From positions 64,001 through 128,000 of the IMG/VR virus record IMGVR_UViG_3300045988_149468: 64,000 nucleotides of DNA; one strand, written 5' to 3'. The translations under genes were made by a program, and so were the position numbers. This DNA comes from a virus. Shown here piece by piece: positions 1 to 64,000 of this stretch. How positions within the stretch are numbered: position 1 is the stretch's first letter; each line of letters begins with the position of its first letter. The notes beneath the pieces were generated by a model, which did no database searches, had not been told where the DNA came from, and worked only from the letters and a program-made list of their open reading frames with translations.

Positions 1-972
1 ACTACCCCAAATATAAATATAGAAAATAAAAAAATGTATATTTGCAATGAAAGTATAACCAATATATCGTTGATAACACCTGCTAATGTTGATGTCAACT
101 TTTCATCTAAATTGTATTTTTCTTCAGATTCGGATTTAACATTGGATAATGTATTATTTATGGGTGACCATTGTGAAAATGGAAAATTAAATATTAAAGA
201 AAATAACGAATATATTGTTGATTTTGTATATGCTACAAGATTCATAGGATTAGTTTCATCTTCAAATGTAATTGATGGTGATCCACCACAACCAAGCGAC
301 CCTGGTGAAGATGTTGAAAATAAATTGCACTCATTTAGTGGTGGTGCTGAATTGGTTAGAATAGCTAAAACATATTGGGAAAATAGAGCAAATTATATGA
401 CTTATGGTATGCAAAACATTTTAACTGATGGTGCTACATTAGGCTGGACAAAAGTTACAACTAAGGGTGCTGATAGCCCAGATGGTAGATATAGAAAATT
501 AGACTGCTCTGCTTTTGTTGGTTTGGCAATGAGAGGAATAGAATTTAGAGATGTATTTAAAGATAGTAATACATTTGCTAAGAAAGATTTATCTCCTCGA
601 AATTCTAAATATCCATGGGCAACTCAATTAAGCAGAACATCAGCTAATATGTGCAAGGATTGTGAAAACTTAGGTTGGGCAGTTCCACCAGATAATTGGC
701 ATACTGATTCAGCTAAAACTAATTGGTTGGGATTAGAGGTTGGAGATTTAATATTCCTTAAAGGTGATTCTGATAATGGCAGATACAAAGCTGTAAATCA
801 TGTATGCATTTATTATGGGGATAATAGTAAAGGAGAAAAATGTATAATTGAGTTTACAGGTGGTGCAACAGTTAAAAAACATTCCGATGGTAAAAATTAT
901 GGATGTCAAATAATACCATTAGCAAGAAAAAATAGAGCAAACATAGTAACTGTTGCTAGATGTCAAAAATAG
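1..972 (+). CDS. Tail/baseplate-associated NlpC/P60-type cell-wall peptidase (5'-partial)
   Basis: Frame is open from nt 1 (no stop before the listed ATG at 34), so the gene probably starts upstream of the window. C-terminal half has a papain-like Cys motif (KLDCSAFVGLAMRG) and a downstream His motif (AVNHVCIYYG), as in NlpC/P60 hydrolases. Lies directly before tail-fibre genes. Confidence 0.55.
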   Translation, partial: TTPNINIENKKMYICNESITNISLITPANVDVNFSSKLYFSSDSDLTLDNVLFMGDHCENGKLNIKENNEYIVDFVYATRFIGLVSSSNVIDGDPPQPSDPGEDVENKLHSFSGGAELVRIAKTYWENRANYMTYGMQNILTDGATLGWTKVTTKGADSPDGRYRKLDCSAFVGLAMRGIEFRDVFKDSNTFAKKDLSPRNSKYPWATQLSRTSANMCKDCENLGWAVPPDNWHTDSAKTNWLGLEVGDLIFLKGDSDNGRYKAVNHVCIYYGDNSKGEKCIIEFTGGATVKKHSDGKNYGCQIIPLARKNRANIVTVARCQK

Positions 973-986
973 TTAGAGGTGATTAT

Positions 987-1358
987 ATGGTGATTTTAAA
1001 TAAAGGGAAATATAATAAAAATCAATGGAATGAACCAATTGATTTAACCAAAGAAAAAATGGATAAAATTGAAAATGCTTTAAGTTATACTATAGATATG
1101 GATGTAAAATATAAAAAAATAACAAATGACATTTTTAATTTATCAACCGACAAATATCAATATTTAACAATAGATAAAGACTTAACTATTAATTTGCCGA
1201 TATTAGATTATGATATGATAACACATTTATTTCTAAATTGCGAACAAGAACTTAAAATCAAATTTATTTCTAGCGGAGATGAACGAGCTGTTTATCTCCC
1301 TATTAATTTATATGATATAGAACTGATATACATCGGTGAATGGATAGTTAAAATTTAG
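987..1358 (+). CDS. Hypothetical virion-module protein
   Basis: Listed ORF is 960..1358. The ATG at 987 preceded by AGAGGTGA is the likelier start. Translationally coupled to neighbours; no recognisable motif. Confidence 0.5.
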   Translation: MVILNKGKYNKNQWNEPIDLTKEKMDKIENALSYTIDMDVKYKKITNDIFNLSTDKYQYLTIDKDLTINLPILDYDMITHLFLNCEQELKIKFISSGDERAVYLPINLYDIELIYIGEWIVKI

Positions 1359-1369
1359 GAGGTGATATT

Positions 1370-4300
1370 TTGAGTAAAATACATATGTTAAATGGTAACA
1401 ATTCTAATTCTTTTACAGGCATTCCTTCACTACCTAATAATTTAGTTTTACAAACTATCACACAAGCTAAAGTAAATGAATGGAATAAAAAAATCGGAGA
1501 AAAAGAATTAAATTCTGCATTAGATTCTATCAATAATAAAATATCATCTATTAATAGAGATATACAAACATTAAATAGTGCAGATGAAGTTCATACTGCT
1601 GATATTAAAACTTTAAAAGCTAAATTAAATGAGTTAAATTTAGCTTTAGGAGATATAATTGATACCACATTTGAAAATAATAAGTATTTAAGTAATATAG
1701 CACAAAACATAGGTAAAATAAATGAATTTATCAATAGTGGATACACAGATGCTATAATAAATTTAAATAAGAGACTGGATGGCAAAGCTGATAGTTACAT
1801 TCAATCGACTCCACCACACCCAGAATACAGAAATGTAGCAGATAATAACAACTATAATGTATGGGTTGGAGATTTATGGAGAAATCCTAAAGAAAATAAA
1901 GATTATAAATATGTAAAAATTGAAATTAATCCTAATGCTTATAGTTATTACTGGGAAGAACAAACTGGTGCTATACCAGATGGATTATTTGACATGATAG
2001 ATGGAAAATCAAGTATATATTTTTCTAAACCTTCATCTTATAATGCTAGAGATTGTTGGATATTAGAGAGCGATGATGTACATCCACCTAACAAAATGGG
2101 TACTTTGTTATTCGCTAATGCAACTAGAAAAATGTATGTTGCTAGTGACTGGATTGATTTAATGCAATATGTCACTAAAAACGATTATGAGAATTATATT
2201 AAAAAGATAAATGACTTCATTAATAAAACATATAATAATGAAATTAAAAATCTTAATGATAAAATAGATGGAAAAGCTGATAGTTTTGTACAAGAAACAC
2301 CTCCACATCCCGAATATTTTGGAATAGAAGAAAAAACACAATATGACGGTTGGATAGGAGATTTATGGAGAAAGTCATCTACAGGAGCAGATTATAGATA
2401 TCTACGAAGACAACTTTCTAATGGTAATTATGATTACTACTGGGAGTTACAAACTACTTCAATACCAGATGATCTATTTGATAAAATAGATGGAAAAGCA
2501 TCAATTTATTTCACAAAACCAACATCTTATTCTAAACGAGATTGTTGGATTCTTGAAAACGATAGTGTTCATTACCCAAATAAAAAAGGAACAATTCTTT
2601 TTGCAAATAGATCAAATACAGTATATAATCCAGATGATTGGGTAGATTTATTATCTTATGTGACAGATGATGATTATGATGTTATAAAATCTAAACTTGA
2701 AAATTTTATTAATAATACTTATAACGATGAAATAAAGGATATAAATAATAAAATAGATGGAAAAGCTAATAGTTATGTGCAAGAATATCCACCACATGAT
2801 GAATATTTAAATGTTGAACAAACAAGCGAATATGACGGTTGGTTGGGTGATATTTGGAGAAAAATTTCAAGTGGTGAAGACTTTAAATATGTTAGAATTA
2901 AAAATGTAGATGGAACATACAGTTATCGCTGGGAAGCACAATCAGCATCTATACCTGATAGTTTGTTTGATTTGATAGATGGGAAAGCTACTATATTTTT
3001 TAGTAAACCAGACAGTTATTCAGCAAGAGATTGTTGGATATTAGAAAATGATACAGTGCATCCCCCAAATAAAAAGGGAACAATGTTATTCTCTATTAAA
3101 GATAATGACCATTATGATGCTACTGATTGGGTGGATTTAATATCTTATATAACTAGAGGAGAGTATGAGGATTATAAAAAAGAAGTAGAAAATTGGATTA
3201 ATAATACCTATACTGAAGAAATTAAAAATATAAACAGTAAAATTGATAATAAAGCCGATAGTTATGTGCAAGAAGATAAACCTCACCCAGAGTATAATAA
3301 TATAGCTGAAAATACCGAATATAATGGCTGGCTCGGTGATATTTGGAGAAAAATTTCAAGTGGAGCTGACTATAAATATTTAAGAAGTCAAAATAAAGAT
3401 GGTACATTTAATTATTATTGGGAATTACAAACAACAACTATCCCAGATGATATTTTTGATAAAATAGATGGTAAATCTTCAATTTATTTTAGTAAGCCCA
3501 CAAGCTATTCAATACATGACTGCTGGATACTTGAAAATGATAATGTTCACCCACCTCATAAAAAGGGAACTCTTTTATTTGCAAACAAATCAAATAGTGT
3601 ATATGATGCTGACGATTGGATTGATTTAGTTTCTTATGTAACCGAAGATAAGCATAACGAAATTGTTACTAGATTAAATGAATTTATTAATAATACTTAC
3701 ACAGATGAAATTAAAAGAATAAATAGTAAGATTGATAATAAAGCAAATTCTTATGTTCAAGAAGCTAGACCACATGAAGAATATTATAACGTAACACAAA
3801 ATATTACTTATGATGGTTGGTTGGGTGATATTTGGAGAAAAATTTCAAGTGGTGAAGACTTTAAATATGTTCGTGTACAAGGTACTTCATCTAATACTTA
3901 CACATATAGATGGGAAGCTCAATCTATGTCAGTTCCCGATAGTTTATATGACTTAATTGATGGTAAAGCTACAATTTATTTTAGTAGACCAGATAGCTAT
4001 TCGATAAGAGATTGTTGGATTCTTGAATCAGATGAAATACATCCACCTAATAAAAAAGGTGAAATGTTATTTGCAAAGAGTAGTAATACATCTTATAATT
4101 CAGCGGATTGGGTCGATTTATTAAGTTATATAGACAAAAGTCAACATGATGACTTAGTTAATAGAGTTAATACATTTATTAATAATACCTATACCAATGA
4201 TATTAAAGATATAAACAATAAAATAGATAATAAAGCTAATAGTTATGTTCAAGAAAACTCACCTCATGCTCAATACACTACTTCAAGTAAAGTGACAGAG

Positions 4301-6136
4301 TATGAAGGTTGGATAGGCGATATATGGAGAAAACCCTCAACTTCTGAAGATTATAAATATGTTAGAGTAGATAATCCAAATGGAAAATATACTTACAAAT
4401 GGGAATTACAAACTACTAAAATTCCAGATGAATTATATGATAAAATAGATGGTAAGGCTAGTATTTATTTTTCTAAACCGTCTAGTTATTTTGCACATGA
4501 TTGTTGGATATTAGAAAATGACACAGTATATCCACCATATTTGAAAGGGACTTTATTATTCTCTAATTATGATAATACAACATATGATGCTAGTGACTGG
4601 GTGGATTTAGTAAATTATATTAACAAAACAGACTATAATGAAGGAATCAATAATGTAACTAAAAAATATGAAGAATTGTCAGATAGATTTTCATGGCTTG
4701 TTACGAATGGTTCAAGTTCATCAAGCTTAATTATAACAGATAAATTAATACAAGCAATAGCAACAAGCAACATACAACTTTCAGCTAAAAAAATATTAAT
4801 CAACGGTCTTTTAGAAGGAGTAGGCTGGAGAGTTGATGAGGAAGGAAATTTTGTTGTTAATGATTTAAATATTGAAGGTACATTAACTTGTCAAAACTTC
4901 TCAACAGAAAATTTAGTCGGAGCAACTATAGGCAGGGTATTAGATAGTGATCAAGATTACTATGCTAGTTCATCTAACAGTATAACTGATATATTAGATG
5001 ATATACCTTATAACTTAAATGGTTATAAAGTTAATATATATGTTACTGAAAATTTAACGGAAGATATAACATTGAGAAAACATATAAATGGCTCAATTAA
5101 AATATTCATGTGTGGTTATCCATTATATGGTTATATTCATACAATGCACAACAATTCAATATATGAGATTTACGGTGGAAGTAGCGAAAGTGATTCAACT
5201 AAAGCTAAAATAATGCCTTACACTGGTTATGTTCTAAATTCTTATGTTTATACGATTCTATGCTCTTATTCCCCAAATATTTATTTGAAAAATTTAATAA
5301 TTTATGGTGATAAATCAAACACATCAAAAAATGTTGGTGTTGGTGGAACTCAAAAATCTGATATTATAATGAACAATGTATCATTTATAGGTTGTAAGAG
5401 CAACTGTAGAACATATTCATTAACTAGAGTTCATTGTGATGCATCAACAGGTAGAGCTAGTGGCGTAGGTTGGTATGCAGGTACAGGAAGTAGAATAAGT
5501 TTTGGTGCAGGAACTCAAGCTGGTGGTTCTACTGATAACACAGACACAGGTTCTAATGGTCAAGTATTATCTAGTGGTGTGACGTTTAGTTCATCTGCTG
5601 ATAGTGGTAGTAATAATAATACTGGTGGAACTAATAGTACTGTTAAAAGTGTCACTTATTATCCTAAGTACTCCGACAATTATCGTAGTACCCATTATTA
5701 CAGTTGGAGAAAAGATGGCGTTGCAAAACAAGGTAGATGGAGTAAAAATGGTGCAGAAAGTGGCAGTTGTAATGGATACTTCTTTTTTGGAAATCAATTC
5801 TCAGAACTTAAAGGATGTAATATAACCAAAGTTGTAATTACATTATCAAGAAAGTCTGGTGTAGGTAATTCAGCTAGTTGTAATCATCCTATTTATTATC
5901 ATACTTACAGTGGTAGACCAAGTTCTAACCCTTCAATGCAAAGTTGTAATGCAAGTGTCAATATGGCATGGGGAGAAACAGATTCAGCAACAATAACAAA
6001 TTCTAATGTTTTAACTGGTATAGCAAACGGCACAGTTAAAGGGTTCGGTATTAAGTCTACATATGATTCCTCACATTACAGTGGTATTAGTACTTGCAAA
6101 GTTCGAATTTATTATACTGGTGAAATAGAAGATTAG
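1370..6136 (+). CDS. Large tail fibre / receptor-binding protein with six tandem 163-aa repeats
   Basis: TTG start follows AGGAGGTGA; 1588 aa. Coiled-coil-like N-terminus, then six units (DGKADSYVQ..PPHPEY..GWxGDxWRK..DYKYxR..YxWExQ..IPDxLFDxIDGKxSIYFSKPxSY..DCWILExDxVHPPNKKGTLLF..DWxDLxxY), then a G/S/T/N-rich C-terminal domain. Located between a baseplate-like gene and the lysis cassette. Confidence 0.75.
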   Translation: MSKIHMLNGNNSNSFTGIPSLPNNLVLQTITQAKVNEWNKKIGEKELNSALDSINNKISSINRDIQTLNSADEVHTADIKTLKAKLNELNLALGDIIDTTFENNKYLSNIAQNIGKINEFINSGYTDAIINLNKRLDGKADSYIQSTPPHPEYRNVADNNNYNVWVGDLWRNPKENKDYKYVKIEINPNAYSYYWEEQTGAIPDGLFDMIDGKSSIYFSKPSSYNARDCWILESDDVHPPNKMGTLLFANATRKMYVASDWIDLMQYVTKNDYENYIKKINDFINKTYNNEIKNLNDKIDGKADSFVQETPPHPEYFGIEEKTQYDGWIGDLWRKSSTGADYRYLRRQLSNGNYDYYWELQTTSIPDDLFDKIDGKASIYFTKPTSYSKRDCWILENDSVHYPNKKGTILFANRSNTVYNPDDWVDLLSYVTDDDYDVIKSKLENFINNTYNDEIKDINNKIDGKANSYVQEYPPHDEYLNVEQTSEYDGWLGDIWRKISSGEDFKYVRIKNVDGTYSYRWEAQSASIPDSLFDLIDGKATIFFSKPDSYSARDCWILENDTVHPPNKKGTMLFSIKDNDHYDATDWVDLISYITRGEYEDYKKEVENWINNTYTEEIKNINSKIDNKADSYVQEDKPHPEYNNIAENTEYNGWLGDIWRKISSGADYKYLRSQNKDGTFNYYWELQTTTIPDDIFDKIDGKSSIYFSKPTSYSIHDCWILENDNVHPPHKKGTLLFANKSNSVYDADDWIDLVSYVTEDKHNEIVTRLNEFINNTYTDEIKRINSKIDNKANSYVQEARPHEEYYNVTQNITYDGWLGDIWRKISSGEDFKYVRVQGTSSNTYTYRWEAQSMSVPDSLYDLIDGKATIYFSRPDSYSIRDCWILESDEIHPPNKKGEMLFAKSSNTSYNSADWVDLLSYIDKSQHDDLVNRVNTFINNTYTNDIKDINNKIDNKANSYVQENSPHAQYTTSSKVTEYEGWIGDIWRKPSTSEDYKYVRVDNPNGKYTYKWELQTTKIPDELYDKIDGKASIYFSKPSSYFAHDCWILENDTVYPPYLKGTLLFSNYDNTTYDASDWVDLVNYINKTDYNEGINNVTKKYEELSDRFSWLVTNGSSSSSLIITDKLIQAIATSNIQLSAKKILINGLLEGVGWRVDEEGNFVVNDLNIEGTLTCQNFSTENLVGATIGRVLDSDQDYYASSSNSITDILDDIPYNLNGYKVNIYVTENLTEDITLRKHINGSIKIFMCGYPLYGYIHTMHNNSIYEIYGGSSESDSTKAKIMPYTGYVLNSYVYTILCSYSPNIYLKNLIIYGDKSNTSKNVGVGGTQKSDIIMNNVSFIGCKSNCRTYSLTRVHCDASTGRASGVGWYAGTGSRISFGAGTQAGGSTDNTDTGSNGQVLSSGVTFSSSADSGSNNNTGGTNSTVKSVTYYPKYSDNYRSTHYYSWRKDGVAKQGRWSKNGAESGSCNGYFFFGNQFSELKGCNITKVVITLSRKSGVGNSASCNHPIYYHTYSGRPSSNPSMQSCNASVNMAWGETDSATITNSNVLTGIANGTVKGFGIKSTYDSSHYSGISTCKVRIYYTGEIED
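1760..4640 (+). repeat. Six in-frame tandem repeats, period 489 nt (one 492), inside the tail-fibre gene
   Basis: The DGKAD/DNKA(D/N) codons recur at 1778, 2267, 2756, 3245, 3734 and 4226. Units alternate between two subtypes. A 57-nt block is identical at 2837-2893 and 3815-3871 (offset 978 nt, i.e. two units). Confidence 0.9.
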
Positions 6137-6150
6137 ATGGTGGTGATAAA

Positions 6151-6459
6151 ATGGGTGAAGAAATAATATTAATCGCAGAAATAACTACAGCGATAATCAC
6201 AATAGGTGGTGTTTTAGGAAGTGTATGGAAATTGTTTAAAAAAATAAATAATTTTCAAGAAACATTAAATTATAATACATTAGAAACATTAAAATTAATT
6301 ATAATTAATAAAAATATACCATTAGATGAAAGAGTATTAGCTGGACAAACATACATCAAACTTAATGGGAATGGTGCAATAAAAAGATTAGTTTTAGAAC
6401 TTGAAGAGCAATTAGCAAATCAATATGTTGGTGAAAATGATGAAGATCCTTATGAATAA
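6151..6459 (+). CDS. Small N-terminally membrane-anchored protein
   Basis: SD GGTGGTGA. One N-terminal hydrophobic helix (IILIAEITTAIITIGGVLGSVW) followed by a charged tail. Sits just upstream of the lysis genes. Confidence 0.45.
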   Translation: MGEEIILIAEITTAIITIGGVLGSVWKLFKKINNFQETLNYNTLETLKLIIINKNIPLDERVLAGQTYIKLNGNGAIKRLVLELEEQLANQYVGENDEDPYE

Positions 6460-6743
6460 TGGAGGTGGTTATATTGACAACTAAAAAAGTAAAAGGTAAG
6501 GTGGTATTAACAACAGTACCTAATCAAGAAATATTAGACGATGATAATGATATAACAACAGTAGTTGTATTAAATAATGTAACAATACAAAACATGAGTG
6601 AAATAGATGTTCATGTCAGAGTTAATCAAGGTGATGAAATATTAATACAAACAGATGAACAAATAAAAATAGTTGGTACTGGTGTTGATTCTATTATAGT
6701 AAAAGAAAAAAATAGCAAAGTTAGATATATAGGATTAAGTTAA
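6459..6743 (+). CDS. Hypothetical protein
   Basis: 94-aa ORF whose ATG overlaps the previous stop (TAATGG). No recognisable motif. Confidence 0.45.
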   Translation: MEVVILTTKKVKGKVVLTTVPNQEILDDDNDITTVVVLNNVTIQNMSEIDVHVRVNQGDEILIQTDEQIKIVGTGVDSIIVKEKNSKVRYIGLS

Positions 6744-6852
6744 TTATAAAATAAGTTAATGTATGAATTGTGCATTAACTTATTTTATTAAAAAATATAT
6801 AATCAATAAAATGGAAACTTAACAATACCATATGCATTAGGAGGTGTTTGGT

Positions 6853-7134
6853 GTGAGTAATAACAATGAAGTTTGGATTAAAAAGAAAAAACATAGTACT
6901 AGAAAATGGGTAATACCTCTAGTTATTGGATCAATATTTATATTTACAGCAATAGCAATATGGTTACAATATGCTACTAGCACAGAGTTATCTTCAACTT
7001 TAATAACTTGTTTTTATGGATTTTGTGGTGGTGAATTATGGTTATTAGCCTCTATTACAAAAACTAAAACAAAAAGTAACAATAGCGATGAAGAAGAAAA
7101 TAATAATAATGATGATTTAGAAGGAGAGGGATAA
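6853..7134 (+). CDS. Putative holin (two TM helices, acidic C-terminus)
   Basis: GTG at 6853 follows AGGAGGTG (listed ORF starts at 6844). Two hydrophobic helices, then a highly charged tail (NNSDEEENNNNDDLEGEG). Immediately upstream of the endolysin cluster. Confidence 0.45.
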   Translation: MSNNNEVWIKKKKHSTRKWVIPLVIGSIFIFTAIAIWLQYATSTELSSTLITCFYGFCGGELWLLASITKTKTKSNNSDEEENNNNDDLEGEG

Positions 7135-7136
7135 AA

Positions 7137-7472
7137 ATGGATATTGAAACTATTTTAATATTAATTGTTTTATTATTGGTTTTAATATTTTCAGTATATC
7201 AATTTGTAAAATTAGGCAAAGTAAAACAAATAGAAAATATAAAACAATGGTTAATATATGCTTGTCTTGAAGCTGAAAAAATATTAGGTAGTAAAACAGG
7301 GCAAGTGAAACTTAGATATGTATATGATTTATTTATAAGTAAATTTAAATTTGTATCTTATTTTATATCGTTTGAATTATTTAGTAAATGGGTAGACGAT
7401 TCATTAATAGAAATGAAAGATATGATAAATAACAATGATTCAATTAGAAAAATAGTAGAAGGTGATAAATAA
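7137..7472 (+). CDS. Putative holin-like membrane protein (N-terminal TM, LL-H-like layout)
   Basis: N-terminal TM (ILILIVLLLVLIFSVY) followed by an amphipathic soluble part. Its stop overlaps the endolysin start (TAATG). Confidence 0.4.
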   Translation: MDIETILILIVLLLVLIFSVYQFVKLGKVKQIENIKQWLIYACLEAEKILGSKTGQVKLRYVYDLFISKFKFVSYFISFELFSKWVDDSLIEMKDMINNNDSIRKIVEGDK

Positions 7473-8302
7473 TGACAGTAAATAAACCAGTTATTGTAGA
7501 AAAATGGCAAAAGAAAAATAAATATGGTAGACCAGGAACAAAATTAAATTATACAAAAGTGGCAATACATTACACAGGACAAGCAGATGTTAAAGGTATA
7601 AGTACAGTTAGCTATTTTAACAATGTAGTTGCAAATGGAACAAAAGTTAATGGTAAATACATATATGCTTCAGCACATTTTGTTATTGATTTAGACGGAA
7701 CAATATATCAATTAATACCTCTAAATGAAATGTGCTATTGTACAAATTCAGCTAATAGATATGCTATTGGAGTTGAAGTTGCAACAACAGGAAAAGATAA
7801 TCATTACACAGATGCAACTTATAAATCAATGGTGCATTTATGTGCTTGGTTATGTGATAGAAAAGGACTAAATTGTAAAAAAGATATAATAAGACATACA
7901 GATGTTGTAGGACGTGCTTACAAACTATGCCCTATTTACATGGTTTTAAATCCTAGAAAATACGAACAATTTAGATTAGATTGTTACAATTTAACAAAAG
8001 GTAAAATACAAGTTAAAGATATAGTTAACTGTACAAACGGTAAAGGTAAAATAACTCAAGTTCCTAATACTTCAATAGATAAAAACATCTCAACAAAACA
8101 ACAATTTATAAGAATATTACAAGATGTTAATGTCCATTCAACACCAGATTTCGATGCTAGTTCAATATGTGGTAAAGCCAAAAAAGGTGAGGCATTAACA
8201 ATAATTAAAAAAATTGAAAGAAAAGGAACGGATATGTATTATGTGAAAGCAGGATATTATATAACTGCATCAACAAAATATGTAGAAGTATTTGAAAGAT
8301 AG
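7472..8302 (+). CDS. Endolysin, N-acetylmuramoyl-L-alanine amidase (Amidase_2/PGRP type) with C-terminal binding domain
   Basis: Motifs VAIHYTGQ, ASAHFVIDLDGTIYQ, YAIGVEV and IIRHTDV....KLCP match the zinc-amidase fold. C-terminal ~90 aa is SH3-like. Confidence 0.75.
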   Translation: MTVNKPVIVEKWQKKNKYGRPGTKLNYTKVAIHYTGQADVKGISTVSYFNNVVANGTKVNGKYIYASAHFVIDLDGTIYQLIPLNEMCYCTNSANRYAIGVEVATTGKDNHYTDATYKSMVHLCAWLCDRKGLNCKKDIIRHTDVVGRAYKLCPIYMVLNPRKYEQFRLDCYNLTKGKIQVKDIVNCTNGKGKITQVPNTSIDKNISTKQQFIRILQDVNVHSTPDFDASSICGKAKKGEALTIIKKIERKGTDMYYVKAGYYITASTKYVEVFER

Positions 8303-8313
8303 AGGTGATTTAT

Positions 8314-9102
8314 ATGATTGGGATAACAACTGCTAATTTAAATGTAAGAACTGGTACTGACACAAATTATACTTCTATTGCAATATTACCTAAAGGTACA
8401 AAAGTTAATATATTAGAAGAAAATGTTAAAACAGGTTGGTACAAAATACAATTTGATGAGATTTATGCTTTTGTGTCAAGTAAATATGTTAAAATACAAT
8501 CTAATAAACCATCATCTAAAACACAAAGTAATAAAGAAGAATATAAAAATTGTATTAATGAACAAGGTATAAAAGACGGGCATAAATATGTTTACACATT
8601 AAAGAATTGTAAAATAACAGCATATGGATCTAATAGTTCTAGTGCTTGTAAAATACCATTACAACTTGGTCACACTTGCGGAACTTTCAATCTTCCTTAT
8701 AATACTAAAATATACATTCCTTCAATGAAAGGATTTAAATTTACAGATGGTAATGGTAAAACAGCAGTTTGTGATGGAGTATTTATTTGTAATGATACAG
8801 GTATAGGTTGTGCTGATTTTGACTTATACATGAGTACATACACCGACTATAACGCTGAAAGAAATCTTGGTTCTACAAAATATGAAGATGTATATATTTT
8901 AGAATATGGTAAAGGTTATGGTTATGCTTGGAGTTATACTCAATCATATGAATTTGCAGATAAAAATAATAGATTAGAATTATATAAAAAAGCATTTAAA
9001 GACTATATAAAAAATGGCGGGACATTAATTAACTTTTTGAAATTTAAAGATATTGATAAAAATATTAGAAAATCAACATATTGGAAGAAATTAAATAATT
9101 AA
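8314..9102 (+). CDS. Second cell-wall hydrolase: N-terminal SH3 domain + C-terminal 3D/RlpA-like domain
   Basis: ATG at 8314 follows AGAGGTGA. N-terminus (LNVRTGTDTNYTSIAILPKGTKVNILEE..GWYKIQ) is SH3b-like. The C-terminal part (KITAYGS....IYIP....CNDTGIGCADFDLYM) resembles 3D-domain/double-psi-barrel lytic enzymes. Confidence 0.5.
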   Translation: MIGITTANLNVRTGTDTNYTSIAILPKGTKVNILEENVKTGWYKIQFDEIYAFVSSKYVKIQSNKPSSKTQSNKEEYKNCINEQGIKDGHKYVYTLKNCKITAYGSNSSSACKIPLQLGHTCGTFNLPYNTKIYIPSMKGFKFTDGNGKTAVCDGVFICNDTGIGCADFDLYMSTYTDYNAERNLGSTKYEDVYILEYGKGYGYAWSYTQSYEFADKNNRLELYKKAFKDYIKNGGTLINFLKFKDIDKNIRKSTYWKKLNN

Positions 9103-9107
9103 TATAC

Positions 9108-9142
9108 AAAAAAGAGGACTCACATTAAGGGTTCTCTTTTTT
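9108..9142 (+). terminator. Rho-independent terminator after the lysis cassette
   Basis: Stem AAGAGGAC (9112-9119) pairs with GTTCTCTT (9131-9138), followed by a T-run. Confidence 0.6.
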
Positions 9143-9159
9143 ATGAGGGAGATGATAAT

Positions 9160-10143
9160 GTGAGTAATATTTATAATAAATATGATACAGCAGAAAAATA
9201 TAAAGAAGTAAATCAATATAATAAAGATTTATTAGATGAATTTATTTTAAATTTAAAAGCTGAAGGGAAAAAAGATGGAACAATTAGAATGTATAAAGCG
9301 AATATAAAAATTATGTTTGTTTATATATTAGAAGAATTAGGAAATAAACCTATTTCACAACTAAAGAAAAAGCAATTTAGAAATTATGTTTTATGGCTAC
9401 AACAAAAAGGATTAAGTGTAGCTAGGATCAATAATTTAAAATCAGCTTGTTCATCAATGTTATCCTTTGCTTGTGATGATGATGATTATGAAGAAGATAT
9501 TCCAGTTAATCAAATTAGAAAATTAAAACCTATTAGCAAAGAAGCACGAAGGGAAATTATATTTTTAACAGATGAACAAATAACAAAAATAAGAGATGAA
9601 TTAATAAAAAGAGAAAAATATCAAATAGCATTATTACTTTCATTAATGTATGATAGTGGTGCAAGAAGAAATGAATGTTATCAAATAATGAAAGATGACA
9701 TAGAAATAGATAAGCATATGACAAAAAGAAAAGTGACTGGGAAAAGAGGTAAAACATTTAATATATATTATCATGATTGGACTATTGAATGTTATAAAAT
9801 GTATATGTCAAGTAGAGGCGAGGATAATGTGAAAGAATTATGGGTAACTCAAACAGGTGAACCAGCATCATATGAAACCCTATATTCATGGATAATTTAT
9901 TGCAGAAACATACTTAAAGAACTTGAAGGGGAGGAAATACCTTTTAATCCTCATACATTTAGGCATTCTTTTGCAACTAATATGACAAATGGAACACATT
10001 ACTTATGTAGGCAATTAAATAAAAAGTTTTCATTAGAAGAAATTCAAATATTATTAAACCATAGTTCAATAGAAACAACAAACAGTTATATTAAAAGTAG
10101 AGATGAAGAAATTATAAATAATGCTTTCGGTTGGTCAAATTAA
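9160..10143 (+). CDS. Tyrosine recombinase / phage integrase family (recombinase 1)
   Basis: N-terminal SAM-like domain. C-terminal catalytic motifs: SGARRNE (Arg), HTFRHSFATNM (H-x-x-R), LLNHSSIETTNSYI (His...Tyr). Confidence 0.8.
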   Translation: MSNIYNKYDTAEKYKEVNQYNKDLLDEFILNLKAEGKKDGTIRMYKANIKIMFVYILEELGNKPISQLKKKQFRNYVLWLQQKGLSVARINNLKSACSSMLSFACDDDDYEEDIPVNQIRKLKPISKEARREIIFLTDEQITKIRDELIKREKYQIALLLSLMYDSGARRNECYQIMKDDIEIDKHMTKRKVTGKRGKTFNIYYHDWTIECYKMYMSSRGEDNVKELWVTQTGEPASYETLYSWIIYCRNILKELEGEEIPFNPHTFRHSFATNMTNGTHYLCRQLNKKFSLEEIQILLNHSSIETTNSYIKSRDEEIINNAFGWSN

Positions 10144-10279
10144 AGGATTAAATACATTAAGAGATTTTTTAAAAGGCTTATATTCGCCAATATATAAGTG
10201 ATTTTAAAGAAGAATAATTAGTACGTGGTATTAAATCTTATTGATAAAATAGAATTATAAATGAATTGAGGTGAATTTG

Positions 10280-10783
10280 ATGCTCGATAAAAGATATAAA
10301 GCTATGAAGTTAGATTTAATTTCAGATAAAGAAGATAATTTACTTATGAAGTTTTCATTAAGTGATAATCAAACTTCAGATTTTTATATTAACATAACTA
10401 GAGATAACAGTAAAATTAATTTATCAGATTACAAGACAACGCTATATATAGAAACTCCAAACAAAGAAATATTAAAAAAAGAACTTACAGAATATGACGA
10501 AGCGAGTAATTTATATTATTGTAATTTAGAAACAGAATATAAAAATGAAGTAGGGGAATATCATTGTCAAATCATGATAGAAGATAAATATACTAACGAA
10601 AGGATTATTCCTTTGAATAATTTTAAATATAAAGTATTTGATGACACTATATCTAAAAGTGGGACAACTCCAGATATTCCAAGTGGCGGAGCAACTATTA
10701 ATTATGATCCTGTAACAGGTAATTTAACAATACGCTCAAATAGTTTAGATTATAATTCACAATCAGGTAATTTAAAAATTTAA
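10280..10783 (+). CDS. Hypothetical tail-associated protein (possibly BppU-N/Ig-like)
   Basis: ATG at 10280 follows TTGAGGTGA (listed ORF starts at GTG 10271). Beta-rich sequence directly upstream of, and coupled to, a fibre gene. Family assignment is tentative. Confidence 0.4.
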   Translation: MLDKRYKAMKLDLISDKEDNLLMKFSLSDNQTSDFYINITRDNSKINLSDYKTTLYIETPNKEILKKELTEYDEASNLYYCNLETEYKNEVGEYHCQIMIEDKYTNERIIPLNNFKYKVFDDTISKSGTTPDIPSGGATINYDPVTGNLTIRSNSLDYNSQSGNLKI

Positions 10784-10796
10784 AGGAGGTAATAAA

Positions 10797-13229
10797 ATGG
10801 CAGAAATTGATATACTTAGTATAAATAATAAAAAAATACAAGATGTAGAAGCTAGAAAAGATATTCAAGTAATTAAAGAAAATAATACTGCAATAAAACA
10901 GGATATAAATGACATTAAAGCTAGTATAGGTACAGAAGCATTAACTACTACTGCTAAAGATTTGAAAGGGGCAGTTAATGAAGTTAGTGCACAATATAAA
11001 GATATTGCGAACTTATCTCTTGCACTAGGAAAAGATGGACTATTATATATTAAAAAACAAGATGGAACACTTATAGGAACTGGTGTTAAAGTTAATAATG
11101 ATACTGATTTATCTAAAGTAACTATGCAAATAAATGGTAATACGTTAATATTATTGAATAATGGAACTCAAATAGCATCTGTAGATTTGCCTAACAACAT
11201 GAGTGCTACCGATGTATCTAACTTAATAAAAAAAGGTGTTTCAGAAACTAACTATAATGCTTTAGATACTACGGATAAACGTATTATAGGTGGAATTAAT
11301 GAAATTAATATACACTTAAACAGTACGGCGAAAAAAACAATCGTAGAAGGAAATAAAATATATTTAGCAAAAAGTGATGGAACAAAATTAGATACAGGAA
11401 CTATATTACCTACAGGTGGAACTGGTAAACCTTATGATGACACTTCCATAAAATCTGATATAAGCAATATTAAAAATGACTTAGGTACTGCACAACTAAC
11501 TACAACTGCTCAAAATGTTAAAGGAGCAATAAATGAAATTGATGCAAAATGCGATGATATTGCAGTCAAAACTATTACAACCGAAGAGAGAACAAAATTA
11601 ACTAACTTAAAAAATTATGATGACACAAGTATAAAAACAGACATAAATAATATTAAGACTAATTTAGGTACTGCACAACTAACTACAACTGCTAAAGATG
11701 TTAAAGGTGCAATTAATGAAGTTAATAAAAAAATTGGAACTGGGGTAGCTTATGATGACACTGCGATAAAATCTGATATAAATACCATCAAAACTAACTT
11801 AGGTACAGACAAATTAAATACAACTGCTAAGGATTTAAAAGGGGCAGTTAATGAACTTAATACACAATATAAAGATATCGCATCTAGGACTATTACAACC
11901 GAAGAGAGAAATAAATTAAATAGTCTAAATAATTATGATGACACAAGTATAAAAAATGATATACAAACAATTAATACACAATTAGGAGATATTGCGAACA
12001 AATTTACAACCGAACAAACAGATAATAATTTTATATTAAAATATGGTGATAAAATAATAGCAACTATTCCTATAAACGGAACATTAGTTAATTATGGTAG
12101 TATAGTTATATCTTGTAATGAAATTTTAGAAATAAACGAAGGTGAAACATTAGACATTGAAGTTTATTTAAGTTCAAAACCTACAAATAATCAATCTATA
12201 GTTATTACAACAAGCAATTCTAATATAACTACATCAGTAAGTGAATTAACTTTTACCCCTAATAACTATGCAACAAGTCAAATTATTACTTTAACTGCTA
12301 TACATGATGTTAGTTCATTTGATGATAAAAATTGTTTAGTTACATTTGCAAGTGAAAATGTAGAAAATATAACTATTACTGTTACTATAAAAAATACTGA
12401 TGTTCAACAGTCACATTATATTACAGATGGATTAAGTTTATACTATGATTTTACAGAAACTCCAACAAACCCAACAACTGTTTATGATAAAGTTAATAAT
12501 GTATCTATATATAATAAAAATTATACAGCTGATAATTATACAAGCAATGGTGTGTATTTGATAAACGGTGGCGGTTCAGAAGCATATAAATTTGGCTCTA
12601 GTAGTGTTAGTGTTTTCGAATATCAAACAATGCCTGAATTTAACAATTTCTTGAATAAAATCAAAGAAGGTAATGGATTGACTATTGAGTATTTCGGACA
12701 ATATATTCCTGTATCTATCATGTATGCATATAATAGTGGGGTTAATGCATCGGGTACAGGAGCAATTGGTGGTGGATATTTAACAAAATACGAGTCTCTA
12801 GGTGGTGTTACCTTTAAATATTTAAATACATCTAATGAAACAACTAGCGTTAGTTTAGCTCAAAGTGATAAAGCAACAAAAGATGGTCAATCAATACTTG
12901 CTTATTCCGCTGATAATAAAGCTGATACTTATATACATCTAGTTATTACTGCTGATGAAACAGGAAAATTAACATGGTATTTAAATGGAAATGTTATGAG
13001 TAATACTGCTACTGCAACTGATTTTGCATCGTGGGATTATGATACTATGTTTAAAGCTAATTATTGTATGCTTGTTAGATGTGGAGTTGAAGATACAAAT
13101 AGACTTATATACCCCGCAACAAGTATAAAAATATATAATAGAGCTTTAATACAAGATGAAATAAAAACTAATTTAGAGTATGAAATAAGCAAAACAAATT
13201 TTGTTAATTCAGCAAGTGTTACTCCCTAG
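10797..13229 (+). CDS. Second tail fibre / receptor-binding protein with LamG-like C-terminal domain
   Basis: SD AAGGAGGT. Five copies of a ~40-60-aa repeat (YDDTSIKxDIxxIKxxLGTAQLTTTAKDxKGAxNE). The C-terminal jelly-roll-like region ends in IKIYNRALIQDEI, typical of Laminin_G_3 domains. Confidence 0.65.
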   Translation: MAEIDILSINNKKIQDVEARKDIQVIKENNTAIKQDINDIKASIGTEALTTTAKDLKGAVNEVSAQYKDIANLSLALGKDGLLYIKKQDGTLIGTGVKVNNDTDLSKVTMQINGNTLILLNNGTQIASVDLPNNMSATDVSNLIKKGVSETNYNALDTTDKRIIGGINEINIHLNSTAKKTIVEGNKIYLAKSDGTKLDTGTILPTGGTGKPYDDTSIKSDISNIKNDLGTAQLTTTAQNVKGAINEIDAKCDDIAVKTITTEERTKLTNLKNYDDTSIKTDINNIKTNLGTAQLTTTAKDVKGAINEVNKKIGTGVAYDDTAIKSDINTIKTNLGTDKLNTTAKDLKGAVNELNTQYKDIASRTITTEERNKLNSLNNYDDTSIKNDIQTINTQLGDIANKFTTEQTDNNFILKYGDKIIATIPINGTLVNYGSIVISCNEILEINEGETLDIEVYLSSKPTNNQSIVITTSNSNITTSVSELTFTPNNYATSQIITLTAIHDVSSFDDKNCLVTFASENVENITITVTIKNTDVQQSHYITDGLSLYYDFTETPTNPTTVYDKVNNVSIYNKNYTADNYTSNGVYLINGGGSEAYKFGSSSVSVFEYQTMPEFNNFLNKIKEGNGLTIEYFGQYIPVSIMYAYNSGVNASGTGAIGGGYLTKYESLGGVTFKYLNTSNETTSVSLAQSDKATKDGQSILAYSADNKADTYIHLVITADETGKLTWYLNGNVMSNTATATDFASWDYDTMFKANYCMLVRCGVEDTNRLIYPATSIKIYNRALIQDEIKTNLEYEISKTNFVNSASVTP

Positions 13230-15153
13230 TGCGGCTACAAGTTATTCTTATACAGAATTACCTTATGCTGTAAATACAATTCCTGCATCTGCTATAAATG
13301 ACTGTGAAATTTTAGGAACTGTTGAGAATGACGAAGTAGCCCAAATTAATGATAATTATATAAGTTGTTATAAAAGTGGAGAAACAAATATAAACATTCA
13401 AGTGAACTATAAAGCATCAAAGATCTTTAACATAGAAGTTCCTTTAAAAGTTATTGATACTGTTGATTATGAAGCAACTTCTACTAGAACAATTGAACCT
13501 ACAGGTATATCAATAGTAAATAAAATTACTGAATTGAAATTAGGGGAAGAATTTGTCCTATTGGCAATACTATATCCTTACCATCCTTATATGGATAATT
13601 TAATTGAGTTTACATCAAGTGATGATTCAATATGTTCTGTTAAGTTTGGTGTTTTAAAAGCTAATAAAATAGGAACTTGTACTATTACTGCAACTGGTAT
13701 TGGAACAAACATATCAGAAAGTTTTAATATAAACATAATAGCGAATGAAGAAGAAAGTTTATTAGATTCGGAGATATATAACGTTTTATTACCTTGTGTT
13801 ACCACAAATGGTCAATTATATAATGACGGATCCAATGAAGAAGAGACAACTTATGCTATCCAAGATTTATTAAGCTATGCAAGTGAAAATAATTATAAAA
13901 AAATAGTATTTCCAAAAGGAACTTATTCTGTAACGGCTGATATTTATGGATCTGATGTCATTGGACCTACATTGTTTTATGTACCATCTAATTTAATAAT
14001 TGATTTTTCAGACGCTATAATTCAAATGCAACCAAATTCACATACTTTATCTCCAAACGGAACTGCTGGAACTGGCGGTGGATATACGACATTTATGTTT
14101 GATAACAATTGTCAAAATAGTAAAATAATAAATGCTGATATTAGAGGTTGTAGAGAATTAATAGATTATGATATAGCAACAACCGGAGAACAATGTAAAA
14201 ATGTAAGTTTTTATGATGCTGTAAACTGTTCTTTAGAAAATTGTAGTATAGGAAATAGTTGTGGTTTTAATATGGCTATGATAAGAAATACATACAATGG
14301 TTGGGATGGAAGAATATTTATAATGCCAAGTAACATAGAGGCTGGAGGAATAGCAGATGACGGTTCAAAAGATGATGTAAATACATCATGGAATTGGAGA
14401 ACTATAAATATGTTAAGTCTAGATAAATTAGGAGATAGACTTAGTTTTGATATCGGAAATTATCAAGGTTGGGGTGGTTATCAAATAGCAGGTAGATTAT
14501 ATGATATCGCTTTCTATGATGAAAATGAAACCTTTATAGAAATTATGAGAAATTGTAGGGTTTATTGTAGATATAATAGACCAAGTAATTCAAAATATTT
14601 TCATATAGTTTTTCATCAAGAAGAACAACCTACAGAAGGTGTTACTGATTATGGATATTTATATACACTTCAAAGTACAAAAGAACCTTATAGATGTTCT
14701 ATAAAGAATTGTGTTATACATGATAACTATTCTATAGGAATAGCTATAGTTGGTGGAAAAAATAATACATTTGAAGGAAATACATTTATAAATAATAAAG
14801 GTCGTGACCCAAATTGTCATCTTGATTATGAAGATGGTAGAGAGGCTATGATAGGCGATATATGGAGATATAATTCATTTGATAGCCGAAGCGGATATTT
14901 ATGTATTATGGCAGGAAACGCTATGACATTTAGAAATAATATATTTAACTGTTCTGTACAATTTACAGGAAGATGTGAAGGTTGGAGAGTTTATAATAAT
15001 AAATTCAATGGTTCAACAATAACTCAAGGAACTCAATCTGATTCGGTTTTTGCTTTTAACTTATTAAATAAAACTACACTTGAAAACCCTTCGTACTATC
15101 ATGGAGAAAATTCTCAATATAAAGTACATTATTTTAATAATACTGTGTTATAA
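13201..15153 (+). CDS. Big_2 (Ig-like) + right-handed beta-helix protein, depolymerase/tailspike-like
   Basis: Big_2-like segments (e.g. FTSSDDSICSVKFGVLKANKIGTCTITATG), then parallel beta-helix repeats (NCVIHDNYSIGIAIVGGKNNTFEGNTFINN). Frame is open from 13189. No SD and no ATG for 130 codons, so it may be made as a +1 frameshift fusion with the preceding fibre. Confidence 0.6.
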   Translation: MLIQQVLLPSAATSYSYTELPYAVNTIPASAINDCEILGTVENDEVAQINDNYISCYKSGETNINIQVNYKASKIFNIEVPLKVIDTVDYEATSTRTIEPTGISIVNKITELKLGEEFVLLAILYPYHPYMDNLIEFTSSDDSICSVKFGVLKANKIGTCTITATGIGTNISESFNINIIANEEESLLDSEIYNVLLPCVTTNGQLYNDGSNEEETTYAIQDLLSYASENNYKKIVFPKGTYSVTADIYGSDVIGPTLFYVPSNLIIDFSDAIIQMQPNSHTLSPNGTAGTGGGYTTFMFDNNCQNSKIINADIRGCRELIDYDIATTGEQCKNVSFYDAVNCSLENCSIGNSCGFNMAMIRNTYNGWDGRIFIMPSNIEAGGIADDGSKDDVNTSWNWRTINMLSLDKLGDRLSFDIGNYQGWGGYQIAGRLYDIAFYDENETFIEIMRNCRVYCRYNRPSNSKYFHIVFHQEEQPTEGVTDYGYLYTLQSTKEPYRCSIKNCVIHDNYSIGIAIVGGKNNTFEGNTFINNKGRDPNCHLDYEDGREAMIGDIWRYNSFDSRSGYLCIMAGNAMTFRNNIFNCSVQFTGRCEGWRVYNNKFNGSTITQGTQSDSVFAFNLLNKTTLENPSYYHGENSQYKVHYFNNTVL

Positions 15154-15174
15154 TGAATAAAAAAAGACATTGTC

Positions 15175-15780
15175 ATGGGGGAAATTATGTTTACAGATTT
15201 AAAACAATTATTAATTCAACAAAAATTAAAAAGAGAACATAAAAATTTTTATATTTATAGACCATCATCAATAAGTTTAGCAAAAACTTCAAAGATACAA
15301 ATAAAAGGAAGTTTAACCTTTAATGATGTATATTCTTCAAACCAAAAAAGAAAATTAAGCATATTAGTTATGGGAGAAGATTCTAAATTAGAAGTTAATG
15401 GAAATTTTTCGTTTTTTAGTGGTTGTAGAGTTGGGGTTTTAAAAGGGGCTACACTTTCATTGGGTAACGGATATATGAATTTTGATTCTAAAATATATTG
15501 CTATAATAATATAAAAATAGGGAATAGAGTTTTTATATCAGAAGGAGTAACAATAATAGATTCAGATGTTCATAGTATATCTAATAAAGATGTATCTGCT
15601 CCTATTGTAATTGGAGATAATGTTTGGATAGGAATAAATGCAACTATATTAAAAGGTGTTACTATTGGAGATGGTGCAGTAATAGGTGCTGGAGCAGTAG
15701 TTACTAAAGATATTCCATCTAAATGTTTGGCTGTAGGAAATCCAGCTAAAGTAATAAAAGAAAATATAGAATGGAAATAG
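15175..15780 (+). CDS. Hexapeptide-repeat (LbH) O-acetyltransferase
   Basis: Left-handed beta-helix hexapeptide repeats (IGDNVWIGINATILKGVTIGDGAVIGAGAVVTKDIPSKCLAVGNPAKVIK), as in maltose/galactoside/sugar O-acetyltransferases. Start may be the second ATG at 15187. Confidence 0.75.
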   Translation: MGEIMFTDLKQLLIQQKLKREHKNFYIYRPSSISLAKTSKIQIKGSLTFNDVYSSNQKRKLSILVMGEDSKLEVNGNFSFFSGCRVGVLKGATLSLGNGYMNFDSKIYCYNNIKIGNRVFISEGVTIIDSDVHSISNKDVSAPIVIGDNVWIGINATILKGVTIGDGAVIGAGAVVTKDIPSKCLAVGNPAKVIKENIEWK

Positions 15781-15806
15781 ACTAGAAATTAATCTAGTCT
15801 ATTTTT
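15781..15806 (+). terminator. Weak hairpin terminator after the acetyltransferase gene
   Basis: ACTAGA (15781-15786) pairs with TCTAGT (15793-15798), followed by CTATTTTTA. Confidence 0.35.
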
Positions 15807-15954
15807 AATACGCAGTTAGTTCGCAATTTAAAAATATTGCGTATATAATGTGATCAACAGAATATTCATTATATATTTTAAATATCATGTATAGAATAAA
15901 CAAATAAAGGATAAATTATTATTAGTTATTCTATTTGTATGTATTTTTATTATA

Positions 15955-16000
15955 ACCCTTTAGTGATTATTTGCTAAAGGGTATTTTTTTTTATTTATTT
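15955..16000 (+). terminator. Hairpin + T9 + ATTTATTT module (copy a)
   Basis: ACCCTTTAG (15955-15963) pairs with CTAAAGGGT (15974-15982), then nine T and ATTTATTT. No annotated gene lies immediately upstream. Confidence 0.5.
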
Positions 16001-16132
16001 GACAATCTTTCAGATATTTGTTATCATAATTAAAGATATAAATAATATTCTCATATTAACTTACATTATCAAATTTTCAATAGAACTATTTTATTTTTTT
16101 AATAGTCCTATTATTTTTTTGTTTAAAATGTA

Positions 16133-16161
16133 TTGAAAATAATAACTAATTATGTTATAAT
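16133..16161 (+). promoter_or_regulatory. Sigma-A-type promoter of recombinase 2
   Basis: TTGAAA (16133-16138), 17-nt spacer, TATAAT (16156-16161). Followed by the AATTAATAAGAGGAG leader also used by the leftward early genes. Confidence 0.55.
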
Positions 16162-16198
16162 TCAATTATAATAATTAATAAGAGGAGAGTAAAGCAAT

Positions 16199-17182
16199 AT
16201 GAAGAATGATAATGAAAAACTAATAAAACAAATAATGAATCATATAAAAAATAATGTTATTACCAAAGATGAAATAGAAAAAATATTATATGAAACTATA
16301 AGAGATTTTAATATTGAAATAAATATTCATCAAAAACATAATAATCAAGATATTCTCGATGAATATAAACAAGATATGGAAACTTTAGATTATTCAAGTG
16401 GAACTATTAGAAACAGAATGTATACCTTAAAATATTTCTTAGATTATATAAACAAAGAGATTCCTCAAATTACAGTAGTTGATTTAAAAGCTTATTTAAA
16501 TTTTAAAAAGAAATCAGTAAAAACTTCAACTATAAATGGATTAATTTCAGTAATAAAATCATTTTTCAGCTGGTTAGTAGAAGAAGAATACATAGATAAA
16601 AATCCAACGAAGAAAATAAGAAAAATAAAAGAACCACAAAGAATTAGAGAGCCTCTGTCTATAGAAGAAATGGAAAATTTAAGAATGTGTTGTAAGACAG
16701 ATAGAGAAAGAGCTTTAGTTGAATTTATGTTAGCGACAGGTATGAGAGTTTCTGAAATTCAAAAGACAAACATATTTGAATTGGATCTTTCTTCAAATAA
16801 ATTAAAAACAATTGGGAAAGGAAACAAAGAAAGAATTATATTATTTAATGATAAATGTAAATTATATTTAAAACAATATTTAGACAATAGAAAAGGTAAA
16901 AATGAAGCTTTGTTTATTTCTGAAAGAAAACCGTACAGAAGACTTGGAGTTAGAGCAATTCAAAAGATATTAACAAATATATCAAAAAGAAAAACAATTC
17001 TTCCCATTGTATATCCTCATAAATTAAGACATACTTTTGCTACATCACTATTTAATAGTGGAGAAGACATTGAAACTGTTCAATTTCTTTTAGGACATGA
17101 AAACATAACAACAACTCAAATATATACAAAAACATCAATGGATAAAGTTAATTATCAATATAATAAATGTTTGATTGTATAA
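16199..17182 (+). CDS. Tyrosine recombinase, XerC/XerD-like (recombinase 2)
   Basis: N-terminal SAM-like domain. Catalytic motifs: ATGMRVSEI (Arg), HKLRHTFATSLF (H-x-x-R), LLGHENITTTQIYT (His...Tyr). Confidence 0.8.
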   Translation: MKNDNEKLIKQIMNHIKNNVITKDEIEKILYETIRDFNIEINIHQKHNNQDILDEYKQDMETLDYSSGTIRNRMYTLKYFLDYINKEIPQITVVDLKAYLNFKKKSVKTSTINGLISVIKSFFSWLVEEEYIDKNPTKKIRKIKEPQRIREPLSIEEMENLRMCCKTDRERALVEFMLATGMRVSEIQKTNIFELDLSSNKLKTIGKGNKERIILFNDKCKLYLKQYLDNRKGKNEALFISERKPYRRLGVRAIQKILTNISKRKTILPIVYPHKLRHTFATSLFNSGEDIETVQFLLGHENITTTQIYTKTSMDKVNYQYNKCLIV

Positions 17183-17223
17183 ATATTCTAAAATAAAGTT
17201 TTTAACCTAACTTTTTAGATCAA

Positions 17224-17261
17224 CTCTTAGTTTTTACTAAGGGAATTTTTTTTATTTATTT
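17224..17261 (+). terminator. Hairpin + T8 + ATTTATTT module (copy b), terminator of recombinase 2
   Basis: CTCTTAGT pairs with ACTAAGGG around a TTTT loop, then AA, eight T and ATTTATTT. Confidence 0.55.
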
Positions 17262-17315
17262 TTAGTAATATTTTTAAGGAATATCACATATAATTCAGTA
17301 AAAGGAGGGATAATT

Positions 17316-17501
17316 ATGAAAAATAAAAAATCTTTTGAGGTAAGTTTCAAGAATAATATGGAAGACACTCTTTTATATTCCTGGTTAGAAGAAAAATTTA
17401 TAATTCATGGAAATAAGAGTGCCTATGTTAAATATGTTTTAAGAGAAAAAATGTACTCTGAATTAAATCAATCTACTCAAGTAATCAAAAGCAAAAGCTA
17501 A
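17316..17501 (+). CDS. Small basic protein, possible ribbon-helix-helix DNA binder
   Basis: SD AAAGGAGGG; 61 aa. Predicted beta-strand (KSFEVSF) followed by two helices (EDTLLYSWLEEK; KSAYVKYVLREKM). Fold assignment is an inference only. Confidence 0.35.
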   Translation: MKNKKSFEVSFKNNMEDTLLYSWLEEKFIIHGNKSAYVKYVLREKMYSELNQSTQVIKSKS

Positions 17502-17591
17502 TCCAAACCAAAACATTGCTTCACCCATTTTATATCACCTCGTTTAATCATAATTATATTATTAGTTTAACCTTAAAGGAGGATTTTATAC

Positions 17592-17966
17592 ATGAAATCT
17601 TATACTTTTGAAGAATATAAACTAATGATGAATAATAAAGAATCACTTCTTGATAAATTTATTTCAAGTCTAAATCAAATTGAATATAAAAAATTAATTA
17701 TTCTGATAGCTTTGTTTATGCATAAAAATTCAATAGTATATTGTGCTACAACTGAAGCAGAGATATCTATGATGGCTAATCAAATATTGCATATTTTAAT
17801 GATATTCAGTAAGTATGGATGTATGTGTATGGGAGTTAAAGCTATTATTGAAAATGCATTACAAGGTGCAAATTTTCGACAAGCTACAACATCTGGTATT
17901 CAATATTTTTTGATATATATTCTTTTAACATTATATCCTAAATTATTTGCTATGATTAAAATGTAA
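17592..17966 (+). CDS. Small membrane protein (signal-anchor-like segment + two hydrophobic helices; VirB2/TrbC-like layout)
   Basis: SD AAGGAGGA; 124 aa. Hydrophobic segments: KKLIILIALFM, ILHILMIFSKYGCMCMGVKAII and IQYFLIYILLTLYPKLFAMI. Confidence 0.45.
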   Translation: MKSYTFEEYKLMMNNKESLLDKFISSLNQIEYKKLIILIALFMHKNSIVYCATTEAEISMMANQILHILMIFSKYGCMCMGVKAIIENALQGANFRQATTSGIQYFLIYILLTLYPKLFAMIKM

Positions 17967-17978
17967 GGAGGTTATATT

Positions 17979-18230
17979 ATGGAAGAAAAGATTGATAAAT
18001 TAATAAATATCATGGATAATTTTTTACACCCAATAGAATCATTTAAAGAATTTGGGTATCAACTTTTAATTAACATTGATAAATTTTCATTTAATATATG
18101 TCTTTTAGCAGGTTTTATAGCTTTATTACTTTATGTATTTGGGTATGATAAAGGTAAAAAATGGGCATTTATAATCCCTTGTGTATATTTGATTTTAAAT
18201 ATTATCATAGGAGTAGTTGCAAATGCTTAA
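17979..18230 (+). CDS. Small two-TM membrane protein (VirB3/ConD-like position)
   Basis: SD AGGAGGT; 83 aa. Two TM helices (FNICLLAGFIALLLYVFGY; WAFIIPCVYLILNIIIGVVA). Overlaps the start of the ATPase gene. Confidence 0.45.
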   Translation: MEEKIDKLINIMDNFLHPIESFKEFGYQLLINIDKFSFNICLLAGFIALLLYVFGYDKGKKWAFIIPCVYLILNIIIGVVANA

Positions 18231-20427
18231 CATTCCTATTTCTAAATATATAGAAATTAAACAACAAAAATATATTTATCTAAAACTTATACCCACTAAA
18301 TCAATTAAAAATAATCAAACATATGATATATTAAAATTAGTTAATAAAATGTTTATAAATCTAAATAAACAAATAAAAATTCAAGATAAAAAATTAATAA
18401 TACAAACTCAAATGAAAGCTAGTTATTATATCTACATTACTAAAGAGAAAATCAACTTCTATTTTATTGTTCCTGAAGTATTCTATTCTAAATTTAAAAT
18501 TAAATTTAAAGAAGTATGGAAATCGGTTCAAATAGAGGAATGTAATTATATACCACACATTGAAAACGGATTACAATATCAACTAATATATAAGAAGAAA
18601 GATTTTCTTTCTAGTAATGCAGATATGAGAAATAATGAATTATTAAATGCAAATATGACAATAATGGAATTATTAGAAAATCAAGAAGAAGTGGGAATAT
18701 TATATAATTTCCACCCAATTTCAGAAAAACAAATCAATTATTTTAAAATTTCATGTCAAAAATTCATCAGAGAATATAAGGAAAATTCCATAAAATATAC
18801 GAATAATCAATATTTTAATATAATAATTAAATGTTTAGATTATATGATAGAATTTATCAACTCAACGTTAAACTTTATATTTAATACTAAACAAGTAAAA
18901 AAAATAACACCACAAAAATATTCAGAAAGCACTATAAGAAAAAGTAAATCTGAAATGTGTAAAACTCAAATAGTATTAAATATAAAAGGAAAAAATCAAA
19001 ACCATTCAAAGACATTACTTGAAGGTTTAGTTAATTCATATAGTGAAATTTCAGATGATAATGAATTTATATGTAAAAAGGTTAAGAATGGAAATATAAA
19101 GTCATTAAATACTTCAATATATGAGTGTTCTAATTTTATAAGTTTACCTGGAGATAGTTTAATCAAAGAATATAATAATATAGAACATAATAATATTTAT
19201 GATAAGTCAATTCCTAATTGTTTGAAGAGAGGGCAAGTCCTTCTCGGAAATTCTTTAAAGAATACAAATGTTTATTATTCATCTGATAAAGAATGTAGTA
19301 GATTAGGTAAAGTATTTATAGGAGGAATGGGAAGTGGAAAAACCTACTCAATGATTAAATTAGCCAAACAAATAATAAATAAAGGTGATGGATTAGTCGT
19401 GTTAGATATTATTAAAAATTGTGAATTAGCAGATAGCATTAAGAAAATAACGCCTAAAGATAAATTAATTGAAATAGATTGTGCAAATATAGATCAACTA
19501 CAAGGGTTTTGCTTTAATGAATTAACTTATAATAAATTAGACGAATATGATAAATTAGCTAAATGCATGGAAAAAGCTAATCAACTTCATATTTTGTTAA
19601 ATACAATTAATACAGATACTAAATTAACACCTAGAATGGTTAGGTATTTTTATTCAGCTTGCACAATAGTCTTTTATAGTAATTTTAATGCTAGTTTTAG
19701 AGAGATAACGAGGGTACTTATGTATCCTAAAGAACGAAAGAAAGCCTTAGAATCGCTTACAGAAAGGCAACTTTTTTTACTTCAAGATGAAATAAATAAT
19801 TTAAAAGAGTTGGATAAAGAAAATAAGAACGGAACAATAGAAAACTATGATTCTAAAATAGATGGAATAATTGATAGAGTTAGTATTTTACAAACTAATT
19901 TATATACCAAGTTAGCATTTAATAAATCAGCAGATAAGAATATTAATTTTGTTGAAGCATTAAGTAAAAATAAAGTAATATTAATTAAAGCTAAAGAAAG
20001 TAATTTCACTAATAGAAGTATTAGAGACTTAATAGCAACATTTTTTATTAATAAGGTATGGTTAAGCAAACAATTAAATGCTAATACTAGAACAGAAATA
20101 TTCATAGATGAGATCAATTTATTCCCAACAGCACAAAATATATTCCAAGACACATTAACTGAATGTAGAAAATATAATTTTATACCTACAATTTCATTAC
20201 ACTTCTTTAATCAATGTAATAAAAAATGTAAAGAAGCCATATTAAATTCTGGAATGAATTTTATATTATTAGCTGGTGCAGACATAAGAAATTTTTATGA
20301 ATTAGAAACATTATTTAATAAAGAAGGGTATGATAAGATTGATTTTGTTAATCTCAAAAGATATCAAGCATTATGTTTAATTAGGAATGAAGAAACTGTA
20401 TATTCATCTTTTGTGGTAAATATGTAA
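18223..20427 (+). CDS. FtsK/HerA/VirB4-superfamily P-loop ATPase
   Basis: ATG at 18223 lies 9 nt after AGGAG. Walker A is GGMGSGKTYS (nt 19321-19350), mid-protein. Walker B is EIFIDEINLF (~20095-20125), followed by CRKYNFIPTISLH, which resembles the RK-x-(hydrophobic)-TQ arginine-finger block of this superfamily. A long non-ATPase N-terminal half (~360 aa) matches VirB4 architecture. Confidence 0.6.
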   Translation: MLNIPISKYIEIKQQKYIYLKLIPTKSIKNNQTYDILKLVNKMFINLNKQIKIQDKKLIIQTQMKASYYIYITKEKINFYFIVPEVFYSKFKIKFKEVWKSVQIEECNYIPHIENGLQYQLIYKKKDFLSSNADMRNNELLNANMTIMELLENQEEVGILYNFHPISEKQINYFKISCQKFIREYKENSIKYTNNQYFNIIIKCLDYMIEFINSTLNFIFNTKQVKKITPQKYSESTIRKSKSEMCKTQIVLNIKGKNQNHSKTLLEGLVNSYSEISDDNEFICKKVKNGNIKSLNTSIYECSNFISLPGDSLIKEYNNIEHNNIYDKSIPNCLKRGQVLLGNSLKNTNVYYSSDKECSRLGKVFIGGMGSGKTYSMIKLAKQIINKGDGLVVLDIIKNCELADSIKKITPKDKLIEIDCANIDQLQGFCFNELTYNKLDEYDKLAKCMEKANQLHILLNTINTDTKLTPRMVRYFYSACTIVFYSNFNASFREITRVLMYPKERKKALESLTERQLFLLQDEINNLKELDKENKNGTIENYDSKIDGIIDRVSILQTNLYTKLAFNKSADKNINFVEALSKNKVILIKAKESNFTNRSIRDLIATFFINKVWLSKQLNANTRTEIFIDEINLFPTAQNIFQDTLTECRKYNFIPTISLHFFNQCNKKCKEAILNSGMNFILLAGADIRNFYELETLFNKEGYDKIDFVNLKRYQALCLIRNEETVYSSFVVNM

Positions 20428-20433
20428 AATAAT

Positions 20434-20460
20434 AGGAGGATAATTCCTCCTTTTTCTTTA
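20434..20460 (+). terminator. Rho-independent terminator after the ATPase gene
   Basis: AGGAGGA (20434-20440) pairs with TCCTCCT (20445-20451), followed by TTTTCTTT. Confidence 0.65.
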
Positions 20461-20794
20461 TTTTTCTTGAATTATTTTTAGCATAATACTCACTCAAATT
20501 GCTATAACCTTGATATGAACATTCCACAATTAATTCTCAGTCGCTATCGCTCCTTTCATAATTGTTACATATATCATAGCATATGATTTTTGTCTTAAAA
20601 AATATTCCAATTTAACAATATTTTAACATTTATATTATTTATTAATTTGAAGACAATATTAATATACACTTTTACCAACCAATTATTAATTATTATATTC
20701 AATATATACATTGACAAATAATAATTAATATGAATGCTTATGTTACTATCTTATTAATTACTATGTAAGTATAATTTTAATATTAGTATTTTAA

Positions 20795-20838
20795 AAGGGT
20801 TATCGTAATTGATAACCCTTCTTTTTTTTTATTTATTT
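20795..20838 (+). terminator. Hairpin + T9 + ATTTATTT module (copy c) at the convergence point of the two transcription blocks
   Basis: AAGGGTTATC (20795-20804) pairs with GATAACCCTT (20811-20820), then C, nine T and ATTTATTT. Lies 5-10 nt from the end of the last leftward gene, so it may act bidirectionally. Confidence 0.55.
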
Positions 20839-20845
20839 TTAATTG

Positions 20846-21226
20846 TTAATCTGTTGTATCTTGTATCATTTCAATTATATATTTCTCTGGTATTGTGTTA
20901 ATTTCTATAAGATTTTGACAAGCTCTAATACCAACAAAGAAAAATATTATAACTATTATTGGCGTGATTACAGCACAACCTATTGTTATTACATCATCAT
21001 AATATGTATCTTCTGACCATTTAATAAGTTTGACAGACAAATATATAGATATTATTATTGTTAATATTGATATAACTAACCAAAATATACTAGTGTAAGT
21101 TATATATTTAGTTATTCTAACCATTAAATCTTGTAAGTAAGGAATTATATTACTTGATGACCAATCAATTGCTATTCCGAACTTATCACATATATGATCT
21201 AAAACTTTAATCGCTTCATTACTCAT
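20846..21226 (-). CDS. Membrane protein (two TM helices)
   Basis: SD AAGGAGGG. Hydrophobic helices: IFWLVISILTIIISIYLSV and AVITPIIVIIFFFVGI. Confidence 0.5.
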   Translation of the reverse strand: MSNEAIKVLDHICDKFGIAIDWSSSNIIPYLQDLMVRITKYITYTSIFWLVISILTIIISIYLSVKLIKWSEDTYYDDVITIGCAVITPIIVIIFFFVGIRACQNLIEINTIPEKYIIEMIQDTTD

Positions 21227-21238
21227 ATTTAACCCTCC

Positions 21239-21508
21239 TTATATTGTAGGTTTGAAATCTCTATTGTAAGCTGATATAAATTCACTAACATCTCTAATTA
21301 ACCATTCTTTTTCATATTTACCTCTTGAAAACATAAACCAATCTACTTTTTTATTATTTCTCCATACTTCTATATAATTTGATTCAGTAGAAAATATTGA
21401 ATCTAAAGCTTTCATTGGATTTTCTGTAACTCTTAATACTTCCCAATCGTCACAAGGTGAAGAATACATACAAACATAAGTTGTTGTACATTTATCTTTA
21501 TCAATCAT
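21239..21508 (-). CDS. Hypothetical protein
   Basis: Listed ORF extends to 21601. The internal ATG (MIDKDK..) preceded by GGAGTG avoids overlap with the upstream gene. Confidence 0.45.
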   Translation of the reverse strand: MIDKDKCTTTYVCMYSSPCDDWEVLRVTENPMKALDSIFSTESNYIEVWRNNKKVDWFMFSRGKYEKEWLIRDVSEFISAYNRDFKPTI

Positions 21509-21521
21509 CACAAACACTCCC

Positions 21522-21935
21522 TTATTCATCATCTTCTGATTTAAACACCATAGTGTGACCTTTATTTTCCGTTGAATAATCATTAACGGTAGTACCATCA
21601 AGTACTGTACTAAATCCTAAATCTTTTTTATTTAACACCTCACATGATGTTGTTACACATTCTATGCTTTCACCTAATAGAGAATTTAAAAACAAATCTA
21701 CATCATCAATTAAATATTTTTGTTTAAATTTATGACCTCTAAATACAATATCTAAATTAGATTTTCTAACTACTATTGGTTCTGGTATTTTTAACTTTAA
21801 TTCTCTTGCTACATCTTTAATATGTTTAGCTTGATATTCAGTATGACAAAGTATTGGATATTCCATTCTAGCACTACGTTTTACTAAAAAGTATGTTTTA
21901 CCTCTGCCTCTATCTAAATTTACTATTTCCATCAT
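21522..21935 (-). CDS. Hypothetical protein
   Basis: SD GGAGGGAAATAA. The N-terminal GRGKTY looks P-loop-like, but the protein (137 aa) is too short to call an ATPase. Confidence 0.45.
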   Translation of the reverse strand: MMEIVNLDRGRGKTYFLVKRSARMEYPILCHTEYQAKHIKDVARELKLKIPEPIVVRKSNLDIVFRGHKFKQKYLIDDVDLFLNSLLGESIECVTTSCEVLNKKDLGFSTVLDGTTVNDYSTENKGHTMVFKSEDDE

Positions 21936-21964
21936 TTATTTCCCTCCATATTTGTTTAAATTAA

Positions 21965-22162
21965 TCATTGTTTTCTTCCTTTCATTTTCCTTTCTTCTAG
22001 TATTATTTCTCCAATTATATAAGAAAGATATATCCCTAATGCTATAAATAATAAATTACTACCTATTTTAGTTGAAAAACTAAAAAATATAAATGCTGTT
22101 ATAAGAATTATTGGTATTGATCCAATTATAATAGCTTGAATTATTTGTTTAAATTTATTCAT
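21965..22162 (-). CDS. Small membrane protein
   Basis: 65 aa with two hydrophobic helices. Start overlaps the upstream gene. Confidence 0.45.
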   Translation of the reverse strand: MNKFKQIIQAIIIGSIPIILITAFIFFSFSTKIGSNLLFIALGIYLSYIIGEIILEERKMKGRKQ

Positions 22163-22451
22163 TATTTAATTCCTCCAATGGTAATATCTCTTCTAATAAA
22201 TAAAAATCAGATTGTTTAGCTAAATCATAATCTATTATTTCATCTCTTACAAATTTAATAAATTCTTTATCAACTTCTCCAAATTCTAATAGTTTAACAG
22301 TACTTTCATCAGATGATTCTATTTTATTAACTAAACCATTTGTTAATTTATTCGCTGTAACTAAGGCTTTTGTTAATGATTTTAATTCACCACTTTCTTC
22401 CATATCTATTGCTGAAAAATCACATTGACCATTAACGTATATTATCTTCAT
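22155..22451 (-). CDS. Hypothetical acidic protein
   Basis: SD AAAGGAGATAAGA; 98 aa. Confidence 0.45.
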   Translation of the reverse strand: MKIIYVNGQCDFSAIDMEESGELKSLTKALVTANKLTNGLVNKIESSDESTVKLLEFGEVDKEFIKFVRDEIIDYDLAKQSDFYLLEEILPLEELNNE

Positions 22452-22504
22452 TCTTATCTCCTTTCTAAAAATAAATCTCTATTTCATAATCTTTTAAATT
22501 ATTG

Positions 22505-22729
22505 TCAACTATTTTTATTTTCATATTCTAATATTTTATTAAGAACATCAGTTTGTATATCTTGAAAAATATCTAATCTAATTTTTAATTTCTCTATTTC
22601 TTTATTCAAACATTCTCTTAACTCACTTGATATACTATAGCCTAAAAGATTCTCCATAGCCTTTATTTTATTCTTTATTGGGTCTTGCTTTCTTTCAAAT
22701 AAATTATTCATTTCATTATATAAGATCAT
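22505..22729 (-). CDS. Hypothetical protein
   Basis: Listed ORF runs to 22828. The ATG at 22729 (MILYNEMNN) follows AAAGGAGAATAAT. Confidence 0.4.
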   Translation of the reverse strand: MILYNEMNNLFERKQDPIKNKIKAMENLLGYSISSELRECLNKEIEKLKIRLDIFQDIQTDVLNKILEYENKNS

Positions 22730-22740
22730 ATTATTCTCCT

Positions 22741-22896
22741 TTATTTTTTTAATAATAAAACTGTTATAACATAAATTATTATTTCTAATAATGTGACTAT
22801 TACTACTGGTGCGAACACTACCCACCAAGAAATAGTAATTAATTTTAATAATTTTAAAACTAATAATACTATTGTAATTGCTCCAGATAATGACAT
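22741..22896 (-). CDS. Small hydrophobic membrane peptide (51 aa, below the ORF-track cut-off)
   Basis: ATG at 22896 follows GGGAGGAAATTTT. Translation: MSLSGAITIVLLVLKLLKLITISWWVVFAPVVIVTLLEIIIYVITVLLLKK. Confidence 0.4.
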   Translation of the reverse strand: MSLSGAITIVLLVLKLLKLITISWWVVFAPVVIVTLLEIIIYVITVLLLKK

Positions 22897-23006
22897 AAAA
22901 TTTCCTCCCTTATTTTAAAATAAAATTCAGATTTTATTGTTATATTTTAAAGATGCCTAATAGAATAGTCATATGACCGTCCTAGAAGGCATCTCAGCTT
23001 ATTTAA

Positions 23007-23237
23007 CTAACTTTCTAACAAATATGAGTACCAAACCCATATACCACTATCGCATTCGAGTTTATATTCGGGTATATTTTCATCGTCCCAATTTTCTTTA
23101 TCAATTACTTCCTTAACTCTTGTTTCTTTTCCACCATATTTAATCATAGATTTTACTAAATCAAATTTATCTTCTTTATATAATCCTTGTAGTATTTCTT
23201 TAGGTTTTATTTTAACTTTATCCCCTATTTTAAACAT
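23007..23237 (-). CDS. Hypothetical protein
   Basis: SD AAGGTGGTAATAT; 76 aa. Confidence 0.45.
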   Translation of the reverse strand: MFKIGDKVKIKPKEILQGLYKEDKFDLVKSMIKYGGKETRVKEVIDKENWDDENIPEYKLECDSGIWVWYSYLLES

Positions 23238-23255
23238 ATATTACCACCTTATCAT

Positions 23256-24035
23256 TTATTTAGTTCCTGTAGAGCCATCATTGTCAGTATTGTTGTATTG
23301 ATTATTTTCTAATTTTTTATAATTGTCCATGCATTCTTTGGAACAAAATTTACTTGATTTATCTCTCGATTTTATTACCTCGTATTCTTTCCCACAAAAT
23401 TTACATATCTTTTTTACTGAATTTAATTTATGTTTTTCACCTTGATGTATTTTAGCGTGTTCACTTCTAGTAACAATTAGAAGATTACTTATGGAATTAT
23501 TTCTTTTATTTTTATCTATATGATGTACGTCCAAATTAGGATTTAAAACTTTTGCTCCGTTTATATAGATTAAATCACTTTCTTTGGCTAGATATTTTTC
23601 TGCCAAATATCTATGTTCTAAAATTCTTCCATCTCTATCCGATAAAGGATGATTAGGTTTATATATTTTTAAATATCCATTTGAAGTTATACGATTATCA
23701 TTTCTCCAACTTGAATTTTTATTGCCTTTCACTCCATATTGATGATTATTTTCACCAAGCATAGTTATCTTTTTTGACTCATAAAAACATTGTTTAGAAC
23801 AATAATTATTTTTGGATTTTTTTATATGAGATTCTTTTTTATGAAAATATTTGCCACAGTTATCACATTTACAATTATTTTTAGTCATTTTCTTTCTATA
23901 TTCACCTTCACATTTTTTACAACAAAAAGCCAACGCCCTAGTTAATCTTTCTTTATGATATATGAAGATTAACTTTCCACAATTATTACATATCCTAAAT
24001 CCTTTTATTTTTCCTTTACTTGCCACTACTACCAA
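23256..24035 (-). CDS. HNH endonuclease with multiple zinc-ribbon CxxC pairs
   Basis: HNH motif LDVHHIDKNKRNNSISNLLIVTRSEHAKIH. Several CxxC...CxxC pairs at both ends. Non-ATG start in the track. Confidence 0.7.
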   Translation of the reverse strand: MVVVASKGKIKGFRICNNCGKLIFIYHKERLTRALAFCCKKCEGEYRKKMTKNNCKCDNCGKYFHKKESHIKKSKNNYCSKQCFYESKKITMLGENNHQYGVKGNKNSSWRNDNRITSNGYLKIYKPNHPLSDRDGRILEHRYLAEKYLAKESDLIYINGAKVLNPNLDVHHIDKNKRNNSISNLLIVTRSEHAKIHQGEKHKLNSVKKICKFCGKEYEVIKSRDKSSKFCSKECMDNYKKLENNQYNNTDNDGSTGTK

Positions 24036-24465
24036 ACCCCCCTGTTCTTTCTTTATTTATACAACAGTCATCATCGGTAGTTAAATATTTTTCAAATATA
24101 CATTGACAAACTCGTTCATTTTCTTCTAACACCACTTCTTTATCCGTTGTATTATACAGTTTAACCCCTATATTTCTAGGGTAATATGATGCATCTATTA
24201 TTCCAGTTCCATTAGAAAGAATAAGTCCTTTTTTGCACCCGATACTACTTCTAACAAATATTTTTAAAACTTCATCATCTTGCATATAAGCACATATATC
24301 TGTAAACTCTAATTCAGAATGCGAATGTGGTGGAATAACCATTCTACATGGTACACGTAAATCATATCCTGCACTACATTTATCATTTCTTTGTGGTAAT
24401 TGAATATTTACTTCTGGATGTTTTCTAAATTCATCTCTCACCAATTCAAAACCTCTTATTTTCAT
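24016..24465 (-). CDS. dut: dUTP diphosphatase (trimeric dUTPase)
   Basis: Motifs SAGYDLR, NGTGIIDASY and C-terminal ERTGGFGSSGK. The ATG at 24465 follows GGAGGAG (listed ORF extends to 24561). Confidence 0.8.
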   Translation of the reverse strand: MKIRGFELVRDEFRKHPEVNIQLPQRNDKCSAGYDLRVPCRMVIPPHSHSELEFTDICAYMQDDEVLKIFVRSSIGCKKGLILSNGTGIIDASYYPRNIGVKLYNTTDKEVVLEENERVCQCIFEKYLTTDDDCCINKERTGGFGSSGK

Positions 24466-24566
24466 ATTTGCATCTCCTCCATTAACTATTTTATCGTATT
24501 TTTCTAATGCTCTTGCATAATTTTTATATTTATTCATAAATTCATAAGTCAAGCATATCAAACCTC

Positions 24567-24782
24567 CTAGTTTTTTTTAATAAATCCTATCATCTTTAAA
24601 GTATCGTCAAATAACCAATTGATTAATAAATCACCTATAGTTAAACCTACTATAAATACAATAAATGATTCGAATTTGTAAAGTGTGTTTCCAAATATAT
24701 TAGCATATATAATCACTACTATATACAAACTTAAAAAATTAACACAAGCATTTCTCATTGCTTTAAATATTTTATTCCACAT
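24567..24782 (-). CDS. Small membrane protein
   Basis: SD AAGGAGAATAATT; 71 aa with two hydrophobic helices. Confidence 0.45.
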   Translation of the reverse strand: MWNKIFKAMRNACVNFLSLYIVVIIYANIFGNTLYKFESFIVFIVGLTIGDLLINWLFDDTLKMIGFIKKN

Positions 24783-24784
24783 AA

Positions 24785-25303
24785 TTATTCTCCTTCAGTT
24801 TTAATTAATATATTTTTTAAATAAGCTAAACCAATACCTATTGCATCACATATATCATCATTTTTGTCCTTATTTTTAGGTATAAATTCAAAATCTATGA
24901 TGTTATTTTTAATCAAATAATCATAACATTTTTTCTTTTTATCATTACTTGTGCCTTTATTTATGCCTAATATTTTTCTCCATTCATTCGGGAAGTAATA
25001 ATGAACGTTTATATCGAATCTATTAGCTGTCCTCATAATTCCACCTATTAATTTTCTTAATACTAATATTGTTTTACTATTCACAGATGTAAACTGATCT
25101 TCACAAACTAGTTCGTCTATTTCATATTTAATTATTAATTGTTCTATTTCATCACATATATAATTAAGTCTTAAATCTTCTGTTTTGAATTTATCTTTTT
25201 TAGTAACTATTTTGCCATATTTTATTAATTGTTCACCTTCAAATATTGCATATCCTGTACTGGCTATACTTGCATCTAAACTTAATAAAATAATAACAAT
25301 CAC
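24785..25303 (-). CDS. ruvC: RuvC-type Holliday junction resolvase
   Basis: N-terminal LSLDASIASTGYAIF (first catalytic Asp), VCEDQF (Glu) and C-terminal DDICDAIGIGLAY (DAxA-type acidic pair). Exact start is uncertain because the GTG is embedded in the SD. Confidence 0.75.
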   Translation of the reverse strand: MIVIILLSLDASIASTGYAIFEGEQLIKYGKIVTKKDKFKTEDLRLNYICDEIEQLIIKYEIDELVCEDQFTSVNSKTILVLRKLIGGIMRTANRFDINVHYYFPNEWRKILGINKGTSNDKKKKCYDYLIKNNIIDFEFIPKNKDKNDDICDAIGIGLAYLKNILIKTEGE

Positions 25304-25404
25304 CTCCTTCCTTATTAATTATTATATTTGATTATTTATTATTGAATAAGGATTTAATTAAAAATATTAACAATAATATTAATAAATATAATAAACCTTT
25401 CATT

Positions 25405-25578
25405 CTATTTCTCCTTTAATTCATCTATAGCTGAAGTAAATACATCACACAATGTATAAGCATTTACATCTTCATTTCTATCACAAGTTGATCTTATAGG
25501 ACAATTCACACAACTTTCTATTTCATCTAATGCTCTTGACAATCTTTTAAATATTAATAATAATTTTGTTTCATCCAT
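25405..25578 (-). CDS. Small Cys-containing protein (57 aa, not in ORF track)
   Basis: ATG at 25578 follows GGAGAGTAAATA and nearly abuts the upstream stop. Translation: MDETKLLLIFKRLSRALDEIESCVNCPIRSTCDRNEDVNAYTLCDVFTSAIDELKEK. Confidence 0.4.
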   Translation of the reverse strand: MDETKLLLIFKRLSRALDEIESCVNCPIRSTCDRNEDVNAYTLCDVFTSAIDELKEK

Positions 25579-25581
25579 TAT

Positions 25582-26160
25582 TTACTCTCCTTGTAAATTT
25601 CTACTACTCGCCCATAGAAAACAGTAATTGGCAAGATCTACTATTGTATCTGTTATAGATTCATCCCTAACTTCTACTTTTCCATTTTCTAACAAAGAAC
25701 ATATCCTATTGTATTTATCTGTTATTCTCACCAAATAACTTACATCACCAAATTTTTCATATGTGTCTTGTACACTTGAACCATAATCGGCATTTTTACG
25801 TTTGCACAACTTAACAGTTTCATTTACTATTCTTTCATATTCTTCCATGAATGGATTGACAGGATCATCTTCAACTTTTACATTTTTAATTTCTTGTGGT
25901 TTTGATAATTTCGTTAATTCCTCAAACATTTTACAATCTATAATATCTTTCGTAAGATATTTACCCTCTTCAATTATTGGATTGCATAATTCTATTTCAT
26001 CTTCGTTGCATTGATAATATTTGTCAGCTTCTATTTGATATTCTTCAAACGATTGTTGTTTGTCATTTTCATCTAAATATTCATTATATCCCCTTGATAT
26101 TATTATCCCTACTATACCATTTGATCTTATTCTTACTTTTTCTCCTAAATTGAATTTCAT
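25582..26160 (-). CDS. Hypothetical protein with DUF1599-like C-terminal domain
   Basis: The C-terminal half (KRKNADYGSSVQDTYEKFGDVSYLVRITDKYNRICSL) resembles the phage nucleotide-metabolism-associated DUF1599 pattern. Assignment is tentative. Confidence 0.5.
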   Translation of the reverse strand: MKFNLGEKVRIRSNGIVGIIISRGYNEYLDENDKQQSFEEYQIEADKYYQCNEDEIELCNPIIEEGKYLTKDIIDCKMFEELTKLSKPQEIKNVKVEDDPVNPFMEEYERIVNETVKLCKRKNADYGSSVQDTYEKFGDVSYLVRITDKYNRICSLLENGKVEVRDESITDTIVDLANYCFLWASSRNLQGE

Positions 26161-26212
26161 ATAACTACCCCTTTCTGGAGGGAATTACCCTCCTTATTAA
26201 TTTATATATTGT

Positions 26213-26422
26213 TTATAATCTTTCTAATATGAATAAACTTTTATTGTCAAATATACCATATAGATTATCTTTTATATTGATTAACTTATTTGTTTTTAAT
26301 TTAATGTGTTTACCTGATGATGTAGTTAAATATGTCTCTTTATCTTGTGTTAATTCACAAGTATCATTGATTATTCCATATAGATTTTTATAATCACTCT
26401 TTAAAAATAATATTTTATACAT
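26213..26422 (-). CDS. Hypothetical protein
   Basis: 69 aa, preceded by the conserved leader and promoter. Confidence 0.45.
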   Translation of the reverse strand: MYKILFLKSDYKNLYGIINDTCELTQDKETYLTTSSGKHIKLKTNKLINIKDNLYGIFDNKSLFILERL

Positions 26423-26483
26423 TATATCAGCTCCTTATTAATTTCTATATTAATATAATAACATAAATGGTATTTATTGTCAA
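26423..26483 (-). promoter_or_regulatory. Early sigma-A-type promoter + conserved leader
   Basis: Leftward strand reads TTGACA-ATAAATACCATTTATGT-TATTAT, then ATTAATATAGAAATTAATAAGGAG and the ATG at 26422. Confidence 0.55.
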
Positions 26484-26489
26484 TACTTA

Positions 26490-27035
26490 TTATGAAATAT
26501 ATTCAAATTCATAATCATAATTATTTGCTTTTTTACCTTTCAATATTGAAGTTATTGTTTTTCTATTCAATTTCAATTCATTAGCACAAGAACGTATTGA
26601 TTTAAATATAAATTCTTCTCCTGTAATTTTATGAATTGCTTTAACACCACATCTATATGTGCTTCTGTATAAATTAGAATCATATGAGTGTTGTGTATTT
26701 TTACTATTAGAAATCCATTCTAAATTTTTAGCATTATTATTTAATTTGTCCCCATCTATATGATTGACCATGCAATTTATATTTGTCTTACCTTCCACAA
26801 ATGCTTCAGCTACTAATTGATGAACTCTTTTATAACATCTTTTCTTATCTTTTCTCAATATTACTTGTTTGTACCCCACATTATCAACCCATTGACATAA
26901 TTCTTTTTCTTTAGTTTTAACTCTAGATATCACTATTCCATCATCTGTTATATAATAATTTGGAAAACCTATTATTTCTTTTATCACATTTAATACCCCA
27001 CTCAATATTATATTAATTAAATCCCTCCTACCCAA
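26490..27035 (-). CDS. HNH homing endonuclease (NUMOD4 + HNH_3 + C-terminal DNA-binding module)
   Basis: IIGFPNYYITDDGIVISRV (NUMOD4-like), HQLVAEAFV....VNHIDGDKLNNNAKNLEWISNSKNTQH (HNH_3) and a C-terminal helix-turn-helix-like tail. True start is probably internal. Confidence 0.7.
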   Translation of the reverse strand: MGRRDLINIILSGVLNVIKEIIGFPNYYITDDGIVISRVKTKEKELCQWVDNVGYKQVILRKDKKRCYKRVHQLVAEAFVEGKTNINCMVNHIDGDKLNNNAKNLEWISNSKNTQHSYDSNLYRSTYRCGVKAIHKITGEEFIFKSIRSCANELKLNRKTITSILKGKKANNYDYEFEYIS

Positions 27036-27155
27036 CCCTTTAAATTATTAACTATATAATTTAATCATCATTAATTTGGATAATTGTTTTTCTAAAGTGT
27101 TAACTATTTGATGCATAAAATCCACCTCCTATTATTAATTTATATATTTAAAATA

Positions 27156-29444
27156 TTATTCACATTTTGTATATGAACAATTAGGGCAAGAAACACAATT
27201 TCCTGTACTATCAAGATCACTTGAACAAATTGGACATTTTCTAAAATTTATTGCAAACCAATCTTCACCATATTTTTTAATCAGTTCTTTTTCTTCATTT
27301 GTAAATTTATTTTCTTCTTTTATTGTTCTATTAGTTTTATAATATCCTAATTCTACTAATTCAGATAAACATTCATTCTGTAATTCTTTTTCGACATCTA
27401 ATAAAGTATATAATATACTTGTTCCACAAGAATTTCCTTTTGATACATATTTTCCTTTCGCCCTAGCTGTTGCATAACTACTACATTTACCTGCTCCTTC
27501 AAAAGATTTTTTATAAGATGCTAATGTACTTCCATGTCTTAATCCATTAGATATTGATATTGCTATATTTTGAATATTCAAAGCACAACCACCAGCTGAG
27601 GAATTAGTAACATAGACATCAAATATTCTTTTTTCTTTTGGAATTACAGATATATGTAACATCATTTTTCCACAACCCGAATATATTTTTCTTGTAACTT
27701 CTATTAAATTGTCAGGTTTCTTTTCATATTCACCTCTATGTAATTCATCTTCTATTTTGCTTTCATTGGTAGTTAATATTCCCATCCTTTTGCAACCATC
27801 TCTAAAACAAGTAATACCTTTAAGTCCATACTTCCATGCTTCCATATATATATTTTCTATATCTTCTACTGTTGTATCATTAGGTAAATTTATTGTTGAA
27901 GATATTCCTGTATCTATATATTTTTGCCAAGTACCTTGCATTTTTATCCTATTTATATAAGATATATCTTGTGATTCAATGAAATAATTTGGTAAATTAT
28001 CTGAATTATCATTTGTTACTTGTTTATAGTCTTTTACAATTTGACTATCTACTTTAAAATATTTATCTCCATTACCTAAACTTTCTGTCTTTCTATTATA
28101 TGAGAACCTAAAATTAGGTTCAATACCAGTTGATGTACCTAGCATAGTCCCTATGCTTCCAGTAGGAGCAATAGAAGTTAATGATACATTTCTTAATCCA
28201 TTTTCTTTAACTATCTCTTTTACTTCATCGCATATTATATCATTATACAATTTAGATTTTAATAAAGAATAATAATTATAATTAGGGAAAACGCCCTGTT
28301 CTTTAGCTAATAATGAAGATTGTTTTATGCATTCGTTTATAAAGATATTTCCTAAATCTTCACTAAATTTTAATGATTGTTCATCTCCATATGTAAATCC
28401 TAATTTAATAAATGTATCAGAAAGTCCCATTATACCTATACCAACTTGTCTCCATAATTTCGATTGATCTTGTTGCTCTTTTAATGGTAATCTATAAATG
28501 TTTTCATCTAATACTTCATTCATAGCTCTAACTACTACTTTAATTGCTTTTATAAATGATTCATAATCAAATTTTGAATCATTTGTAAATGGATTTAAAA
28601 CAAATTCCGATAAATTTAATGATGAAAGCAAACATGAGGAATTTTCTGATAAAGGTTGCTCACCACATGGATTTGTTGAAGTTATATTATAATTTTCATA
28701 ACCATTTGTAAGATTATAATTTTGTATTCTATTATTAAATAAACAACCAGGTTCTCCCATTTCATGATTATTCTCACATAATTTTCTAAATATCTTTCTT
28801 GCATTTACATTTTTTTTCAAAATATCTCCATGCTCAGTTATAAATTTTAATTCCCAATCTTTATTATTTTCGACAGCTTTCATGAATTTATCATTAACTT
28901 TAACTGATATATTCGCCTTAGTAACCCTATCTAAATCTTTTTTTATATCTATAAATTCTTCAATATCAGGATGATCTATTTCCATTGTCAACATCAAAGC
29001 ACCTTTCCTGTTGTTTTGTCCTATTATTTCTGTAGTTAATGAATATAAATCCATGAAACTAACTGCCCCTGTTGTTGTCTTAGCACTATTATTAACTTTC
29101 ATTCCATTAGGTCTTAAATTACTAATATCAAAACCTACTCCACCACCAAAGCTGAATACTCTTGCTGATTTTTTAGCTGTATCAAATATTGATTCTATAC
29201 TATCTTTAGGTGCTGGAATTACAAAACAATTTGACATACAACTATTATTATTTATTCCTCTATTTGAAAGTATGCGTCCTCCAAATAAAAATTTCTTATC
29301 TATTATTAACTGTTTTAATTCTTTATCCCCATTTGATATTCTATCTAGCCATTCATCGAATGTTTCATTATCATATTGATATTTATTTTTCCATATATCT
29401 TGTCCTAATTTATTGTCTTTTCCTAACCACTCTTGTACTAACAT
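27156..29444 (-). CDS. nrdJ: Ribonucleotide reductase, class II (adenosylcobalamin-dependent, monomeric type)
   Basis: Active-site block TSTNPCGEQPLSENSSCLLSSLNL and TIAPTGSIG. C-terminal CxxC...CxxC tail (CPICSS..CVSCPNC). No NrdB-like partner or glycyl-radical motif in the window. Confidence 0.75.
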   Translation of the reverse strand: MLVQEWLGKDNKLGQDIWKNKYQYDNETFDEWLDRISNGDKELKQLIIDKKFLFGGRILSNRGINNNSCMSNCFVIPAPKDSIESIFDTAKKSARVFSFGGGVGFDISNLRPNGMKVNNSAKTTTGAVSFMDLYSLTTEIIGQNNRKGALMLTMEIDHPDIEEFIDIKKDLDRVTKANISVKVNDKFMKAVENNKDWELKFITEHGDILKKNVNARKIFRKLCENNHEMGEPGCLFNNRIQNYNLTNGYENYNITSTNPCGEQPLSENSSCLLSSLNLSEFVLNPFTNDSKFDYESFIKAIKVVVRAMNEVLDENIYRLPLKEQQDQSKLWRQVGIGIMGLSDTFIKLGFTYGDEQSLKFSEDLGNIFINECIKQSSLLAKEQGVFPNYNYYSLLKSKLYNDIICDEVKEIVKENGLRNVSLTSIAPTGSIGTMLGTSTGIEPNFRFSYNRKTESLGNGDKYFKVDSQIVKDYKQVTNDNSDNLPNYFIESQDISYINRIKMQGTWQKYIDTGISSTINLPNDTTVEDIENIYMEAWKYGLKGITCFRDGCKRMGILTTNESKIEDELHRGEYEKKPDNLIEVTRKIYSGCGKMMLHISVIPKEKRIFDVYVTNSSAGGCALNIQNIAISISNGLRHGSTLASYKKSFEGAGKCSSYATARAKGKYVSKGNSCGTSILYTLLDVEKELQNECLSELVELGYYKTNRTIKEENKFTNEEKELIKKYGEDWFAINFRKCPICSSDLDSTGNCVSCPNCSYTKCE

Positions 29445-29475
29445 ATAATCACTCCTTATTAATTAATATATTGAA

Positions 29476-29616
29476 TTATTTATCTTTAGCTACTAAATCA
29501 TAATTATTTAATAACCATTTTAATAAACAATCAACAAATTCTTCTGTTCTACATATTCTGTCACATTCTTTATTTTCACAATATTGTTCGTGTTTATTTA
29601 ATAACTCCTCCATCAT
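29476..29616 (-). CDS. Small Cys-rich ORF (46 aa, not in ORF track)
   Basis: MMEELLNKHEQYCENKECDRICRTEEFVDCLLKWLLNNYDLVAKDK. Overlaps the preceding micro-ORF and fills an otherwise empty gap in a dense operon. Confidence 0.35.
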   Translation of the reverse strand: MMEELLNKHEQYCENKECDRICRTEEFVDCLLKWLLNNYDLVAKDK

Positions 29617-29698
29617 TATTATCATCTCCAAATACAAATTTCTCTATTAAACAAAGCACAATTATTAAACCTATTAATCCACCTATTACTTTAATCAT
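29594..29698 (-). CDS. Micro-ORF, hydrophobic peptide (34 aa)
   Basis: MIKVIGGLIGLIIVLCLIEKFVFGDDNNDGGVIK. Its ATG overlaps the stop of the upstream micro-ORF. Confidence 0.3.
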   Translation of the reverse strand: MIKVIGGLIGLIIVLCLIEKFVFGDDNNDGGVIK

Positions 29699-29855
29699 CT
29701 TCGTCCACCATCATTTCTAATTCATCTTTAAACTGTAATTCATATTCATCATCTATACATTTCATATTACCTTTTTCATCATAAGTAATATATAAATGTA
29801 ACATAAAACTTGGCACTTCTCTTTTTGTCTTCTTATTTATAATCCTTACCTTCAA
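29691..29855 (-). CDS. Small acidic ORF (54 aa, TTG start)
   Basis: TTG at 29855 lies 6 nt after GGAGGTGG. Ends in the acidic tail ELEMMVDEDD. Confidence 0.35.
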   Translation of the reverse strand: MKVRIINKKTKREVPSFMLHLYITYDEKGNMKCIDDEYELQFKDELEMMVDEDD

Positions 29856-29872
29856 ATAACCACCTCCTATTA

Positions 29873-30262
29873 TTAATTATTTATATACCAATCACCAAAT
29901 ATTTCGTTATGACTAAACATATGAAGTTCTGTTATCCATTTATTATATTCTGTATCAAAGTAAAATACACTTTCATTTCTATTAGGTGAAGTTATATATT
30001 TTGTTCCACTATAACAACTTTCTATCTCTTTCCCTTCTTTTAAGGATTTCATAGCCTCTTCAAAAGTATATTTTTTCTTGTCTAATATAAATATATCATT
30101 TAAACTAACACCAATATCCTTATATTCATCATCAAATTTAAATATTATACTGTTATAGGTTTTTTGAATTTTTGTTAATCTTTTATTTTTGTATTTATTA
30201 AGCCAAATTTCACCATCATTAATTGTATTTATTACTTCTTGAAATGTTTTTTCAACTACCAT
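29873..30262 (-). CDS. Hypothetical protein
   Basis: 129 aa, preceded by the conserved leader (AATATAGAAATTAATAATAGGAGG). Confidence 0.5.
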   Translation of the reverse strand: MVVEKTFQEVINTINDGEIWLNKYKNKRLTKIQKTYNSIIFKFDDEYKDIGVSLNDIFILDKKKYTFEEAMKSLKEGKEIESCYSGTKYITSPNRNESVFYFDTEYNKWITELHMFSHNEIFGDWYINN

Positions 30263-30397
30263 TTTGACCTCCTATTATTAATTTCTATATTGAATATATA
30301 AGTATTTCAAGGTATAAACACCTTATGAACTTTTTTGAAAGCCCTAAAATCGCTTTTAGACAGTAGCTATTTTTAGTGTTTATACCAAATTATTTAA

Positions 30398-30679
30398 CTA
30401 TTTAGCTTCATGTGGTACATGAGGAACAACATCGTCTATGTATTTCTTTAATTCATCAACTTTATTTATTAATGATTCTAAATCAGATGCATTTGTTATT
30501 TTTAATTCTTTGTCTACAATATATTTTAATGCTGAATTTATAGATGGACAAAATCCAATATCTTTAAATTCTTTTTCTACTAATCCTGTATTTCTTCTAG
30601 TTATCTCTACTTCTTTTTGTACAATGTAACAATAAGCATCACTTGTTATTCTATAATCATTTCCTAGGTTTAATATCAT
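30398..30679 (-). CDS. Hypothetical protein
   Basis: 93 aa; SD AGGAGGTAATAAA. Confidence 0.5.
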   Translation of the reverse strand: MILNLGNDYRITSDAYCYIVQKEVEITRRNTGLVEKEFKDIGFCPSINSALKYIVDKELKITNASDLESLINKVDELKKYIDDVVPHVPHEAK

Positions 30680-30703
30680 TTTATTACCTCCTAAATTGTT
30701 TTT

Positions 30704-31045
30704 TTAATTTAAAAATATAGAATCAATTATATCAGATATGTTTATTAGATCAACATTAGTTGTTTTATCACCAACTAATTTAACTATTATATTTTCTAAT
30801 AAACAATCACAATTCTCTTTGTAATAATTTATTTTAATTTCAAGTTCTTTATCATCACTATAATAATTAGCCTTCATACATGATTGTTGAATTTCTTTAG
30901 CATTTATAGTTCTGATATCTGTTAATTTTAATTTATATTTTTTAAATAATTTTGTATTTATGGCAAGAAGTTTATTGTATATGTGTAATATATTAATGTT
31001 TTCGTTATATTTAAGTATTATTTTTAATTCATTTTTAGTGTTCAT
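30704..31045 (-). CDS. Hypothetical protein
   Basis: 113 aa, coupled to the upstream ORF. Confidence 0.45.
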   Translation of the reverse strand: MNTKNELKIILKYNENINILHIYNKLLAINTKLFKKYKLKLTDIRTINAKEIQQSCMKANYYSDDKELEIKINYYKENCDCLLENIIVKLVGDKTTNVDLINISDIIDSIFLN

Positions 31046-31046
31046 A

Positions 31047-31244
31047 TTAATTCAACAACTGATATGTTGTTTCTCTTTCTACAAAATCATCATATACAAT
31101 TAAAACTCCTATTAATTTATCATTTAATTTCATTGGTTTAATATCTAATACTTCTTTTATATTATCTTCTAGCCAATCATTTACTTTTTGTTCTATTTTC
31201 TTTGCACTTTCATCTACTATAAACTTAACTTTCATTATCGTCAC
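31047..31244 (-). CDS. Hypothetical protein
   Basis: 65 aa. First gene after the promoter at 31245-31300. Confidence 0.45.
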   Translation of the reverse strand: MTIMKVKFIVDESAKKIEQKVNDWLEDNIKEVLDIKPMKLNDKLIGVLIVYDDFVERETTYQLLN

Positions 31245-31300
31245 CCCTTACTTATTAATTTCTATATTTATATATTACCATATTTAACATTTATTGTCAA
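31245..31300 (-). promoter_or_regulatory. Early promoter + conserved leader
   Basis: TTGACA (31295-31300 on +), 17-nt spacer ending in TGG, then TAATAT, then ATAAATATAGAAATTAATAAG. A 39-nt block is identical to the promoter at 40264-40326. Confidence 0.55.
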
Positions 31301-31303
31301 TGA

Positions 31304-33175
31304 TTATTTTGTAAATTTTTTATATTTTGTTAAAATCATTTCTTTATCTTCTAATTCTATCCATTTGTCACCTTCTTTTTTCTTTTTATTCTTAATTTGA
31401 TATCCTTTAATACTAATCACATCACCTATTTCTAATGGATCTTGCTTAAAATTCTTTTTATATATTTTTACATCTTTTAATTTACCATTTCCTATACCAT
31501 ATAAAGTAATTCTAGGTGTGTATTTAGTATTTATATCTGTAATAATACATTTATTTCCCATAGATTTATCTATTATATTACAATTACCACAAAATTCAAA
31601 ATAGGTTTTAATTAATTCTATAGTGTCTGTTCCATTATCCTTAATATGTTTTTCTATTGCAATTAACATTGGTAATATATCAATAAAAATATATTTTTTT
31701 TCTGTTTCTCTTTCAGCATATTTACTAAATATTTTATTTAAGCTAGGATATTTATCTTTTGATAATTGTTTTTTACCATAAAATGTTTGATAAAATTCAT
31801 ATACTTTTAATAGTTTTTGAACACCACCAAATTCACTAAAGAAATTCAATGATATTAATATTGTCATTTGTTTAGAGTTTATTTTTTTACCTATGTCAAC
31901 TAATAATTCTACAAAAGAATTATAATTATTATCTTTTAAAGAATATAATAATTCACCTGCATTTTTATTTAAGTTTTTAATTGATTTTATACCTTTATAT
32001 ATAGAATTGCTCTCTCTATCTAAAAAATATTCAGATCTGGAAAATCTAAATTTAGGATTTTTAATTTCTATATTGAAATATTCCATTTCTTTGGTCAATC
32101 TAGCAGTTCTTTCAGTATCATCTTCATATTCATTTAATGCTACGGTATAATATTCTAAAGGATAATGAGATTTTAAATAAGCACCATATAAACTATCATA
32201 AGCGTAAGATAAAGAGTGACTAGCATTAAAACTGTAATGAGAGGCATTTTCAATTACTTGCCATGTTTCATTAAAACCTTCCTCTTTTCCTACCACATTG
32301 ATCCAACCTTTTTTTAATTTAATTTTTAATTCTTCTAATTCTTTTTCTTTAAACTTCTTTTTGCTAATTTTTTTAATTATTGTATATGTTTCACTTTCAT
32401 CTATACCTAACCATATCAAATATTTCATTATAGATTCTTGATACATAAGGTAATGATAACTATCTTCTAATAAATTATCTAGTTTTTTTACTCCTGTTGT
32501 ATATTCTTTTCTTTCTATAAAATTATTTAATAAAGATGCAAATCCTGGTCTAATAGAGGCTACAAAAGCCGACATTTCTGCCAAACTTTTAGGTTTATAT
32601 TTCATTATTAAATCAGTAGCAAATTTACTATCAGCTTGATTTATAGAACAGGTTAATCCTTTCTCATATATATTCCATGTTTTATCATCTAATAATTTTG
32701 ATAATTCAGTAGTCGTAGGTATTAAAATATTTGCTAATTTACAAACATCTTTTATAATTTTCCATATACTAACTTGTAAAATGTCATTTTTAAGATATTT
32801 ATATTTATCACAATTAATTCCATCTATATTGCAAACAAATACATCTCCCGCTTTTAATAAACCTATCTCCTCACTTATAGGTTGAGATAATAATAAAGTA
32901 GAACATGGACTTTGTGATACAGATTCTATTGTTCCGACAAAGTGCTTACTCTCTTCAATTATTTTGTTCCAATTCTCATCATCTATATAATTATCTAAAT
33001 CTTTTGCTACTTCATTATAATCATTAATATTTAATCCTATTGCTTTACAATACAATCTAAATGCACTAGCTTTTTGCAAAGGTTTAAAACTTAACATCCA
33101 ATGACAATTATCTTCACCTAATAATTTCTTTGAAGCATCAATAAATGGTTGTTGTTCAGCAACATTTGTATCCAC
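31304..33175 (-). CDS. dnaE: DNA polymerase III alpha subunit (DnaE type), exon 2
   Basis: Contains Pol III alpha fingers/HhH-type blocks (e.g. FNASHSLSYAYDSLYGAYLKSHYPLEYY). Frame begins directly at the intron 3' end (GTG GAT ACA = VDT). Confidence 0.7.
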   Translation of the reverse strand: MDTNVAEQQPFIDASKKLLGEDNCHWMLSFKPLQKASAFRLYCKAIGLNINDYNEVAKDLDNYIDDENWNKIIEESKHFVGTIESVSQSPCSTLLLSQPISEEIGLLKAGDVFVCNIDGINCDKYKYLKNDILQVSIWKIIKDVCKLANILIPTTTELSKLLDDKTWNIYEKGLTCSINQADSKFATDLIMKYKPKSLAEMSAFVASIRPGFASLLNNFIERKEYTTGVKKLDNLLEDSYHYLMYQESIMKYLIWLGIDESETYTIIKKISKKKFKEKELEELKIKLKKGWINVVGKEEGFNETWQVIENASHYSFNASHSLSYAYDSLYGAYLKSHYPLEYYTVALNEYEDDTERTARLTKEMEYFNIEIKNPKFRFSRSEYFLDRESNSIYKGIKSIKNLNKNAGELLYSLKDNNYNSFVELLVDIGKKINSKQMTILISLNFFSEFGGVQKLLKVYEFYQTFYGKKQLSKDKYPSLNKIFSKYAERETEKKYIFIDILPMLIAIEKHIKDNGTDTIELIKTYFEFCGNCNIIDKSMGNKCIITDINTKYTPRITLYGIGNGKLKDVKIYKKNFKQDPLEIGDVISIKGYQIKNKKKKEGDKWIELEDKEMILTKYKKFTK

Positions 33176-33463
33176 CCTTTATACCGTAGCTTTCGCTATA
33201 CTTTAACACTTATTTAAAAGTCGGAGTAGACTATACCATCAACGTTGATATTATCTCGGTTGCCTCTTGGTAGTCGTTGCGACCTTCCCATATCTTTCAT
33301 TAGACTTAGGGCTGTGTCTCAAGATTGCCCAATCCTTAATCTTGTTACTATACCTAATTAGTTAAATTAGCCATACTTCGGTTTCCCTAGTACTTAGTAA
33401 TTAAGGCTCTAAGGGGTTTCCTTGATATTCGAGGTTTTCATTATATATCACTATATAATGCGA
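33176..33463 (-). ncRNA. Group I intron catalytic core
   Basis: On the leftward strand: CUAGGGAAAC with CCCUAAG (P4-like with a bulged A); GGUCGCAACGACUACC (R-like, + coords 33269-33284) pairing via GACUA/UAGUC with GAUGGUAUAGUCUAC (S-like, 33226-33240); a UAGC-GAAA-GCUA tetraloop hairpin near the 3' end. Confidence 0.65.
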
Positions 33464-34465
33464 CTATTTTATTATTATATATGTTTTATTATTTATAAAA
33501 ATTTCAGAGGATTCTTTTAATATTCTTTTTATTTTCTTTAATCCTAATCCTGTTTCTTTTTGTAACTCAGGATACCCATAATAAAATTTATTGTCTTCTT
33601 TACAAAGAAATATATTATAATTACATTTACAATTTTTATAGAATACTATCAATTCTTCCCATAATTTCTCTTTATTAACAACATAATCATCGTCTATTTC
33701 TTTAAAATGATATGCTTTTATCGTTACTCTACTTCTATTAAGTATCCCTACGTTATTGTTATATTTTTCTTTTGCAAATTTTATACATTTAAAAATTTCA
33801 CCAGTCTCTAAACATACTACTCTTTTTGCCATGCCATGTTCTTCATTTTTTAAACCATTGTTTTTCATGAATTCGCTAAATTTTTTCTTCTTTTCTTCAC
33901 TCCAATAGTTTCCATAATTAGGGTTATTCTCACCATCATATTTGCCTAATTTTATTTCTCTAGCATGATTTTTCATTTCTTTAGTCCAGTAATGAGCATA
34001 ATTAGGATTATTTTCTCCTTTAACTATATCTGATATTTTATTTCTAAATTCCTCACTTTTGTAAACACTATCTTCATTTGTTCTTATTTCAATCATTTTT
34101 CTTCTGAAATCTTCATCTTCCCATCTTTTCTTCGATAATTCTCCTTGTTTCTTCTTCCACTCTTCATCTGGTTTCCATCCAGATACTCCTTCTCCCCCAT
34201 CGGTTTGATTTGTTAATCTATATTCGGGATAATGTTCTCTATAATATTTAATTAATGCTCTTTCATATTTAAAAGCCTCATCTTCTTTTAAATTATCTAT
34301 TTTAATTCTAAAGTTACAATTATGGGTATTATACATATCTTTAAAGAATTTATTTCTTCCCGATACAGTTTCAGCCCTTCTTTCTTTCCCTTTCCCTACA
34401 TAAAAAACTTCATCTGTATCTACTATAAACCATTCATAAATATAATAATTATTCATTTTTTTCAC
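33464..34465 (-). CDS. GIY-YIG homing endonuclease with NUMOD3 repeats (intron-encoded)
   Basis: N-terminal YYIYEW....VFYVGKGKERR (GIY...YIG...R). Repeated ENNPNY(A/G)xYW(T/S)xExK motifs (NUMOD3). SD AAGGAGGTGAAAAAA. Confidence 0.75.
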   Translation of the reverse strand: MKKMNNYYIYEWFIVDTDEVFYVGKGKERRAETVSGRNKFFKDMYNTHNCNFRIKIDNLKEDEAFKYERALIKYYREHYPEYRLTNQTDGGEGVSGWKPDEEWKKKQGELSKKRWEDEDFRRKMIEIRTNEDSVYKSEEFRNKISDIVKGENNPNYAHYWTKEMKNHAREIKLGKYDGENNPNYGNYWSEEKKKKFSEFMKNNGLKNEEHGMAKRVVCLETGEIFKCIKFAKEKYNNNVGILNRSRVTIKAYHFKEIDDDYVVNKEKLWEELIVFYKNCKCNYNIFLCKEDNKFYYGYPELQKETGLGLKKIKRILKESSEIFINNKTYIIIK

Positions 34466-34517
34466 CTCCTTTCTTAATTATCTTTATTTAAATAAAACAT
34501 ATATAATAATTATGTTA

Positions 34518-35720
34518 ATCGGGTAATGATTTACTCTGTAATATTCTTGTTGTACTCATAAATCTTGAAGGATATAACGTAATTGGTGAATCAAGTCTAT
34601 CCAATGAAGTGAATCCTAATAATTTATTAATATAGAAACTAGGGGCTGAACCTCTCGAACTTTTTGTTATTATTCCATGATATTCAGTTGTAGCTAATTT
34701 TATCATCTTATAATTTATTAAAAAATATTCAGCCATATTAGTATCTTTTATGACTTGCCATTCATCTTTTATAGCTTGTATATATTCATCTTTTCTGTTT
34801 AGATTTATATTATTTAGTTCCTTTTTAAATTCTTTTTCTATTATTTCACCTAATTCTTTATTAGGATTATTTGATATATGGGGCATTTTTATATCATCAT
34901 CAAACTGTATTCCTTCATATTTATCAAATATAAGAGTATTGTCTAACGCTTGTTTAATTTGTTTATCTGTCAATATACCTTGTTCTCTATATCTTTGAAC
35001 AACTGTTTTATAATTTGGATAATCTAATATAAAATTATTTTCATCTTCATAATTTATACCTTTAGCATGAAGAAATAAATCTCTATATTTGCTATCTTCA
35101 GGTTTTATATAATGGGAATCATTAGCATGAATAATTTGTATATTGTATTTATCTGCATATTCTAATAATCTTTTATTATATATCTTTTGTATATCTACAT
35201 TATGATTTTGAACTTCTAAATAAAAATTATCACCAAAATATTCTTTCATTTTAATTATCCATTCTTCAGAACCTTCAATATTTCTAAGTCTTGAAGCAAC
35301 ACAAGCAGTAGTAATTATAACGTCATTAGGATTTAAATTAAACAATAATTCGTTATCTATTCTTGGTTTATAATAATATCCAGTTATATTTGCTTCGGAT
35401 AATATTTTATTAAGTTGTTTTCTTCCATTATTATTTAAAGCTATTATAACTAAATGGTAATTAGATTTATCTTTTTTGTATCTATCTTCTACATAATAAA
35501 CTTCTGCACCGATCATAAGTTTTAATCCATTTTCTTTACACAATGTATAAGCTTCATATACATTGCCTTGATAACCATGTTCTGTTGTAAAATAAATCCC
35601 TTTATCACCATCCAATTCTTTAATCCTATTAATATAATCTATTGGCTTAACTATTACATCTAAACTTCTTAAATTAGAATAATGTGTATGTTTATGATAA
35701 TTATTATAACGATATTCCAA
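34518..35720 (-). CDS. dnaE: DNA polymerase III alpha subunit (DnaE type), exon 1 (PHP domain)
   Basis: N-terminal PHP motif (YHKHTHYSNLRSLD), HANDSH etc. ORF ends ..SRFMSTTRILQSKSLPD, then TAA, which is read here as the first intron codon. Confidence 0.7.
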
Positions 35721-35784
35721 TTCTTATTCACCACCTTATTAATTATTATATTTATATTATATATCTATTGCCAAAATTTGTCAA
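35721..35784 (-). promoter_or_regulatory. Early promoter of dnaE + conserved leader
   Basis: TTGACA-AATTTTGGCAATAGATA-TATAAT (consensus hexamers, 17-nt spacer), then ATAAATATAATAATTAATAAGGTGGTG and a TTG start. Confidence 0.6.
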
Positions 35785-35836
35785 TATAATTATTAAAAAA
35801 GGTAGATATTTTTTTAAATACCTACCTTTACAATAA

Positions 35837-36082
35837 TTATCTATATCCCATTAATTTTTCAAACTCTTCATCTGTAATCCAGGCATTATAATAATAAATA
35901 TAACCGAATAATAAATTAGCTAATGGAATACAACACAAAATAAATATGATTAAAGTTGAAATAATATTACCAATTATAAATTTATCATCTGTTTTTAAGT
36001 CATATCTAAATAATCTAATTATATATGGAATACTAGCTAAAAAGGTAAAAATTATAGTACATATGTAAATCTTTATTAACAT
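35837..36082 (-). CDS. Membrane protein (two to three TM helices)
   Basis: 81 aa, strongly hydrophobic. Confidence 0.45.
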   Translation of the reverse strand: MLIKIYICTIIFTFLASIPYIIRLFRYDLKTDDKFIIGNIISTLIIFILCCIPLANLLFGYIYYYNAWITDEEFEKLMGYR

Positions 36083-36085
36083 TTA

Positions 36086-36304
36086 TCATTCTCCTATTCT
36101 GTATTTGGCTTTTATTTCATTTTCATAATAACACTCACATTTTTCTTGTTTTGTCTTACCACAACTAAAACATTCAAAATCATTACAATATGATTCAAAT
36201 GGTAAATTTATTTCTCCGTGTAAATCACACACATTAATTCTTCCAGTATGTAAATATAAACAATATTGACACGATTTCCAATCTTTCTTTAAATATTTAC
36301 TCAT
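36086..36304 (-). CDS. Small Cys-rich (zinc-ribbon-like) protein
   Basis: 72 aa with CxxC-type pairs (CQYC, CDLH, CFSC, CEC). Confidence 0.45.
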   Translation of the reverse strand: MSKYLKKDWKSCQYCLYLHTGRINVCDLHGEINLPFESYCNDFECFSCGKTKQEKCECYYENEIKAKYRIGE

Positions 36305-36320
36305 TAAACAATCAACTCCT

Positions 36321-36410
36321 TTATATTACAATTCCTAAAATTATAAATATTAAACTTAAAACAACGCAACACAATCCTATATATAAATATTTATGAAATT
36401 TATCTTCCAT
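36321..36410 (-). CDS. Micro-ORF, hydrophobic peptide (29 aa)
   Basis: ATG at 36410 follows AAGGAGTTGATTAAGT. Translation: MEDKFHKYLYIGLCCVVLSLIFIILGIVI. Confidence 0.3.
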   Translation of the reverse strand: MEDKFHKYLYIGLCCVVLSLIFIILGIVI

Positions 36411-36667
36411 ACTTAATCAACTCCTTAATTATTAGTTTTGAAATAGCCTAATTAATCACATTGAATTTATGAACTTGTGAATAAATGATAATGTGAAAGA
36501 GGAAGAATTTAATTCGCCTTTTAATTAAATGATGACGAAACACCGTAGGTCATTTCTTATATATAATACTCTAAGGGTTTTTATTCTAAAATTGTCATTT
36601 TTTATTGAAAATTAAGGGATTTTAAATTGTTGAAATTTCAATTTTATGAGTTTTACAGCTTTATTTT

Positions 36668-37876
36668 CTAGCCTAACCACATTCTCAATAATGTTCTCAT
36701 TCTTGATGAAGGTATATATAAGTTTATTTCTTTATTATCCCTTAATTGAGACCTAAATATCCATTGTATAAGTTCTGATAATGCATATGAATCCTCATCC
36801 ACTCCTACATTTTTAGCTCTAAAGAATTTTAATATCATTGGATTATTAAACGTGTTCACTACATATGCTAAATTTTTCTTATTTCTATAATCATTAGTTG
36901 CTCTAGCATTACAACTAACAAATCCTTTAGTATATCCATTCCCTTTTAATTTTGTCTTGTAATCTTTAAAACAACTCCACATATTCTCTTTTGATTTTGA
37001 TTTTACTATATTTTGAAAATAATTTATCATATTATTCTTTAATAAATCAAACGCATCAGTTTTATTTTTATCTTGTTTTATATACCAAGACTTGGATAAA
37101 TCATATCTCCCATTACCTATTTTATTTAATTTTTCATTTTCACAAATATTAATTAAATTTTTAATATGAGATAAATCTTCGTTTTCAATATAATCAACTA
37201 TTTCATACTTATCATTAATTTTCTTAACAGATTTATATTCATATCTAATTCCATTCATTCGATAATAGTAGGATTGTAATTGTCCTCTAAACATATAAGT
37301 TAATATATAAGTATGTTCTAATGCGTTCATTACTTTACATGGAAAAGTCCATAACATAAAACAATCATCAAATATATAACAATCTCCTTTTTCAATCGCA
37401 TTTTTATATTTAGTTAATGTTCCTTTATATTCTTTATCAATCCATGTTAATTTTCCATCTTCTGATATAGATACTTTATCTCTTAATAATATCTCTCTAT
37501 CACTTTTAGTGATTTTTATTTCACTGCAAACCTCAAATACCTCATCCATTACTAATGTATAGTTGTATTCTTTTAAATATTTTAAAGTTTCATCATTAAC
37601 CATAGCAAAAAGACTATGTGTCGATACTATATTTTTACCTTGTGACAATAGATTATTAAAATCTTTCAATTTAGAACCTTCTCCTCTTTCAGTTTTAGGC
37701 TCATAAAATACTCTGTTATCACAAGAAGTTAATACACGTTGAACTTCATCTAAATACGGCGTTATGTAAATGAATTTTTTATCGGTATTATTATTCATGT
37801 ATTCTATAAATTTACTCGTTTTTCCAGAACCACAGATCGAGTCTATTACGGTCACCTTCATATCATTATCTTCCAT
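36668..37876 (-). CDS. P-loop NTPase, SF2 helicase-like
   Basis: Walker A SICGSGKTS, DExx box TLVMDEVFE and a motif VI-like QWIFRSQLR. The ATG at 37876 follows AAGGAG (listed ORF extends to 37897). Confidence 0.55.
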   Translation of the reverse strand: MEDNDMKVTVIDSICGSGKTSKFIEYMNNNTDKKFIYITPYLDEVQRVLTSCDNRVFYEPKTERGEGSKLKDFNNLLSQGKNIVSTHSLFAMVNDETLKYLKEYNYTLVMDEVFEVCSEIKITKSDREILLRDKVSISEDGKLTWIDKEYKGTLTKYKNAIEKGDCYIFDDCFMLWTFPCKVMNALEHTYILTYMFRGQLQSYYYRMNGIRYEYKSVKKINDKYEIVDYIENEDLSHIKNLINICENEKLNKIGNGRYDLSKSWYIKQDKNKTDAFDLLKNNMINYFQNIVKSKSKENMWSCFKDYKTKLKGNGYTKGFVSCNARATNDYRNKKNLAYVVNTFNNPMILKFFRAKNVGVDEDSYALSELIQWIFRSQLRDNKEINLYIPSSRMRTLLRMWLG

Positions 37877-37890
37877 ACTTAACCAACTCC

Positions 37891-38343
37891 TTAACATAAT
37901 AATATTACATTATAATCTCTGTACATATTATTTAATTCTTTATTTAGCAATTTATTAACTTTATCTTCTTTAAACCATCTTTTAAATCTATTTTGATCCA
38001 TATAAATTAACACACATGAATAAGTTCCTTTGACATCTTTAAATCCTTTATCTTTTACAACTTTAAATTTTAATAAAAAATCTAAATCATATCTTTTAAA
38101 GAATTTTTTAACAGTAAATACAACTTCTTCTCCATAATCAATTTTAGTAAAATCTATACCTTTGTAAACTGTAAGAGCTTTATCTAATCTTTTTGTTACA
38201 ACATCAAATTTATTAGTTACAATAAGTATAGTATTTGTTAGATCTATAATATCATCGGACAATGTATCTTCAATATTATAAATCCAACAATTAATTATGT
38301 CATGAATTTGTTGTTTGAAATTATTCTTATATTCTTTTAGCAT
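37891..38343 (-). CDS. Hypothetical protein
   Basis: 150 aa, coupled to its neighbours. Confidence 0.45.
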   Translation of the reverse strand: MLKEYKNNFKQQIHDIINCWIYNIEDTLSDDIIDLTNTILIVTNKFDVVTKRLDKALTVYKGIDFTKIDYGEEVVFTVKKFFKRYDLDFLLKFKVVKDKGFKDVKGTYSCVLIYMDQNRFKRWFKEDKVNKLLNKELNNMYRDYNVILLC

Positions 38344-38516
38344 TAGTATTCTTCTATTGTATCATCAAAATATAAGAATGGTTTAACTTTGTCCAATAGC
38401 CATTGCATCATACATTCTCTATCATGAAAATAAAATCTTTGACCTTCAAATTCTAATACTAGCGCCTCACAATTTATGACTTCGTCACACCACTCACACT
38501 TACTTCCTTTAATCAT
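38343..38516 (-). CDS. Small zinc-ribbon-like protein (57 aa, not in ORF track)
   Basis: ATG at 38516 follows GGAGGGATAAATT. Translation: MIKGSKCEWCDEVINCEALVLEFEGQRFYFHDRECMMQWLLDKVKPFLYFDDTIEEY. Its stop overlaps the next ATG (TAATG). Confidence 0.4.
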   Translation of the reverse strand: MIKGSKCEWCDEVINCEALVLEFEGQRFYFHDRECMMQWLLDKVKPFLYFDDTIEEY

Positions 38517-38529
38517 AATTTATCCCTCC

Positions 38530-38751
38530 TTATCCATTATAATGTTCTACTGATGATATATTATCAGAAAAGATAGCAATTTCATTATATTGCTTATTAT
38601 TTGAACTATATAATTCTTCCCAAATTGTAATTTGCAAATCATTTCTATCCTTCCCAGTTAATGCTTCTAATAATTTAGTTATGTCATTTGTTTCTGCCTT
38701 TATAAGATGATATTGACCATTTTTCATATTTATCTTATATATTTCTTTCAC
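38530..38751 (-). CDS. Hypothetical protein
   Basis: GTG at 38751 follows TTGGAGGGAATATTA (listed ORF starts at 38766). Confidence 0.4.
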   Translation of the reverse strand: MKEIYKINMKNGQYHLIKAETNDITKLLEALTGKDRNDLQITIWEELYSSNNKQYNEIAIFSDNISSVEHYNG

Positions 38752-38931
38752 TAATATTCCCTCCAATCTTTAAAATAAAATCACAATTTTATTTTTATAT
38801 TTTTAATACACCTTTTAAAACGCCCTTCTAAGGCTATAACGAGGTATTACAAGAGTTATAGAGAATATTTTAAGAAAAATGTCATATAACCCTTATAGAC
38901 AACCTCTTATTAACTTATATATTAAAGGTTA

Positions 38932-39795
38932 TTAATTTCTATATTGTGCCTGTTTATAATATTTGCAATTTCTCCCACATAAGTTTTTACAGAAAAAAGT
39001 GTTTATATTTTCTGGAATCCAATCTTTTTCATCATCGACATCTTTAAATGATATATCAAAATAAGTATCGATCACATACTGTTTTAATTTTTCTATCATT
39101 TTACTATTATATTGTACTTCTACTAATAATGGTGCTATATATTCATCTTCATCTGTCATTTCACATCTTTCTATAGTTTTTAACTTGCCTGTTTCACCAC
39201 TCCTTATTTTGCAATATTTCAACATATAAAAAACTGGATTTAATATTTTATAGTCTCTATATTCTTCACCTAAAGTATCCTTAATAACCATTGAATAAAG
39301 TATAAGTTGAAATACTTTACTAGATTCTAAATCTTTTTTACTAAATTTACTACTGCTTTTCCAATCGAGAATCTGTATTGTTTTGTTTTTATGATCTATT
39401 AATACTAAATCGATATATCCCTTAAATTCTAAACCACAAAATATATAATGAAATTCCAATTCTTGTAACATTTCTTTGTCTTTAAAATTCTCAAATGTTT
39501 CAAAAGCATGAATTATATCTTTATAATATTTTTCACCACTTTTAGGGGTTGGAAATTTCATTCCATCTTTTATACATTTTTTATATGCTTTATCAAAACT
39601 TTCTATTGCTTCTTCCTTTGTTCTTTTACCTTGTGTCATCAATTCATAGCTTTCATGAATTTCAGTGCCTAATATTCCATATACGTTGTTGTCACCTCTA
39701 TCTTTTTTAACATAAGATAAATACCAATCATATATACAAGAATGATAACTGCTTATCTTACTATAAGAATATCGTTCGACTTTTTTTTCACCCAT
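38932..39795 (-). CDS. PD-(D/E)XK nuclease, Cas4/RecB-like exonuclease
   Basis: N-terminal YSYSKISSYHSC, core GYIDLVLID......ILDWKSS (D...D/E-x-K) and C-terminal Cys cluster CKNLCGRNC, as in Fe-S Cas4/AddB-type nucleases. The ATG at 39795 follows AAGGTGGGTGA. Confidence 0.6.
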   Translation of the reverse strand: MGEKKVERYSYSKISSYHSCIYDWYLSYVKKDRGDNNVYGILGTEIHESYELMTQGKRTKEEAIESFDKAYKKCIKDGMKFPTPKSGEKYYKDIIHAFETFENFKDKEMLQELEFHYIFCGLEFKGYIDLVLIDHKNKTIQILDWKSSSKFSKKDLESSKVFQLILYSMVIKDTLGEEYRDYKILNPVFYMLKYCKIRSGETGKLKTIERCEMTDEDEYIAPLLVEVQYNSKMIEKLKQYVIDTYFDISFKDVDDEKDWIPENINTFFCKNLCGRNCKYYKQAQYRN

Positions 39796-39827
39796 TAAAT
39801 CACCCACCTTATTAAGAATCATTTTTT

Positions 39828-40034
39828 TTAATAAGGTATATTCAATCTACCATCGGAATCTTCAGTTATGAATCTAACTTTAGCACCTATTATTTTTACA
39901 TTAGAATATTTGCTTCTTATTAAATCATCTATTTCTCTTTCTAAATCATCCATAATAACATTCATTTCATCTACATTTCTATCTTTTATTAAAATATTAG
40001 TTGACATTGTGAATCCTACAATTTTATTTTTCAT
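39828..40034 (-). CDS. Hypothetical protein
   Basis: 68 aa; SD TAAGGAGGAATATTA. Confidence 0.45.
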   Translation of the reverse strand: MKNKIVGFTMSTNILIKDRNVDEMNVIMDDLEREIDDLIRSKYSNVKIIGAKVRFITEDSDGRLNIPY

Positions 40035-40056
40035 TAATATTCCTCCTTATTAACCA

Positions 40057-40263
40057 TTATGCTTTATTAAATTCATCTCTTAATATATCACTTACATTTC
40101 TTAAAGTATTAATTATACTATTTTCCAATCTTAAATATTCTTCCACATCTTCTTTATTTATATCCATTTCATTTTGAAAAAATGACATTAAAGATTGTAT
40201 AGCAAATTTTTCTTGTAATAACGCATTGTATAATTTGTGTCTTGTATCATTATCTAAGTACAT
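40057..40263 (-). CDS. Hypothetical protein
   Basis: 68 aa. First gene after the promoter at 40264-40326. Confidence 0.45.
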   Translation of the reverse strand: MYLDNDTRHKLYNALLQEKFAIQSLMSFFQNEMDINKEDVEEYLRLENSIINTLRNVSDILRDEFNKA

Positions 40264-40326
40264 TAATTATCAACTCCTTATTAATTTCTATATTTATATA
40301 TTACCATATTTAACAATTTTTGTCAA
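40264..40326 (-). promoter_or_regulatory. Early promoter + conserved leader
   Basis: TTGACA (40321-40326 on +), a 17-nt spacer ending in TGG, TAATAT, then ATAAATATAGAAATTAATAAGGAG. Confidence 0.55.
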
Positions 40327-40456
40327 TGTATTTTAAATATTCTATTAATAAATTTTCGTATAATCTTTCTAATGCTAAATTATCAGCTATTGTATTTTCT
40401 ATATATATAATTCTTCACTTGCCTTTCTCATTTCCTTCATTACCGTTATTATGTGT

Positions 40457-41239
40457 TTAATCCGTTATTTCAACTTCGTAATTATATAGAGCTTGATATA
40501 ATTTATCAGGTATTCTACCTTTATAATAATCAGCTACTTGTTTGATGTATTTTTCTTTATAATGCTTGTAAACTTTAAACGCCTCTACTTCTGTGTTATA
40601 ATAACCCAAATATTCGTTTTTAGATTTTCCAGTTTCTGGATTGATTAAATTACAATTTGCTTGATATACTTTATCTCTTTTATGATAACTTGTACCTATG
40701 ACTGATTCTCCTCTCTTCTTATCGCTTTTAATAAATAATTTATTAATATCCTGAGGTACATAAATACAAGTTTCAGGGCTATAAATTTTGTTGCCTTTAA
40801 CTAAAATATCCTTGTCAAGGCACATTTGTTGTCCTTCAACTGTATAGAAGTTTTCCTCATCCCATTCTCCAAAGTTCTGAAAGTTTAACCATTTTTCACT
40901 AGTGTTACAATCTTTATAAGTAAGATGTTTTTTATGCTCTTTCTCGCAATAGCATCTTCTTAACATATCATACCAAGTTTGATAAACTCTAGTAGATTTT
41001 CTATTTTTACTAACGCTATAATCTCCTTCCCCTAAATAAGCAATTCCATAATATCTCTTTTCATAAGGACATTTTACATTACCTTTTTTAAAATTACTAT
41101 AGTCTGCATTTTTAAAAGTCCAATTATATTCTGGAAAATAAATATCTACATCTGAGTATTTTCTATATTTAGTTATTATCATTTCACTTCCAAATGTATC
41201 AATTCTTGTTTCACCTATTCTATCTACTTTACTACCCAT
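40457..41239 (-). CDS. AP2-domain DNA-binding protein, free-standing homing-endonuclease-like (paralog 1 of 3)
   Basis: C-terminal GTSYHKRDKVYQANC......YLGYYNTEVEAFKVYKHYKE fits the AP2 (YRG/RAYD-like) pattern seen in phage HNH-AP2 genes. The N-terminal NFGS/IGE..I...Y repeats are shared with ORFs 43864-44646 and 51966-52745. No nuclease motif recognised by eye. Confidence 0.55.
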   Translation of the reverse strand: MGSKVDRIGETRIDTFGSEMIITKYRKYSDVDIYFPEYNWTFKNADYSNFKKGNVKCPYEKRYYGIAYLGEGDYSVSKNRKSTRVYQTWYDMLRRCYCEKEHKKHLTYKDCNTSEKWLNFQNFGEWDEENFYTVEGQQMCLDKDILVKGNKIYSPETCIYVPQDINKLFIKSDKKRGESVIGTSYHKRDKVYQANCNLINPETGKSKNEYLGYYNTEVEAFKVYKHYKEKYIKQVADYYKGRIPDKLYQALYNYEVEITD

Positions 41240-41254
41240 ATTAATCATCCTCCT

Positions 41255-42262
41255 TTAATTAATAATCATACATTCATTGCATAGTTTTTCAAATATTTCC
41301 CTTCCCTGATCCGTAGGAGAAACTTTACTACCCTTTTTCATATACTTATTATTTTTATCCCATATTATTCCAATTTTTACATCTCTCATAAAAAGACAAT
41401 CCTTAATAGTTTTTATATCTCTTTTTATTACTTCAACATCTAGCCCCTCATCTAATGACAGTATTATTTCTGTTACATTCAATTTTAATAAATGTTCTAC
41501 TTGTATTTGTGAAATACTGTTACCACCAAGACTAACACAATTGTACACCTCAAAACTATCACATTGCATAACACTCTTCTCTGATTCATAGACGAACACT
41601 CTATTATTTTTAATATATTCCTTATTTTGATACAATCCATATAGGTGTTTGTGTTTTGGAAACGCTACAAGAGGGAGGTATTTATAGTTTGTTTTTTTAT
41701 CTGAATCTATACGTCCAATAATTCCTATGAGATTTCCATCTATATCAAAATGAGGGATTGTAATCCTATTACTACTTTCATCATACCCTATATGATATTT
41801 ATACTGAGAACAAGGAAGTATTCCGTCATTTAAGAATCTCATATTCCATTTATACTTTGAGTATTGGTCTAATATTGATGGATCATATATAATTTCATCA
41901 TTTTCTTCTTGTTGAGGTAAATAAATATCATTGAAAAAATCATCAAATATACCTGCTTCTTTTTTGTGATGACCATTTACTTTTTTGTTAGTCATTGTTT
42001 TAATCGTATTAATTATTTCTTTATATGATAAATCTGTATGTGTAGCTATTAAACCAACTAAATCACCATTATAAGATGTTGTAAAGTCTGTAGCTGATAA
42101 ATTATCATTTAATTTTATCCTACAGCCACTAGGGTTATTTCCATCAATTTTTGCAAATCTTATTTCATTGTTATTAATTGTTATACTGTGATAATTATAG
42201 TATTCTAATATCCTTTTGATCTTATCTGGATTTTCTTTTAAATATAGTTTTAATTCCTCCAT
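41255..42262 (-). CDS. DNA primase (Toprim domain)
   Basis: Toprim Glu block VFVYESEKSVMQCDS and acidic block ILSLDEGLD. Located directly downstream of the replicative helicase. Confidence 0.6.
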   Translation of the reverse strand: MEELKLYLKENPDKIKRILEYYNYHSITINNNEIRFAKIDGNNPSGCRIKLNDNLSATDFTTSYNGDLVGLIATHTDLSYKEIINTIKTMTNKKVNGHHKKEAGIFDDFFNDIYLPQQEENDEIIYDPSILDQYSKYKWNMRFLNDGILPCSQYKYHIGYDESSNRITIPHFDIDGNLIGIIGRIDSDKKTNYKYLPLVAFPKHKHLYGLYQNKEYIKNNRVFVYESEKSVMQCDSFEVYNCVSLGGNSISQIQVEHLLKLNVTEIILSLDEGLDVEVIKRDIKTIKDCLFMRDVKIGIIWDKNNKYMKKGSKVSPTDQGREIFEKLCNECMIIN

Positions 42263-42275
42263 ATAGGCTAATCAC

Positions 42276-43835
42276 CTACTTTTTACTGAATTTATTTTGT
42301 TGTTGATTAATGTTTCCTCTTTTTGGTTTTCCTAGACATAATTCGCTAATCCCACCACTAAATCCATTAAAATTAAGTATTACACATTCTCCTGTTTCAC
42401 TACTCGTACTGCATGAACGAGATTTAGTAATAAACATACAACGATAATTACCATTTCTATCTAATTCTACTTTTTCTGCTTTCCATTTACCATCTTGAGT
42501 TTTAACTCTTCTAAATGGTTCTATATAGAATCTGTTATTCGGGTCAAGTTCTTCTTTATAAAGTTGTCTCATACATAATAAAGTAGATAAAACTTCGTTG
42601 ACTTGTTTTGCTTCGGCTAATTGTGATATAGTTAAGAATAATTCGCCAGAAAAAGTTTGTGATTGCTGGATGGCAAATATTATAGCAACGTTATATAATT
42701 TACTTAATTTTAAAAACGTTCTACTATCCATTATTAAATTCTTATATGATTGTTCTCTTTCTAAATCTGATCCTTTTAGAGTATCATAAAGAAACACATC
42801 TATATTAGATTTTAGTACATATTTTTTTAATGTTTTTTCAACAGATTTCATATTAGCATCTGCCATATCTGATAATATTATTTTATCCGAATAATGTTCA
42901 TTATAATACTTTCTTGCTAATTCAACATATTTTTTATCTTCATCTGATAAACCCCCACTTTGAAGTTTCTTTTTATTAATTTTTCTATATCCTAATTCAT
43001 AATACATAATATATGTAAAAAAACTTATAAAGAAATCTGGAATCTCCATTTCATTCGTTAATATTAACACTTTATTTCCATTACTAGCTAGAGACATACA
43101 CAATTGAGTTAAAAATGTTGTTTTACCTGCATTAACTGTAGCAGAGATTGCTGAAACTTGTTTTTTCTTAAACCCAAGTAATTCTTTAGATAAATATGGA
43201 CAAAAATTTTGTTCACCTATTTTATCAAAAAGCATACCCACTTTTTCGCCAGAATATAATCTTTCTAAAAAATCTTCTCCTATTTCCCCTTCGTGAGTAT
43301 GTATATCATTTGTTACATAAGATACATCAATATATTCGTTACTTCTACTTTGATAATAATTTAAAAATTCATCGGTAGACATTTTACTGGCTAGATCCAT
43401 CCAAGATATTTGAATTTGACCTTTTTTAGTTTCTATTGTTATTTCTCTTTCTAAATCCATTCCATCGTTATATAAGTTTATTAATAAATTATGAAGTAAT
43501 AATTTATCTAAATAACTTTCAAAATTTTCAGTAGTAGTTGTTTTAGCCAATATTTCAAATGATTTAAATCCGCCTATATTTAAATACTCTTTTATTATCT
43601 CACCATTTAAATTTAATCTTATATCTGTATCGGTAACTTTAGATACATTTTCATCACTAAGTTTATTTAGTATAGTAAATATTAGCTCCCCTTCTTTAGT
43701 GATAAATAAATCCGTTGTCAAATCATATTCTTTAAGTAAATATATATCATTTATACAACATCCTAAAACGACACCTTCCATACTTTTTCTATTTTTTTGT
43801 AAATACTGTGGTAATTCTTCAAAATTTATTTTCAT
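42276..43835 (-). CDS. dnaB: Replicative DNA helicase, DnaB family
   Basis: RecA-like C-terminal domain with Walker A SATVNAGKTTF and Walker B-like DVFLYDTL. Also a DnaB-like N-terminal domain and IIFAIQQSQ (the arginine-finger/sensor region). Confidence 0.7.
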   Translation of the reverse strand: MKINFEELPQYLQKNRKSMEGVVLGCCINDIYLLKEYDLTTDLFITKEGELIFTILNKLSDENVSKVTDTDIRLNLNGEIIKEYLNIGGFKSFEILAKTTTTENFESYLDKLLLHNLLINLYNDGMDLEREITIETKKGQIQISWMDLASKMSTDEFLNYYQSRSNEYIDVSYVTNDIHTHEGEIGEDFLERLYSGEKVGMLFDKIGEQNFCPYLSKELLGFKKKQVSAISATVNAGKTTFLTQLCMSLASNGNKVLILTNEMEIPDFFISFFTYIMYYELGYRKINKKKLQSGGLSDEDKKYVELARKYYNEHYSDKIILSDMADANMKSVEKTLKKYVLKSNIDVFLYDTLKGSDLEREQSYKNLIMDSRTFLKLSKLYNVAIIFAIQQSQTFSGELFLTISQLAEAKQVNEVLSTLLCMRQLYKEELDPNNRFYIEPFRRVKTQDGKWKAEKVELDRNGNYRCMFITKSRSCSTSSETGECVILNFNGFSGGISELCLGKPKRGNINQQQNKFSKK

Positions 43836-43863
43836 ATTTTCATCTCCTTATTAATTTATATAT

Positions 43864-44646
43864 TTAGTCAGTTATTTCAACTTGATAATTGTACATCGCA
43901 TTATATAATTTACTTGGAATTTTATCTTTGTAATAATCTGCAGCTTCTTTTATATTTTGTTCTTTAAATTTTTTATAAGATTCAAATGCTTCTTCTGACG
44001 TTTCATAATATCCTAAACGCTTTCTTTCAATTTTATTTTCTTCATAATCATAAATACTACATTGTGATATAAATTTTTTAGCATATTTATCATAACTAAC
44101 GCCTATAGGATATTCTCCTCTATGATTTTGTCTTTTGGCAAATAATAAATTTATTTTTTCTGGAACAAATACAGAAGTTTCTGGAGAATATATCTTATTA
44201 TCTTTAACTAAAATATCTTTATCTAAACACATTTTTTCACCTTCAATTTCGTAGTAATTATCATCAAACCATAATCCAAAGTTTTGAAAATTTAACAAAT
44301 CCTTATAAACCTCACAGCCTTTATATGTTGATTCTTTTTCATGAAATTTAAAGTCATAACATCTTTTTAACATACTACGCCAAACTTCATAACATTTTGT
44401 ATGCTCTCCATTTTCTTTACTTTTATATTTACCTTCTCCTAAACATCCATGTTCATACACTCTAGGTTCATAAGGACATTTTATTTTTCCTTTTTTAAAC
44501 TGATTATATCCTGTATTTTTAAAAGTCCAATTATACTCTGGAAAATATACATCTATATCTGAATATTTTCTATATCTCACTATAATCATTTTACTTCCAA
44601 AATTATTAATGTTCTCTTCACCTACTCTATTAACTTTACTCCTCAT
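43864..44646 (-). CDS. AP2-domain homing-endonuclease-like protein (paralog 2 of 3)
   Basis: Collinear with 40457-41239 and 51966-52745. A 59-nt block (44408-44466) is identical to 52510-52568. Confidence 0.55.
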   Translation of the reverse strand: MRSKVNRVGEENINNFGSKMIIVRYRKYSDIDVYFPEYNWTFKNTGYNQFKKGKIKCPYEPRVYEHGCLGEGKYKSKENGEHTKCYEVWRSMLKRCYDFKFHEKESTYKGCEVYKDLLNFQNFGLWFDDNYYEIEGEKMCLDKDILVKDNKIYSPETSVFVPEKINLLFAKRQNHRGEYPIGVSYDKYAKKFISQCSIYDYEENKIERKRLGYYETSEEAFESYKKFKEQNIKEAADYYKDKIPSKLYNAMYNYQVEITD

Positions 44647-44661
44647 AATATCACCTCATTT

Positions 44662-45225
44662 TTATAAACCTAATATGTCATTAATATTTCTTCTTTTTTC
44701 TTTCTTTTTAACATTAACCACTATGTCAAAATCATCAAAATATTCATCAACTTCTACTTCTTTGATTTTTGGTTCAATCTTAGGCTCTTCTTTATCAACT
44801 TGATATCTTTCTAATTGATTTTCTAACATTACTAAACAATATTTAATTCTACTTGCACTCGTTTTAAAATCTTTACTGTCTAATAAATCCATTATATCTT
44901 TTTCGTTTTTACAAGTGTATTCGTATATTAATTCATTATCAAATTTATCAGTTAATATTTTATAAGTGCTAGAAAAATATATACTTTTTTCTTTTTCTCC
45001 TAATCCACATAATGATCTGCACATTTCTCTCGCTTCTTTTTTCATCTCTTTTGCTCTTTTTTCTTTCAATTCTTTTTCTTCTTGTTGTTTATGATATTTG
45101 TCGCATTCATCTTCATTGCAAAAATATCTATTTCTTACAGTCATTGATTTAGTTAAATACTCTTCTTTGAACGCTAATTCTTTATCTATTGACTCTCCAC
45201 AATATTTACATTTTACGGTACTCAT
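44662..45225 (-). CDS. Hypothetical protein with N-terminal zinc-ribbon and charged coiled-coil
   Basis: CKYCGES...CNEDECD, then a KE-rich segment. First gene after the promoter at 45226-45286. Confidence 0.45.
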   Translation of the reverse strand: MSTVKCKYCGESIDKELAFKEEYLTKSMTVRNRYFCNEDECDKYHKQQEEKELKEKRAKEMKKEAREMCRSLCGLGEKEKSIYFSSTYKILTDKFDNELIYEYTCKNEKDIMDLLDSKDFKTSASRIKYCLVMLENQLERYQVDKEEPKIEPKIKEVEVDEYFDDFDIVVNVKKKEKRRNINDILGL

Positions 45226-45286
45226 AATATCAACTCCTTATTAATTATTATACTTATATTATATATTATATACCAAATTATGTCAA
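45226..45286 (-). promoter_or_regulatory. Early promoter + conserved leader
   Basis: TTGACA-TAATTTGGTATATAATA-TATAAT, then ATAAGTATAATAATTAATAAGGAG. Confidence 0.55.
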
Positions 45287-45337
45287 TGGTTTTTTTAAAT
45301 AAAATGAGGCGGATAATTATCCACCTCTTATTAATTA

Positions 45338-46426
45338 CTACATTAATGTTAATGCTTTTTCTAATTCTTCTATTGTTAATTCACTTACTTTAGTTTTATT
45401 ACATTCGTTTTTGACATATTCTAATAATGCTGTTCTTTGTTCTTTTGTTTGTGCTTTATCTTTTATTTGCGCCATTAATTCTTTTTTACTTACTTTTTCA
45501 TCTTCTTTTTGTTCTTCTTCTACTTCTTGTTGTACTTTTTGTAATTCTATTTCAGTTTGTTTCTTTTCTTCTTTTATTGATTCTTCAACTTCTTTTTCTG
45601 TTAATGGATTACTTGCTGAGTTTCTCATACCATCTTTTATTGTTTTCAAGAAATCTTTAGCAAATTGTCTTTGATCTGAATCAACAACTAAATATTCTGG
45701 AACAGTATCATTGGCAAATCTGCAACCTGCTTCTAATGTAGTAGTGCCCCTGAAGTATAATCTTCTTTCTGTAGATTCTATTTTTCCATCTACAACATTT
45801 TTATCTACAAGACCAGTTAAGACTAAATCAAATATGTCAGCAAATATTGATTCATAAGTATTAGGAAGGTTAGATGTTAATATTTGATATCCTTCATCTT
45901 CATTTTTACCTTTTTCAACTATTGTTTTCATTTTTGTATGTGAAATACACATTATACCAAAACCTGCTTTATAAAGAGTTGTGAAATATTCTTTTATTAA
46001 TTCTTTAACTTTAGCTTGACCTGATCCGTACCCACCTAGAGCTTTATTGATTGAGTCACAAGGTTTACCTGTTTGAATTTGACTTAATCTACAAACTTCT
46101 TTTTCAGCTATTGGTATGATTTCATCCACCACATCGAAGCAAACCATTTCTATATTATGTTCAGTACCTTTACCTTTTATTAAAAATTGTGATAGTTCCT
46201 TTAAATCTTTCCAATTATTCACATGAGTTGTTTGTAGGTTGTCAAGTAGTGTATAGCCGATTTCATTTCCTACACCACAAAGTAACCCTTTACTAGCATC
46301 ACCATTATATTCTTCTAATATTATATTTCTAAACAAGGTACTTTTCCCGAATTTACTAACGGCTCTTAAATATATTCTTAATTTGTTTAAATTATTTGTA
46401 CTTTTATTCATTGTTATTTTTATCAT
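45338..46426 (-). CDS. RecA-fold P-loop ATPase (Sak4/AAA_24-like), recombination/replication accessory
   Basis: Walker A AVSKFGKSTL and Walker B VCFDVVDE, followed by a long charged C-terminal tail. The ATG at 46426 follows TTGGAGGT (listed ORF starts at 46441). Confidence 0.5.
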   Translation of the reverse strand: MIKITMNKSTNNLNKLRIYLRAVSKFGKSTLFRNIILEEYNGDASKGLLCGVGNEIGYTLLDNLQTTHVNNWKDLKELSQFLIKGKGTEHNIEMVCFDVVDEIIPIAEKEVCRLSQIQTGKPCDSINKALGGYGSGQAKVKELIKEYFTTLYKAGFGIMCISHTKMKTIVEKGKNEDEGYQILTSNLPNTYESIFADIFDLVLTGLVDKNVVDGKIESTERRLYFRGTTTLEAGCRFANDTVPEYLVVDSDQRQFAKDFLKTIKDGMRNSASNPLTEKEVEESIKEEKKQTEIELQKVQQEVEEEQKEDEKVSKKELMAQIKDKAQTKEQRTALLEYVKNECNKTKVSELTIEELEKALTLM

Positions 46427-46505
46427 AATACCAACCTCCAATATTTATTAACTAATATTTTTTATTCCCAACCTCTTCCACCCTATTATTAATTTCTATA
46501 TTCAA

Positions 46506-47633
46506 TTAAAATGGTAATAAATCATCATCACCAAATATATTTAAATCATCGTCTGAATTTTCGTTTAAATCTACATTTACTTCTTTTTTTACATCTGTTT
46601 CTGGTTTAGATAATAATTGTTCTATTGTTAATTCAACTGGAATTGCACCTTTCGAATATCCCCTATTAATAGTTAATACACTCATTTTTTCTATTCTACT
46701 TCCCATTCCTAACCCGTATTGAGCTTCCAAATCTTTCATATCCATTAATCCTAATTCAACCATTTCTTTTTCATCGTCTGATAACATTTCAGGATTGAAT
46801 TCTAACTCTTCTCTTCTATTTATTAGATCAACTTTAAATCCTATTTTACATAATTGATTTTCATCAAAATTATCTAATAATAATTTCTTAATTACTTTTA
46901 ATTTTCTTTGAGCCAATTCACCTTCAGCATTTAATGGATATTCTATTGATTTATAAAATCCTATATCTGCTTTTTTCTTACCATCATATTGTGGTATATA
47001 TCCATTCACTACTAATAAATTTTCATCTTCTAGTCTGTCTTCATTGATACAATCTTCTGTTATGTACATTTCTATACTTGCTGATGCTTCTTCCTCTGTA
47101 TCATCTGGTACAACATATATTCTATTTACTGAATAATTAGTGAATGTTTGTTCTTGATTAGTTTTTTCATTAAACCAACTAGTATATTCAATTTCACCAA
47201 TTACTCTAAATTTAGCATTGTCAAATTTTCCACTTGTTAATTCATTATAAACAAATTCACTATAATCAAATTCATTACAAAATTCATATCTTTCATTATC
47301 ATTAACAAATACCATTTTTTTAAATTCTGCTATGTTTTTCATGTGTTTTTCTTTATCTTTATATTTAAACTTAACACTATTATACTTACCTTCTGAATCT
47401 TGTTCTAATGAATATATATCTGAATCATTTACATTTATTGCACCATCACTTTTTTTAGCTGAATTTAAAAATCCTTTTATTTGAGGTGAAAAGAAATCTT
47501 TATCTGATTTCATATTTAATTTTAAACTTCTAAATATTCCACCTTTATCAGTTAATTTATCTTCAAATGCTCTATGTTTATCTGAATCCTTTGCGACTGA
47601 TAGATTACCAACCATTGTAAATTTTATTCCCAT
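46506..47633 (-). CDS. SSB-like single-stranded DNA-binding protein candidate
   Basis: The extreme C-terminus ...IFGDDDLLPF matches the acidic SSB tip (DDD-[IL]-PF). Neighbours a recombination ATPase. The ATG at 47633 follows TTGGAGGTCGATATT. An OB fold could not be verified by eye. Confidence 0.45.
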   Translation of the reverse strand: MGIKFTMVGNLSVAKDSDKHRAFEDKLTDKGGIFRSLKLNMKSDKDFFSPQIKGFLNSAKKSDGAINVNDSDIYSLEQDSEGKYNSVKFKYKDKEKHMKNIAEFKKMVFVNDNERYEFCNEFDYSEFVYNELTSGKFDNAKFRVIGEIEYTSWFNEKTNQEQTFTNYSVNRIYVVPDDTEEEASASIEMYITEDCINEDRLEDENLLVVNGYIPQYDGKKKADIGFYKSIEYPLNAEGELAQRKLKVIKKLLLDNFDENQLCKIGFKVDLINRREELEFNPEMLSDDEKEMVELGLMDMKDLEAQYGLGMGSRIEKMSVLTINRGYSKGAIPVELTIEQLLSKPETDVKKEVNVDLNENSDDDLNIFGDDDLLPF

Positions 47634-47739
47634 AATATCGACCTCCAATATTTATTAATTAATATTTTTGTATCCCACCCAACCAATCCCTTATTAATTA
47701 CTATATTAATATATTACTACATTTTACATTATTTGTCAA
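47634..47739 (-). promoter_or_regulatory. Early promoter + extended G-rich leader
   Basis: TTGACA-AATAATGTAAAATGTAG-TAATAT, then AATATAGTAATTAATAAGGGATTGGTTGGGTGGGATAC...AATTAATAAATATTGGAGGT. The leader is duplicated upstream of the next gene (46427-46505). Confidence 0.5.
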
Positions 47740-47917
47740 TATCTAATTTTATTTCTTTTAAAAATCTACCAATTGTATATAATTTATCTTTATAATCTAC
47801 TAAATATTTTTCTTCATTTTTTAATTTTAAATCTTTTTCCGCCTCCATCAAAGTACTATATTCTTTTATATATTTCATATTTCCCATTGAAACTAATTTT
47901 ATCATTAAACATCATCA

Positions 47918-47971
47918 ACTCCTTATTAATTTATATATTCATATAATATCATATTTGTTAAATCTTGTCAA
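47918..47971 (-). promoter_or_regulatory. Early promoter + conserved leader
   Basis: TTGACA-AGATTTAACAAATATGA-TATTAT, then ATGAATATATAAATTAATAAGGAGTTG. The downstream coding is only short ORFs (19 and 52 codons in different frames). Confidence 0.5.
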
Positions 47972-47979
47972 TGACTATT

Positions 47980-48705
47980 TTATTTTTTAGGAGTACCACA
48001 AGACAATTTGCCTTCGGGACAAACACCATAAACACATGGGGCATCTATCCTACTAAATAATATTGGGCAAACTTCTTTACATTCTTGTAACATTAGTTCT
48101 GCTAATTGTCTTATTTCACTTTGCGCTCTATGACATAATCTTTTACTAAAGAAATTATATAAACTTCTAACATTCATACTTACTATTATTTTAGTTTCAC
48201 TTGCATTTGGTAAAACATATCTAGCATTTTCATTTGCAACTTTAGTACTATTCATACCATATGTAGGATAATCTGTATCTTCCACAAATTGTTTTATATT
48301 ACTTTGCCATTTCAAGTACATTTTATGTATTTTTAATATATCTTGTTCATATTCTTTTATAGCATCCTCACCCATCGCTATTATAACATCAGGTGTGATA
48401 AATTCAAATTTACCTTCTTCCTCCTTTACATAACGTTGTGATTGTTGACTATAAGATGCAATTCTATGTCTTACTAGTTGGTGAGAACAGCATCTTGATA
48501 TTCCTTCTATTGCAAAAGTAAAAGAACAATGTTCTAATGGACTTTCATGTCCCATATCAACTAAATTCTTTATAAATGTTTGTATTTTTTCTTCAGTTAA
48601 ATTTTCTTCTAGTTCATCTATTCCTACTGGTGAATAACATAATTTACCTGCCATTGCAACTACTTTTTCTAATCCCTGTGTATAACCTATTAATTTACAT
48701 TTCAT
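47980..48705 (-). CDS. thyX: FAD-dependent thymidylate synthase ThyX
   Basis: Diagnostic ThyX motif RHRxxSxxxxSxRY is present as LVRHRIASYSQQSQRY, plus SPLEH and NxRxxxHF-type blocks. Confidence 0.85.
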   Translation of the reverse strand: MKCKLIGYTQGLEKVVAMAGKLCYSPVGIDELEENLTEEKIQTFIKNLVDMGHESPLEHCSFTFAIEGISRCCSHQLVRHRIASYSQQSQRYVKEEEGKFEFITPDVIIAMGEDAIKEYEQDILKIHKMYLKWQSNIKQFVEDTDYPTYGMNSTKVANENARYVLPNASETKIIVSMNVRSLYNFFSKRLCHRAQSEIRQLAELMLQECKEVCPILFSRIDAPCVYGVCPEGKLSCGTPKK

Positions 48706-48799
48706 ATTAATTACCTCCTAATACAATTTTTTTATTTTTTTCTACTGTAAGCCTTTTTAGTTTTTACTCCATAAATATTATACTATATAAAAGATAGAA

Positions 48800-49243
48800 T
48801 TAATATTGTTTTAATTGTTTTTCAATAGATTCTAATTGTTCTTTTAATATTTGTTTTTTCATTTTTAATTCTACAATTTCAAATCCTTTAACAAAATCAA
48901 ATTTATCATCTTTATGAACTTTTGCAGTAACAATTTTGCCTTTATTATTCGCTCTTTTCATTTCAAACATCTTATCGTTATATCTATAAAGAATTTTGTA
49001 AGAAATATTTCCAAATAAAAATATAGTATTATCTATCCAATCACTCCAATTATTAGTACTAAACATTTCCTCAAATATTGCTTCATCTACTTCAATAGAA
49101 TTTTTATTTTCATCTTGCATTTTAATTCGGAAACTAGACTTTCCTGTTTCATCAGATGAGGTTGTTGTACTTGTTACTTTATATTCTTTATTATTTAATT
49201 TACATATAGCTTTATCACCTATTTGAATTTTAAACATTAACAT
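48800..49243 (-). CDS. Hypothetical protein (paralog of 49670-50071)
   Basis: Shares IGxKxICKLxNKEYxxS...WSxWI....LYRYNxxxFEM....VHxxDxFxFxKGxExVxLxMK with the second copy. Start may be the ATG at 49237. Confidence 0.5.
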   Translation of the reverse strand: MLMFKIQIGDKAICKLNNKEYKVTSTTTSSDETGKSSFRIKMQDENKNSIEVDEAIFEEMFSTNNWSDWIDNTIFLFGNISYKILYRYNDKMFEMKRANNKGKIVTAKVHKDDKFDFVKGFEIVELKMKKQILKEQLESIEKQLKQY

Positions 49244-49572
49244 CCCTCCTCCATTTCCATTTTTCTAAGATTCCAATTCTCAATCCAATCATCTAAATCA
49301 TTTTCTTTATAACCTACACTTTTTACCCATTTTGTAAATTCTTCTACTGTGGCATTTATTGGTCTAAAATGTTTTAATACTTCATTAAATGGTTGTAAAT
49401 AATTTTCTATTACTTCTCTTGCTTCCTTCTTAGCATATTCCTTATTGTATCCTCTTTCCATTATTACGTTTACATAATCTTCTTCTGTCATATCTGAATG
49501 AGTCACTGTGTCTATTACAGTTGAAAATCTACAATATAATGCATTGGGTTGTTTAGCTATAAATCCTGCCAT
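49237..49572 (-). CDS. Hypothetical protein
   Basis: 111 aa; SD AAGGAGGTAAAATA. Confidence 0.5.
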   Translation of the reverse strand: MAGFIAKQPNALYCRFSTVIDTVTHSDMTEEDYVNVIMERGYNKEYAKKEAREVIENYLQPFNEVLKHFRPINATVEEFTKWVKSVGYKENDLDDWIENWNLRKMEMEEGC

Positions 49573-49669
49573 TATTTTACCTCCTTATATTTTATCATTA
49601 TCAATTACACAATATGAACAACTTTCAGTTAAAGAATAACTTACTCCTAATATTCTTATTTATAACCTC

Positions 49670-50071
49670 CTAAAATGTTTTTATTTTATTTCTTGTATTA
49701 TATAAACATTCACTAATTATTTTTTCTTTCATTCTTAATCCCACAAGTTCAAGTCCTTTATAAAAATTAAAATCATCTTCGGGGTGAACCCTTGCTTGTA
49801 CTAAATATTCATCATCCATTGTCGTCATTTCAAATGCATTTTCATTGTATCTATATAATACATCAATAGATAAACCTAAAACTTTTATATCGGTCTTAAT
49901 CCATTTACTCCAACCTTGTTTGAATAATTTATTAACTAAATTATATTGTATTTCAAATTTATTTTCTTTATTACATAATGTTATTTTATCTCTAAACGTT
50001 CCTATATTTGAAATTTGATATTCTTTATTATCTAATTTACATATCATTTTTTGTCCTATTTTTAATTTCAT
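49670..50071 (-). CDS. Hypothetical protein (paralog of 48800-49243)
   Basis: The ATG at 50071 follows TTGGAGGTTGTAAAA. See the paralog for the shared pattern. Confidence 0.5.
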   Translation of the reverse strand: MKLKIGQKMICKLDNKEYQISNIGTFRDKITLCNKENKFEIQYNLVNKLFKQGWSKWIKTDIKVLGLSIDVLYRYNENAFEMTTMDDEYLVQARVHPEDDFNFYKGLELVGLRMKEKIISECLYNTRNKIKTF

Positions 50072-50099
50072 TTTTACAACCTCCAATAAAATTATATTT

Positions 50100-50285
50100 T
50101 TATTTCCAAACTATCGCTTTACCTTTCATCATATTTTCCCAATATTCACGAGGGGAATTTCCTCTTACATATGGATAACCTTTATTTATCGCTTCATGTT
50201 CGGTAATAAATTTACAACTGTCTGGACTAAATTTATTACCACCATCTATTATAGCTAATACCATTTCATTCTTTTTTATATTCAT
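50100..50285 (-). CDS. Hypothetical protein
   Basis: 61 aa; SD AGGAGGCATAAAA. Confidence 0.4.
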   Translation of the reverse strand: MNIKKNEMVLAIIDGGNKFSPDSCKFITEHEAINKGYPYVRGNSPREYWENMMKGKAIVWK

Positions 50286-50296
50286 TTTTATGCCTC

Positions 50297-50494
50297 CTAT
50301 ATTTTAATTTTAAATCCTTTTAATTCTATTCCATTTTCTATATTTTCTATTAAATTTATTATAATATCACTTATAATATTAAACTTTAATTCTCTTGTTA
50401 CATCCACATTATTTTGAAATATTTTAAAATTCCATACTTCATTCGAATTGTACTTTATTTTATATTTGCTATCTTCAATAATTATAGTTTTCAT
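50297..50494 (-). CDS. Hypothetical protein
   Basis: 65 aa; SD GAAGGGGATACA. Confidence 0.4.
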   Translation of the reverse strand: MKTIIIEDSKYKIKYNSNEVWNFKIFQNNVDVTRELKFNIISDIIINLIENIENGIELKGFKIKI

Positions 50495-50517
50495 TGTATC
50501 CCCTTCGATTTTATTAA

Positions 50518-50907
50518 TTAATAAGTAATACCAAATCCATAAAATTCATCTACTGTTTTAAATATATTATCACCATAACATCCATAATCATCATCACAAT
50601 CTAATTCTCTAACACCTTCGTCATCTAATACTTTACACCATGAGCATACAACATTAGCCATTAACGATGCTGATATACCTCTTTCATCTTGACATTTTTC
50701 CCAACCAAAAGCCACATCGTTTTTTAATTGTGCTAAAACATTATCTCTAGTCCATTCTAATGGTTTATGATTTTCATCACTCGTTACATAATTAATTTCA
50801 TTCATTTGTTCTTTTGTTAAAAAGTCACAAAATCTTATTCCAAATCTATCATCTAAAAAAGTTTCATACTCTTTATAATTATTTAATACCTCTTGAATTG
50901 TTTTCAT
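50518..50907 (-). CDS. Hypothetical protein
   Basis: 129 aa; SD AGGAGGTATAAATAAA. Confidence 0.45.
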   Translation of the reverse strand: MKTIQEVLNNYKEYETFLDDRFGIRFCDFLTKEQMNEINYVTSDENHKPLEWTRDNVLAQLKNDVAFGWEKCQDERGISASLMANVVCSWCKVLDDEGVRELDCDDDYGCYGDNIFKTVDEFYGFGITY

Positions 50908-50921
50908 TTTATTTATACCTC

Positions 50922-51104
50922 CTATATTTTAATAATTTTAATTTTACTTCCTTTAATTAATTCTAATTCACTAACCACTTGTTTAACTTCTTTATAATTT
51001 GTGAATCTTTGAGCATGAACTACATTTTCATTTAATACTATATTATTAGTCCCAAATTCTTTACCCATATAATATTTGTTATCTACTTTAATTATATAGT
51101 TCAT
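50922..51104 (-). CDS. Hypothetical protein
   Basis: The ATG at 51104 (MNYIIKVDNKYY) follows AAGGAAGTGATAAGA (listed ORF extends to 51149, into the leader). Confidence 0.4.
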   Translation of the reverse strand: MNYIIKVDNKYYMGKEFGTNNIVLNENVVHAQRFTNYKEVKQVVSELELIKGSKIKIIKI

Positions 51105-51166
51105 TCTTATCACTTCCTTATTAATTATCATATTCATATTATATATCAATAAATTTATTTTGTCAA
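51105..51166 (-). promoter_or_regulatory. Early promoter + conserved leader
   Basis: TTGACA-AAATAAATTTATTGATA-TATAAT, then ATGAATATGATAATTAATAAGGAAGTG. Confidence 0.6.
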
Positions 51167-51196
51167 TATATAATATGAATATTTTTAATTTATTTT

Positions 51197-51937
51197 TTAT
51201 TCGTCTTTTACTTCATCATATTCAATATCATCTATTATTTCTATAGCATCCTTTAATGATTCTACATATGTATCAAATTCTTCTTGTGTCATTTGTAGTT
51301 TAGTTTCTTCATCTTTTAATAATTCTACATCATCTACTACTTTTATTCCTAGATCTTTAAAATAATCAATACATTCATCAACAGTTAATGTCTGTGGTTC
51401 AGCTTTAGTAAATATGCCTAACTCAACGCAATCATCATAATTAAACCATTGATCTACTTCTTGATTTTGAATTAACCAATTTTTCTCTATCTTAGTTCTA
51501 CTAACTATAAATTCATTATATCTATCTTCCATTTCCATATAGAAGTCATTAAGTCTTTGATTAGATGTTACTTTACCATACTCAAACGTAGTTGATATAT
51601 GATTCATTAGCATACAAAATTTAGAACCATCTCTTTCATCTCCTAATAAAAAGATAAGAAATGCACAACTACAAGCTTGATTAGTTACATACGTTTTTAT
51701 AGTAATACCTAATTCTTTTAGTTTATCTACTTCAGTTTTTATTCTACTAAAACCACTAACACAACCCCCAACTGAATCTATACTAAGAGTAACACTTCCT
51801 ATTATTTCTCTTGAATAATCTAAAAAATTATTTATTAGATATTTATCGTAATCATATATTGTTCTTAGTTCATCTACTACTTTTGTTGTTAATTCTTCTG
51901 TTATTTCGCCGTTAATATCTATAGTTCTCTCTATCAT
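51197..51937 (-). CDS. ClpP-like (S14 family) serine protease with acidic C-terminal extension
   Basis: SIDSVGGCVSG (compare INSPGG), NQACSCAFLIF (Ser nucleophile block, compare AASMG) and MLMNHIS (His block, compare MIHQP). The ATG at 51937 follows AAGGAGTGATAATT. Confidence 0.55.
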   Translation of the reverse strand: MIERTIDINGEITEELTTKVVDELRTIYDYDKYLINNFLDYSREIIGSVTLSIDSVGGCVSGFSRIKTEVDKLKELGITIKTYVTNQACSCAFLIFLLGDERDGSKFCMLMNHISTTFEYGKVTSNQRLNDFYMEMEDRYNEFIVSRTKIEKNWLIQNQEVDQWFNYDDCVELGIFTKAEPQTLTVDECIDYFKDLGIKVVDDVELLKDEETKLQMTQEEFDTYVESLKDAIEIIDDIEYDEVKDE

Positions 51938-51965
51938 AATTATCACTCCTTATTAATTAATATAT

Positions 51966-52745
51966 TTAATCTGTTATTTCTACTTCGTAATTAGACAATG
52001 CTTGATATAATCTTTGTGGTATTTTATCTTTGTAGTAGTCAGCTACTAGCTTGATATTGTTTTCTTTGTATTCTTTATAAACTTCAAATGCTTGTTCAGG
52101 TGTATTATAATCTCCTAAATATGTTTGCTCTGATTTACCAGTCTCAGGATTAAGTAAACTACAACCTACCCTAAATTTTTTAGTGCGTTTTTCATAACAT
52201 ACTCCAACAGGATATTTACCTCTTTTACTATCTCTTTTAGTGAATAATAGATTTATCTTTTCAGGTACGTAAATGCAAGTCTCTGCTGAATATATTTTAT
52301 TGTTTTTTACTAATATGTCTTTATCTAATGTCGTTCGTTGTCCTTCTATTTCATAGTAGTTTTCACTATTCCAATATCCGAAGTTTTGATAATTTAGCCA
52401 TTCATCAGATGCTTTACATTGATTATATGTATGATGTTTCTCGTGAAATTTAGAATCATAACATCTTCTAAGCATATCTTTCCATGTTATATAACATTTC
52501 GTATATTTTCCATTTTCTTTACTTTTATATTTACCTTCTCCTAAACATCCATGTTCATACACTCTAGGCTCATATGGACATTTTATTTCGCCATTTTTAA
52601 AAGCACTATAGTATACACTTTCAACAACATAATTATATTCTTCAAAATATACATCAACATCATGACAATTTCTGTATTTAACTATTACCATTTCACTACC
52701 AAAGTTATTATATCCTACTTCACCAGTTCTATCTAATTTGCTCAT
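51966..52745 (-). CDS. AP2-domain homing-endonuclease-like protein (paralog 3 of 3)
   Basis: Collinear with the other two copies. C-terminal GVCYEKRTKKFRVGC....YLGDYNTPEQAFEVYKEYKE is an AP2 pattern. Start is 1 nt after the sigma-factor stop. Confidence 0.55.
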   Translation of the reverse strand: MSKLDRTGEVGYNNFGSEMVIVKYRNCHDVDVYFEEYNYVVESVYYSAFKNGEIKCPYEPRVYEHGCLGEGKYKSKENGKYTKCYITWKDMLRRCYDSKFHEKHHTYNQCKASDEWLNYQNFGYWNSENYYEIEGQRTTLDKDILVKNNKIYSAETCIYVPEKINLLFTKRDSKRGKYPVGVCYEKRTKKFRVGCSLLNPETGKSEQTYLGDYNTPEQAFEVYKEYKENNIKLVADYYKDKIPQRLYQALSNYEVEITD

Positions 52746-52746
52746 A

Positions 52747-53409
52747 TTATCCTACCTTTCTCATTTTAGCTAATCCACCTTTTATAATCCTTGAAACTTG
52801 TGCTTGACTAATGTTATGTTTATTGGCTATATCTTTTTGTGGTGTATTTTTAAAAAATTGTTCTATTATCATATATTTTTCTCTTTCAGTTAAAACTTCA
52901 AATAATGATTCTAAATACAAGTTAGTGTCAAAATCTACTTCGTATCCGAAGCTGTCTTGAAATTCATTTTTCTTATCACATTCATTGTTATCTGCTTTAC
53001 TATTTAAAGATGATACTTTGAAATTTATATTTATTAATTCTTCAATTTCTTTAACATCTTTGTTTAATTCTTTGGCTACATCTTCTATTGACATTATTTT
53101 AATTAATCTATCTGCTTTACGTTTATTAATTAGTAACTGTTGAGCATAATGTATTCCTTCTCTAGTATGTCTACTATAATGTTCTATTTCCCTCATTATA
53201 TTGTAAATAGCAAACGTTGAGAATTTAATATTATATTTAGGATCAAAAGCATCTGCTGATTTTACTAATCCTATAACGCCTACATTAAACATATCTTCAT
53301 ATGAATGTTCTATTGCTTCATAATGTAATTTTCTTTTTAATGTGTAATCTACTAATCTAATATTATCAAGTATAAAATGTTCCCTTTGTTCTTTTGTATC
53401 GAATCTCAC
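52747..53409 (-). CDS. Sigma-70 family RNA polymerase sigma factor (phage-encoded, copy B)
   Basis: Region 2 (DMFNVGVIGLVKSADAFDPKYNIKFSTFAIYNIMREI) and region 4 HTH (KDIANKHNISQAQVSRIIKGGLAKMRK). Confidence 0.75.
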   Translation of the reverse strand: MRFDTKEQREHFILDNIRLVDYTLKRKLHYEAIEHSYEDMFNVGVIGLVKSADAFDPKYNIKFSTFAIYNIMREIEHYSRHTREGIHYAQQLLINKRKADRLIKIMSIEDVAKELNKDVKEIEELININFKVSSLNSKADNNECDKKNEFQDSFGYEVDFDTNLYLESLFEVLTEREKYMIIEQFFKNTPQKDIANKHNISQAQVSRIIKGGLAKMRKVG

Positions 53410-53446
53410 TTCAACCCTCTCCCCTTATTAATTAATATATTCGTAT

Positions 53447-54520
53447 TTAATCATTTAGCTTATAAATTTTATTACACATATCATTTAGATCGTATTGTAA
53501 ATATTTCATGTATTCACTTTTTAATATAAAATCTTGTTTCTCTAAAAAATTAATTACTATCTCTGGGTTAATTTTAAACCACTCACCAAAGGTTCTATAT
53601 TCTTCAAAATATTTATGTACATCTTTTTCAATAGCAAATGCATTACTGCATATCATTGATTTATATATTAATTCTAATTCAATTCCAGCACCAGTTTGTA
53701 GTTGTTTAATTCTCTTATCAACATCTTGAGCAACTCCTATCTTAACTGTCTCATTAAGTGGATTTTTAATTACATAAATATATTGTCTTAATTTATTATT
53801 TTGAGGTAATACTTCATCTAATACTTTTGCTTTAAACATATTCATTATAGCTATTTTCATCTTTTGAAATGCTAATATAAATTTAGCTCTATATTCAGTA
53901 GAATATTTTAACATTAATTGCATTGTTGCCATTTCACCTAATTCATATTGTGTGTATATTTGACCATTTTCAGCTAAGTATGTAGTTTCTTTAAAATCAT
54001 TTATTATAATTTCACTATCCAAATTTGGATTATGAATTTCTTTTAATTTACTTATTTCTTCTCTTATATCTCTTAATATATGAAAGTGTTCTTTACCTGT
54101 AACTTCAGCTATAACTTTAGATGTAGTTATTGGAATACCATCTTTACTTATAACTAAATTATCTATATTACCTTGAAATGTAGTGTTTTCAATAGTTGTA
54201 AGTATATCAAGTGATTTCTTGCGTATATTTTCAAAATAATCCATATATCTATCAGTAAACAAGTTACCTTTTTCACCTGTCGTTTTATGAGCCAAAAATT
54301 CACATCCTCTTTTTAGTATTTCAAAACATCTATTTGTTTTTCCACTCTTATCAGTATATTCGTTTTCTATCCAATATTTACTAAGCTCAATTTTGCGCTC
54401 AGTAAAAGTTGAATTAATATTATCTATTTTTCTTAATAAATTCTTATGTGACATTTCCATCATTTCAGCAACTTCTCTACTATTTATAGTTTTGACTCTT
54501 CTTTTAGTTAATTCATCCAT
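53447..54520 (-). CDS. Rha-family regulatory protein fused to a T5orf172/GIY-YIG-like C-terminal domain
   Basis: The N-terminus (INSREVAEMMEMSHKNLLRKID) is Phage_pRha-like. The C-terminus (YIYVIKNPLNETVKIGVAQDVDKRIKQLQTG....FGEWFKI) fits the T5orf172/MUG113 pattern. Confidence 0.6.
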   Translation of the reverse strand: MDELTKRRVKTINSREVAEMMEMSHKNLLRKIDNINSTFTERKIELSKYWIENEYTDKSGKTNRCFEILKRGCEFLAHKTTGEKGNLFTDRYMDYFENIRKKSLDILTTIENTTFQGNIDNLVISKDGIPITTSKVIAEVTGKEHFHILRDIREEISKLKEIHNPNLDSEIIINDFKETTYLAENGQIYTQYELGEMATMQLMLKYSTEYRAKFILAFQKMKIAIMNMFKAKVLDEVLPQNNKLRQYIYVIKNPLNETVKIGVAQDVDKRIKQLQTGAGIELELIYKSMICSNAFAIEKDVHKYFEEYRTFGEWFKINPEIVINFLEKQDFILKSEYMKYLQYDLNDMCNKIYKLND

Positions 54521-54566
54521 TTTTTATTACCCCCTTATTAACTAATATATTTATATTATATCATGT

Positions 54567-55256
54567 TTAAGCCACTTCGTCAAGAATATGTTTTCTCATT
54601 TTATCTAATGCTTTTCTTATTTTTTTTCCTATTGACTGCTGACAATAAGGATATTTTTTACTCATTGACGTTTGTGTTTTGTCATAAAAAACATAATCTA
54701 TAACCATGTTTTTTTCTTCATCTGTTAATACACTTAGCATATTTTCAATTCTAAATTTTTCATCATAGTCTATATAAATATGTAGATCTTTTATACAATC
54801 CATTATTTCCAAATCTTCATCATCTGATTTTATATTTGAATTTAATCTTAATTGCGAATAATTTATATCTTTAATTTTTTTAACTTCATCAACTGTTAGT
54901 CCTAATTTTTCAGCTATTTCTTCATCATTCATACGTGGACTATATTCATCAATTTTATTTTTATTCAATACAACTTTTCTCCCAAATCGAATACCACCTT
55001 TTACTTCTTTTGTAGCATTAAAGACTGAGCCACATATCCACTTCATTGCATATGAACTGAAACTATATCCTTTATTTGTTTCATATTTATCTACTGCACG
55101 AATTAATCCTGTTAATGCTATTTGTCTTGCATCATCTTTAGTAAGTTCATTACTATAAAAATCATAAAATAAGAATTTGTTTTTTATTGCATATTCTACC
55201 AAGCCTATATTATCTTCTATAAATTTATCTCGTTCTGCCTTCGTTTTAAATTTCAT
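54567..55256 (-). CDS. Sigma-70 family RNA polymerase sigma factor (phage-encoded, copy A)
   Basis: Region 2 (ARQIALTGLIRAVDKYETNKGYSFSSYAMKWICGSV) and a region 4-like C-terminus (TQTSMSKKYPYCQQSIGKKIRKALDKMRK). Confidence 0.7.
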   Translation of the reverse strand: MKFKTKAERDKFIEDNIGLVEYAIKNKFLFYDFYSNELTKDDARQIALTGLIRAVDKYETNKGYSFSSYAMKWICGSVFNATKEVKGGIRFGRKVVLNKNKIDEYSPRMNDEEIAEKLGLTVDEVKKIKDINYSQLRLNSNIKSDDEDLEIMDCIKDLHIYIDYDEKFRIENMLSVLTDEEKNMVIDYVFYDKTQTSMSKKYPYCQQSIGKKIRKALDKMRKHILDEVA

Positions 55257-55310
55257 TTGAATCTCACCTCTTATTAATTATTATACTTATATTATATCAC
55301 ATCCTATTAA

Positions 55311-55583
55311 TTATTTTAATAAATCTTTTATATTTTTTATAATTTCTTCAAAATTTTTACTTTCACATTCATAATATATACAGGTATTTTTATTGATATT
55401 AAATTTACATTTTATATCAATATCTTTTACTCCTCCGATTTGATATATTTCTCTAACTACATTATGTTTGCAAGTAGTACAAGATTTTTGTTCCTTTGAA
55501 TTTAGTAATAAATGATAAGCGTATAAATAATTTTTTAATTTTTTATCATCTGATAATTTAAAATTATCACTAAAAGTACTCAT
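55311..55583 (-). CDS. Hypothetical protein
   Basis: 90 aa, several Cys. Confidence 0.4.
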   Translation of the reverse strand: MSTFSDNFKLSDDKKLKNYLYAYHLLLNSKEQKSCTTCKHNVVREIYQIGGVKDIDIKCKFNINKNTCIYYECESKNFEEIIKNIKDLLK

Positions 55584-55586
55584 TAT

Positions 55587-55994
55587 TTATCCCTCCAACA
55601 ACTCTTTATTTTCGTACACATTTCCTATAACTGTACCAAATTCAACTTGGGCATCACATATCAATTCTTCATCTCCATCTGCATAATAATCAAAATAGCA
55701 AACAAAGAATGCTCCTCGTTTATATACTATTTTTCCTATATGTTCCCAAGTTGAACCTATTTCTCTATCGTCTACTCCTTCTAATCTTATTATATCCCCT
55801 TCATAAATTTCTTTACCATTAATGTCATAACAATTGGTATATTGCATTACTACATAATTATCATATTCTAAAACATCTTTAAAACTTTCTTCAAAACAAC
55901 CACCATTATTAATCATAAAGTCATATGTATCCTGTACATCATAATACATTTTCTTTTCTTTCTTATCCCATGCCCTAAACTTAATTTCTCTCAT
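55587..55994 (-). CDS. YopX family protein
   Basis: Canonical N-terminus MREIKFRAWDKKEKKMYYDV plus the later EGDII and GNVYEN blocks. Confidence 0.75.
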   Translation of the reverse strand: MREIKFRAWDKKEKKMYYDVQDTYDFMINNGGCFEESFKDVLEYDNYVVMQYTNCYDINGKEIYEGDIIRLEGVDDREIGSTWEHIGKIVYKRGAFFVCYFDYYADGDEELICDAQVEFGTVIGNVYENKELLEG

Positions 55995-56299
55995 TATTTA
56001 TTCTCCTTTAATTCAATTATATAATCTTTATTATTAAATGCACCAGAACATCCTACGCTTTGTATAGGTTTACGTGATATCTCAGGAGTAATTTCATAAT
56101 TAGTTAATACACCATTAGAATATTTACAAGATTTCATTTCATTATAAATAACTGTTATATATCCCCATTCATAAGGTCTTTCTTTAAAAATTGCTTTAAT
56201 AAATTGTCCAACAGTATATGGTTTATCTAAATACACATACCATTCACTCGTATAATCTGGATAACGTTCACCTTCTTTAAATCTTATCATTTTATTCAC
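55994..56299 (-). CDS. Hypothetical protein (paralog of 63058-63303)
   Basis: Shares YSNGxL......EIS...IQxVxC......NKDYIIxxKE with the second copy. Confidence 0.45.
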   Translation of the reverse strand: MNKMIRFKEGERYPDYTSEWYVYLDKPYTVGQFIKAIFKERPYEWGYITVIYNEMKSCKYSNGVLTNYEITPEISRKPIQSVGCSGAFNNKDYIIELKENK

Positions 56300-56501
56300 C
56301 CAACTCCCTTACTATCTTTCCCCAACATTCAGAACAATTATGATAATCACATTCTTCTTTTTCATATTTACTTTCACTATTAGTATAATAATTATAAGGG
56401 CATCTACTTAATAATTCTGCTAATCTCATAAAATTTTGTATTCCTAAATAATTATAAACATCTTTAAGTAACACATCTCTTTGAAATTTTAGGGTATACA
56501 A
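56292..56501 (-). CDS. Small Cys-rich protein, possibly 5'-truncated/altered by the IS insertion
   Basis: Only a TTG start with no SD. The frame stays open up to the transposase stop codon at 56532, suggesting the native 5' end was displaced by the IS. Confidence 0.35.
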   Translation of the reverse strand: MYTLKFQRDVLLKDVYNYLGIQNFMRLAELLSRCPYNYYTNSESKYEKEECDYHNCSECWGKIVRELGE

Positions 56502-57922
56502 CTTTAAGTGTGGAAAATAAAAGAGAGTGAATTAAAATTTATCACTCTCTAATACCTCTAGTAATTGTGGAATATCTACTCCAAAACCTTCTGTTAATTT
56601 TGTACTTCCTACGAAATCATTCCAACTAAATGCCGTAGTAAATGTATATGTTTTGTTACTTGTATTTGCTCTTGTATATTTAGGTTTTCTAGTTGCACTT
56701 GTACCGAATAATACCTTTGCTCTAAGCACCTCGAATGAGTAACCTCTACCAGCTTTCTCGATGTTCTTAATCAAGTTATTTAAACTTTCTGTATAAGCAT
56801 TTGTAATTCTACAAGTAAAATAGTTAAATATCTCATACTGCCAGTTATCAACTGTTTTGATTACATCTTGATAGTATTTCATATCCTTTGGAACTGCTTT
56901 TTTCCAGTCCTCATAAGCTTTTAAAGCATCTTCTCGATTATCATGTTTATAGATATCTCTGAATTGTTCCTTCAATTCATAAGCTAACTTTAATTGTGGA
57001 AAATCTAGAAACATTAGTTGCATATCCCAAATCTGTCTAGCATTTAAATCCTCTTTGTTCCTCAGTAGCAAGAATCTATCTTTTAACAGTTTAGACCTTT
57101 GTTTCTTGTCTAATGAGCCTTTAAACGACTTTCTCTCACCTTCTAATGCATTGTTGACTAATTGTATTACATGGAATCTATCAACGATTACCTGAGCATT
57201 TGGCAACTCCTCATATACTGCCTCTTTGTAGTATCTCCACATATCTATGGTTACTACTTCTATGTTCTCCTTGTTAGGCAATTTGATTAAAAAATCCTTT
57301 ACATCGGATTTCTTACGGCTTGGTTGAATATCTAATACCTTACGTCCAATTATATCGGTGTAAACGGCTCTCATTGACTTATTAAGATGCACCTCATCTA
57401 TTCCTAATATAACTGGAGTAAGGAAGGTCATATCATTTTCTAACTTTTCTATGTAACTGTTAAACACTCGCTTGACTGTGGTAGGAGAGATACTATATTC
57501 CTCTGCTATATTAGCAAACGGCTTTTTAAGAGATTCTTTTTCTATCTGTTCTCTTAAACGAATAGTGATTTTATCTCTATCGTCTATGCTTTCATAATGT
57601 TGGCTAAATGTTGTATCACAGTATCTACATTTATATCTATGTGTATGTATTTCAATCCCTACACGTTTCCCAAAGCTGTTTAAATCCCTTACAAATCGTT
57701 TTGATTTGCCATGCTTATAATATTCAACTCCACCACACTCTGGGCAAGCTACAGGCTCTTTAACTGGTTTTACTATTACCGTCATATCGTGGTCATCTTG
57801 TATTGTGTCTAAAACTTCAAATTCTGGTAAATTTAGTATATTCATTTTGTCTATTCTCTTTCTAGTAATTTGTATTTTTGTATGAGTCTATTAAATTGCA
57901 TATATTTTTTATAAAAATTTCA
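56482..57922 (-). mobile_element. ISL3-family insertion sequence (borders approximate)
   Basis: Intact ISL3 transposase. The only terminal inverted match seen by eye is TGAAATTTT (56482-56490) with AAAATTTCA (57914-57922), followed by partial similarity. No convincing 8-bp target duplication found. Confidence 0.5.
56532..57845 (-). CDS. ISL3 family transposase
   Basis: N-terminal zinc-finger block (CPECGG...YKHGKSKRFVRDL....HRYKCRYCDTTF), HTH and DDE domain (LGIDEVH...VTIDMWRYY...ESLNN), typical of ISL3. Confidence 0.9.
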   Translation of the reverse strand: MNILNLPEFEVLDTIQDDHDMTVIVKPVKEPVACPECGGVEYYKHGKSKRFVRDLNSFGKRVGIEIHTHRYKCRYCDTTFSQHYESIDDRDKITIRLREQIEKESLKKPFANIAEEYSISPTTVKRVFNSYIEKLENDMTFLTPVILGIDEVHLNKSMRAVYTDIIGRKVLDIQPSRKKSDVKDFLIKLPNKENIEVVTIDMWRYYKEAVYEELPNAQVIVDRFHVIQLVNNALEGERKSFKGSLDKKQRSKLLKDRFLLLRNKEDLNARQIWDMQLMFLDFPQLKLAYELKEQFRDIYKHDNREDALKAYEDWKKAVPKDMKYYQDVIKTVDNWQYEIFNYFTCRITNAYTESLNNLIKNIEKAGRGYSFEVLRAKVLFGTSATRKPKYTRANTSNKTYTFTTAFSWNDFVGSTKLTEGFGVDIPQLLEVLESDKF

Positions 57923-58356
57923 GTATATTTATCTATAAAATCATCTAATCCACATAAGAAGTCAGCTTGTCCATCTAATGTTCCCCAAATTATACTGCAC
58001 TCATCTAATGCAATAGATAAATCACAATTAAATGAATTGCATTTAAGAAGGTTCGTCTTTTCTGACATATCTTGTATAAGTTCTTTTAAATCCCAACCTT
58101 CTCTGTTTTGTAAGAATTCTTTCATGTCTTTTAACTTATCTACATACTTTGTTTTTACTTCATCTAAATCAACAAAATACTCCATTGGAACATTTAAAAC
58201 TACTGATATTTCTATTAACATCTCCAAAGGTGGTATTATTTCGCCCGATTCGTATTTTTGTATAGTTCTTACATTTTTATCAATTAATTCAGATAATTGT
58301 TTTTGAGTTATTTTTTTATCCTTTCTTAATGATTTGATTTTTTCCCCTATAGTCAT
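57862..58356 (-). CDS. XRE-family HTH transcriptional regulator
   Basis: N-terminal MTIGEKIKSLRKDKKITQKQLSELIDKNVRTIQKYESGEIIP (HTH_3). The C-terminal ~20 codons may be IS-derived if the IS border is at ~57922. Confidence 0.75.
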   Translation of the reverse strand: MTIGEKIKSLRKDKKITQKQLSELIDKNVRTIQKYESGEIIPPLEMLIEISVVLNVPMEYFVDLDEVKTKYVDKLKDMKEFLQNREGWDLKELIQDMSEKTNLLKCNSFNCDLSIALDECSIIWGTLDGQADFLCGLDDFIDKYTEIFIKNICNLIDSYKNTNY

Positions 58357-58511
58357 ATCATCACCTCTATTCGCTAAAGAATAAATCTATTATTAAGGTT
58401 AGAATGTTTTGCCTATATTTTCTTCCAACCAGGCATCTACTTTATCAACTAATATATTTATTTTTTTACCTGTTCTTATCATTGGAAAACCTACAGTGTG
58501 TATTTATTAAT

Positions 58512-58619
58512 ATTATACCACAGTTAAAGTTATAATTTCCACAGTTAAAGTTATTTTAAGTAATAAATTTTATATTCACTTGTCAAAGTACGTTTTCTTA
58601 TTAATCCACAGTTATAGTT
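58512..58619 (-). promoter_or_regulatory. Extended -10 promoter overlapped by three direct operator-like repeats
   Basis: CCACAGTTAAAGTT at 58518-58531 and 58539-58552 (21-nt phasing), and CCACAGTTATAGTT at 58606-58619. The leftward strand reads TGGTATAAT (extended -10, + coords 58512-58520), which overlaps the first repeat. Confidence 0.5.
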
Positions 58620-58744
58620 TCATACCCAAATTTTATTCTCTTTGTATCTATTAAGTCATTTTTGCATTGATTCAATTCTTCATTTGATGCATAAAAATTA
58701 TGATCTTCTTGATCTAAAATATAATAATCATCTTCATATCTCAT
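58601..58744 (-). CDS. Small ORF (47 aa, not in ORF track)
   Basis: Its ATG overlaps the upstream stop (ATGA). Translation: MRYEDDYYILDQEDHNFYASNEELNQCKNDLIDTKRIKFGYETITVD. The 3' end contains the third operator repeat. Confidence 0.35.
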   Translation of the reverse strand: MRYEDDYYILDQEDHNFYASNEELNQCKNDLIDTKRIKFGYETITVD

Positions 58745-58986
58745 TTTAATTCCTCCAATACAATTTTAATAGCTTTTATTTGTTTTTCTAAATCTGTAAT
58801 TTCATTTCTCAATTTAACTTTATTTTTATCCTTTTCGTTTTCACATACAATCCTTAATATCATTAAATCAAGATTTTTATTCCTATGTTGTGTTATTAAC
58901 CACTCTTGATGTTCTTTCAATTCTTCCATTAATTCAATTTTTAAATAATCTTTGTACATCTTAATGTAAAAGTTTAAATCTTTCAT
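58741..58986 (-). CDS. Hypothetical coiled-coil protein
   Basis: The ATG at 58986 (MKDLNFYIK) follows AGAGGTAATATT (listed ORF extends to 59019). Confidence 0.45.
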   Translation of the reverse strand: MKDLNFYIKMYKDYLKIELMEELKEHQEWLITQHRNKNLDLMILRIVCENEKDKNKVKLRNEITDLEKQIKAIKIVLEELK

Positions 58987-58996
58987 AATATTACCT

Positions 58997-59527
58997 CTAT
59001 TTGAAAACTTCATCGTCATAATGATTTAATATTGCATTATGATAAAACCAAATTGTATCTAAATCTATTGGTGTAAAATTATGACAATCAACTGATACGT
59101 TTAAACCATAAGATTTTACCATGCATAATTTATGAATATGCCCAAATAAATTAATATTAGTTTCATTTATTTTTCTATTTTTAATTTTACTTGGTTCATG
59201 TGCCATAGTGATAACTTTATTTTCTATAAATATTTGTGCTATATCAGATTTTTTTATAAATTTTTCTTTATCTAAATACTTCCACACATTTAAATCTTTT
59301 CTTTCATAATTACCTAGAATTAAACAAATTTTTCCGTTTAACTGTTCTGCAATTTCATAATTACCAAAATCTCCTAAATGAAATACACCATCATGTTCAG
59401 ATATAACATTGTTCCAATTATTAATCATTGTTTGATCCATTTCTTCTACTGAATTAAAAGGTCTTTTACTTAATTGTAATGTTCTTTCACTTCCAAAATG
59501 TGTATCACTTGTAAACCATATTTTCAT
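58997..59527 (-). CDS. Calcineurin-like metallophosphoesterase
   Basis: Motifs WFTSDTHFG, HLGDFGN, GNYE and GHIH. The ATG at 59527 follows GAGGTGGAATAAA. Confidence 0.75.
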   Translation of the reverse strand: MKIWFTSDTHFGSERTLQLSKRPFNSVEEMDQTMINNWNNVISEHDGVFHLGDFGNYEIAEQLNGKICLILGNYERKDLNVWKYLDKEKFIKKSDIAQIFIENKVITMAHEPSKIKNRKINETNINLFGHIHKLCMVKSYGLNVSVDCHNFTPIDLDTIWFYHNAILNHYDDEVFK

Positions 59528-59542
59528 TTTATTCCACCTCAT

Positions 59543-59629
59543 AATAAAAATTCCATTTTAACTGTTTTTAACCCTCCTTATTAATTTCTATGTTAATTAT
59601 ATTATAATTTAAAATTTCTAATATGTCAA
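59543..59629 (-). promoter_or_regulatory. Early promoter + conserved leader
   Basis: TTGACA-TATTAGAAATTTTAAAT-TATAAT, then ATAATTAACATAGAAATTAATAAGGAGGG. Confidence 0.6.
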
Positions 59630-59761
59630 CTGATTTTCTAACATTTTTTCATTGAATATCAATATTTTATATGCTAATGAAATAGCAGTAGAGGGATCGA
59701 TCCCTCTATCCACATATACTTTTGCTAATTCTACTATATTACTTACTTTATCTAATGTCAT
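59618..59761 (-). CDS. Small ORF (47 aa, not in ORF track) containing a 20-bp palindrome
   Basis: ATG at 59761 follows AGGAGATAATTAAT. Translation: MTLDKVSNIVELAKVYVDRGIDPSTAISLAYKILIFNEKMLENQLTY. Confidence 0.35.
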   Translation of the reverse strand: MTLDKVSNIVELAKVYVDRGIDPSTAISLAYKILIFNEKMLENQLTY

Positions 59762-59821
59762 ATTAATTATCTCCTATTCTTTTAGTGTTTAATTATGTAT
59801 ATAATTACTTAACAATTAGTC

Positions 59822-60019
59822 CTATTCACATTCATTTTCTAATTTTTCCCACAAATCCCAAATTTCTTTATGAAACTTACAATTTGCATAACATTGTATT
59901 CTTGGGTTATTTTGATATTTTTCAATATAACAACCTGAACGACATATTTGTCCTATGCCTTCATAATAAATATCCTTCAGTAATTGTTGCTCTTTCTTGC
60001 TAAATTTAAAAGTTTTCAT
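59822..60019 (-). CDS. Hypothetical Cys-rich protein
   Basis: 65 aa; SD TAGGAAGGTATAATT. Confidence 0.45.
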   Translation of the reverse strand: MKTFKFSKKEQQLLKDIYYEGIGQICRSGCYIEKYQNNPRIQCYANCKFHKEIWDLWEKLENECE

Positions 60020-60099
60020 AATTATACCTTCCTATATCTCAACTTATCTTTTTCTATATGATTTTGATTTGTTATAATATACCGTTGCATAAAACTTAT

Positions 60100-60260
60100 A
60101 AAAAGTTATAAACTCGTAATTTTTATTTTATTTCCTTCTTCATTGAATTCTATTTTGCCGAAGCTACTCTAGTTTGGTGTAACTCTCCAAAGGCTTAAAT
60201 TCGGGTACAACGCTCCCTACATCAAATTAGTATTTCTCTCCATTCACCTATACTAATTCG
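60100..60260 (-). ncRNA. Candidate TnpB omega-RNA scaffold / IS605-type right end
   Basis: Immediately 3' of tnpB there is a locally GC-richer, ORF-free stretch. The leftward strand reads GGUGAAUGGAGAG...GUAGGGAGCGUUGUACCCG...GGAGAGUUACACC...GAGUAGCUUCGGCAAAAU, with several complementary segments. The position matches where omega-RNAs are encoded. Ends not defined. Confidence 0.4.
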
Positions 60261-61369
60261 TAATTACTTAAATTAATGCTTGCATTATAATCTCTATTTA
60301 TTTCTAAACCACAATGTTTGCATACATAAGTTCTGTCTTTTAATTTCAAGTCTATTTTAATATTTCCACAATTAGAACAAGTTTTGCTTGAAGGATAATA
60401 TCTATCTACCTGTATAAATTTAATACCATTCCATTCGCATTTATATTTCATTTGTCTTATAAATTCATATAAACATTGTTCAGCAATAGCTTTTGATAAA
60501 TGTTTATTTTTCATCATGCCAACTATATTTAAATCTTCCATAACAACTCTATAAGGTTTTTCATTTACTATTCTTGCAGTTGATTGATGAATATGATTAT
60601 TTCTAATATTAGACAAACGTCTATAAATCATTTTAGCTTTATGTTCTAATTTTATAATGTTTTGAGTTTTAACAAACTTATTTCTTTGTTTATTATACTC
60701 ATACTTTCTTGAAATTTGTCTTTGAGTTCTTTTAAGTTGTTTCTTTAATTTCTTTACTCTTTTAGTTTTATTGATGTTTTTTATTGTTATTCCATTTGAA
60801 CATACAGCAAGTTCTTTAACTCCTAAATCTATGCCGATGCTTAATTTTGGATTTAAGGTAGTTTGGTTTTCTTCTACTTCAACTCCAAAAGATAAATACC
60901 AATATCTTCCGTCATAACTACAATAAGGATTACTATATTTGCAATTTGGTATCTTATAATTTGTTTTAAATTTTACTTTGCCTATTTTCTCGATATTACA
61001 AACATTATCCTTAAAGTAAAGAGCATCGTATCTTACATAAAAAGATTGTTTTGATTTTCTTTTTGATTTAAATTTAGGATATTTACTATTCTTTTTAAAA
61101 AAGGATTTAAATGCTTTATCTAAATTTCTCATACTTTCTACCATAGCTGTATTTGAAACTTCATTCAACCATTTATAATCTTCTTGTTTCTTAAGTTGTG
61201 TAAATTCTTTCCTTATATTACTCATTGAATATTTTTCACCTGATTCATAATGTTCATTGCATTTACTCAATGCCCAATTATAAGCGAATCTACTACAACC
61301 GATTGTTTTAAACATCAATTCTTCTTGCTGTTCTGTAGGAATAAGTCTAATCTTTAATGATTTTAGCAA
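60248..61369 (-). CDS. tnpB: TnpB (IS200/IS605-family OrfB, RNA-guided endonuclease)
   Basis: N-terminal MLKSLKIRLIPTEQQEELMFKTIGCSRFAYNWAL (OrfB_IS605 HTH). RuvC-I IGIDLGVKELAV, RuvC-II VMEDLNIVGM, and a zinc ribbon CSNCGN....CKHCGLEINRDYNASINL carrying RuvC-III. TTG start. Confidence 0.85.
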   Translation of the reverse strand: MLKSLKIRLIPTEQQEELMFKTIGCSRFAYNWALSKCNEHYESGEKYSMSNIRKEFTQLKKQEDYKWLNEVSNTAMVESMRNLDKAFKSFFKKNSKYPKFKSKRKSKQSFYVRYDALYFKDNVCNIEKIGKVKFKTNYKIPNCKYSNPYCSYDGRYWYLSFGVEVEENQTTLNPKLSIGIDLGVKELAVCSNGITIKNINKTKRVKKLKKQLKRTQRQISRKYEYNKQRNKFVKTQNIIKLEHKAKMIYRRLSNIRNNHIHQSTARIVNEKPYRVVMEDLNIVGMMKNKHLSKAIAEQCLYEFIRQMKYKCEWNGIKFIQVDRYYPSSKTCSNCGNIKIDLKLKDRTYVCKHCGLEINRDYNASINLSNYELV

Positions 61370-61437
61370 TTCTTGTCACCTCCTTTATGTTATTAATTAT
61401 TATATTTATAATATATCATAAAATTATTGAAATGTCA
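61370..61437 (-). promoter_or_regulatory. Phage-type early promoter + leader driving tnpB
   Basis: TTGACA-TTTCAATAATTTTATGA-TATATT, then ATAAATATAATAATTAATAACATAAAGGAGGTG. Confidence 0.55.
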
Positions 61438-61508
61438 ATAAATATTTATATTTTTTATAAATATTTATTTAACTATGTATCACCCCCTTCCTATATGTAT
61501 TACTTATC

Positions 61509-61817
61509 TTATTTTCTAAAATTTTTTGGAACATTTCTATAATGTTGTGGTTTTTCTTCGCCATCAATTATTCTCTGTAATCGTTCCACATATTTCTTAT
61601 CTTTAGCTAATCTTAATAAACTAACTAAGAAATATTTGTTTGTTTTTTTTGGAATTTTATTTTTCAATACACAATCTATTGCATATTGTGTTTGTTCATA
61701 CTTTTGCAAATGAGTATGTCCTTCTTGAAAAGGTTTTTTCATGTTATACACTATGTAATTTTTATGCTCTTTGCTGTAAAATACTTTGAAGTTCTTCTTT
61801 GTGTAAACTAAATCCAT
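61509..61817 (-). CDS. Hypothetical basic protein
   Basis: 102 aa. Confidence 0.45.
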   Translation of the reverse strand: MDLVYTKKNFKVFYSKEHKNYIVYNMKKPFQEGHTHLQKYEQTQYAIDCVLKNKIPKKTNKYFLVSLLRLAKDKKYVERLQRIIDGEEKPQHYRNVPKNFRK

Positions 61818-61824
61818 TTAATCA

Positions 61825-62049
61825 TCACCTATTATAAAAATTTTTAACTGCTTCAATTGTTGCTAATTCTTTTATCAAGTGTTCATAAACTTGTATTGCT
61901 TTCTTGTCATCTGTATTTTTAGAACAATAATTATAACCATTATTGAATCTTTTTAATAAATGCTGATAATAACCATTTAAAGCTTTTATAAATTCTTCTC
62001 TTTCCCTCAATTTATCACCTCCCTTCCTGTTATTAATTAATATATTCAT
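61825..62049 (-). CDS. Hypothetical protein
   Basis: 74 aa, preceded by a conserved leader variant. Confidence 0.45.
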   Translation of the reverse strand: MNILINNRKGGDKLREREEFIKALNGYYQHLLKRFNNGYNYCSKNTDDKKAIQVYEHLIKELATIEAVKNFYNR

Positions 62050-62053
62050 GTTA

Positions 62054-62845
62054 TTATGCTAATTCTTTTAAATCTTCTTCAGTAAATTCTATGTTTAATA
62101 ATTTAGATAATTCATAGACACCTTTAGGTGTGAATTTAAGTTGACTATATGAATATTCATTTTTAGTACCCACATTAAGATTATACCATGTTTTATCAAC
62201 TGTTTCGTATGGAATCCAATTTTTACCTTGTTTAAATATTATCTTATTTTCATGTAGTAATTTATTCATTTTTTGTCCTGATCCTATTTTAAATAGTTTT
62301 CCAATCTGAGTCGAAGAATACGTTCCTTTACTATTCATGAAATCATCAAACCAAGTAGCTTTCTTTTTAAATTCTTTATTTTGTTTCATTAAATCTGTAA
62401 CCATGCTTAATTGTACTTCATTTGAAAATGATGGGAAATATTTTTGAACAAATTCCAATTCATTCCCTTCCATAACATAACCACCTGTATGATTTAATAT
62501 TGGAAGTACTTCATAACATATCCATTCTTGAAATTCTTGTGCATCTGGTAAAGGTGAAGATAATGCTAATTGATTTAATCCACCTTCGTTAAGTAAAATG
62601 CCACCTCTTTGACCTAATATTTTATAATCAAACTCTATCCCGACGGAGGATTGAGTTTCTTTATTTAACAATAACTGACCCTTAGGTGATACATATTTAT
62701 TTATATACTTAGTATAACTATGAGTCTTTAAGTCATATCCTAATGCCTCTACTACATCCTTTCCTATAAACCAAGGTTTATTTTCTATTTTTATTACTCT
62801 AACTTCTCCGAATTCTGCATTTTTAAATATTTGCAATTTATCCAT
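62054..62845 (-). CDS. Phage antirepressor (Bro-N domain + KilAC-like C-terminal domain)
   Basis: N-terminus LQIFKNAEFGEVRVIKIENKPWFIGKDVVEALGY is a classic Bro-N. The C-terminal half is ANT/KilAC-like (TYSSTQIGKLF...LHENKIIF). Confidence 0.75.
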   Translation of the reverse strand: MDKLQIFKNAEFGEVRVIKIENKPWFIGKDVVEALGYDLKTHSYTKYINKYVSPKGQLLLNKETQSSVGIEFDYKILGQRGGILLNEGGLNQLALSSPLPDAQEFQEWICYEVLPILNHTGGYVMEGNELEFVQKYFPSFSNEVQLSMVTDLMKQNKEFKKKATWFDDFMNSKGTYSSTQIGKLFKIGSGQKMNKLLHENKIIFKQGKNWIPYETVDKTWYNLNVGTKNEYSYSQLKFTPKGVYELSKLLNIEFTEEDLKELA

Positions 62846-62858
62846 TTTATATTCCTCC

Positions 62859-63044
62859 TTATAAAAATCTGCTTATATCTTCTCCGTTTTTTATAGCTTC
62901 TAATAATTCTAACGATTCTTTATCTTTTTTTTCTTTACATTCTTTACACCATCCTACAGTTAAACTTTGTAATCCTCCTGCTTTATGATATAATACATTA
63001 GTTTCTTCACCACATGAACAACATTTATTTTTCTTATTGAACAT
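62859..63044 (-). CDS. Small zinc-ribbon protein
   Basis: CCSCGEE....CKECKEK. Confidence 0.45.
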   Translation of the reverse strand: MFNKKNKCCSCGEETNVLYHKAGGLQSLTVGWCKECKEKKDKESLELLEAIKNGEDISRFL

Positions 63045-63057
63045 AAAATATCACCTT

Positions 63058-63303
63058 CTATTCTTTTATTGTAATAATATAATCTTTATTATTTGAAGAA
63101 CTATAGCAAACTACATTTTGTATAACTCTAGTTGATATTTCTAATGTAGGTTTATCATCTAGTAGCTTACCATTAGAATAATCAGAATAATATTCTATTA
63201 TATTTGAAATAGCTATAAACCCCCAATCATTAATGTTTTCTTTAAGTATATTATCAATAAATTCTCCTATTGTACAATTTTCAATTAATTTTATTTCTTT
63301 CAT
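63058..63303 (-). CDS. Hypothetical protein (paralog of 55994-56299)
   Basis: See 55994-56299 for the shared pattern. Confidence 0.45.
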   Translation of the reverse strand: MKEIKLIENCTIGEFIDNILKENINDWGFIAISNIIEYYSDYSNGKLLDDKPTLEISTRVIQNVVCYSSSNNKDYIITIKE

Positions 63304-63332
63304 TTATTTTCCTCCTTTATAAAACTTTCATT

Positions 63333-63644
63333 TTATTTTAAATAAGTATAATAATGAAATGTTTTCTTAATTCCATTAACAGTATCATCATCTAACTTAT
63401 AAACCCAGTCATAAGGTCTATCGTCTTTACGATAGTTTTCTATCATTCTATCTATGATATCTCTTTTTCTAATTTTACCTGTTTTATAATCATGTGTAGG
63501 GATTGTAATATCACATCTTAAAGAGATAGAATATTCATAATAATTATTAAATATTCCTTTGAATGTTGTATATCTATCATTTTCCATAATTGTTAATTCT
63601 AATATTCCACAACCTGTTAGATAGTTTTCTTTACTTAATTTCAT
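63333..63644 (-). CDS. Hypothetical protein
   Basis: The ATG at 63644 (MKLSKEN) follows GAAGGGAGCAAT (listed ORF starts at 63662). Confidence 0.45.
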   Translation of the reverse strand: MKLSKENYLTGCGILELTIMENDRYTTFKGIFNNYYEYSISLRCDITIPTHDYKTGKIRKRDIIDRMIENYRKDDRPYDWVYKLDDDTVNGIKKTFHYYTYLK

Positions 63645-63798
63645 ATTGCTCCCTTCTTTCATTTATAATCTTTTGAATTCTTAATTGATCTTCTTCATCA
63701 TTATCAATAATGGACATAAGTTTCTTTTCTTCTTCTGTCGGTTCTACTTCAGGTACACTCTTTAGAAACTCAACTAATTCTTTAAATTTATTATTCAT
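63631..63798 (-). CDS. Small acidic ORF (55 aa, not in ORF track)
   Basis: Its ATG overlaps the upstream stop (TAATG). Translation: MNNKFKELVEFLKSVPEVEPTEEEKKLMSIIDNDEEDQLRIQKIINERREQYEIK. Confidence 0.35.
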   Translation of the reverse strand: MNNKFKELVEFLKSVPEVEPTEEEKKLMSIIDNDEEDQLRIQKIINERREQYEIK

Positions 63799-63995
63799 TA
63801 TTTATCACTCCAATATTCTTTAAATGCTTTATTCCAAACTTCTTTATTAATATTGTCTTTCATGTTATTCTTTTCTATATACAGTTTTAGAAAATTTATT
63901 TTATTACTTAATTCCATTTCTAAATCTAGTCTTCTTTCATTTGACATCCAAGTATTCATCTTTAATTCAAAAGCTGTATTCATAGTTTCTTTCAA
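63798..63995 (-). CDS. Hypothetical protein
   Basis: 65 aa. Start lies close to the window edge. Confidence 0.4.
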   Translation of the reverse strand: MKETMNTAFELKMNTWMSNERRLDLEMELSNKINFLKLYIEKNNMKDNINKEVWNKAFKEYWSDK

Positions 63996-64000
63996 TAATT

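Follow-up and report, generated by a model that had tools for sequence, protein, structure and literature searches.

Canonical pilus biogenesis and DNA transfer by type IV secretion systems (T4SSs) need a VirB6-type platform, and VirB3 tethers VirB4 to the membrane. In phages, a "DNA translocation operon" was proposed in 2012 by Pathria et al. (PMC3357382), and its "coupling ATPase" corresponds to orf201 of 0305phi8-36 and gp27.4 of SPO1. The same study already noted this ATPase family in Bacillus phages, treats the SPO1-like phages as lytic and reports that deletion of the 0305phi8-36 operon had no laboratory phenotype (PMC3357382). No conjugative-type pili are known from Firmicutes (PMC9905601, PMC12857230). 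A first-pass annotation of the locus analyzed here had considered several functions for it and held that none is a described phage function. On profile comparison, however, the family of its ATPase includes SPO1 gp27.4 and 0305phi8-36 orf201, and an operon with an ATPase of that same family is what Pathria et al. describe (PMC3357382).

The locus is a conserved four-gene cassette carried by a large gut Clostridia phage, a whole element of about 140 kb, of which one stretch of 64 kb was analyzed (the window, to which all coordinates refer). On the plus strand its genes encode, in order, the small basic protein p61 (17316-17501), the pilin-like membrane protein p124 (17592-17966), the two-helix membrane protein p83 (17979-18230) and a VirB4-fold ATPase (18217-20427), with a tyrosine recombinase gene upstream (16199-17182, plus strand). 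All five ORFs that had been reported were recovered at these coordinates, and the conserved unit spans 17316 to about 20600. The spacers at 15781-16198, 17183-17315, 17502-17591 and 20428-20845 are AT-rich as described (GC 17.7%, 19.5%, 27.8% and 20.3%, versus 25.7% for the window). Their description as ORF-free has to be corrected: the third overlaps an antisense mini-ORF of 21 codons and the fourth contains a conserved structured element. That the block has its own terminators was borne out by an enrichment of terminator-like hairpins (5 observed versus 1.0 +/- 1.1 expected, the one at 20434-20451 being counted once per strand). Three of these, on the plus strand, have the T-tail TTTTTTTTTATTTATTT in common: one at 15955-15982, within the 418-nt AT-rich spacer 5' of the recombinase gene and at the left block edge, one at 17224-17243, 3' of that gene, and one at 20795-20820, at the right block edge ahead of the switch to the minus-strand arm. 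The hairpin at 20434-20451, AGGAGGATAATTCCTCCT, is a bidirectional terminator directly 3' of the ATPase stop codon. The sigma-A promoter also claimed for the block, for which TTGAAA-17-TATAAT with a TG at 16133-16161 is a candidate, is plausible but not demonstrated, because promoter-like matches show no excess over chance (55 versus 62.8 +/- 8.4 in shuffles).

The ATPase matches phrog_5156 over its full length (E = 7e-72). Its reported length of 734 aa is that of the database copies, which begin at the ATG at 18223; from the TTG used in the window it measures 736 aa, and the gene does overlap that of p83. An N-terminal alpha/beta domain of about 360 aa precedes a C-terminal RecA-type ATPase domain, and the motifs listed earlier are all present, namely Walker A GGMGSGKTYS at residues 369-378, IFIDE at 628, CRKYNF at 650 and TISLH at 658; hydropathy gives no TM helix. 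Among 70 diverse members, G374-K375 of Walker A, D631-E632 of Walker B, R507 and R554 are invariant, and the family has 392 representatives among 1.84 billion clusters. Comparisons with hhalign gave 100% to the pCLK ATPase, SPO1 gp27.4 and Tsamsa gp257, and 99.9% to 0305phi8-36 orf201. In Foldseek, the best full-length match of the AF2 model (pLDDT 90.9) is TrwK/VirB4 of R388 (E = 8e-14, about 860 columns), with a low TM-score of 0.36 to full-length VirB4; TrwB, HerA and the VirB4 C-terminal domain align with no more than its C-terminal half. The assignment to a VirB4/HerA/FtsK-type ATPase is supported: the enzyme belongs to the FtsK-HerA superfamily, and VirB4 is its best full-length structural match. 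HMM searches did not recover the T4SS labels, with no VirB4, VirB2 or VirB3 model reaching threshold on the window proteins, and profile comparison with TrbE, TrbC and TrbD of R751 and TcpF, TcpD and TcpE of pCW3 gave only Walker-motif similarity or nothing.

The architecture of p124 is that of a VirB2/TrbC-type prepilin. In the family alignment, a leader of about 52 aa, which contains an h-region as well as a signal-peptidase-type site, with A-x-A-type sites, is followed by a mature helix-loop-helix part of about 72 aa in which G92 and P116 are invariant. The hydrophobic segments noted earlier were found as this h-region and two subsequent hydrophobic helices; the AF2 model has helices at 55-90 and 95-122 and gave no informative match in Foldseek. 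The two Pfam hits that recur most often across 48 members of the family are T4SS_pilin and TrbC. Comparison with the pilin-like protein of pCLK, which precedes a family ATPase in that plasmid, gave 90.6% in hhalign (E = 1.3e-6); the link from p124 to TrbC runs through this single protein, which passes Pfam TrbC by a margin of just 0.6 bit. The homology of p124 to T4SS pilins is remote. The proteins encoded 5' of the ATPase gene in two further loci, L020 (95.7%) and L021 (90.7%), match the p124 profile, and SPO1 gp29.1 (73.7%) and Tsamsa gp260 (56.8%) match it moderately. The earlier pilin-like/VirB2 label agrees with both the architecture and this remote homology. In p83, both TM helices are strong, as had been claimed (hydropathy peaks 2.29 and 2.59), and the basic loop of the hairpin contains G55, invariant in a family of 60; the partner in L020 matches the p83 profile (92.6%). 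It is in position and architecture only that p83 is VirB3-like, as had been suggested; HMM and profile comparison found no VirB3 signal.

The first gene of the module matches phrog_4223 (E = 3.5e-6), and its product is net basic as described (11 K+R versus 7 D+E). Its homologues lie 5' of the pilin-like gene in three related contigs (L007, L013 and L015) and on plasmids of C. botulinum, C. tetani and C. beijerinckii, with S10, F11, S35 and K39 invariant. Searches of Pfam and PDB gave no match; p61 may be a regulator of the ribbon-helix-helix type or an accessory protein. Overlapping its 3' end on the minus strand (17463-17528), and divergent from p124 with 63 nt between the start codons, is the mini-ORF, which encodes the hydrophobic 21-aa peptide MGEAMFWFGLAFAFDYLSRLI behind the RBS GAGGTGAT. 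The peptide is kept in L013, L015 and L007 (codon-position differences 31/17/45), and phiCp-D and the C. tetani and C. beijerinckii plasmids have comparable tiny hydrophobic ORFs, each behind an RBS, at this place and in this orientation. At the other end of the unit is the structured element, folded by RNAalifold, a hairpin of about 88 nt with covariation on the minus strand (20488-20600). All close relatives have it at this position with 74-80% identity, with 95.5% of cells paired versus 23-42% in slid controls and double changes in 4 of the 8 pairs of helix 3; the minus strand folds better because of G-U pairs. Matches to its covariance model are limited to the 7 close relatives; it is lineage-specific, and no Rfam family matches it. 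It may be a convergent small RNA that runs up to the bidirectional terminator.

The block had been viewed as an accessory island. It is not a sporadic one: in every relative examined, the module keeps the synteny of its four genes and evolves under purifying selection. Across relatives of 75, 112 and 140 kb, whose flanks are reshuffled, all four proteins are conserved together at 57-84% identity, and dN/dS is 0.08-0.19 for every gene (about 0.12 for p61). The core of pilin-like, small membrane and ATPase genes, whose reported order is kept across relatives, is also present in phiCp-D and the Terrisporobacter phage TPDSL_ph2 and on the same three Clostridium plasmids, and it reaches metagenomic contigs at 24-30% ATPase identity. 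The presence/absence pattern separates the module, found in all relatives examined, from the recombinase, which is not. The latter, a XerC/D/XerA-like protein of 327 aa, has Pfam Phage_integrase (E = 2.9e-35) and SAM-like N-terminal domains, scores 184-209 bits against NCBIfam XerA/XerC/XerD, under the equivalog cut-offs, and has an intact catalytic set (H274-x-x-R277, H299 and Y308 seen directly, R183 read by eye). Its homologue in L013 is 89% identical, but beside the module in L007 and L015 it was not found and other neighbours take its place; in L027 the recombinase gene adjoins ParM/ParR-like genes. Listed earlier as a member of the cassette, the recombinase is instead a neighbour that can be separated from it, with a probable role in plasmid maintenance (multimer resolution) or in integration.

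As the best explanation, held with conviction and doubt in about equal measure, we propose a reduced T4SS-derived membrane machine of Firmicutes phages and phage-plasmids. The p124 protein would start out as a long-leader prepilin that enters the membrane and is cut by signal peptidase, leaving a two-helix VirB2-type subunit of about 70 aa. As the proposed membrane anchor, the p83 hairpin would tether the soluble ATPase as VirB3 does VirB4; the ATPase would oligomerise like VirB4, hydrolyse ATP via K375, D631/E632 and the conserved arginines, and spend the energy either on extracting the pilin-like subunit and assembling it into a fibre or conduit that spans the envelope or on driving DNA across the membrane. 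Probably p61 is a small regulator that binds DNA, or an accessory factor, and the mini-ORF and hairpin RNA probably add further control. The most likely role, along the lines of the idea of Pathria et al., would be contact-dependent, virion-independent translocation of the phage or phage-plasmid genome, with relaxase and VirB6-like genes perhaps supplied in trans or dispensed with in this minimal variant.

Superinfection exclusion or anti-phage/anti-plasmid defence, in which a membrane-tethered HerA/FtsK-type ATPase and its small partners, expressed from a prophage or plasmid state, would block or expel incoming DNA, seems to us unlikely, if the most serious of the alternatives. Its own terminators, its plausible promoter and its location, flanked by late, lysis and lysogeny-type genes as is usual for morons, would suit such a module, as would HerA-type defence ATPases such as SIR2-HerA and DptH among the structural matches and the dispensability of the homologous operon under laboratory conditions (PMC3357382). 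PADLOC mad8 weakly matches the ATPase domain (E = 5.5e-5), but at superfamily level only, and the small proteins have no PADLOC family. Moreover, p124 bears T4SS-pilin signatures, fuller versions of the module include a relaxase-like gene, and the family is conserved in SPO1-like phages too, described as lytic (PMC3357382), for which prophage-type exclusion is less sensible. The neighbours of the module, too, are plasmid-type maintenance genes of the sort found on transfer backbones, namely ParM/Alp, ParR-like, TubZ and Xer- or MrpR-type recombinases, and not defence genes.

These neighbours bring in a reading that we regard as quite improbable, that the ATPase and its membrane partners act with a partition system of the actin- or tubulin-like kind and so place or pump the phage-plasmid genome, for instance at division or into the forespore of spore-forming hosts. 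ParM/Alp or TubZ recurs beside the module in phiCp-D, L015, L026/L027, L021, SPO1 (gp27.9) and 0305phi8-36 (orf207), the named hosts of the matches are almost all spore-forming Firmicutes, and the FtsK/SpoIIIE-HerA superfamily is that of the ATPase. Yet the closest fold is VirB4 and not FtsK, an extracytoplasmic product is implied because p124 has a leader and a signal-peptidase-type site, the 64-kb window has no partition gene, and the adjacency may merely reflect clustering of plasmid-backbone genes. We give very little credence to the idea, entertained earlier, that a recombinase with its cargo inserted as a separate integrative element where the late arm ends, or to a decaying, functionless conjugation remnant. 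The GC content of the block is slightly below that of the window (22.4% versus 25.7%), similar terminators bound it and the recombinase adjoins the module in the window and the 140-kb relatives; however, the 75- and 112-kb relatives, among others, have the module without this neighbour, the repeats on its flanks are terminator tails of low complexity with no convincing att-type repeat among them, and under purifying selection the genes stay full length and keep their invariant catalytic residues across hundreds of contigs.

In the 64-kb window, tblastn with R751 and pCW3 proteins found no homologue of a relaxase, a coupling protein, VirB6 or VirB8, and no protein with at least 3 TM helices and no wall hydrolase was found there, in agreement with the earlier view that this is not a complete conjugation system. 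The operon of Pathria et al. has a relaxase and a VirB6-like protein, whereas the window has neither. Versions in Bacillus phages are fuller: 0305phi8-36 has genes for an actin-like protein, a small protein, a protein with a leader and 2 TM helices, a VirB6-like protein with 5 TM helices, a tiny TM protein, the ATPase (99.9%) and a nicking/relaxase protein, and in SPO1 (gp27.3) and Tsamsa (gp256) relaxase-like genes lie after that of the ATPase. The module of the window is a reduced variant of this little-known T4SS-like module of phages, and as such not wholly undescribed.

The ORF map recovers all five genes that the first-pass annotation had proposed for the block at 15781-20845, each on the plus strand: a tyrosine recombinase (16199-17182, 327 aa), the basic protein p61 (17316-17501, 61 aa), p124 (17592-17966, 124 aa), p83 (17979-18230, 83 aa), whose gene overlaps the start of the next, and the ATPase (18217-20427; 736 aa from a TTG, or 734 aa from the ATG of database copies). 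The coding strand of the window switches at ~20.8 kb, which places the block at the convergence of the structural/tail arm and a replication arm with a split Pol III alpha, a DnaB-like helicase and RNR genes. Just before the block, at 13201-15780 (+), are a beta-helix tail-spike-like protein (650 aa) and a hexapeptide-repeat acyltransferase (201 aa), which could be a receptor- or surface-modifying enzyme of the seroconversion type. The first gene of the convergent arm (20846-21226, -) encodes a 126-aa membrane protein (phrog_23747, E = 4e-25), which is kept at 48-58% identity in the relatives L013 and L015 and lies near the module in L015. Further into this arm, Pol III alpha appears divided between two minus-strand ORFs, 31304-33175 and 34515-35720, with the PHP and N-terminal part in one and the finger and HHH in the other, and a 333-aa ORF (33464-34465) between them; an intron, intein or homing endonuclease possibly interrupts it. 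The same arm contains an ISL3-family transposase (56532-57845, -) and an IS605 OrfB/TnpB with a Cas12f-like TNB domain (60248-61369, -). In the relatives L007-L010 and L014 the module, too, has TnpB genes in its vicinity, and in L024 the ATPase lies 1.5 kb from an ISL3 transposase.

The spacers of the block had been described as AT-rich and ORF-free. Three of the four are indeed AT-rich, at 17.7-20.3% GC against 25.7% in the window, but the spacer between p61 and p124 is overlapped by an antisense ORF of 21 codons. Of the transcription signals ascribed to the block, the terminators stand: five terminator-like hairpins were found against 1.0 +/- 1.1 expected. One follows the upstream gene, one the recombinase gene and one lies at the right edge; the ATPase gene is followed by a bidirectional hairpin, which was counted once for each strand. 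The promoter-like matches, however, are not above chance in such AT-rich DNA. Three terminators differ in their stems and share, at 15980-16000, 17241-17261 and 20818-20838, a nearly identical tail, TTTTTTTTTATTTATTT; the first and last of these bracket the block. A nucleotide search of phage records with positions 15.0-21.5 kb gave no match, and an Rfam scan of 15.5-21.3 kb returned nothing.

The motifs noticed earlier in the ATPase are all present (GGMGSGKTYS at 369, IFIDE at 628, CRKYNF at 650 and TISLH at 658), and the protein matches phrog_5156, a family annotated as of unknown function, over its full length (E = 7e-72). An exhaustive search of 1.84 billion clusters gathered 392 representatives of this family, nearly all of 750-800 aa; K242, E303, G374-K375 of Walker A, M474, R507, R554 and D631-E632 of Walker B are invariant in 70 diverse members. 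The Pfam model TrwB_AAD_bind scores 15.9 bits on the window protein (cut-off 20.5), over the Walker A region only. It is also the most frequent model in a Pfam census of 60 family ATPases (23/60 at E <= 0.01), and over the Walker B region two distant members just exceed the cut-off (22.3 and 23.6 bits). VirB4 models match neither the window ATPase (Pfam and NCBIfam) nor the 60 family members (Pfam), and both an NCBIfam scan and a PDB sequence search with the single window protein were empty. PADLOC reports a weak mad8 match, at superfamily level only. With the family profile the matches in the PDB are weak, and all the notable ones belong to the FtsK-HerA superfamily: DptH, DotL, B204, TrwB, HerA and the C-terminal domain of VirB4. 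Direct profile comparison gave 3-4% probability with R751 TrbE and pCW3 TcpF, confined to the Walker region, and Walker-level similarity only with R751 TraG and pCW3 TcpA and TcpB. A faint DUF8128 flag on one distant ATPase did not reproduce. Judged by these searches, the ATPase appears to lie outside both the VirB4 and the coupling-protein sequence families.

Structure prediction was more informative. An AlphaFold2 model built on a 70-sequence alignment (pLDDT 90.9, pTM 0.76) combines a soluble N-terminal domain of alpha/beta fold with a C-terminal RecA-type domain, the two-domain layout of VirB4, and hydropathy analysis finds no hydrophobic segment. In a Foldseek search of the PDB, full-length R388 TrwK/VirB4 ranks first (E = 8e-14 to 3e-12 over ~860 columns, with a low full-length TM-score of 0.36), followed by TrwB (E about 1e-11, ~445 columns, C-terminal domain only) and HerA; the C-terminal domain of the Thermoanaerobacter VirB4 (4ag5/4ag6) aligns with a TM-score of 0.67, normalized to the target. 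In a viral structure library the model matches only uncharacterised Bacillus-phage proteins. The model thus portrays a distinct family of ATPases with a predicted VirB4-like two-domain fold and no TM anchor. By hhalign, members of this family are recovered at 100% over the full length in the plasmid pCLK and in the Bacillus phages SPO1 (gp27.4, 733 columns) and Tsamsa (gp257), and at 99.9% over 675 columns in orf201 of the B. thuringiensis phage 0305phi8-36. The last belongs to a "DNA translocation operon" that Pathria et al. 2012 (PMC3357382) identified informatically, so that the earlier statement that none of the suggested roles is a described phage function no longer holds.

Hydropathy analysis agrees with the membrane segments initially proposed, namely two strong TM helices in p83, and a leader h-region and two hydrophobic helices in p124. 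A profile search with p124 brought together 103 relatives, none with a Pfam domain. In their alignment the N-terminal leader contains an h-region and is followed by a signal-peptidase motif of the A-x-A type (AYAG, AHAG, AFAN; IVYC|ATTE in the window protein), at which p124 is probably cleaved by signal peptidase. The mature part, of ~70 aa, has two hydrophobic helices on either side of an invariant Gly, the second of them containing an invariant Pro. AlphaFold2 places the helices at 55-90 and 95-122 (pLDDT 75-80). A long leader, a putative cleavage site and a two-helix mature part constitute the VirB2/TrbC layout. In pCLK the protein directly before the family ATPase is annotated as TrbC/VirB2 (Pfam TrbC 28.5 bits, cut-off 27.9), and the p124 profile aligns with it over the whole mature region (hhalign 90.6%, E = 1.3e-6). 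When 24,736 Pfam models were run against 48 p124-family proteins, the most recurrent were T4SS_pilin (PF18895, 9/48) and TrbC (PF04956, 8/48), all of these matches being sub-threshold with a best E of about 1e-3; the window p124 itself matches no Pfam model. SPO1 gp29.1 (73.7%) and Tsamsa gp260 (56.8%) match the p124 profile moderately, and hhalign finds no similarity to R751 TrbC, TcpD or TcpE. Foldseek returned no significant match for the p124 model, short helical hairpins being beyond its power. At one locus, that of the C. beijerinckii plasmid, a signal peptidase I gene (lepB, 2609-3124 of L012) lies ~2 kb upstream of the module, a situation reminiscent of IncP plasmids, where TrbC has a processing peptidase of its own, TraF.

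The p83 family comprises 60 two-TM hairpins with a basic loop. In its 83 aa, its two TM helices and the overlap of its gene with the ATPase start, p83 has the layout of VirB3, and the arrangement is kept in relatives. The label "VirB3-like" applied to it earlier is apt for its position but not for its sequence: the Pfam VirB3 model finds nothing in 29 family members at E up to 1, and hhalign gives 0.1% with R751 TrbD and at most 2.2% with TcpD and TcpE. Since p83 carries no VirB3 signal, the likeness is one of positional analogy only. SPO1 gp27.5 also matched the p83 alignment, a result set aside as circular because gp27.5 is itself one of the aligned sequences. In the plasmids of C. botulinum, C. 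tetani and C. beijerinckii, too, a p61 homologue is encoded before the pilin-like gene; the sequence of p61 suggests a ribbon-helix-helix fold, for which neither a PDB profile search nor Pfam gave support.

Metagenomic contigs of about 140 kb encode a protein identical to the window ATPase; relatives with 66-68% identity come from samples of Romboutsia, Intestinibacter and Clostridium, on contigs of three size classes (~65-78 kb, 112 kb and ~140 kb). The four-gene order is constant throughout, with products of 59-62, 124-128, 83-90 and 736-750 aa. The surroundings vary. In the 75-kb elements the module is flanked by tail genes and a holin/amidase pair; these elements, which have a ParM-like ALP_N gene and a Rep gene as well, are therefore phage-plasmids. 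In the 112-kb group ParM/ParR-like genes lie directly upstream; in the 140-kb group the recombinase lies upstream and holin/amidase downstream; and the relative L027 has the order recombinase, ParM/ParR-like genes, module. An actin-like gene adjoins the module in L015, L026 and L027, and is ~3 kb away in the C. perfringens phage phiCp-D. By tblastn, the window and its relatives have in common only the four module proteins (57-84% identity), an endolysin and a few replication-arm genes. The window endolysin homologue, of Amidase_2 type, is encoded ~8 kb upstream of the module (7472-8302, +), whereas in L007, L013 and L025 holin and amidase genes lie directly downstream, which shows that the surroundings of the module have been rearranged locally and the module itself has stayed fixed.

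The core formed by the ATPase and the pilin-like and small membrane proteins recurs with unrelated neighbours in phiCp-D, the phage TPDSL_ph2 of Terrisporobacter, a 58-kb plasmid of C. botulinum with terminase genes, and the C. tetani and C. beijerinckii plasmids. It extends to metagenomic contigs whose ATPases are 24-30% identical and whose upstream proteins match the profiles or share the architecture: on two distant contigs the pilin-like profile scores 95.7% and 90.7%, and on one of them (L020) the two-TM profile scores 92.6%. Near these distant modules are a TubZ-like tubulin (L021, 3219-4301, -) and an MrpR-type recombinase and NlpC/P60 hydrolase (L020, 13137-14126 and 14245-15090), which are further plasmid-maintenance and wall-hydrolase neighbours. 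Hundreds of contigs of gut Clostridia phage-plasmids carry the module.

These observations run against the original reading of the block as an accessory island or an integrative element riding on the phage. The four-gene order is conserved in relatives, purifying selection acts on each of the five genes in the window (dN/dS 0.08-0.19), and the only att-like repeats around the block are the T-rich tails of its three similar terminators; the block is therefore neither a sporadic island nor a riding integrative element. The recombinase, which had been counted as a member, drops out of it. It possesses a Phage_integrase catalytic domain (Pfam, E = 2.9e-35) with H274-x-x-R277, H299 and Y308 seen and R183 read by eye from the sequence, and scores below the NCBIfam equivalog cut-offs of XerA, XerC and XerD. 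By tblastn it is shared only with the 140-kb group, the flanks being otherwise replaced, and it is a separable neighbour that belongs with the plasmid-maintenance genes. Two genes downstream of the family ATPase in Tsamsa, gp255 (7511-8527 of L005) is weakly similar to it (E = 0.007), implying that a recombinase neighbour recurs in a very distant phage.

The conclusion that the locus is not a complete T4SS was borne out: within these 64 kb of ~140 kb there is no relaxase, VirB6, VirB8 or coupling-protein homologue. No protein in the 64-kb window has 3 or more TM helices, tblastn of the window with the T4SS proteins of R751 and pCW3 gave no match, and no partition or Rep homologue is found in it. 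Homologues of the proposed relaxase SPO1 gp27.3/Tsamsa gp256, of TcpM and of other transfer proteins of R751 and pCW3 are absent from both the window and the Clostridial loci. For pCLK, the annotation of the surrounding region was uninformative as to a fuller T4SS.

Two further elements accompany the module. The 90-nt spacer between p61 and p124 is 80-83% identical across relatives, above its coding flanks, and is entered by a minus-strand mini-ORF (17463-17528), with a strong RBS, for a 21-aa hydrophobic peptide, MGEAMFWFGLAFAFDYLSRLI. The mini-ORF diverges from p124 and is antisense to p61 at the 3' end of the latter. The peptide is kept in four lineages, in which differences by codon position (31/17/45) form a coding-type pattern. 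Analogous tiny hydrophobic ORFs in the same place and orientation begin at 5209 (-) in phiCp-D, 4286 (-) in the C. tetani plasmid and 4841 (-) in the C. beijerinckii plasmid. With divergent start codons 63 nt apart, the mini-ORF and p124 transcripts must overlap. The arrangement resembles a type I toxin-antitoxin or antisense regulatory one, and the product may be a small membrane subunit or a peptide akin to type I toxins. The second element (20488-20600, -) is an ~88-nt hairpin ~70 nt after the ATPase stop, 74-80% conserved at the same position in all close relatives. Across seven distinct sequences 95.5% of cells are paired as against 23-42% with slid partners, and one helix displays compensatory double changes in 4/8 pairs. 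Several G-U pairs form on the minus strand only and point to a convergent RNA whose end would be at the bidirectional terminator. On the plus strand the hairpin is followed by the conserved sequence AAATATTCCAATTTAACAA..TTTTAAC. The element corresponds to no Rfam family, and its covariance model detects it in close relatives only, neither with distant modules nor elsewhere in the window.

Taken together, fold, architecture and conserved gene order best support the module being a reduced, T4SS-derived machine, and it is a minimal variant of the Bacillus-phage "DNA translocation" system. In such a machine p124 would be a processed VirB2-type subunit, p83 a two-TM anchor, the ATPase a VirB4-fold motor and p61 a small regulator or accessory protein. 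Among the candidate roles, our first choice is virion-independent DNA translocation, given that a relaxase and a VirB6-like gene are part of the fuller versions and that the module lies among plasmid-backbone genes. The same parts might instead serve in exclusion or defence, which we rank second and which would represent a new defence architecture made from T4SS parts, or in segregation, which we rank third. A specific form of DNA translocation, in which the VirB2-like pilin and VirB4-like ATPase build a fibre or conduit through the monoderm envelope that carries the phage genome, or other DNA, from cell to cell without virions, we consider improbable; if true, it would mean a lifestyle that is a hybrid of phage and conjugation, and Firmicutes would have their first VirB2-type pilus. 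VirB2-type pili are considered absent from monoderms except Patescibacteria (PMC12857230, PMC9905601). For classical monoderms this view is called into question by the conserved pairing, in phages of Clostridium and Bacillus, of a VirB2-like prepilin and an ATPase of VirB4 fold. The module is widespread in gut Clostridia phage-plasmids and present in model phages such as SPO1. Its three-protein core is small enough for reconstitution, which could define the minimal needs of VirB4-driven pilin extraction or DNA translocation, and offers a tractable route to testing virion-independent phage spread.

Among the closest known systems is the 0305phi8-36/SPO1 operon, in which orf200 is a CloDF13 MobC-type relaxase (homologue SPO1 gp27.3), orf201 a "coupling ATPase" without TM helices (gp27.4), orf203 VirB6-like and orf207 MreB-like (gp27.9); deletion of orfs 200-207 caused no laboratory growth defect (PMC3357382). 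The module shares with it the ATPase family, the small membrane proteins upstream and a small protein at the head, and p124 recalls orf204 in its leader and two hydrophobic helices; orf203 has five TM helices and orf202 one. Actin-like partition genes adjoin the module in relatives of the window, as in the Bacillus-phage operon, and gp27.9 has relatives in the ParM/Alp proteins encoded close to the module in phiCp-D and next to it in L015. A relaxase gene lies next to the ATPase in SPO1, Tsamsa and 0305phi8-36, gp27.3 and gp256 being mutually homologous (E = 5e-24) and both following the ATPase. The window, in contrast, has no MobC-type relaxase, 5-TM VirB6-like protein or actin-like gene, and its kind resides in phage-plasmids of gut Clostridia of the Romboutsia and Intestinibacter type. 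Pathria et al. took the ATPase for a coupling protein of the VirD4/TraG type and identified no pilin-like partner (PMC3357382). Here the best full-length match of the predicted fold is instead VirB4; the N-terminal TM anchor of type IV coupling proteins is missing from the ATPase, and no relaxase homologue adjoins it in the window and Clostridial loci.

The module resembles the VirB2-VirB3-VirB4 core of T4SSs (TrbC-TrbD-TrbE of R751, TrwL-TrwM-TrwK of R388) in gene order, sizes, the overlapping junction of small gene and ATPase, the predicted two-domain ATPase fold, and a prepilin with a long leader and two-helix mature part. It departs from it in that VirB4, TrbC and VirB3 HMMs are sub-threshold or absent on the window proteins, in the lack of VirB6, VirB8, VirB1, coupling protein and relaxase in the window, and in its monoderm host and phage context. 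From the Clostridium mobile elements, TcpD-TcpE-TcpF of pCW3 likewise places two small membrane proteins directly upstream of a large VirB4-type ATPase; however, TcpD and TcpE show no detectable homology to p124 and p83, TcpF resembles the ATPase only at Walker level, and the Tcp locus, unlike the module, has TcpA (coupling protein), TcpC (VirB8), TcpH (VirB6), TcpG and TcpM (relaxase). The recent T4SS literature does not include phage systems, the December 2025 nomenclature review mentioning no phages, and the accessible portion of the Pfeifer et al. phage-plasmid survey, in which conjugation genes were sought with CONJscan, mentions neither VirB4 nor such a module. The archaeal Ced/Ted systems are reduced T4SS derivatives with a VirB2-like pilin, small two-TM proteins and a VirB4/HerA-like ATPase, devoid of relaxase, coupling protein and recognisable similarity to canonical VirB sequences; they are chromosomal and cellular, possess a VirB6-like channel (CedA/TedA), and their import direction was established experimentally (PMC9905601). 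The module has the same set of pilin-like protein, two-TM protein and VirB4/HerA-like ATPase, and differs in being viral and in having no VirB6-like channel in the window. It is more than a generic accessory island, yet not categorically new: its kind is known, if obscure.

Follow-up and report, generated by a model that had tools for sequence, protein, structure and literature searches.

The locus described here lies in a window of 64,000 nt, the whole stretch of gut phage DNA that was analysed, which forms part of a contig of 140 kb. It consists of gene X, a cassette built around tnpB, and a gene for a 65-aa protein, in that order and all on the minus strand (Table 1). The cassette occurs once in the window. 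It combines a TnpB nuclease gene and its 3' guide-RNA region with a promoter and leader of phage type, and it ends in a short piece of DNA that matches an alternative allele of the neighbouring gene X.

Table 1 Features of the tnpB cassette and its surroundings in the window
Feature	Position	Strand	Remark
Gene X, 102 aa, phrog_9079, R-type allele	61509..61817	minus	linked to cassette
Intergenic DNA after X	61473..61508	minus	homologous to the spacer between X and the next gene in cassette-less phages
Sigma-70-type promoter TTGACA-N17-(TG)TATATT	61410..61438	minus	promoter scan
Leader motif AATATAATAATTAATAA, phage-wide	61390..61406	minus	exact copy
Ribosome-binding site AGGAGGTGA	61376..61384	minus	homology to other tnpB elements starts here
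tnpB	60248..61369	minus	373 aa, predicted IS607-type RNA-guided nuclease
reRNA/omega-RNA scaffold (5' flank, RAGATH-18 core, 3' flank)	60082..60247	minus	homologue conservation
RAGATH-18 core (RF03064)	60132..60193	minus	Rfam, full-length model match
Right-end motif TATAACTTTTTATAAG	60095..60110	minus	exact match; inverted in left ends of relatives
20-nt guide TATATTATAACAAATCAAAA	60062..60081	minus	adjoins right end
38-nt 3' fragment of S-type gene X allele, stop codon included	60044..60081	minus	
Downstream 65-aa gene	59822..60019	minus	right-hand homology arm

The tnpB gene and its guide RNA

The tnpB reading frame starts with TTG, 7 nt past AAGGAGGTG, and its product matches HTH_OrfB_IS605 (PF12323), OrfB_IS605 (PF01385) and Cas12f1-like_TNB (PF07282), all over the Pfam cut-offs. 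The protein thus has an N-terminal HTH, a RuvC-containing OrfB_IS605 domain and a zinc-ribbon TNB domain. The best relative of solved structure is the TnpB of ISFba1 (8iaz_A, E 6e-74), and in the alignment with this chain residues D181, E278 and D360 pair with D194, E290 and D371 of ISFba1, the last of which is mutated to alanine (D371A) in the deposited chain. The catalytic triad is therefore kept, and so are all four zinc-finger cysteines (C331, C334, C350 and C353). A preliminary description of this DNA, made from the sequence without database searches, had claimed an intact 373-aa TnpB, and open reading frame, Pfam domains, triad and zinc finger all agree with that claim; the substitutions of RuvC catalytic residues that it had named as counter-evidence are absent. 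The closest relatives of the protein are found in Clostridium IStrons (75-80% amino acid identity; L139, L009 and L018), and comparison with intron-bearing relatives gives dN/dS values of 0.13-0.28 for tnpB. When the phage collection was searched at the nucleotide level, tnpB was the sole matching part, with 73% identity to Clostridium phages c-st and D-1873.

The guide-RNA scaffold lies entirely 3' of the tnpB reading frame. Its core scores 68.2 bits on the Rfam RAGATH-18 model, whose gathering score is 44.9 (E 7e-13), and 13 of the 24 consensus pairs show compensatory changes among 15 homologues, including a covarying helix between CGUUG in the 5' flank and CAACG at the 3' end of the reRNA. 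Since the folding energy of the 3' region, calculated on the single sequence, is no better than that of shuffled sequences (z = +1.6), the evidence for structure is the covariance model together with the covariation among homologues. Published IS607 reRNAs have the same layout (PMC11061315), and Ren et al. 2024 report that IS607 TnpBs are directed by RNAs of the RAGATH-18 type, the guides being 20 nt long and the TAMs AGGAG or GAGGG (PMC11061315). The preliminary description had pointed to a GC-richer, ORF-free stretch directly after the stop codon as a candidate omega-RNA and had proposed a covariance-model scan. The composition is as described (40.8% G+C in 60150..60247 vs 25.7% window-wide, and no ORF of at least 40 aa in 60020..60247), and the scan returned the curated RAGATH-18 model. 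Its assignment of the element to the IS605 type has to be revised, because with the RAGATH-18 reRNA wholly downstream of the reading frame the element is of IS607/IStron type.

The right end could be placed at 60082 (...GCAACGG), where conservation among the 15 homologues stops at CGG. Independent support comes from the alignment with cassette-less relatives suggested earlier, in which homology to one such contig (L034) resumes at 60083 and defines the right border. The end finishes in GG and carries a subterminal motif (...TATAACTTTTTATAAGTTTTATGCAACGG at 60110..60082), of which TATAACTTTTTATAAG may represent a putative binding site for the serine TnpA. From the position of the right end it follows that the guide is TATATTATAACAAATCAAAA (60081..60062), which is present in one copy in the window. 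It forms the first 20 nt of the 38-nt fragment of S-type X, and this fragment agrees at 38/38 positions with intact X, at its 3' end, in two other phage contigs (L034 and L140) and is unchanged in 11 cassette-bearing contigs.

Expression signals and transposon ends

The promoter in front of tnpB agrees with the consensus at 11 of 12 positions and has a TG extension. Searching with the 29-nt promoter pattern (up to 5 mismatches) identified, in the related phages L140 and L141, an unrelated Bro-N gene whose promoter matches with 4 mismatches and is identical over the next 20 nt, leader included. The leader AATATAATAATTAATAA itself has 31 copies in the window with up to 2 mismatches (2.4 expected; shuffle maximum 6), most of them directly 5' of a ribosome-binding site and about a dozen after a TTGACA/TATAAT promoter. 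Both the TTGACA-N17-TATATT promoter and a leader common to about two dozen phage genes had been noted in the preliminary description and are borne out here. Early expression of tnpB is plausible, given that the promoter agrees with the sigma-A consensus of the host and that the phage has sigma factors of its own. No terminator is predicted between tnpB and the 65-aa gene, which is probably co-transcribed. The ribosome-binding site AGGAGGTGA also occurs inside intact intron-bearing elements (L139 and L015), downstream of their introns, and for this reason does not mark a junction between TAM and left end; AGGAG at 61380..61384, considered as a motif adjoining the left end, was ruled out on the same grounds. 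A promoter some 45 nt in front of tnpB is usual among intact relatives, as in L139. An unusual feature of the present locus is that no part of the element lies upstream of the tnpB promoter.

A transposase was sought in the 64-kb window and the 7 kb beyond it, with ORFs of 120 aa and longer considered in window 1-50 kb. A tblastn search of the window for serine TnpA, with a query from a homologous element, gave a best E of 1.2, and neither Resolvase nor Y1 transposase was found in Pfam scans of 30 further ORFs or among the Pfam hits for roughly 50.2-64 kb of the window. A profile built from 10 left ends (nhmmer) and a motif scan detected no left end upstream of tnpB; the sole significant window match of the profile, at 60081..60120, is the inverted right end (E 3e-5). 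The Rfam Intron_gpI model, run up to E 10, finds nothing in 59500..62000. Upstream of tnpB the closest relatives (L139, L009, c-st and L010) have about 570-710 nt that consist of a left end plus a group-I-intron-like module. The module is called intron-like by homology to the intron of L015, which Rfam detects, while the Rfam group I intron model gives no match on these relatives at E up to 0.01. Intron-bearing relatives have no homology to the cassette upstream of about -36; homology begins at the ribosome-binding site. Copies at unrelated sites were not found, and 11 of the 11 cassette-bearing contigs examined have the same site. This copy therefore appears to keep the right end as its only transposon part, with transposase, left end and intron absent.

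These results bear on several earlier claims. That the window holds no TnpA stands for the ORFs scanned, and a canonical left end, named as part of the evidence for an ordinary active element, was not found: the left-end searches found no match upstream of tnpB. The window has the single copy. The view of an immobilised copy expressed as an ordinary early gene agrees with the missing transposase, left end and intron and with the promoter and leader of phage type, the word "early" being plausible at most. Only about 20 nt had been thought to remain for a left end with a subterminal hairpin. The spacing is right, as 20 nt separate leader and start codon, but no hairpin is to be expected in an element of IS607/IStron type, since subterminal hairpins are lacking from the ends of IS607 elements (Žedaveinytė et al., 10.1101/2023.11.20.567912).

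Target allele and population pattern

Searches of IMG/VR with the flanking proteins gave one distant hit and none, respectively, and relatives were retrieved by the guide 20-mer and by exact-protein look-ups. In a related phage without the cassette, represented by two contigs (L034 and L092), the 3' end of X reads AGAGG followed by a 20/20 match to the guide, as the guide search in related phages proposed by the preliminary description had envisaged. The guide target is present in X of L034, L092, L140 and L141. S-type alleles were found on these 4 contigs only, 2 of which read AGAAG in place of AGAGG; cassette-less R-type X is indexed in 114 collection blocks. In IMG/VR and the metagenome collection the guide 20-mer has 108 exact matches in 44 distinct sequence contexts, and among these contexts AGAGG precedes the match in L034 and L092 only, at the orthologous site in X. 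Most of the 108 matches come from one unrelated marine phage group and are preceded by ACATA. A host or plasmid target was considered and rejected, all matches other than the orthologous site lacking a G-rich motif and being due to chance or unrelated. Among the target types proposed earlier, the empty allele in related phages was thus found, and a host locus was not found among these 20-mer matches.

The left ends of relatives are flanked by AGAGG (three cases), TGAGG, GGGGG and ATGGG, AGAGG being the motif in the closest relatives with an intron. From these six flanks we infer that AGAGG is the TAM of this TnpB. The guide-matching DNA in the window is preceded by AACGG, and the R-type X of the window lacks AGAGG and departs from the target at many positions, so its own X allele appears to be resistant. 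The phage would spare itself because AACGG rather than the TAM stands before the guide match and because the R allele lacks the site.

The intergenic DNA at 61473..61508 is also homologous to 60020..60043, giving a diverged direct repeat around the cassette. In phages of the L144 type, which lack the cassette, a diverged copy of the target comes after R-type X, a layout that could be either the footprint of cassette loss or the state before insertion. IMG/VR yielded no S allele with an intact IStron inside it.

At least 24 independently sampled contigs encode a TnpB that is identical or 99% identical to that of the window. Among cassette-bearing phages there are 0 differences in the 309 nt of gene X and 0-5 differences in about 1446 nt of cassette. 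The picture changes directly past the guide, where 420 nt contain 8-55 differences per pair, with one identical pair (L129/L135) as the sole exception, and where the region of the 65-aa gene differs by 2-13%. X and the cassette are thus almost invariant across 11 phage backgrounds whose DNA directly past the guide has diverged by 2-13%, and cassette-bearing X differs from cassette-less R-type X at 18-25 positions (6-8%). The contigs used to measure diversity were picked by exact TnpB protein, so the low diversity of tnpB is partly due to ascertainment, which does not touch X, promoter, reRNA and flanks. Near-invariant X and cassette among diverged genomes is the expected pattern of co-conversion. 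The near-zero diversity would fit a recent homing sweep or plain recent shared ancestry in a highly mosaic phage group.

A sister phage (L146) carries a second cassette at the next gene. Its TnpB is 49% identical to that of the window, and comes with a RAGATH-18 RNA. It follows a promoter and leader of the phage; upstream stands a divergent allele in full length, and past the right end lies a 3' fragment of the 47-aa gene. In the related phages that were compared, the orthologous site next to the TAM matches the guide with 1-4 mismatches, and no exact target for the guide was found in IMG/VR. With one exception, the positions at which related phages differ in this target fall within its first 7 nt.

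Interpretation and comparison with known systems

The module appears to be the tnpB and guide-RNA part of an IS607-family element whose nearest kin are Clostridium IStrons without tnpA. Several features can be read from the DNA: a nuclease and reRNA that look intact, an exact right end without left end or transposase, a promoter of phage type, a natural target next to a candidate TAM, an own allele that seems resistant and a near-clonal unit in diverged backgrounds. Together they suggest, with a probability that we put at about 60%, that the cassette is a free-standing RNA-guided homing or competition nuclease of the phage; expression, cleavage, TAM preference and homing itself are what we infer from these features. 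Host RNA polymerase would transcribe tnpB together with the RAGATH-18 reRNA in the tnpB 3' UTR, TnpB would bind the scaffold (60247..60082), and the next 20 nt (60081..60062) would act as guide, this guide being a fossil of the other, S-type allele of X. During co-infection, or superinfection of a lysogen, phages with the S allele would be cut in X, and the break would either be repaired from the cassette-bearing genome or disable the competitor. Repair would copy R-type X along with the cassette and so amount to intronless, transposase-independent homing. The domesticated weapon seen in the preliminary description is not borne out, as a selfish homing element fits the data at least as well.

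The rival that survives best, although we regard it as unlikely, is an inert relic: an IStron in X that lost its 5' half by a later rearrangement and is intact merely because it is recent. Left end, intron and transposase are indeed gone, targets are rare in the sampled population, and near-identical copies imply little time for decay. A relic sits less easily with the intact state of reading frame, catalytic residues, zinc finger and reRNA, and with the strong promoter, leader and ribosome-binding site to which the cassette is joined. The TnpB of L146 moreover repeats the unusual layout at a neighbouring gene, and the unit is present in many diverged backgrounds from independent samples.

A smaller chance is given to a nuclease that benefits the phage by exclusion, kept mainly for removing competitors with the S allele, with copying as a side effect. 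An intron-encoded endonuclease is described as mediating competition between phages (PMC11620839) and provides a precedent. The target lies in competing relatives and not in the host, the promoter, by its fit to the host sigma-A consensus, could work in a lysogen, and a tyrosine integrase is encoded in the window. The sequence does not by itself tell exclusion from homing, but the near-clonal linked X and the sharp rise in diversity past the guide are what co-conversion predicts.

Very improbable is an ordinary mobile IS, that is, a tnpB-only IS607 derivative moved by a serine TnpA in trans, which would need a cryptic left end, short and located 5' of the promoter, with insertion between GGAAGG and TATATT. 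About 20% of IS607 loci are tnpB-only, and phages of the L144 type read GGAAGG followed directly by TATATTTATAAC..., resembling an empty site. The candidate left end, 61440..61485, resembles by eye the left end of another element (L002), with the same spacing to TTGACA. It was rejected: the ten-left-end profile is silent there even at E = 100, yet scores E 3e-5 on the inverted right end; the likeness hangs on a 19-nt segment absent in 9 of 10 other contigs (the tenth does not cover the region); and a similar AT-rich element stands before another promoter of the phage, near 55330. The window moreover has no TnpA, and the single copy is always at the same site. Least probable of all is a regulator resembling TldR, a domesticated TnpB that binds DNA without cutting, of which phage-encoded repressors are known (PMC10705468), since here D181, E278 and D360 are intact in a full-length protein and the sole guide match in the phage's own DNA is without the TAM.

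Returning to homing, the occurrence of a second cassette invites a wider reading, which is possible but which we hold more tentatively than that of the single locus. Gut Clostridia-type phages of ~140 kb may repeatedly turn IS607/IStron TnpB modules into transposase-independent RNA-guided homing genes. The guide would be a fragment of the S allele, the resistant full-length allele would co-travel, the unit would sweep as a natural gene drive, and targets would answer by TAM change (AGAGG to AGAAG) and by changes in the seed.

Most genomic tnpB genes have no adjoining transposase, and the locus is a concrete, testable natural case of why such a transposase-less tnpB may stay intact, with guide, TAM-flanked target, resistant linked allele and sweep-like pattern all legible in the DNA. 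SegF, SegG and MobE of T-even phages are free-standing homing endonucleases responsible for intronless homing and localized marker exclusion. As in those systems, a nuclease gene with its own promoter lies between conserved genes, its target is the neighbouring gene in relatives without the nuclease, and the own allele is resistant by divergence and is carried along as a linked allele. Unlike them, the cassette would recognise its target by an RNA guide and a 5-nt motif rather than by protein, and its specificity is encoded in a retained fragment of the target gene.

The likeness to ISFba1 TnpB (PDB 8iaz; PMC11061315) includes protein architecture and catalytic triad (E 6e-74), a RAGATH-18 core with conserved flanks wholly 3' of the reading frame, a 20-nt guide past the right end and a G-rich TAM. 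The phage cassette differs from systems of this type in that it has neither serine TnpA nor left end, has a promoter and leader of phage type, is a single fixed copy, and has AGAGG as its candidate TAM where AGGAG or GAGGG were measured. The IS607-family IStrons of Clostridia (CboIStron/CseIStron; 10.1101/2023.11.20.567912), some copies of which are without tnpA, contain the closest TnpB relatives, have the same right end (...TTATAAGTTTTATGCAACGG) and share with the cassette an insertion within coding sequence beside a G-rich motif. In contrast to IStrons, the cassette has no left end and group-I-intron module of roughly 500 nt and no internal promoter, and the interrupted gene is not rescued by splicing; instead, the phage has a complete resistant allele upstream. 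TldR proteins (PMC10705468) are likewise transposon-derived TnpBs with a fixed guide, kept by phages without a transposase. They have lost RuvC activity and repress host genes, whereas the phage TnpB keeps its catalytic residues and has a guide that matches a phage gene.

A further parallel is the IS605 TnpB gene drive in plasmids of Mears et al. 2025, termed "transposon non-restorative homing" as reported in PMC13565253, in which TnpB cuts the empty orthologous site on a co-resident replicon and spread without TnpA is proposed. As presented there, that system concerns laboratory plasmids and a complete IS605; the present case concerns a stripped module of IS607 type in phages of a natural population. 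The same 2026 review (PMC13565253) lists RNA-guided intronless homing in phages as a theoretical case only. Should homing prove true, the locus would be a natural instance of RNA-guided intronless homing between viruses, would show a step from a transposon nuclease to a host-wired, fixed-guide system, and would provide a compact nuclease of 373 aa with a defined reRNA and AGAGG as candidate motif.

The nuclease, its guide RNA and its promoter

The tnpB gene, which starts at a TTG codon 7 nt downstream of AAGGAGGTG, encodes a protein with the Pfam domains HTH_OrfB_IS605, OrfB_IS605 and Cas12f1-like_TNB. Its top relative of solved structure is chain 8iaz_A (E 6e-74) which, going by its catalytic numbering, should be the IS607-family ISFba1 TnpB described by Ren et al. 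2024. In the alignment to this chain, D181/E278/D360 correspond to D194/E290/D371 of ISFba1 TnpB (D371 being replaced by Ala in the chain as deposited), and all four zinc-finger cysteines are kept. The preliminary description of an intact 373-aa TnpB with RuvC and zinc-ribbon motifs is thus borne out. Values of dN/dS against the closest relatives are 0.13-0.28, not above those among these relatives.

A stretch directly 3' of tnpB had been singled out as GC-richer and as the likely place of an omega-RNA. Its G+C content is 40.8%, vs 25.7% for the whole window, and an Rfam E-value scan of 59500..62000 returned a covariance-model match 3' of the gene as its sole hit, to RAGATH-18 (RF03064), covering the full model at 68.2 bits (gathering score 44.9). 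RAGATH-18 is the core of the reRNA that guides IS607-family TnpBs; this RNA starts shortly past the stop codon, has conserved 5' and 3' flanks and ends in the guide, with an optimal length of 20 nt (Ren et al., PMC11061315). The motif is present 3' of tnpB in every fetched homologous locus covering that region. Conservation among 15 aligned 3' regions extends to …TTATAAGTTTTATGCAACGG and is absent beyond, which places the right end and makes the guide TATATTATAACAAATCAAAA. For these 15 homologues, RNAalifold recovers the stems of RAGATH-18 and, in addition, a long-range helix pairing CGUUG of the 5' flank with CAACG directly before the guide, with compensatory changes in 13 of the 24 consensus pairs. 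Folding of the single 3' region was no better than that of shuffles (z = +1.6), so that stability alone is no evidence for the reRNA structure.

The promoter described upstream of tnpB, TTGACA-N17-(TG)TATATT, is present and followed by an exact 17-mer leader, AATATAnnAATTAATAA; as had been stated, this leader is common to many phage genes (31 window copies at <=2 mismatches vs 2.4 expected). A ribosome-binding site adjoins most copies on their 3' side, and a consensus promoter precedes about a dozen. When searched at <=5 mismatches, the 29-nt promoter pattern is found, with 4 mismatches, at a Bro-N gene promoter of the related phages L140 and L141, and the 20 nt past that promoter, leader included, are identical to those of the cassette. 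Judging from these similarities, the promoter and leader of tnpB are the phage's own. A promoter close to tnpB is itself normal, since intact IStrons (IS607 elements with a group I intron) have one; that of contig L139 lies at a similar distance and reads TTGACA-N17-TATAAT-ataattaa-AGGAGGTGA. What is unusual is that the tnpB promoter is of phage type, with only phage intergenic DNA upstream of it. The proposed 'early' expression appears plausible, as this promoter conforms to the consensus of host sigma-A and the phage has sigma factors of its own.

The leader occurs directly before the ribosome-binding site of ~25 genes, some copies following a promoter and others a preceding stop codon. It contains in-frame TAA stops, and its role may be that of a translational leader, an RNA-processing site or a recombination joint. 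Immediately 5' of the -35 box lies the segment TAAAAAATATAAATATTTA, which generates an 11-bp inverted repeat. Of the 10 other cassette-bearing contigs, 9 lack this segment and one does not span the region; a similar element lies upstream of a sigma-factor gene promoter near 55330.

Features of the window and of its source contig (L001)
Feature	Position	Strand	Remark
Tyrosine recombinase/integrase	16199..17182	plus	
Leader AATATAnnAATTAATAA sites, n=31	20683..62046	minus	e.g. 25312, 35736, 51950, 61390 (tnpB)
HNH_3 endonuclease genes	23256..24035; 26490..27035	minus	classical, free-standing; one with I-HmuI-type NUMOD domain
ISL3-family DDE transposase	56532..57845	minus	complete, 437 aa
HTH_19 gene	57862..58356		adjoins ISL3 gene
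47-aa gene	59618..59761		
Palindrome TAGAGGGATCGATCCCTCTA	59689..59708		perfect
Spacer copies	61473..61508; 60020..60043		flank cassette
Guide	60081..60062	minus	
Inverted right end	60081..60120		left-end profile, E 3e-5
Right end	60082	minus	
RAGATH-18	60132..60193	minus	
GC-richer stretch	60150..60247		
tnpB	60248..61369	minus	373 aa
tnpB promoter	61438..61410	minus	
TAAAAAATATAAATATTTA	~61439..61457		19 nt
Gene X	61509..61817		phrog_9079, no known function
Second tnpB	L001 1..289		402 aa, ~10 kb past window 64000
GIY-YIG gene	L001 5219..6013		just outside window

Missing transposon parts and genomic surroundings

Homology of the locus to other elements begins only at the ribosome-binding site (~61384). 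Upstream of this point relatives carry one of two kinds of module: a serine tnpA (L002, L003, L007 and L017), preceded by a left end with an inverted right-end motif, or a left end with a group-I-intron-like module. The latter kind is found in the closest relatives, namely L139 (TnpB 80% identical), L009 and L018 (75%), L010 and Clostridium phage c-st, where the module spans ~570-710 nt upstream of tnpB; it is seen in part in L018, whose contig stops short of the left end. Since the module is homologous to the Rfam-detected intron of L015 and comes with a left end and no tnpA, these relatives are tnpA-less IStrons, a class that Žedaveinytė et al. (10.1101/2023.11.20.567912) had noted. Rfam detected no group I intron in 59500..62000, tblastn found no serine TnpA in the window, and Resolvase and Y1 transposase domains were absent from the window ORFs scanned, in line with the original observation that TnpA is missing. 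An nhmmer profile of ten left ends gave the inverted right end as its sole match and none upstream of tnpB. The absence of a left end is therefore upheld by the profile; the original argument, that there is no room for a subterminal hairpin, does not apply because IS607 ends have no hairpins (Žedaveinytė et al., 10.1101/2023.11.20.567912).

The phage genome is rich in homing-type nucleases, with two HNH_3 genes and a GIY-YIG gene. The same 140-kb contig carries a second, different tnpB, after which no RAGATH-18-like sequence was seen by eye in the 230 nt past the stop. The ISL3 gene is missing at the same position in several related phages.

The target and the alleles of gene X

Exact matches to the guide 20-mer number 44 in IMG/VR and 64 in a metagenome collection, in 44 distinct sequence contexts. 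Among 22 strains, the target-adjacent motif (TAM) of IS607 TnpBs was AGGAG in 18 and GAGGG in 4 (Ren et al., PMC11061315). Exactly one context is preceded by AGAGG, that of contigs L034 and L092; these are cassette-less relatives with a 20/20 target, so that related phages, one of the targets considered in the preliminary description, do contain one. The left-end flank is likewise AGAGG in c-st, L010 and L004, among the closest IStron relatives, and TGAGG in L139, GGGGG in L009 and ATGGG in L006; the L034 site thus bears the motif expected for this clade. Many exact 20-mers lie in unrelated marine viral contigs (L021-L064, L065-L128), with ACATA before and caaaaagggagattaaATG after, a context resembling a conserved promoter or 5' UTR of one gene of these viruses; having no G-rich motif, they were judged unrelated to the cassette system.

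L034 is a 117-kb mosaic relative of the window phage, with collinear blocks at 90-97% identity. Its target site lies at the 3' end of a gene for 107 aa that is homologous to gene X (36% identity). Identity of L034 and L092 to the window extends 18 nt past the 20-mer, to the stop codon, and homology of L034 to the window resumes at 60083. The 38 nt past the element's right end in the window are thus a fragment of a sensitive (S-type) X allele. X itself is complete in the window, as a resistant (R-type) allele (…EEKPQHYRNVPKNFRK) with neither motif nor target. R-type X without the cassette is common (indexed in 114 collection blocks by protein search), and the ten such places inspected include several genomes of ~140 kb. 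A further allele, P0126, combines an R-like body with an S-type C-terminus; its 20/20 target is preceded by AGAAG (L140 3771..3795, L141 2712..2736), a synonymous G-to-A change from GAG to GAA, making these alleles candidate escape variants.

The cassette is flanked by diverged copies of the spacer between X and the next gene. L144-type phages have an R-type X, then GGAAGG and TATATTTATAACAATTCAAA, with no cassette. This diverged copy of the target (p ~0.005 by shuffling) is present in L144, L149, L150 (~2832..2852) and L151 with 18/19 positions and one indel; it may have been left behind by loss of the cassette or may represent the state before insertion. We propose that the window layout may have arisen in one step, by a double crossover between an R-allele phage and an IStron-carrying S-allele phage, one of its exchanges falling in the promoter/leader region, where the likeness of the IStron leader to the phage leader could have supplied the crossover point.

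The related phage L146 is a second, independent case of this layout. Its 389-aa TnpB (49% identical to that of the window) lies behind a phage promoter and leader, RAGATH-18 scores 61 bits, and beyond the right end comes the 3' part of a 47-aa gene, a full-length divergent allele of which lies just upstream. In the related phages examined, the orthologous site, which follows GATAGAGGG, differs from the L146 guide ATCAATCCCTCTACTGCTAT at 1-4 positions; all but one of these differences fall within the first 7 nt, adjoining the TAM, a pattern that may reflect escape from cutting. The window's own 47-aa gene has GATAGAGGG and then a 19/20 match; no exact target of the L146 guide was found in IMG/VR. 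This site in the window is a palindrome, and the differences from the guide across related phages alter two codons.

Population pattern and comparison with known systems

Contigs with an identical or 99%-identical TnpB number at least 24 and come from independent samples, the next relative being only 80% identical, and the gene order X, cassette, 65-aa gene holds in every contig reaching far enough. Among cassette-bearing contigs, X (309 nt) differs in no pair, cassette plus fragment (~1446 nt) shows 0-5 pairwise differences and a 19-nt indel private to the window, and the next 420 nt show 8-55, except for the identical pair L129/L135. The first polymorphism falls directly past the fragment's stop codon, and cassette-less R-type X differs from cassette-linked X at 18-25 of 309 nt. 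As the exact TnpB protein was used to retrieve these contigs, diversity is biased inside tnpB, not in X, promoter, RNA or flanks. Co-conversion by a homing nuclease would predict this pattern; recent shared ancestry of the segment would fit it too.

The best reading of these sequences is that the cassette would be a free-standing RNA-guided homing or competition nuclease. Competitor exclusion without homing and an inert recent relic were also considered; a cryptic mobile IS is contradicted by the lack of a left-end profile match upstream of tnpB, and a TldR-like regulator by the intact catalytic residues. Given its integrase gene, the window phage may be temperate or plasmid-like, as c-st is, a point relevant to possible action of the nuclease from a lysogen.

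Spread of an IS605 in plasmids independently of TnpA is attributed to Mears et al. 2025, as cited in a 2026 review (PMC13565253), which lists 'transposon non-restorative homing' for phages as a theoretical case; a literature search of limited scope did not turn up any natural example in a phage. In its logic the window cassette is like the Seg and Mob genes of T-even phages; in its chemistry it is like IS607 TnpB.
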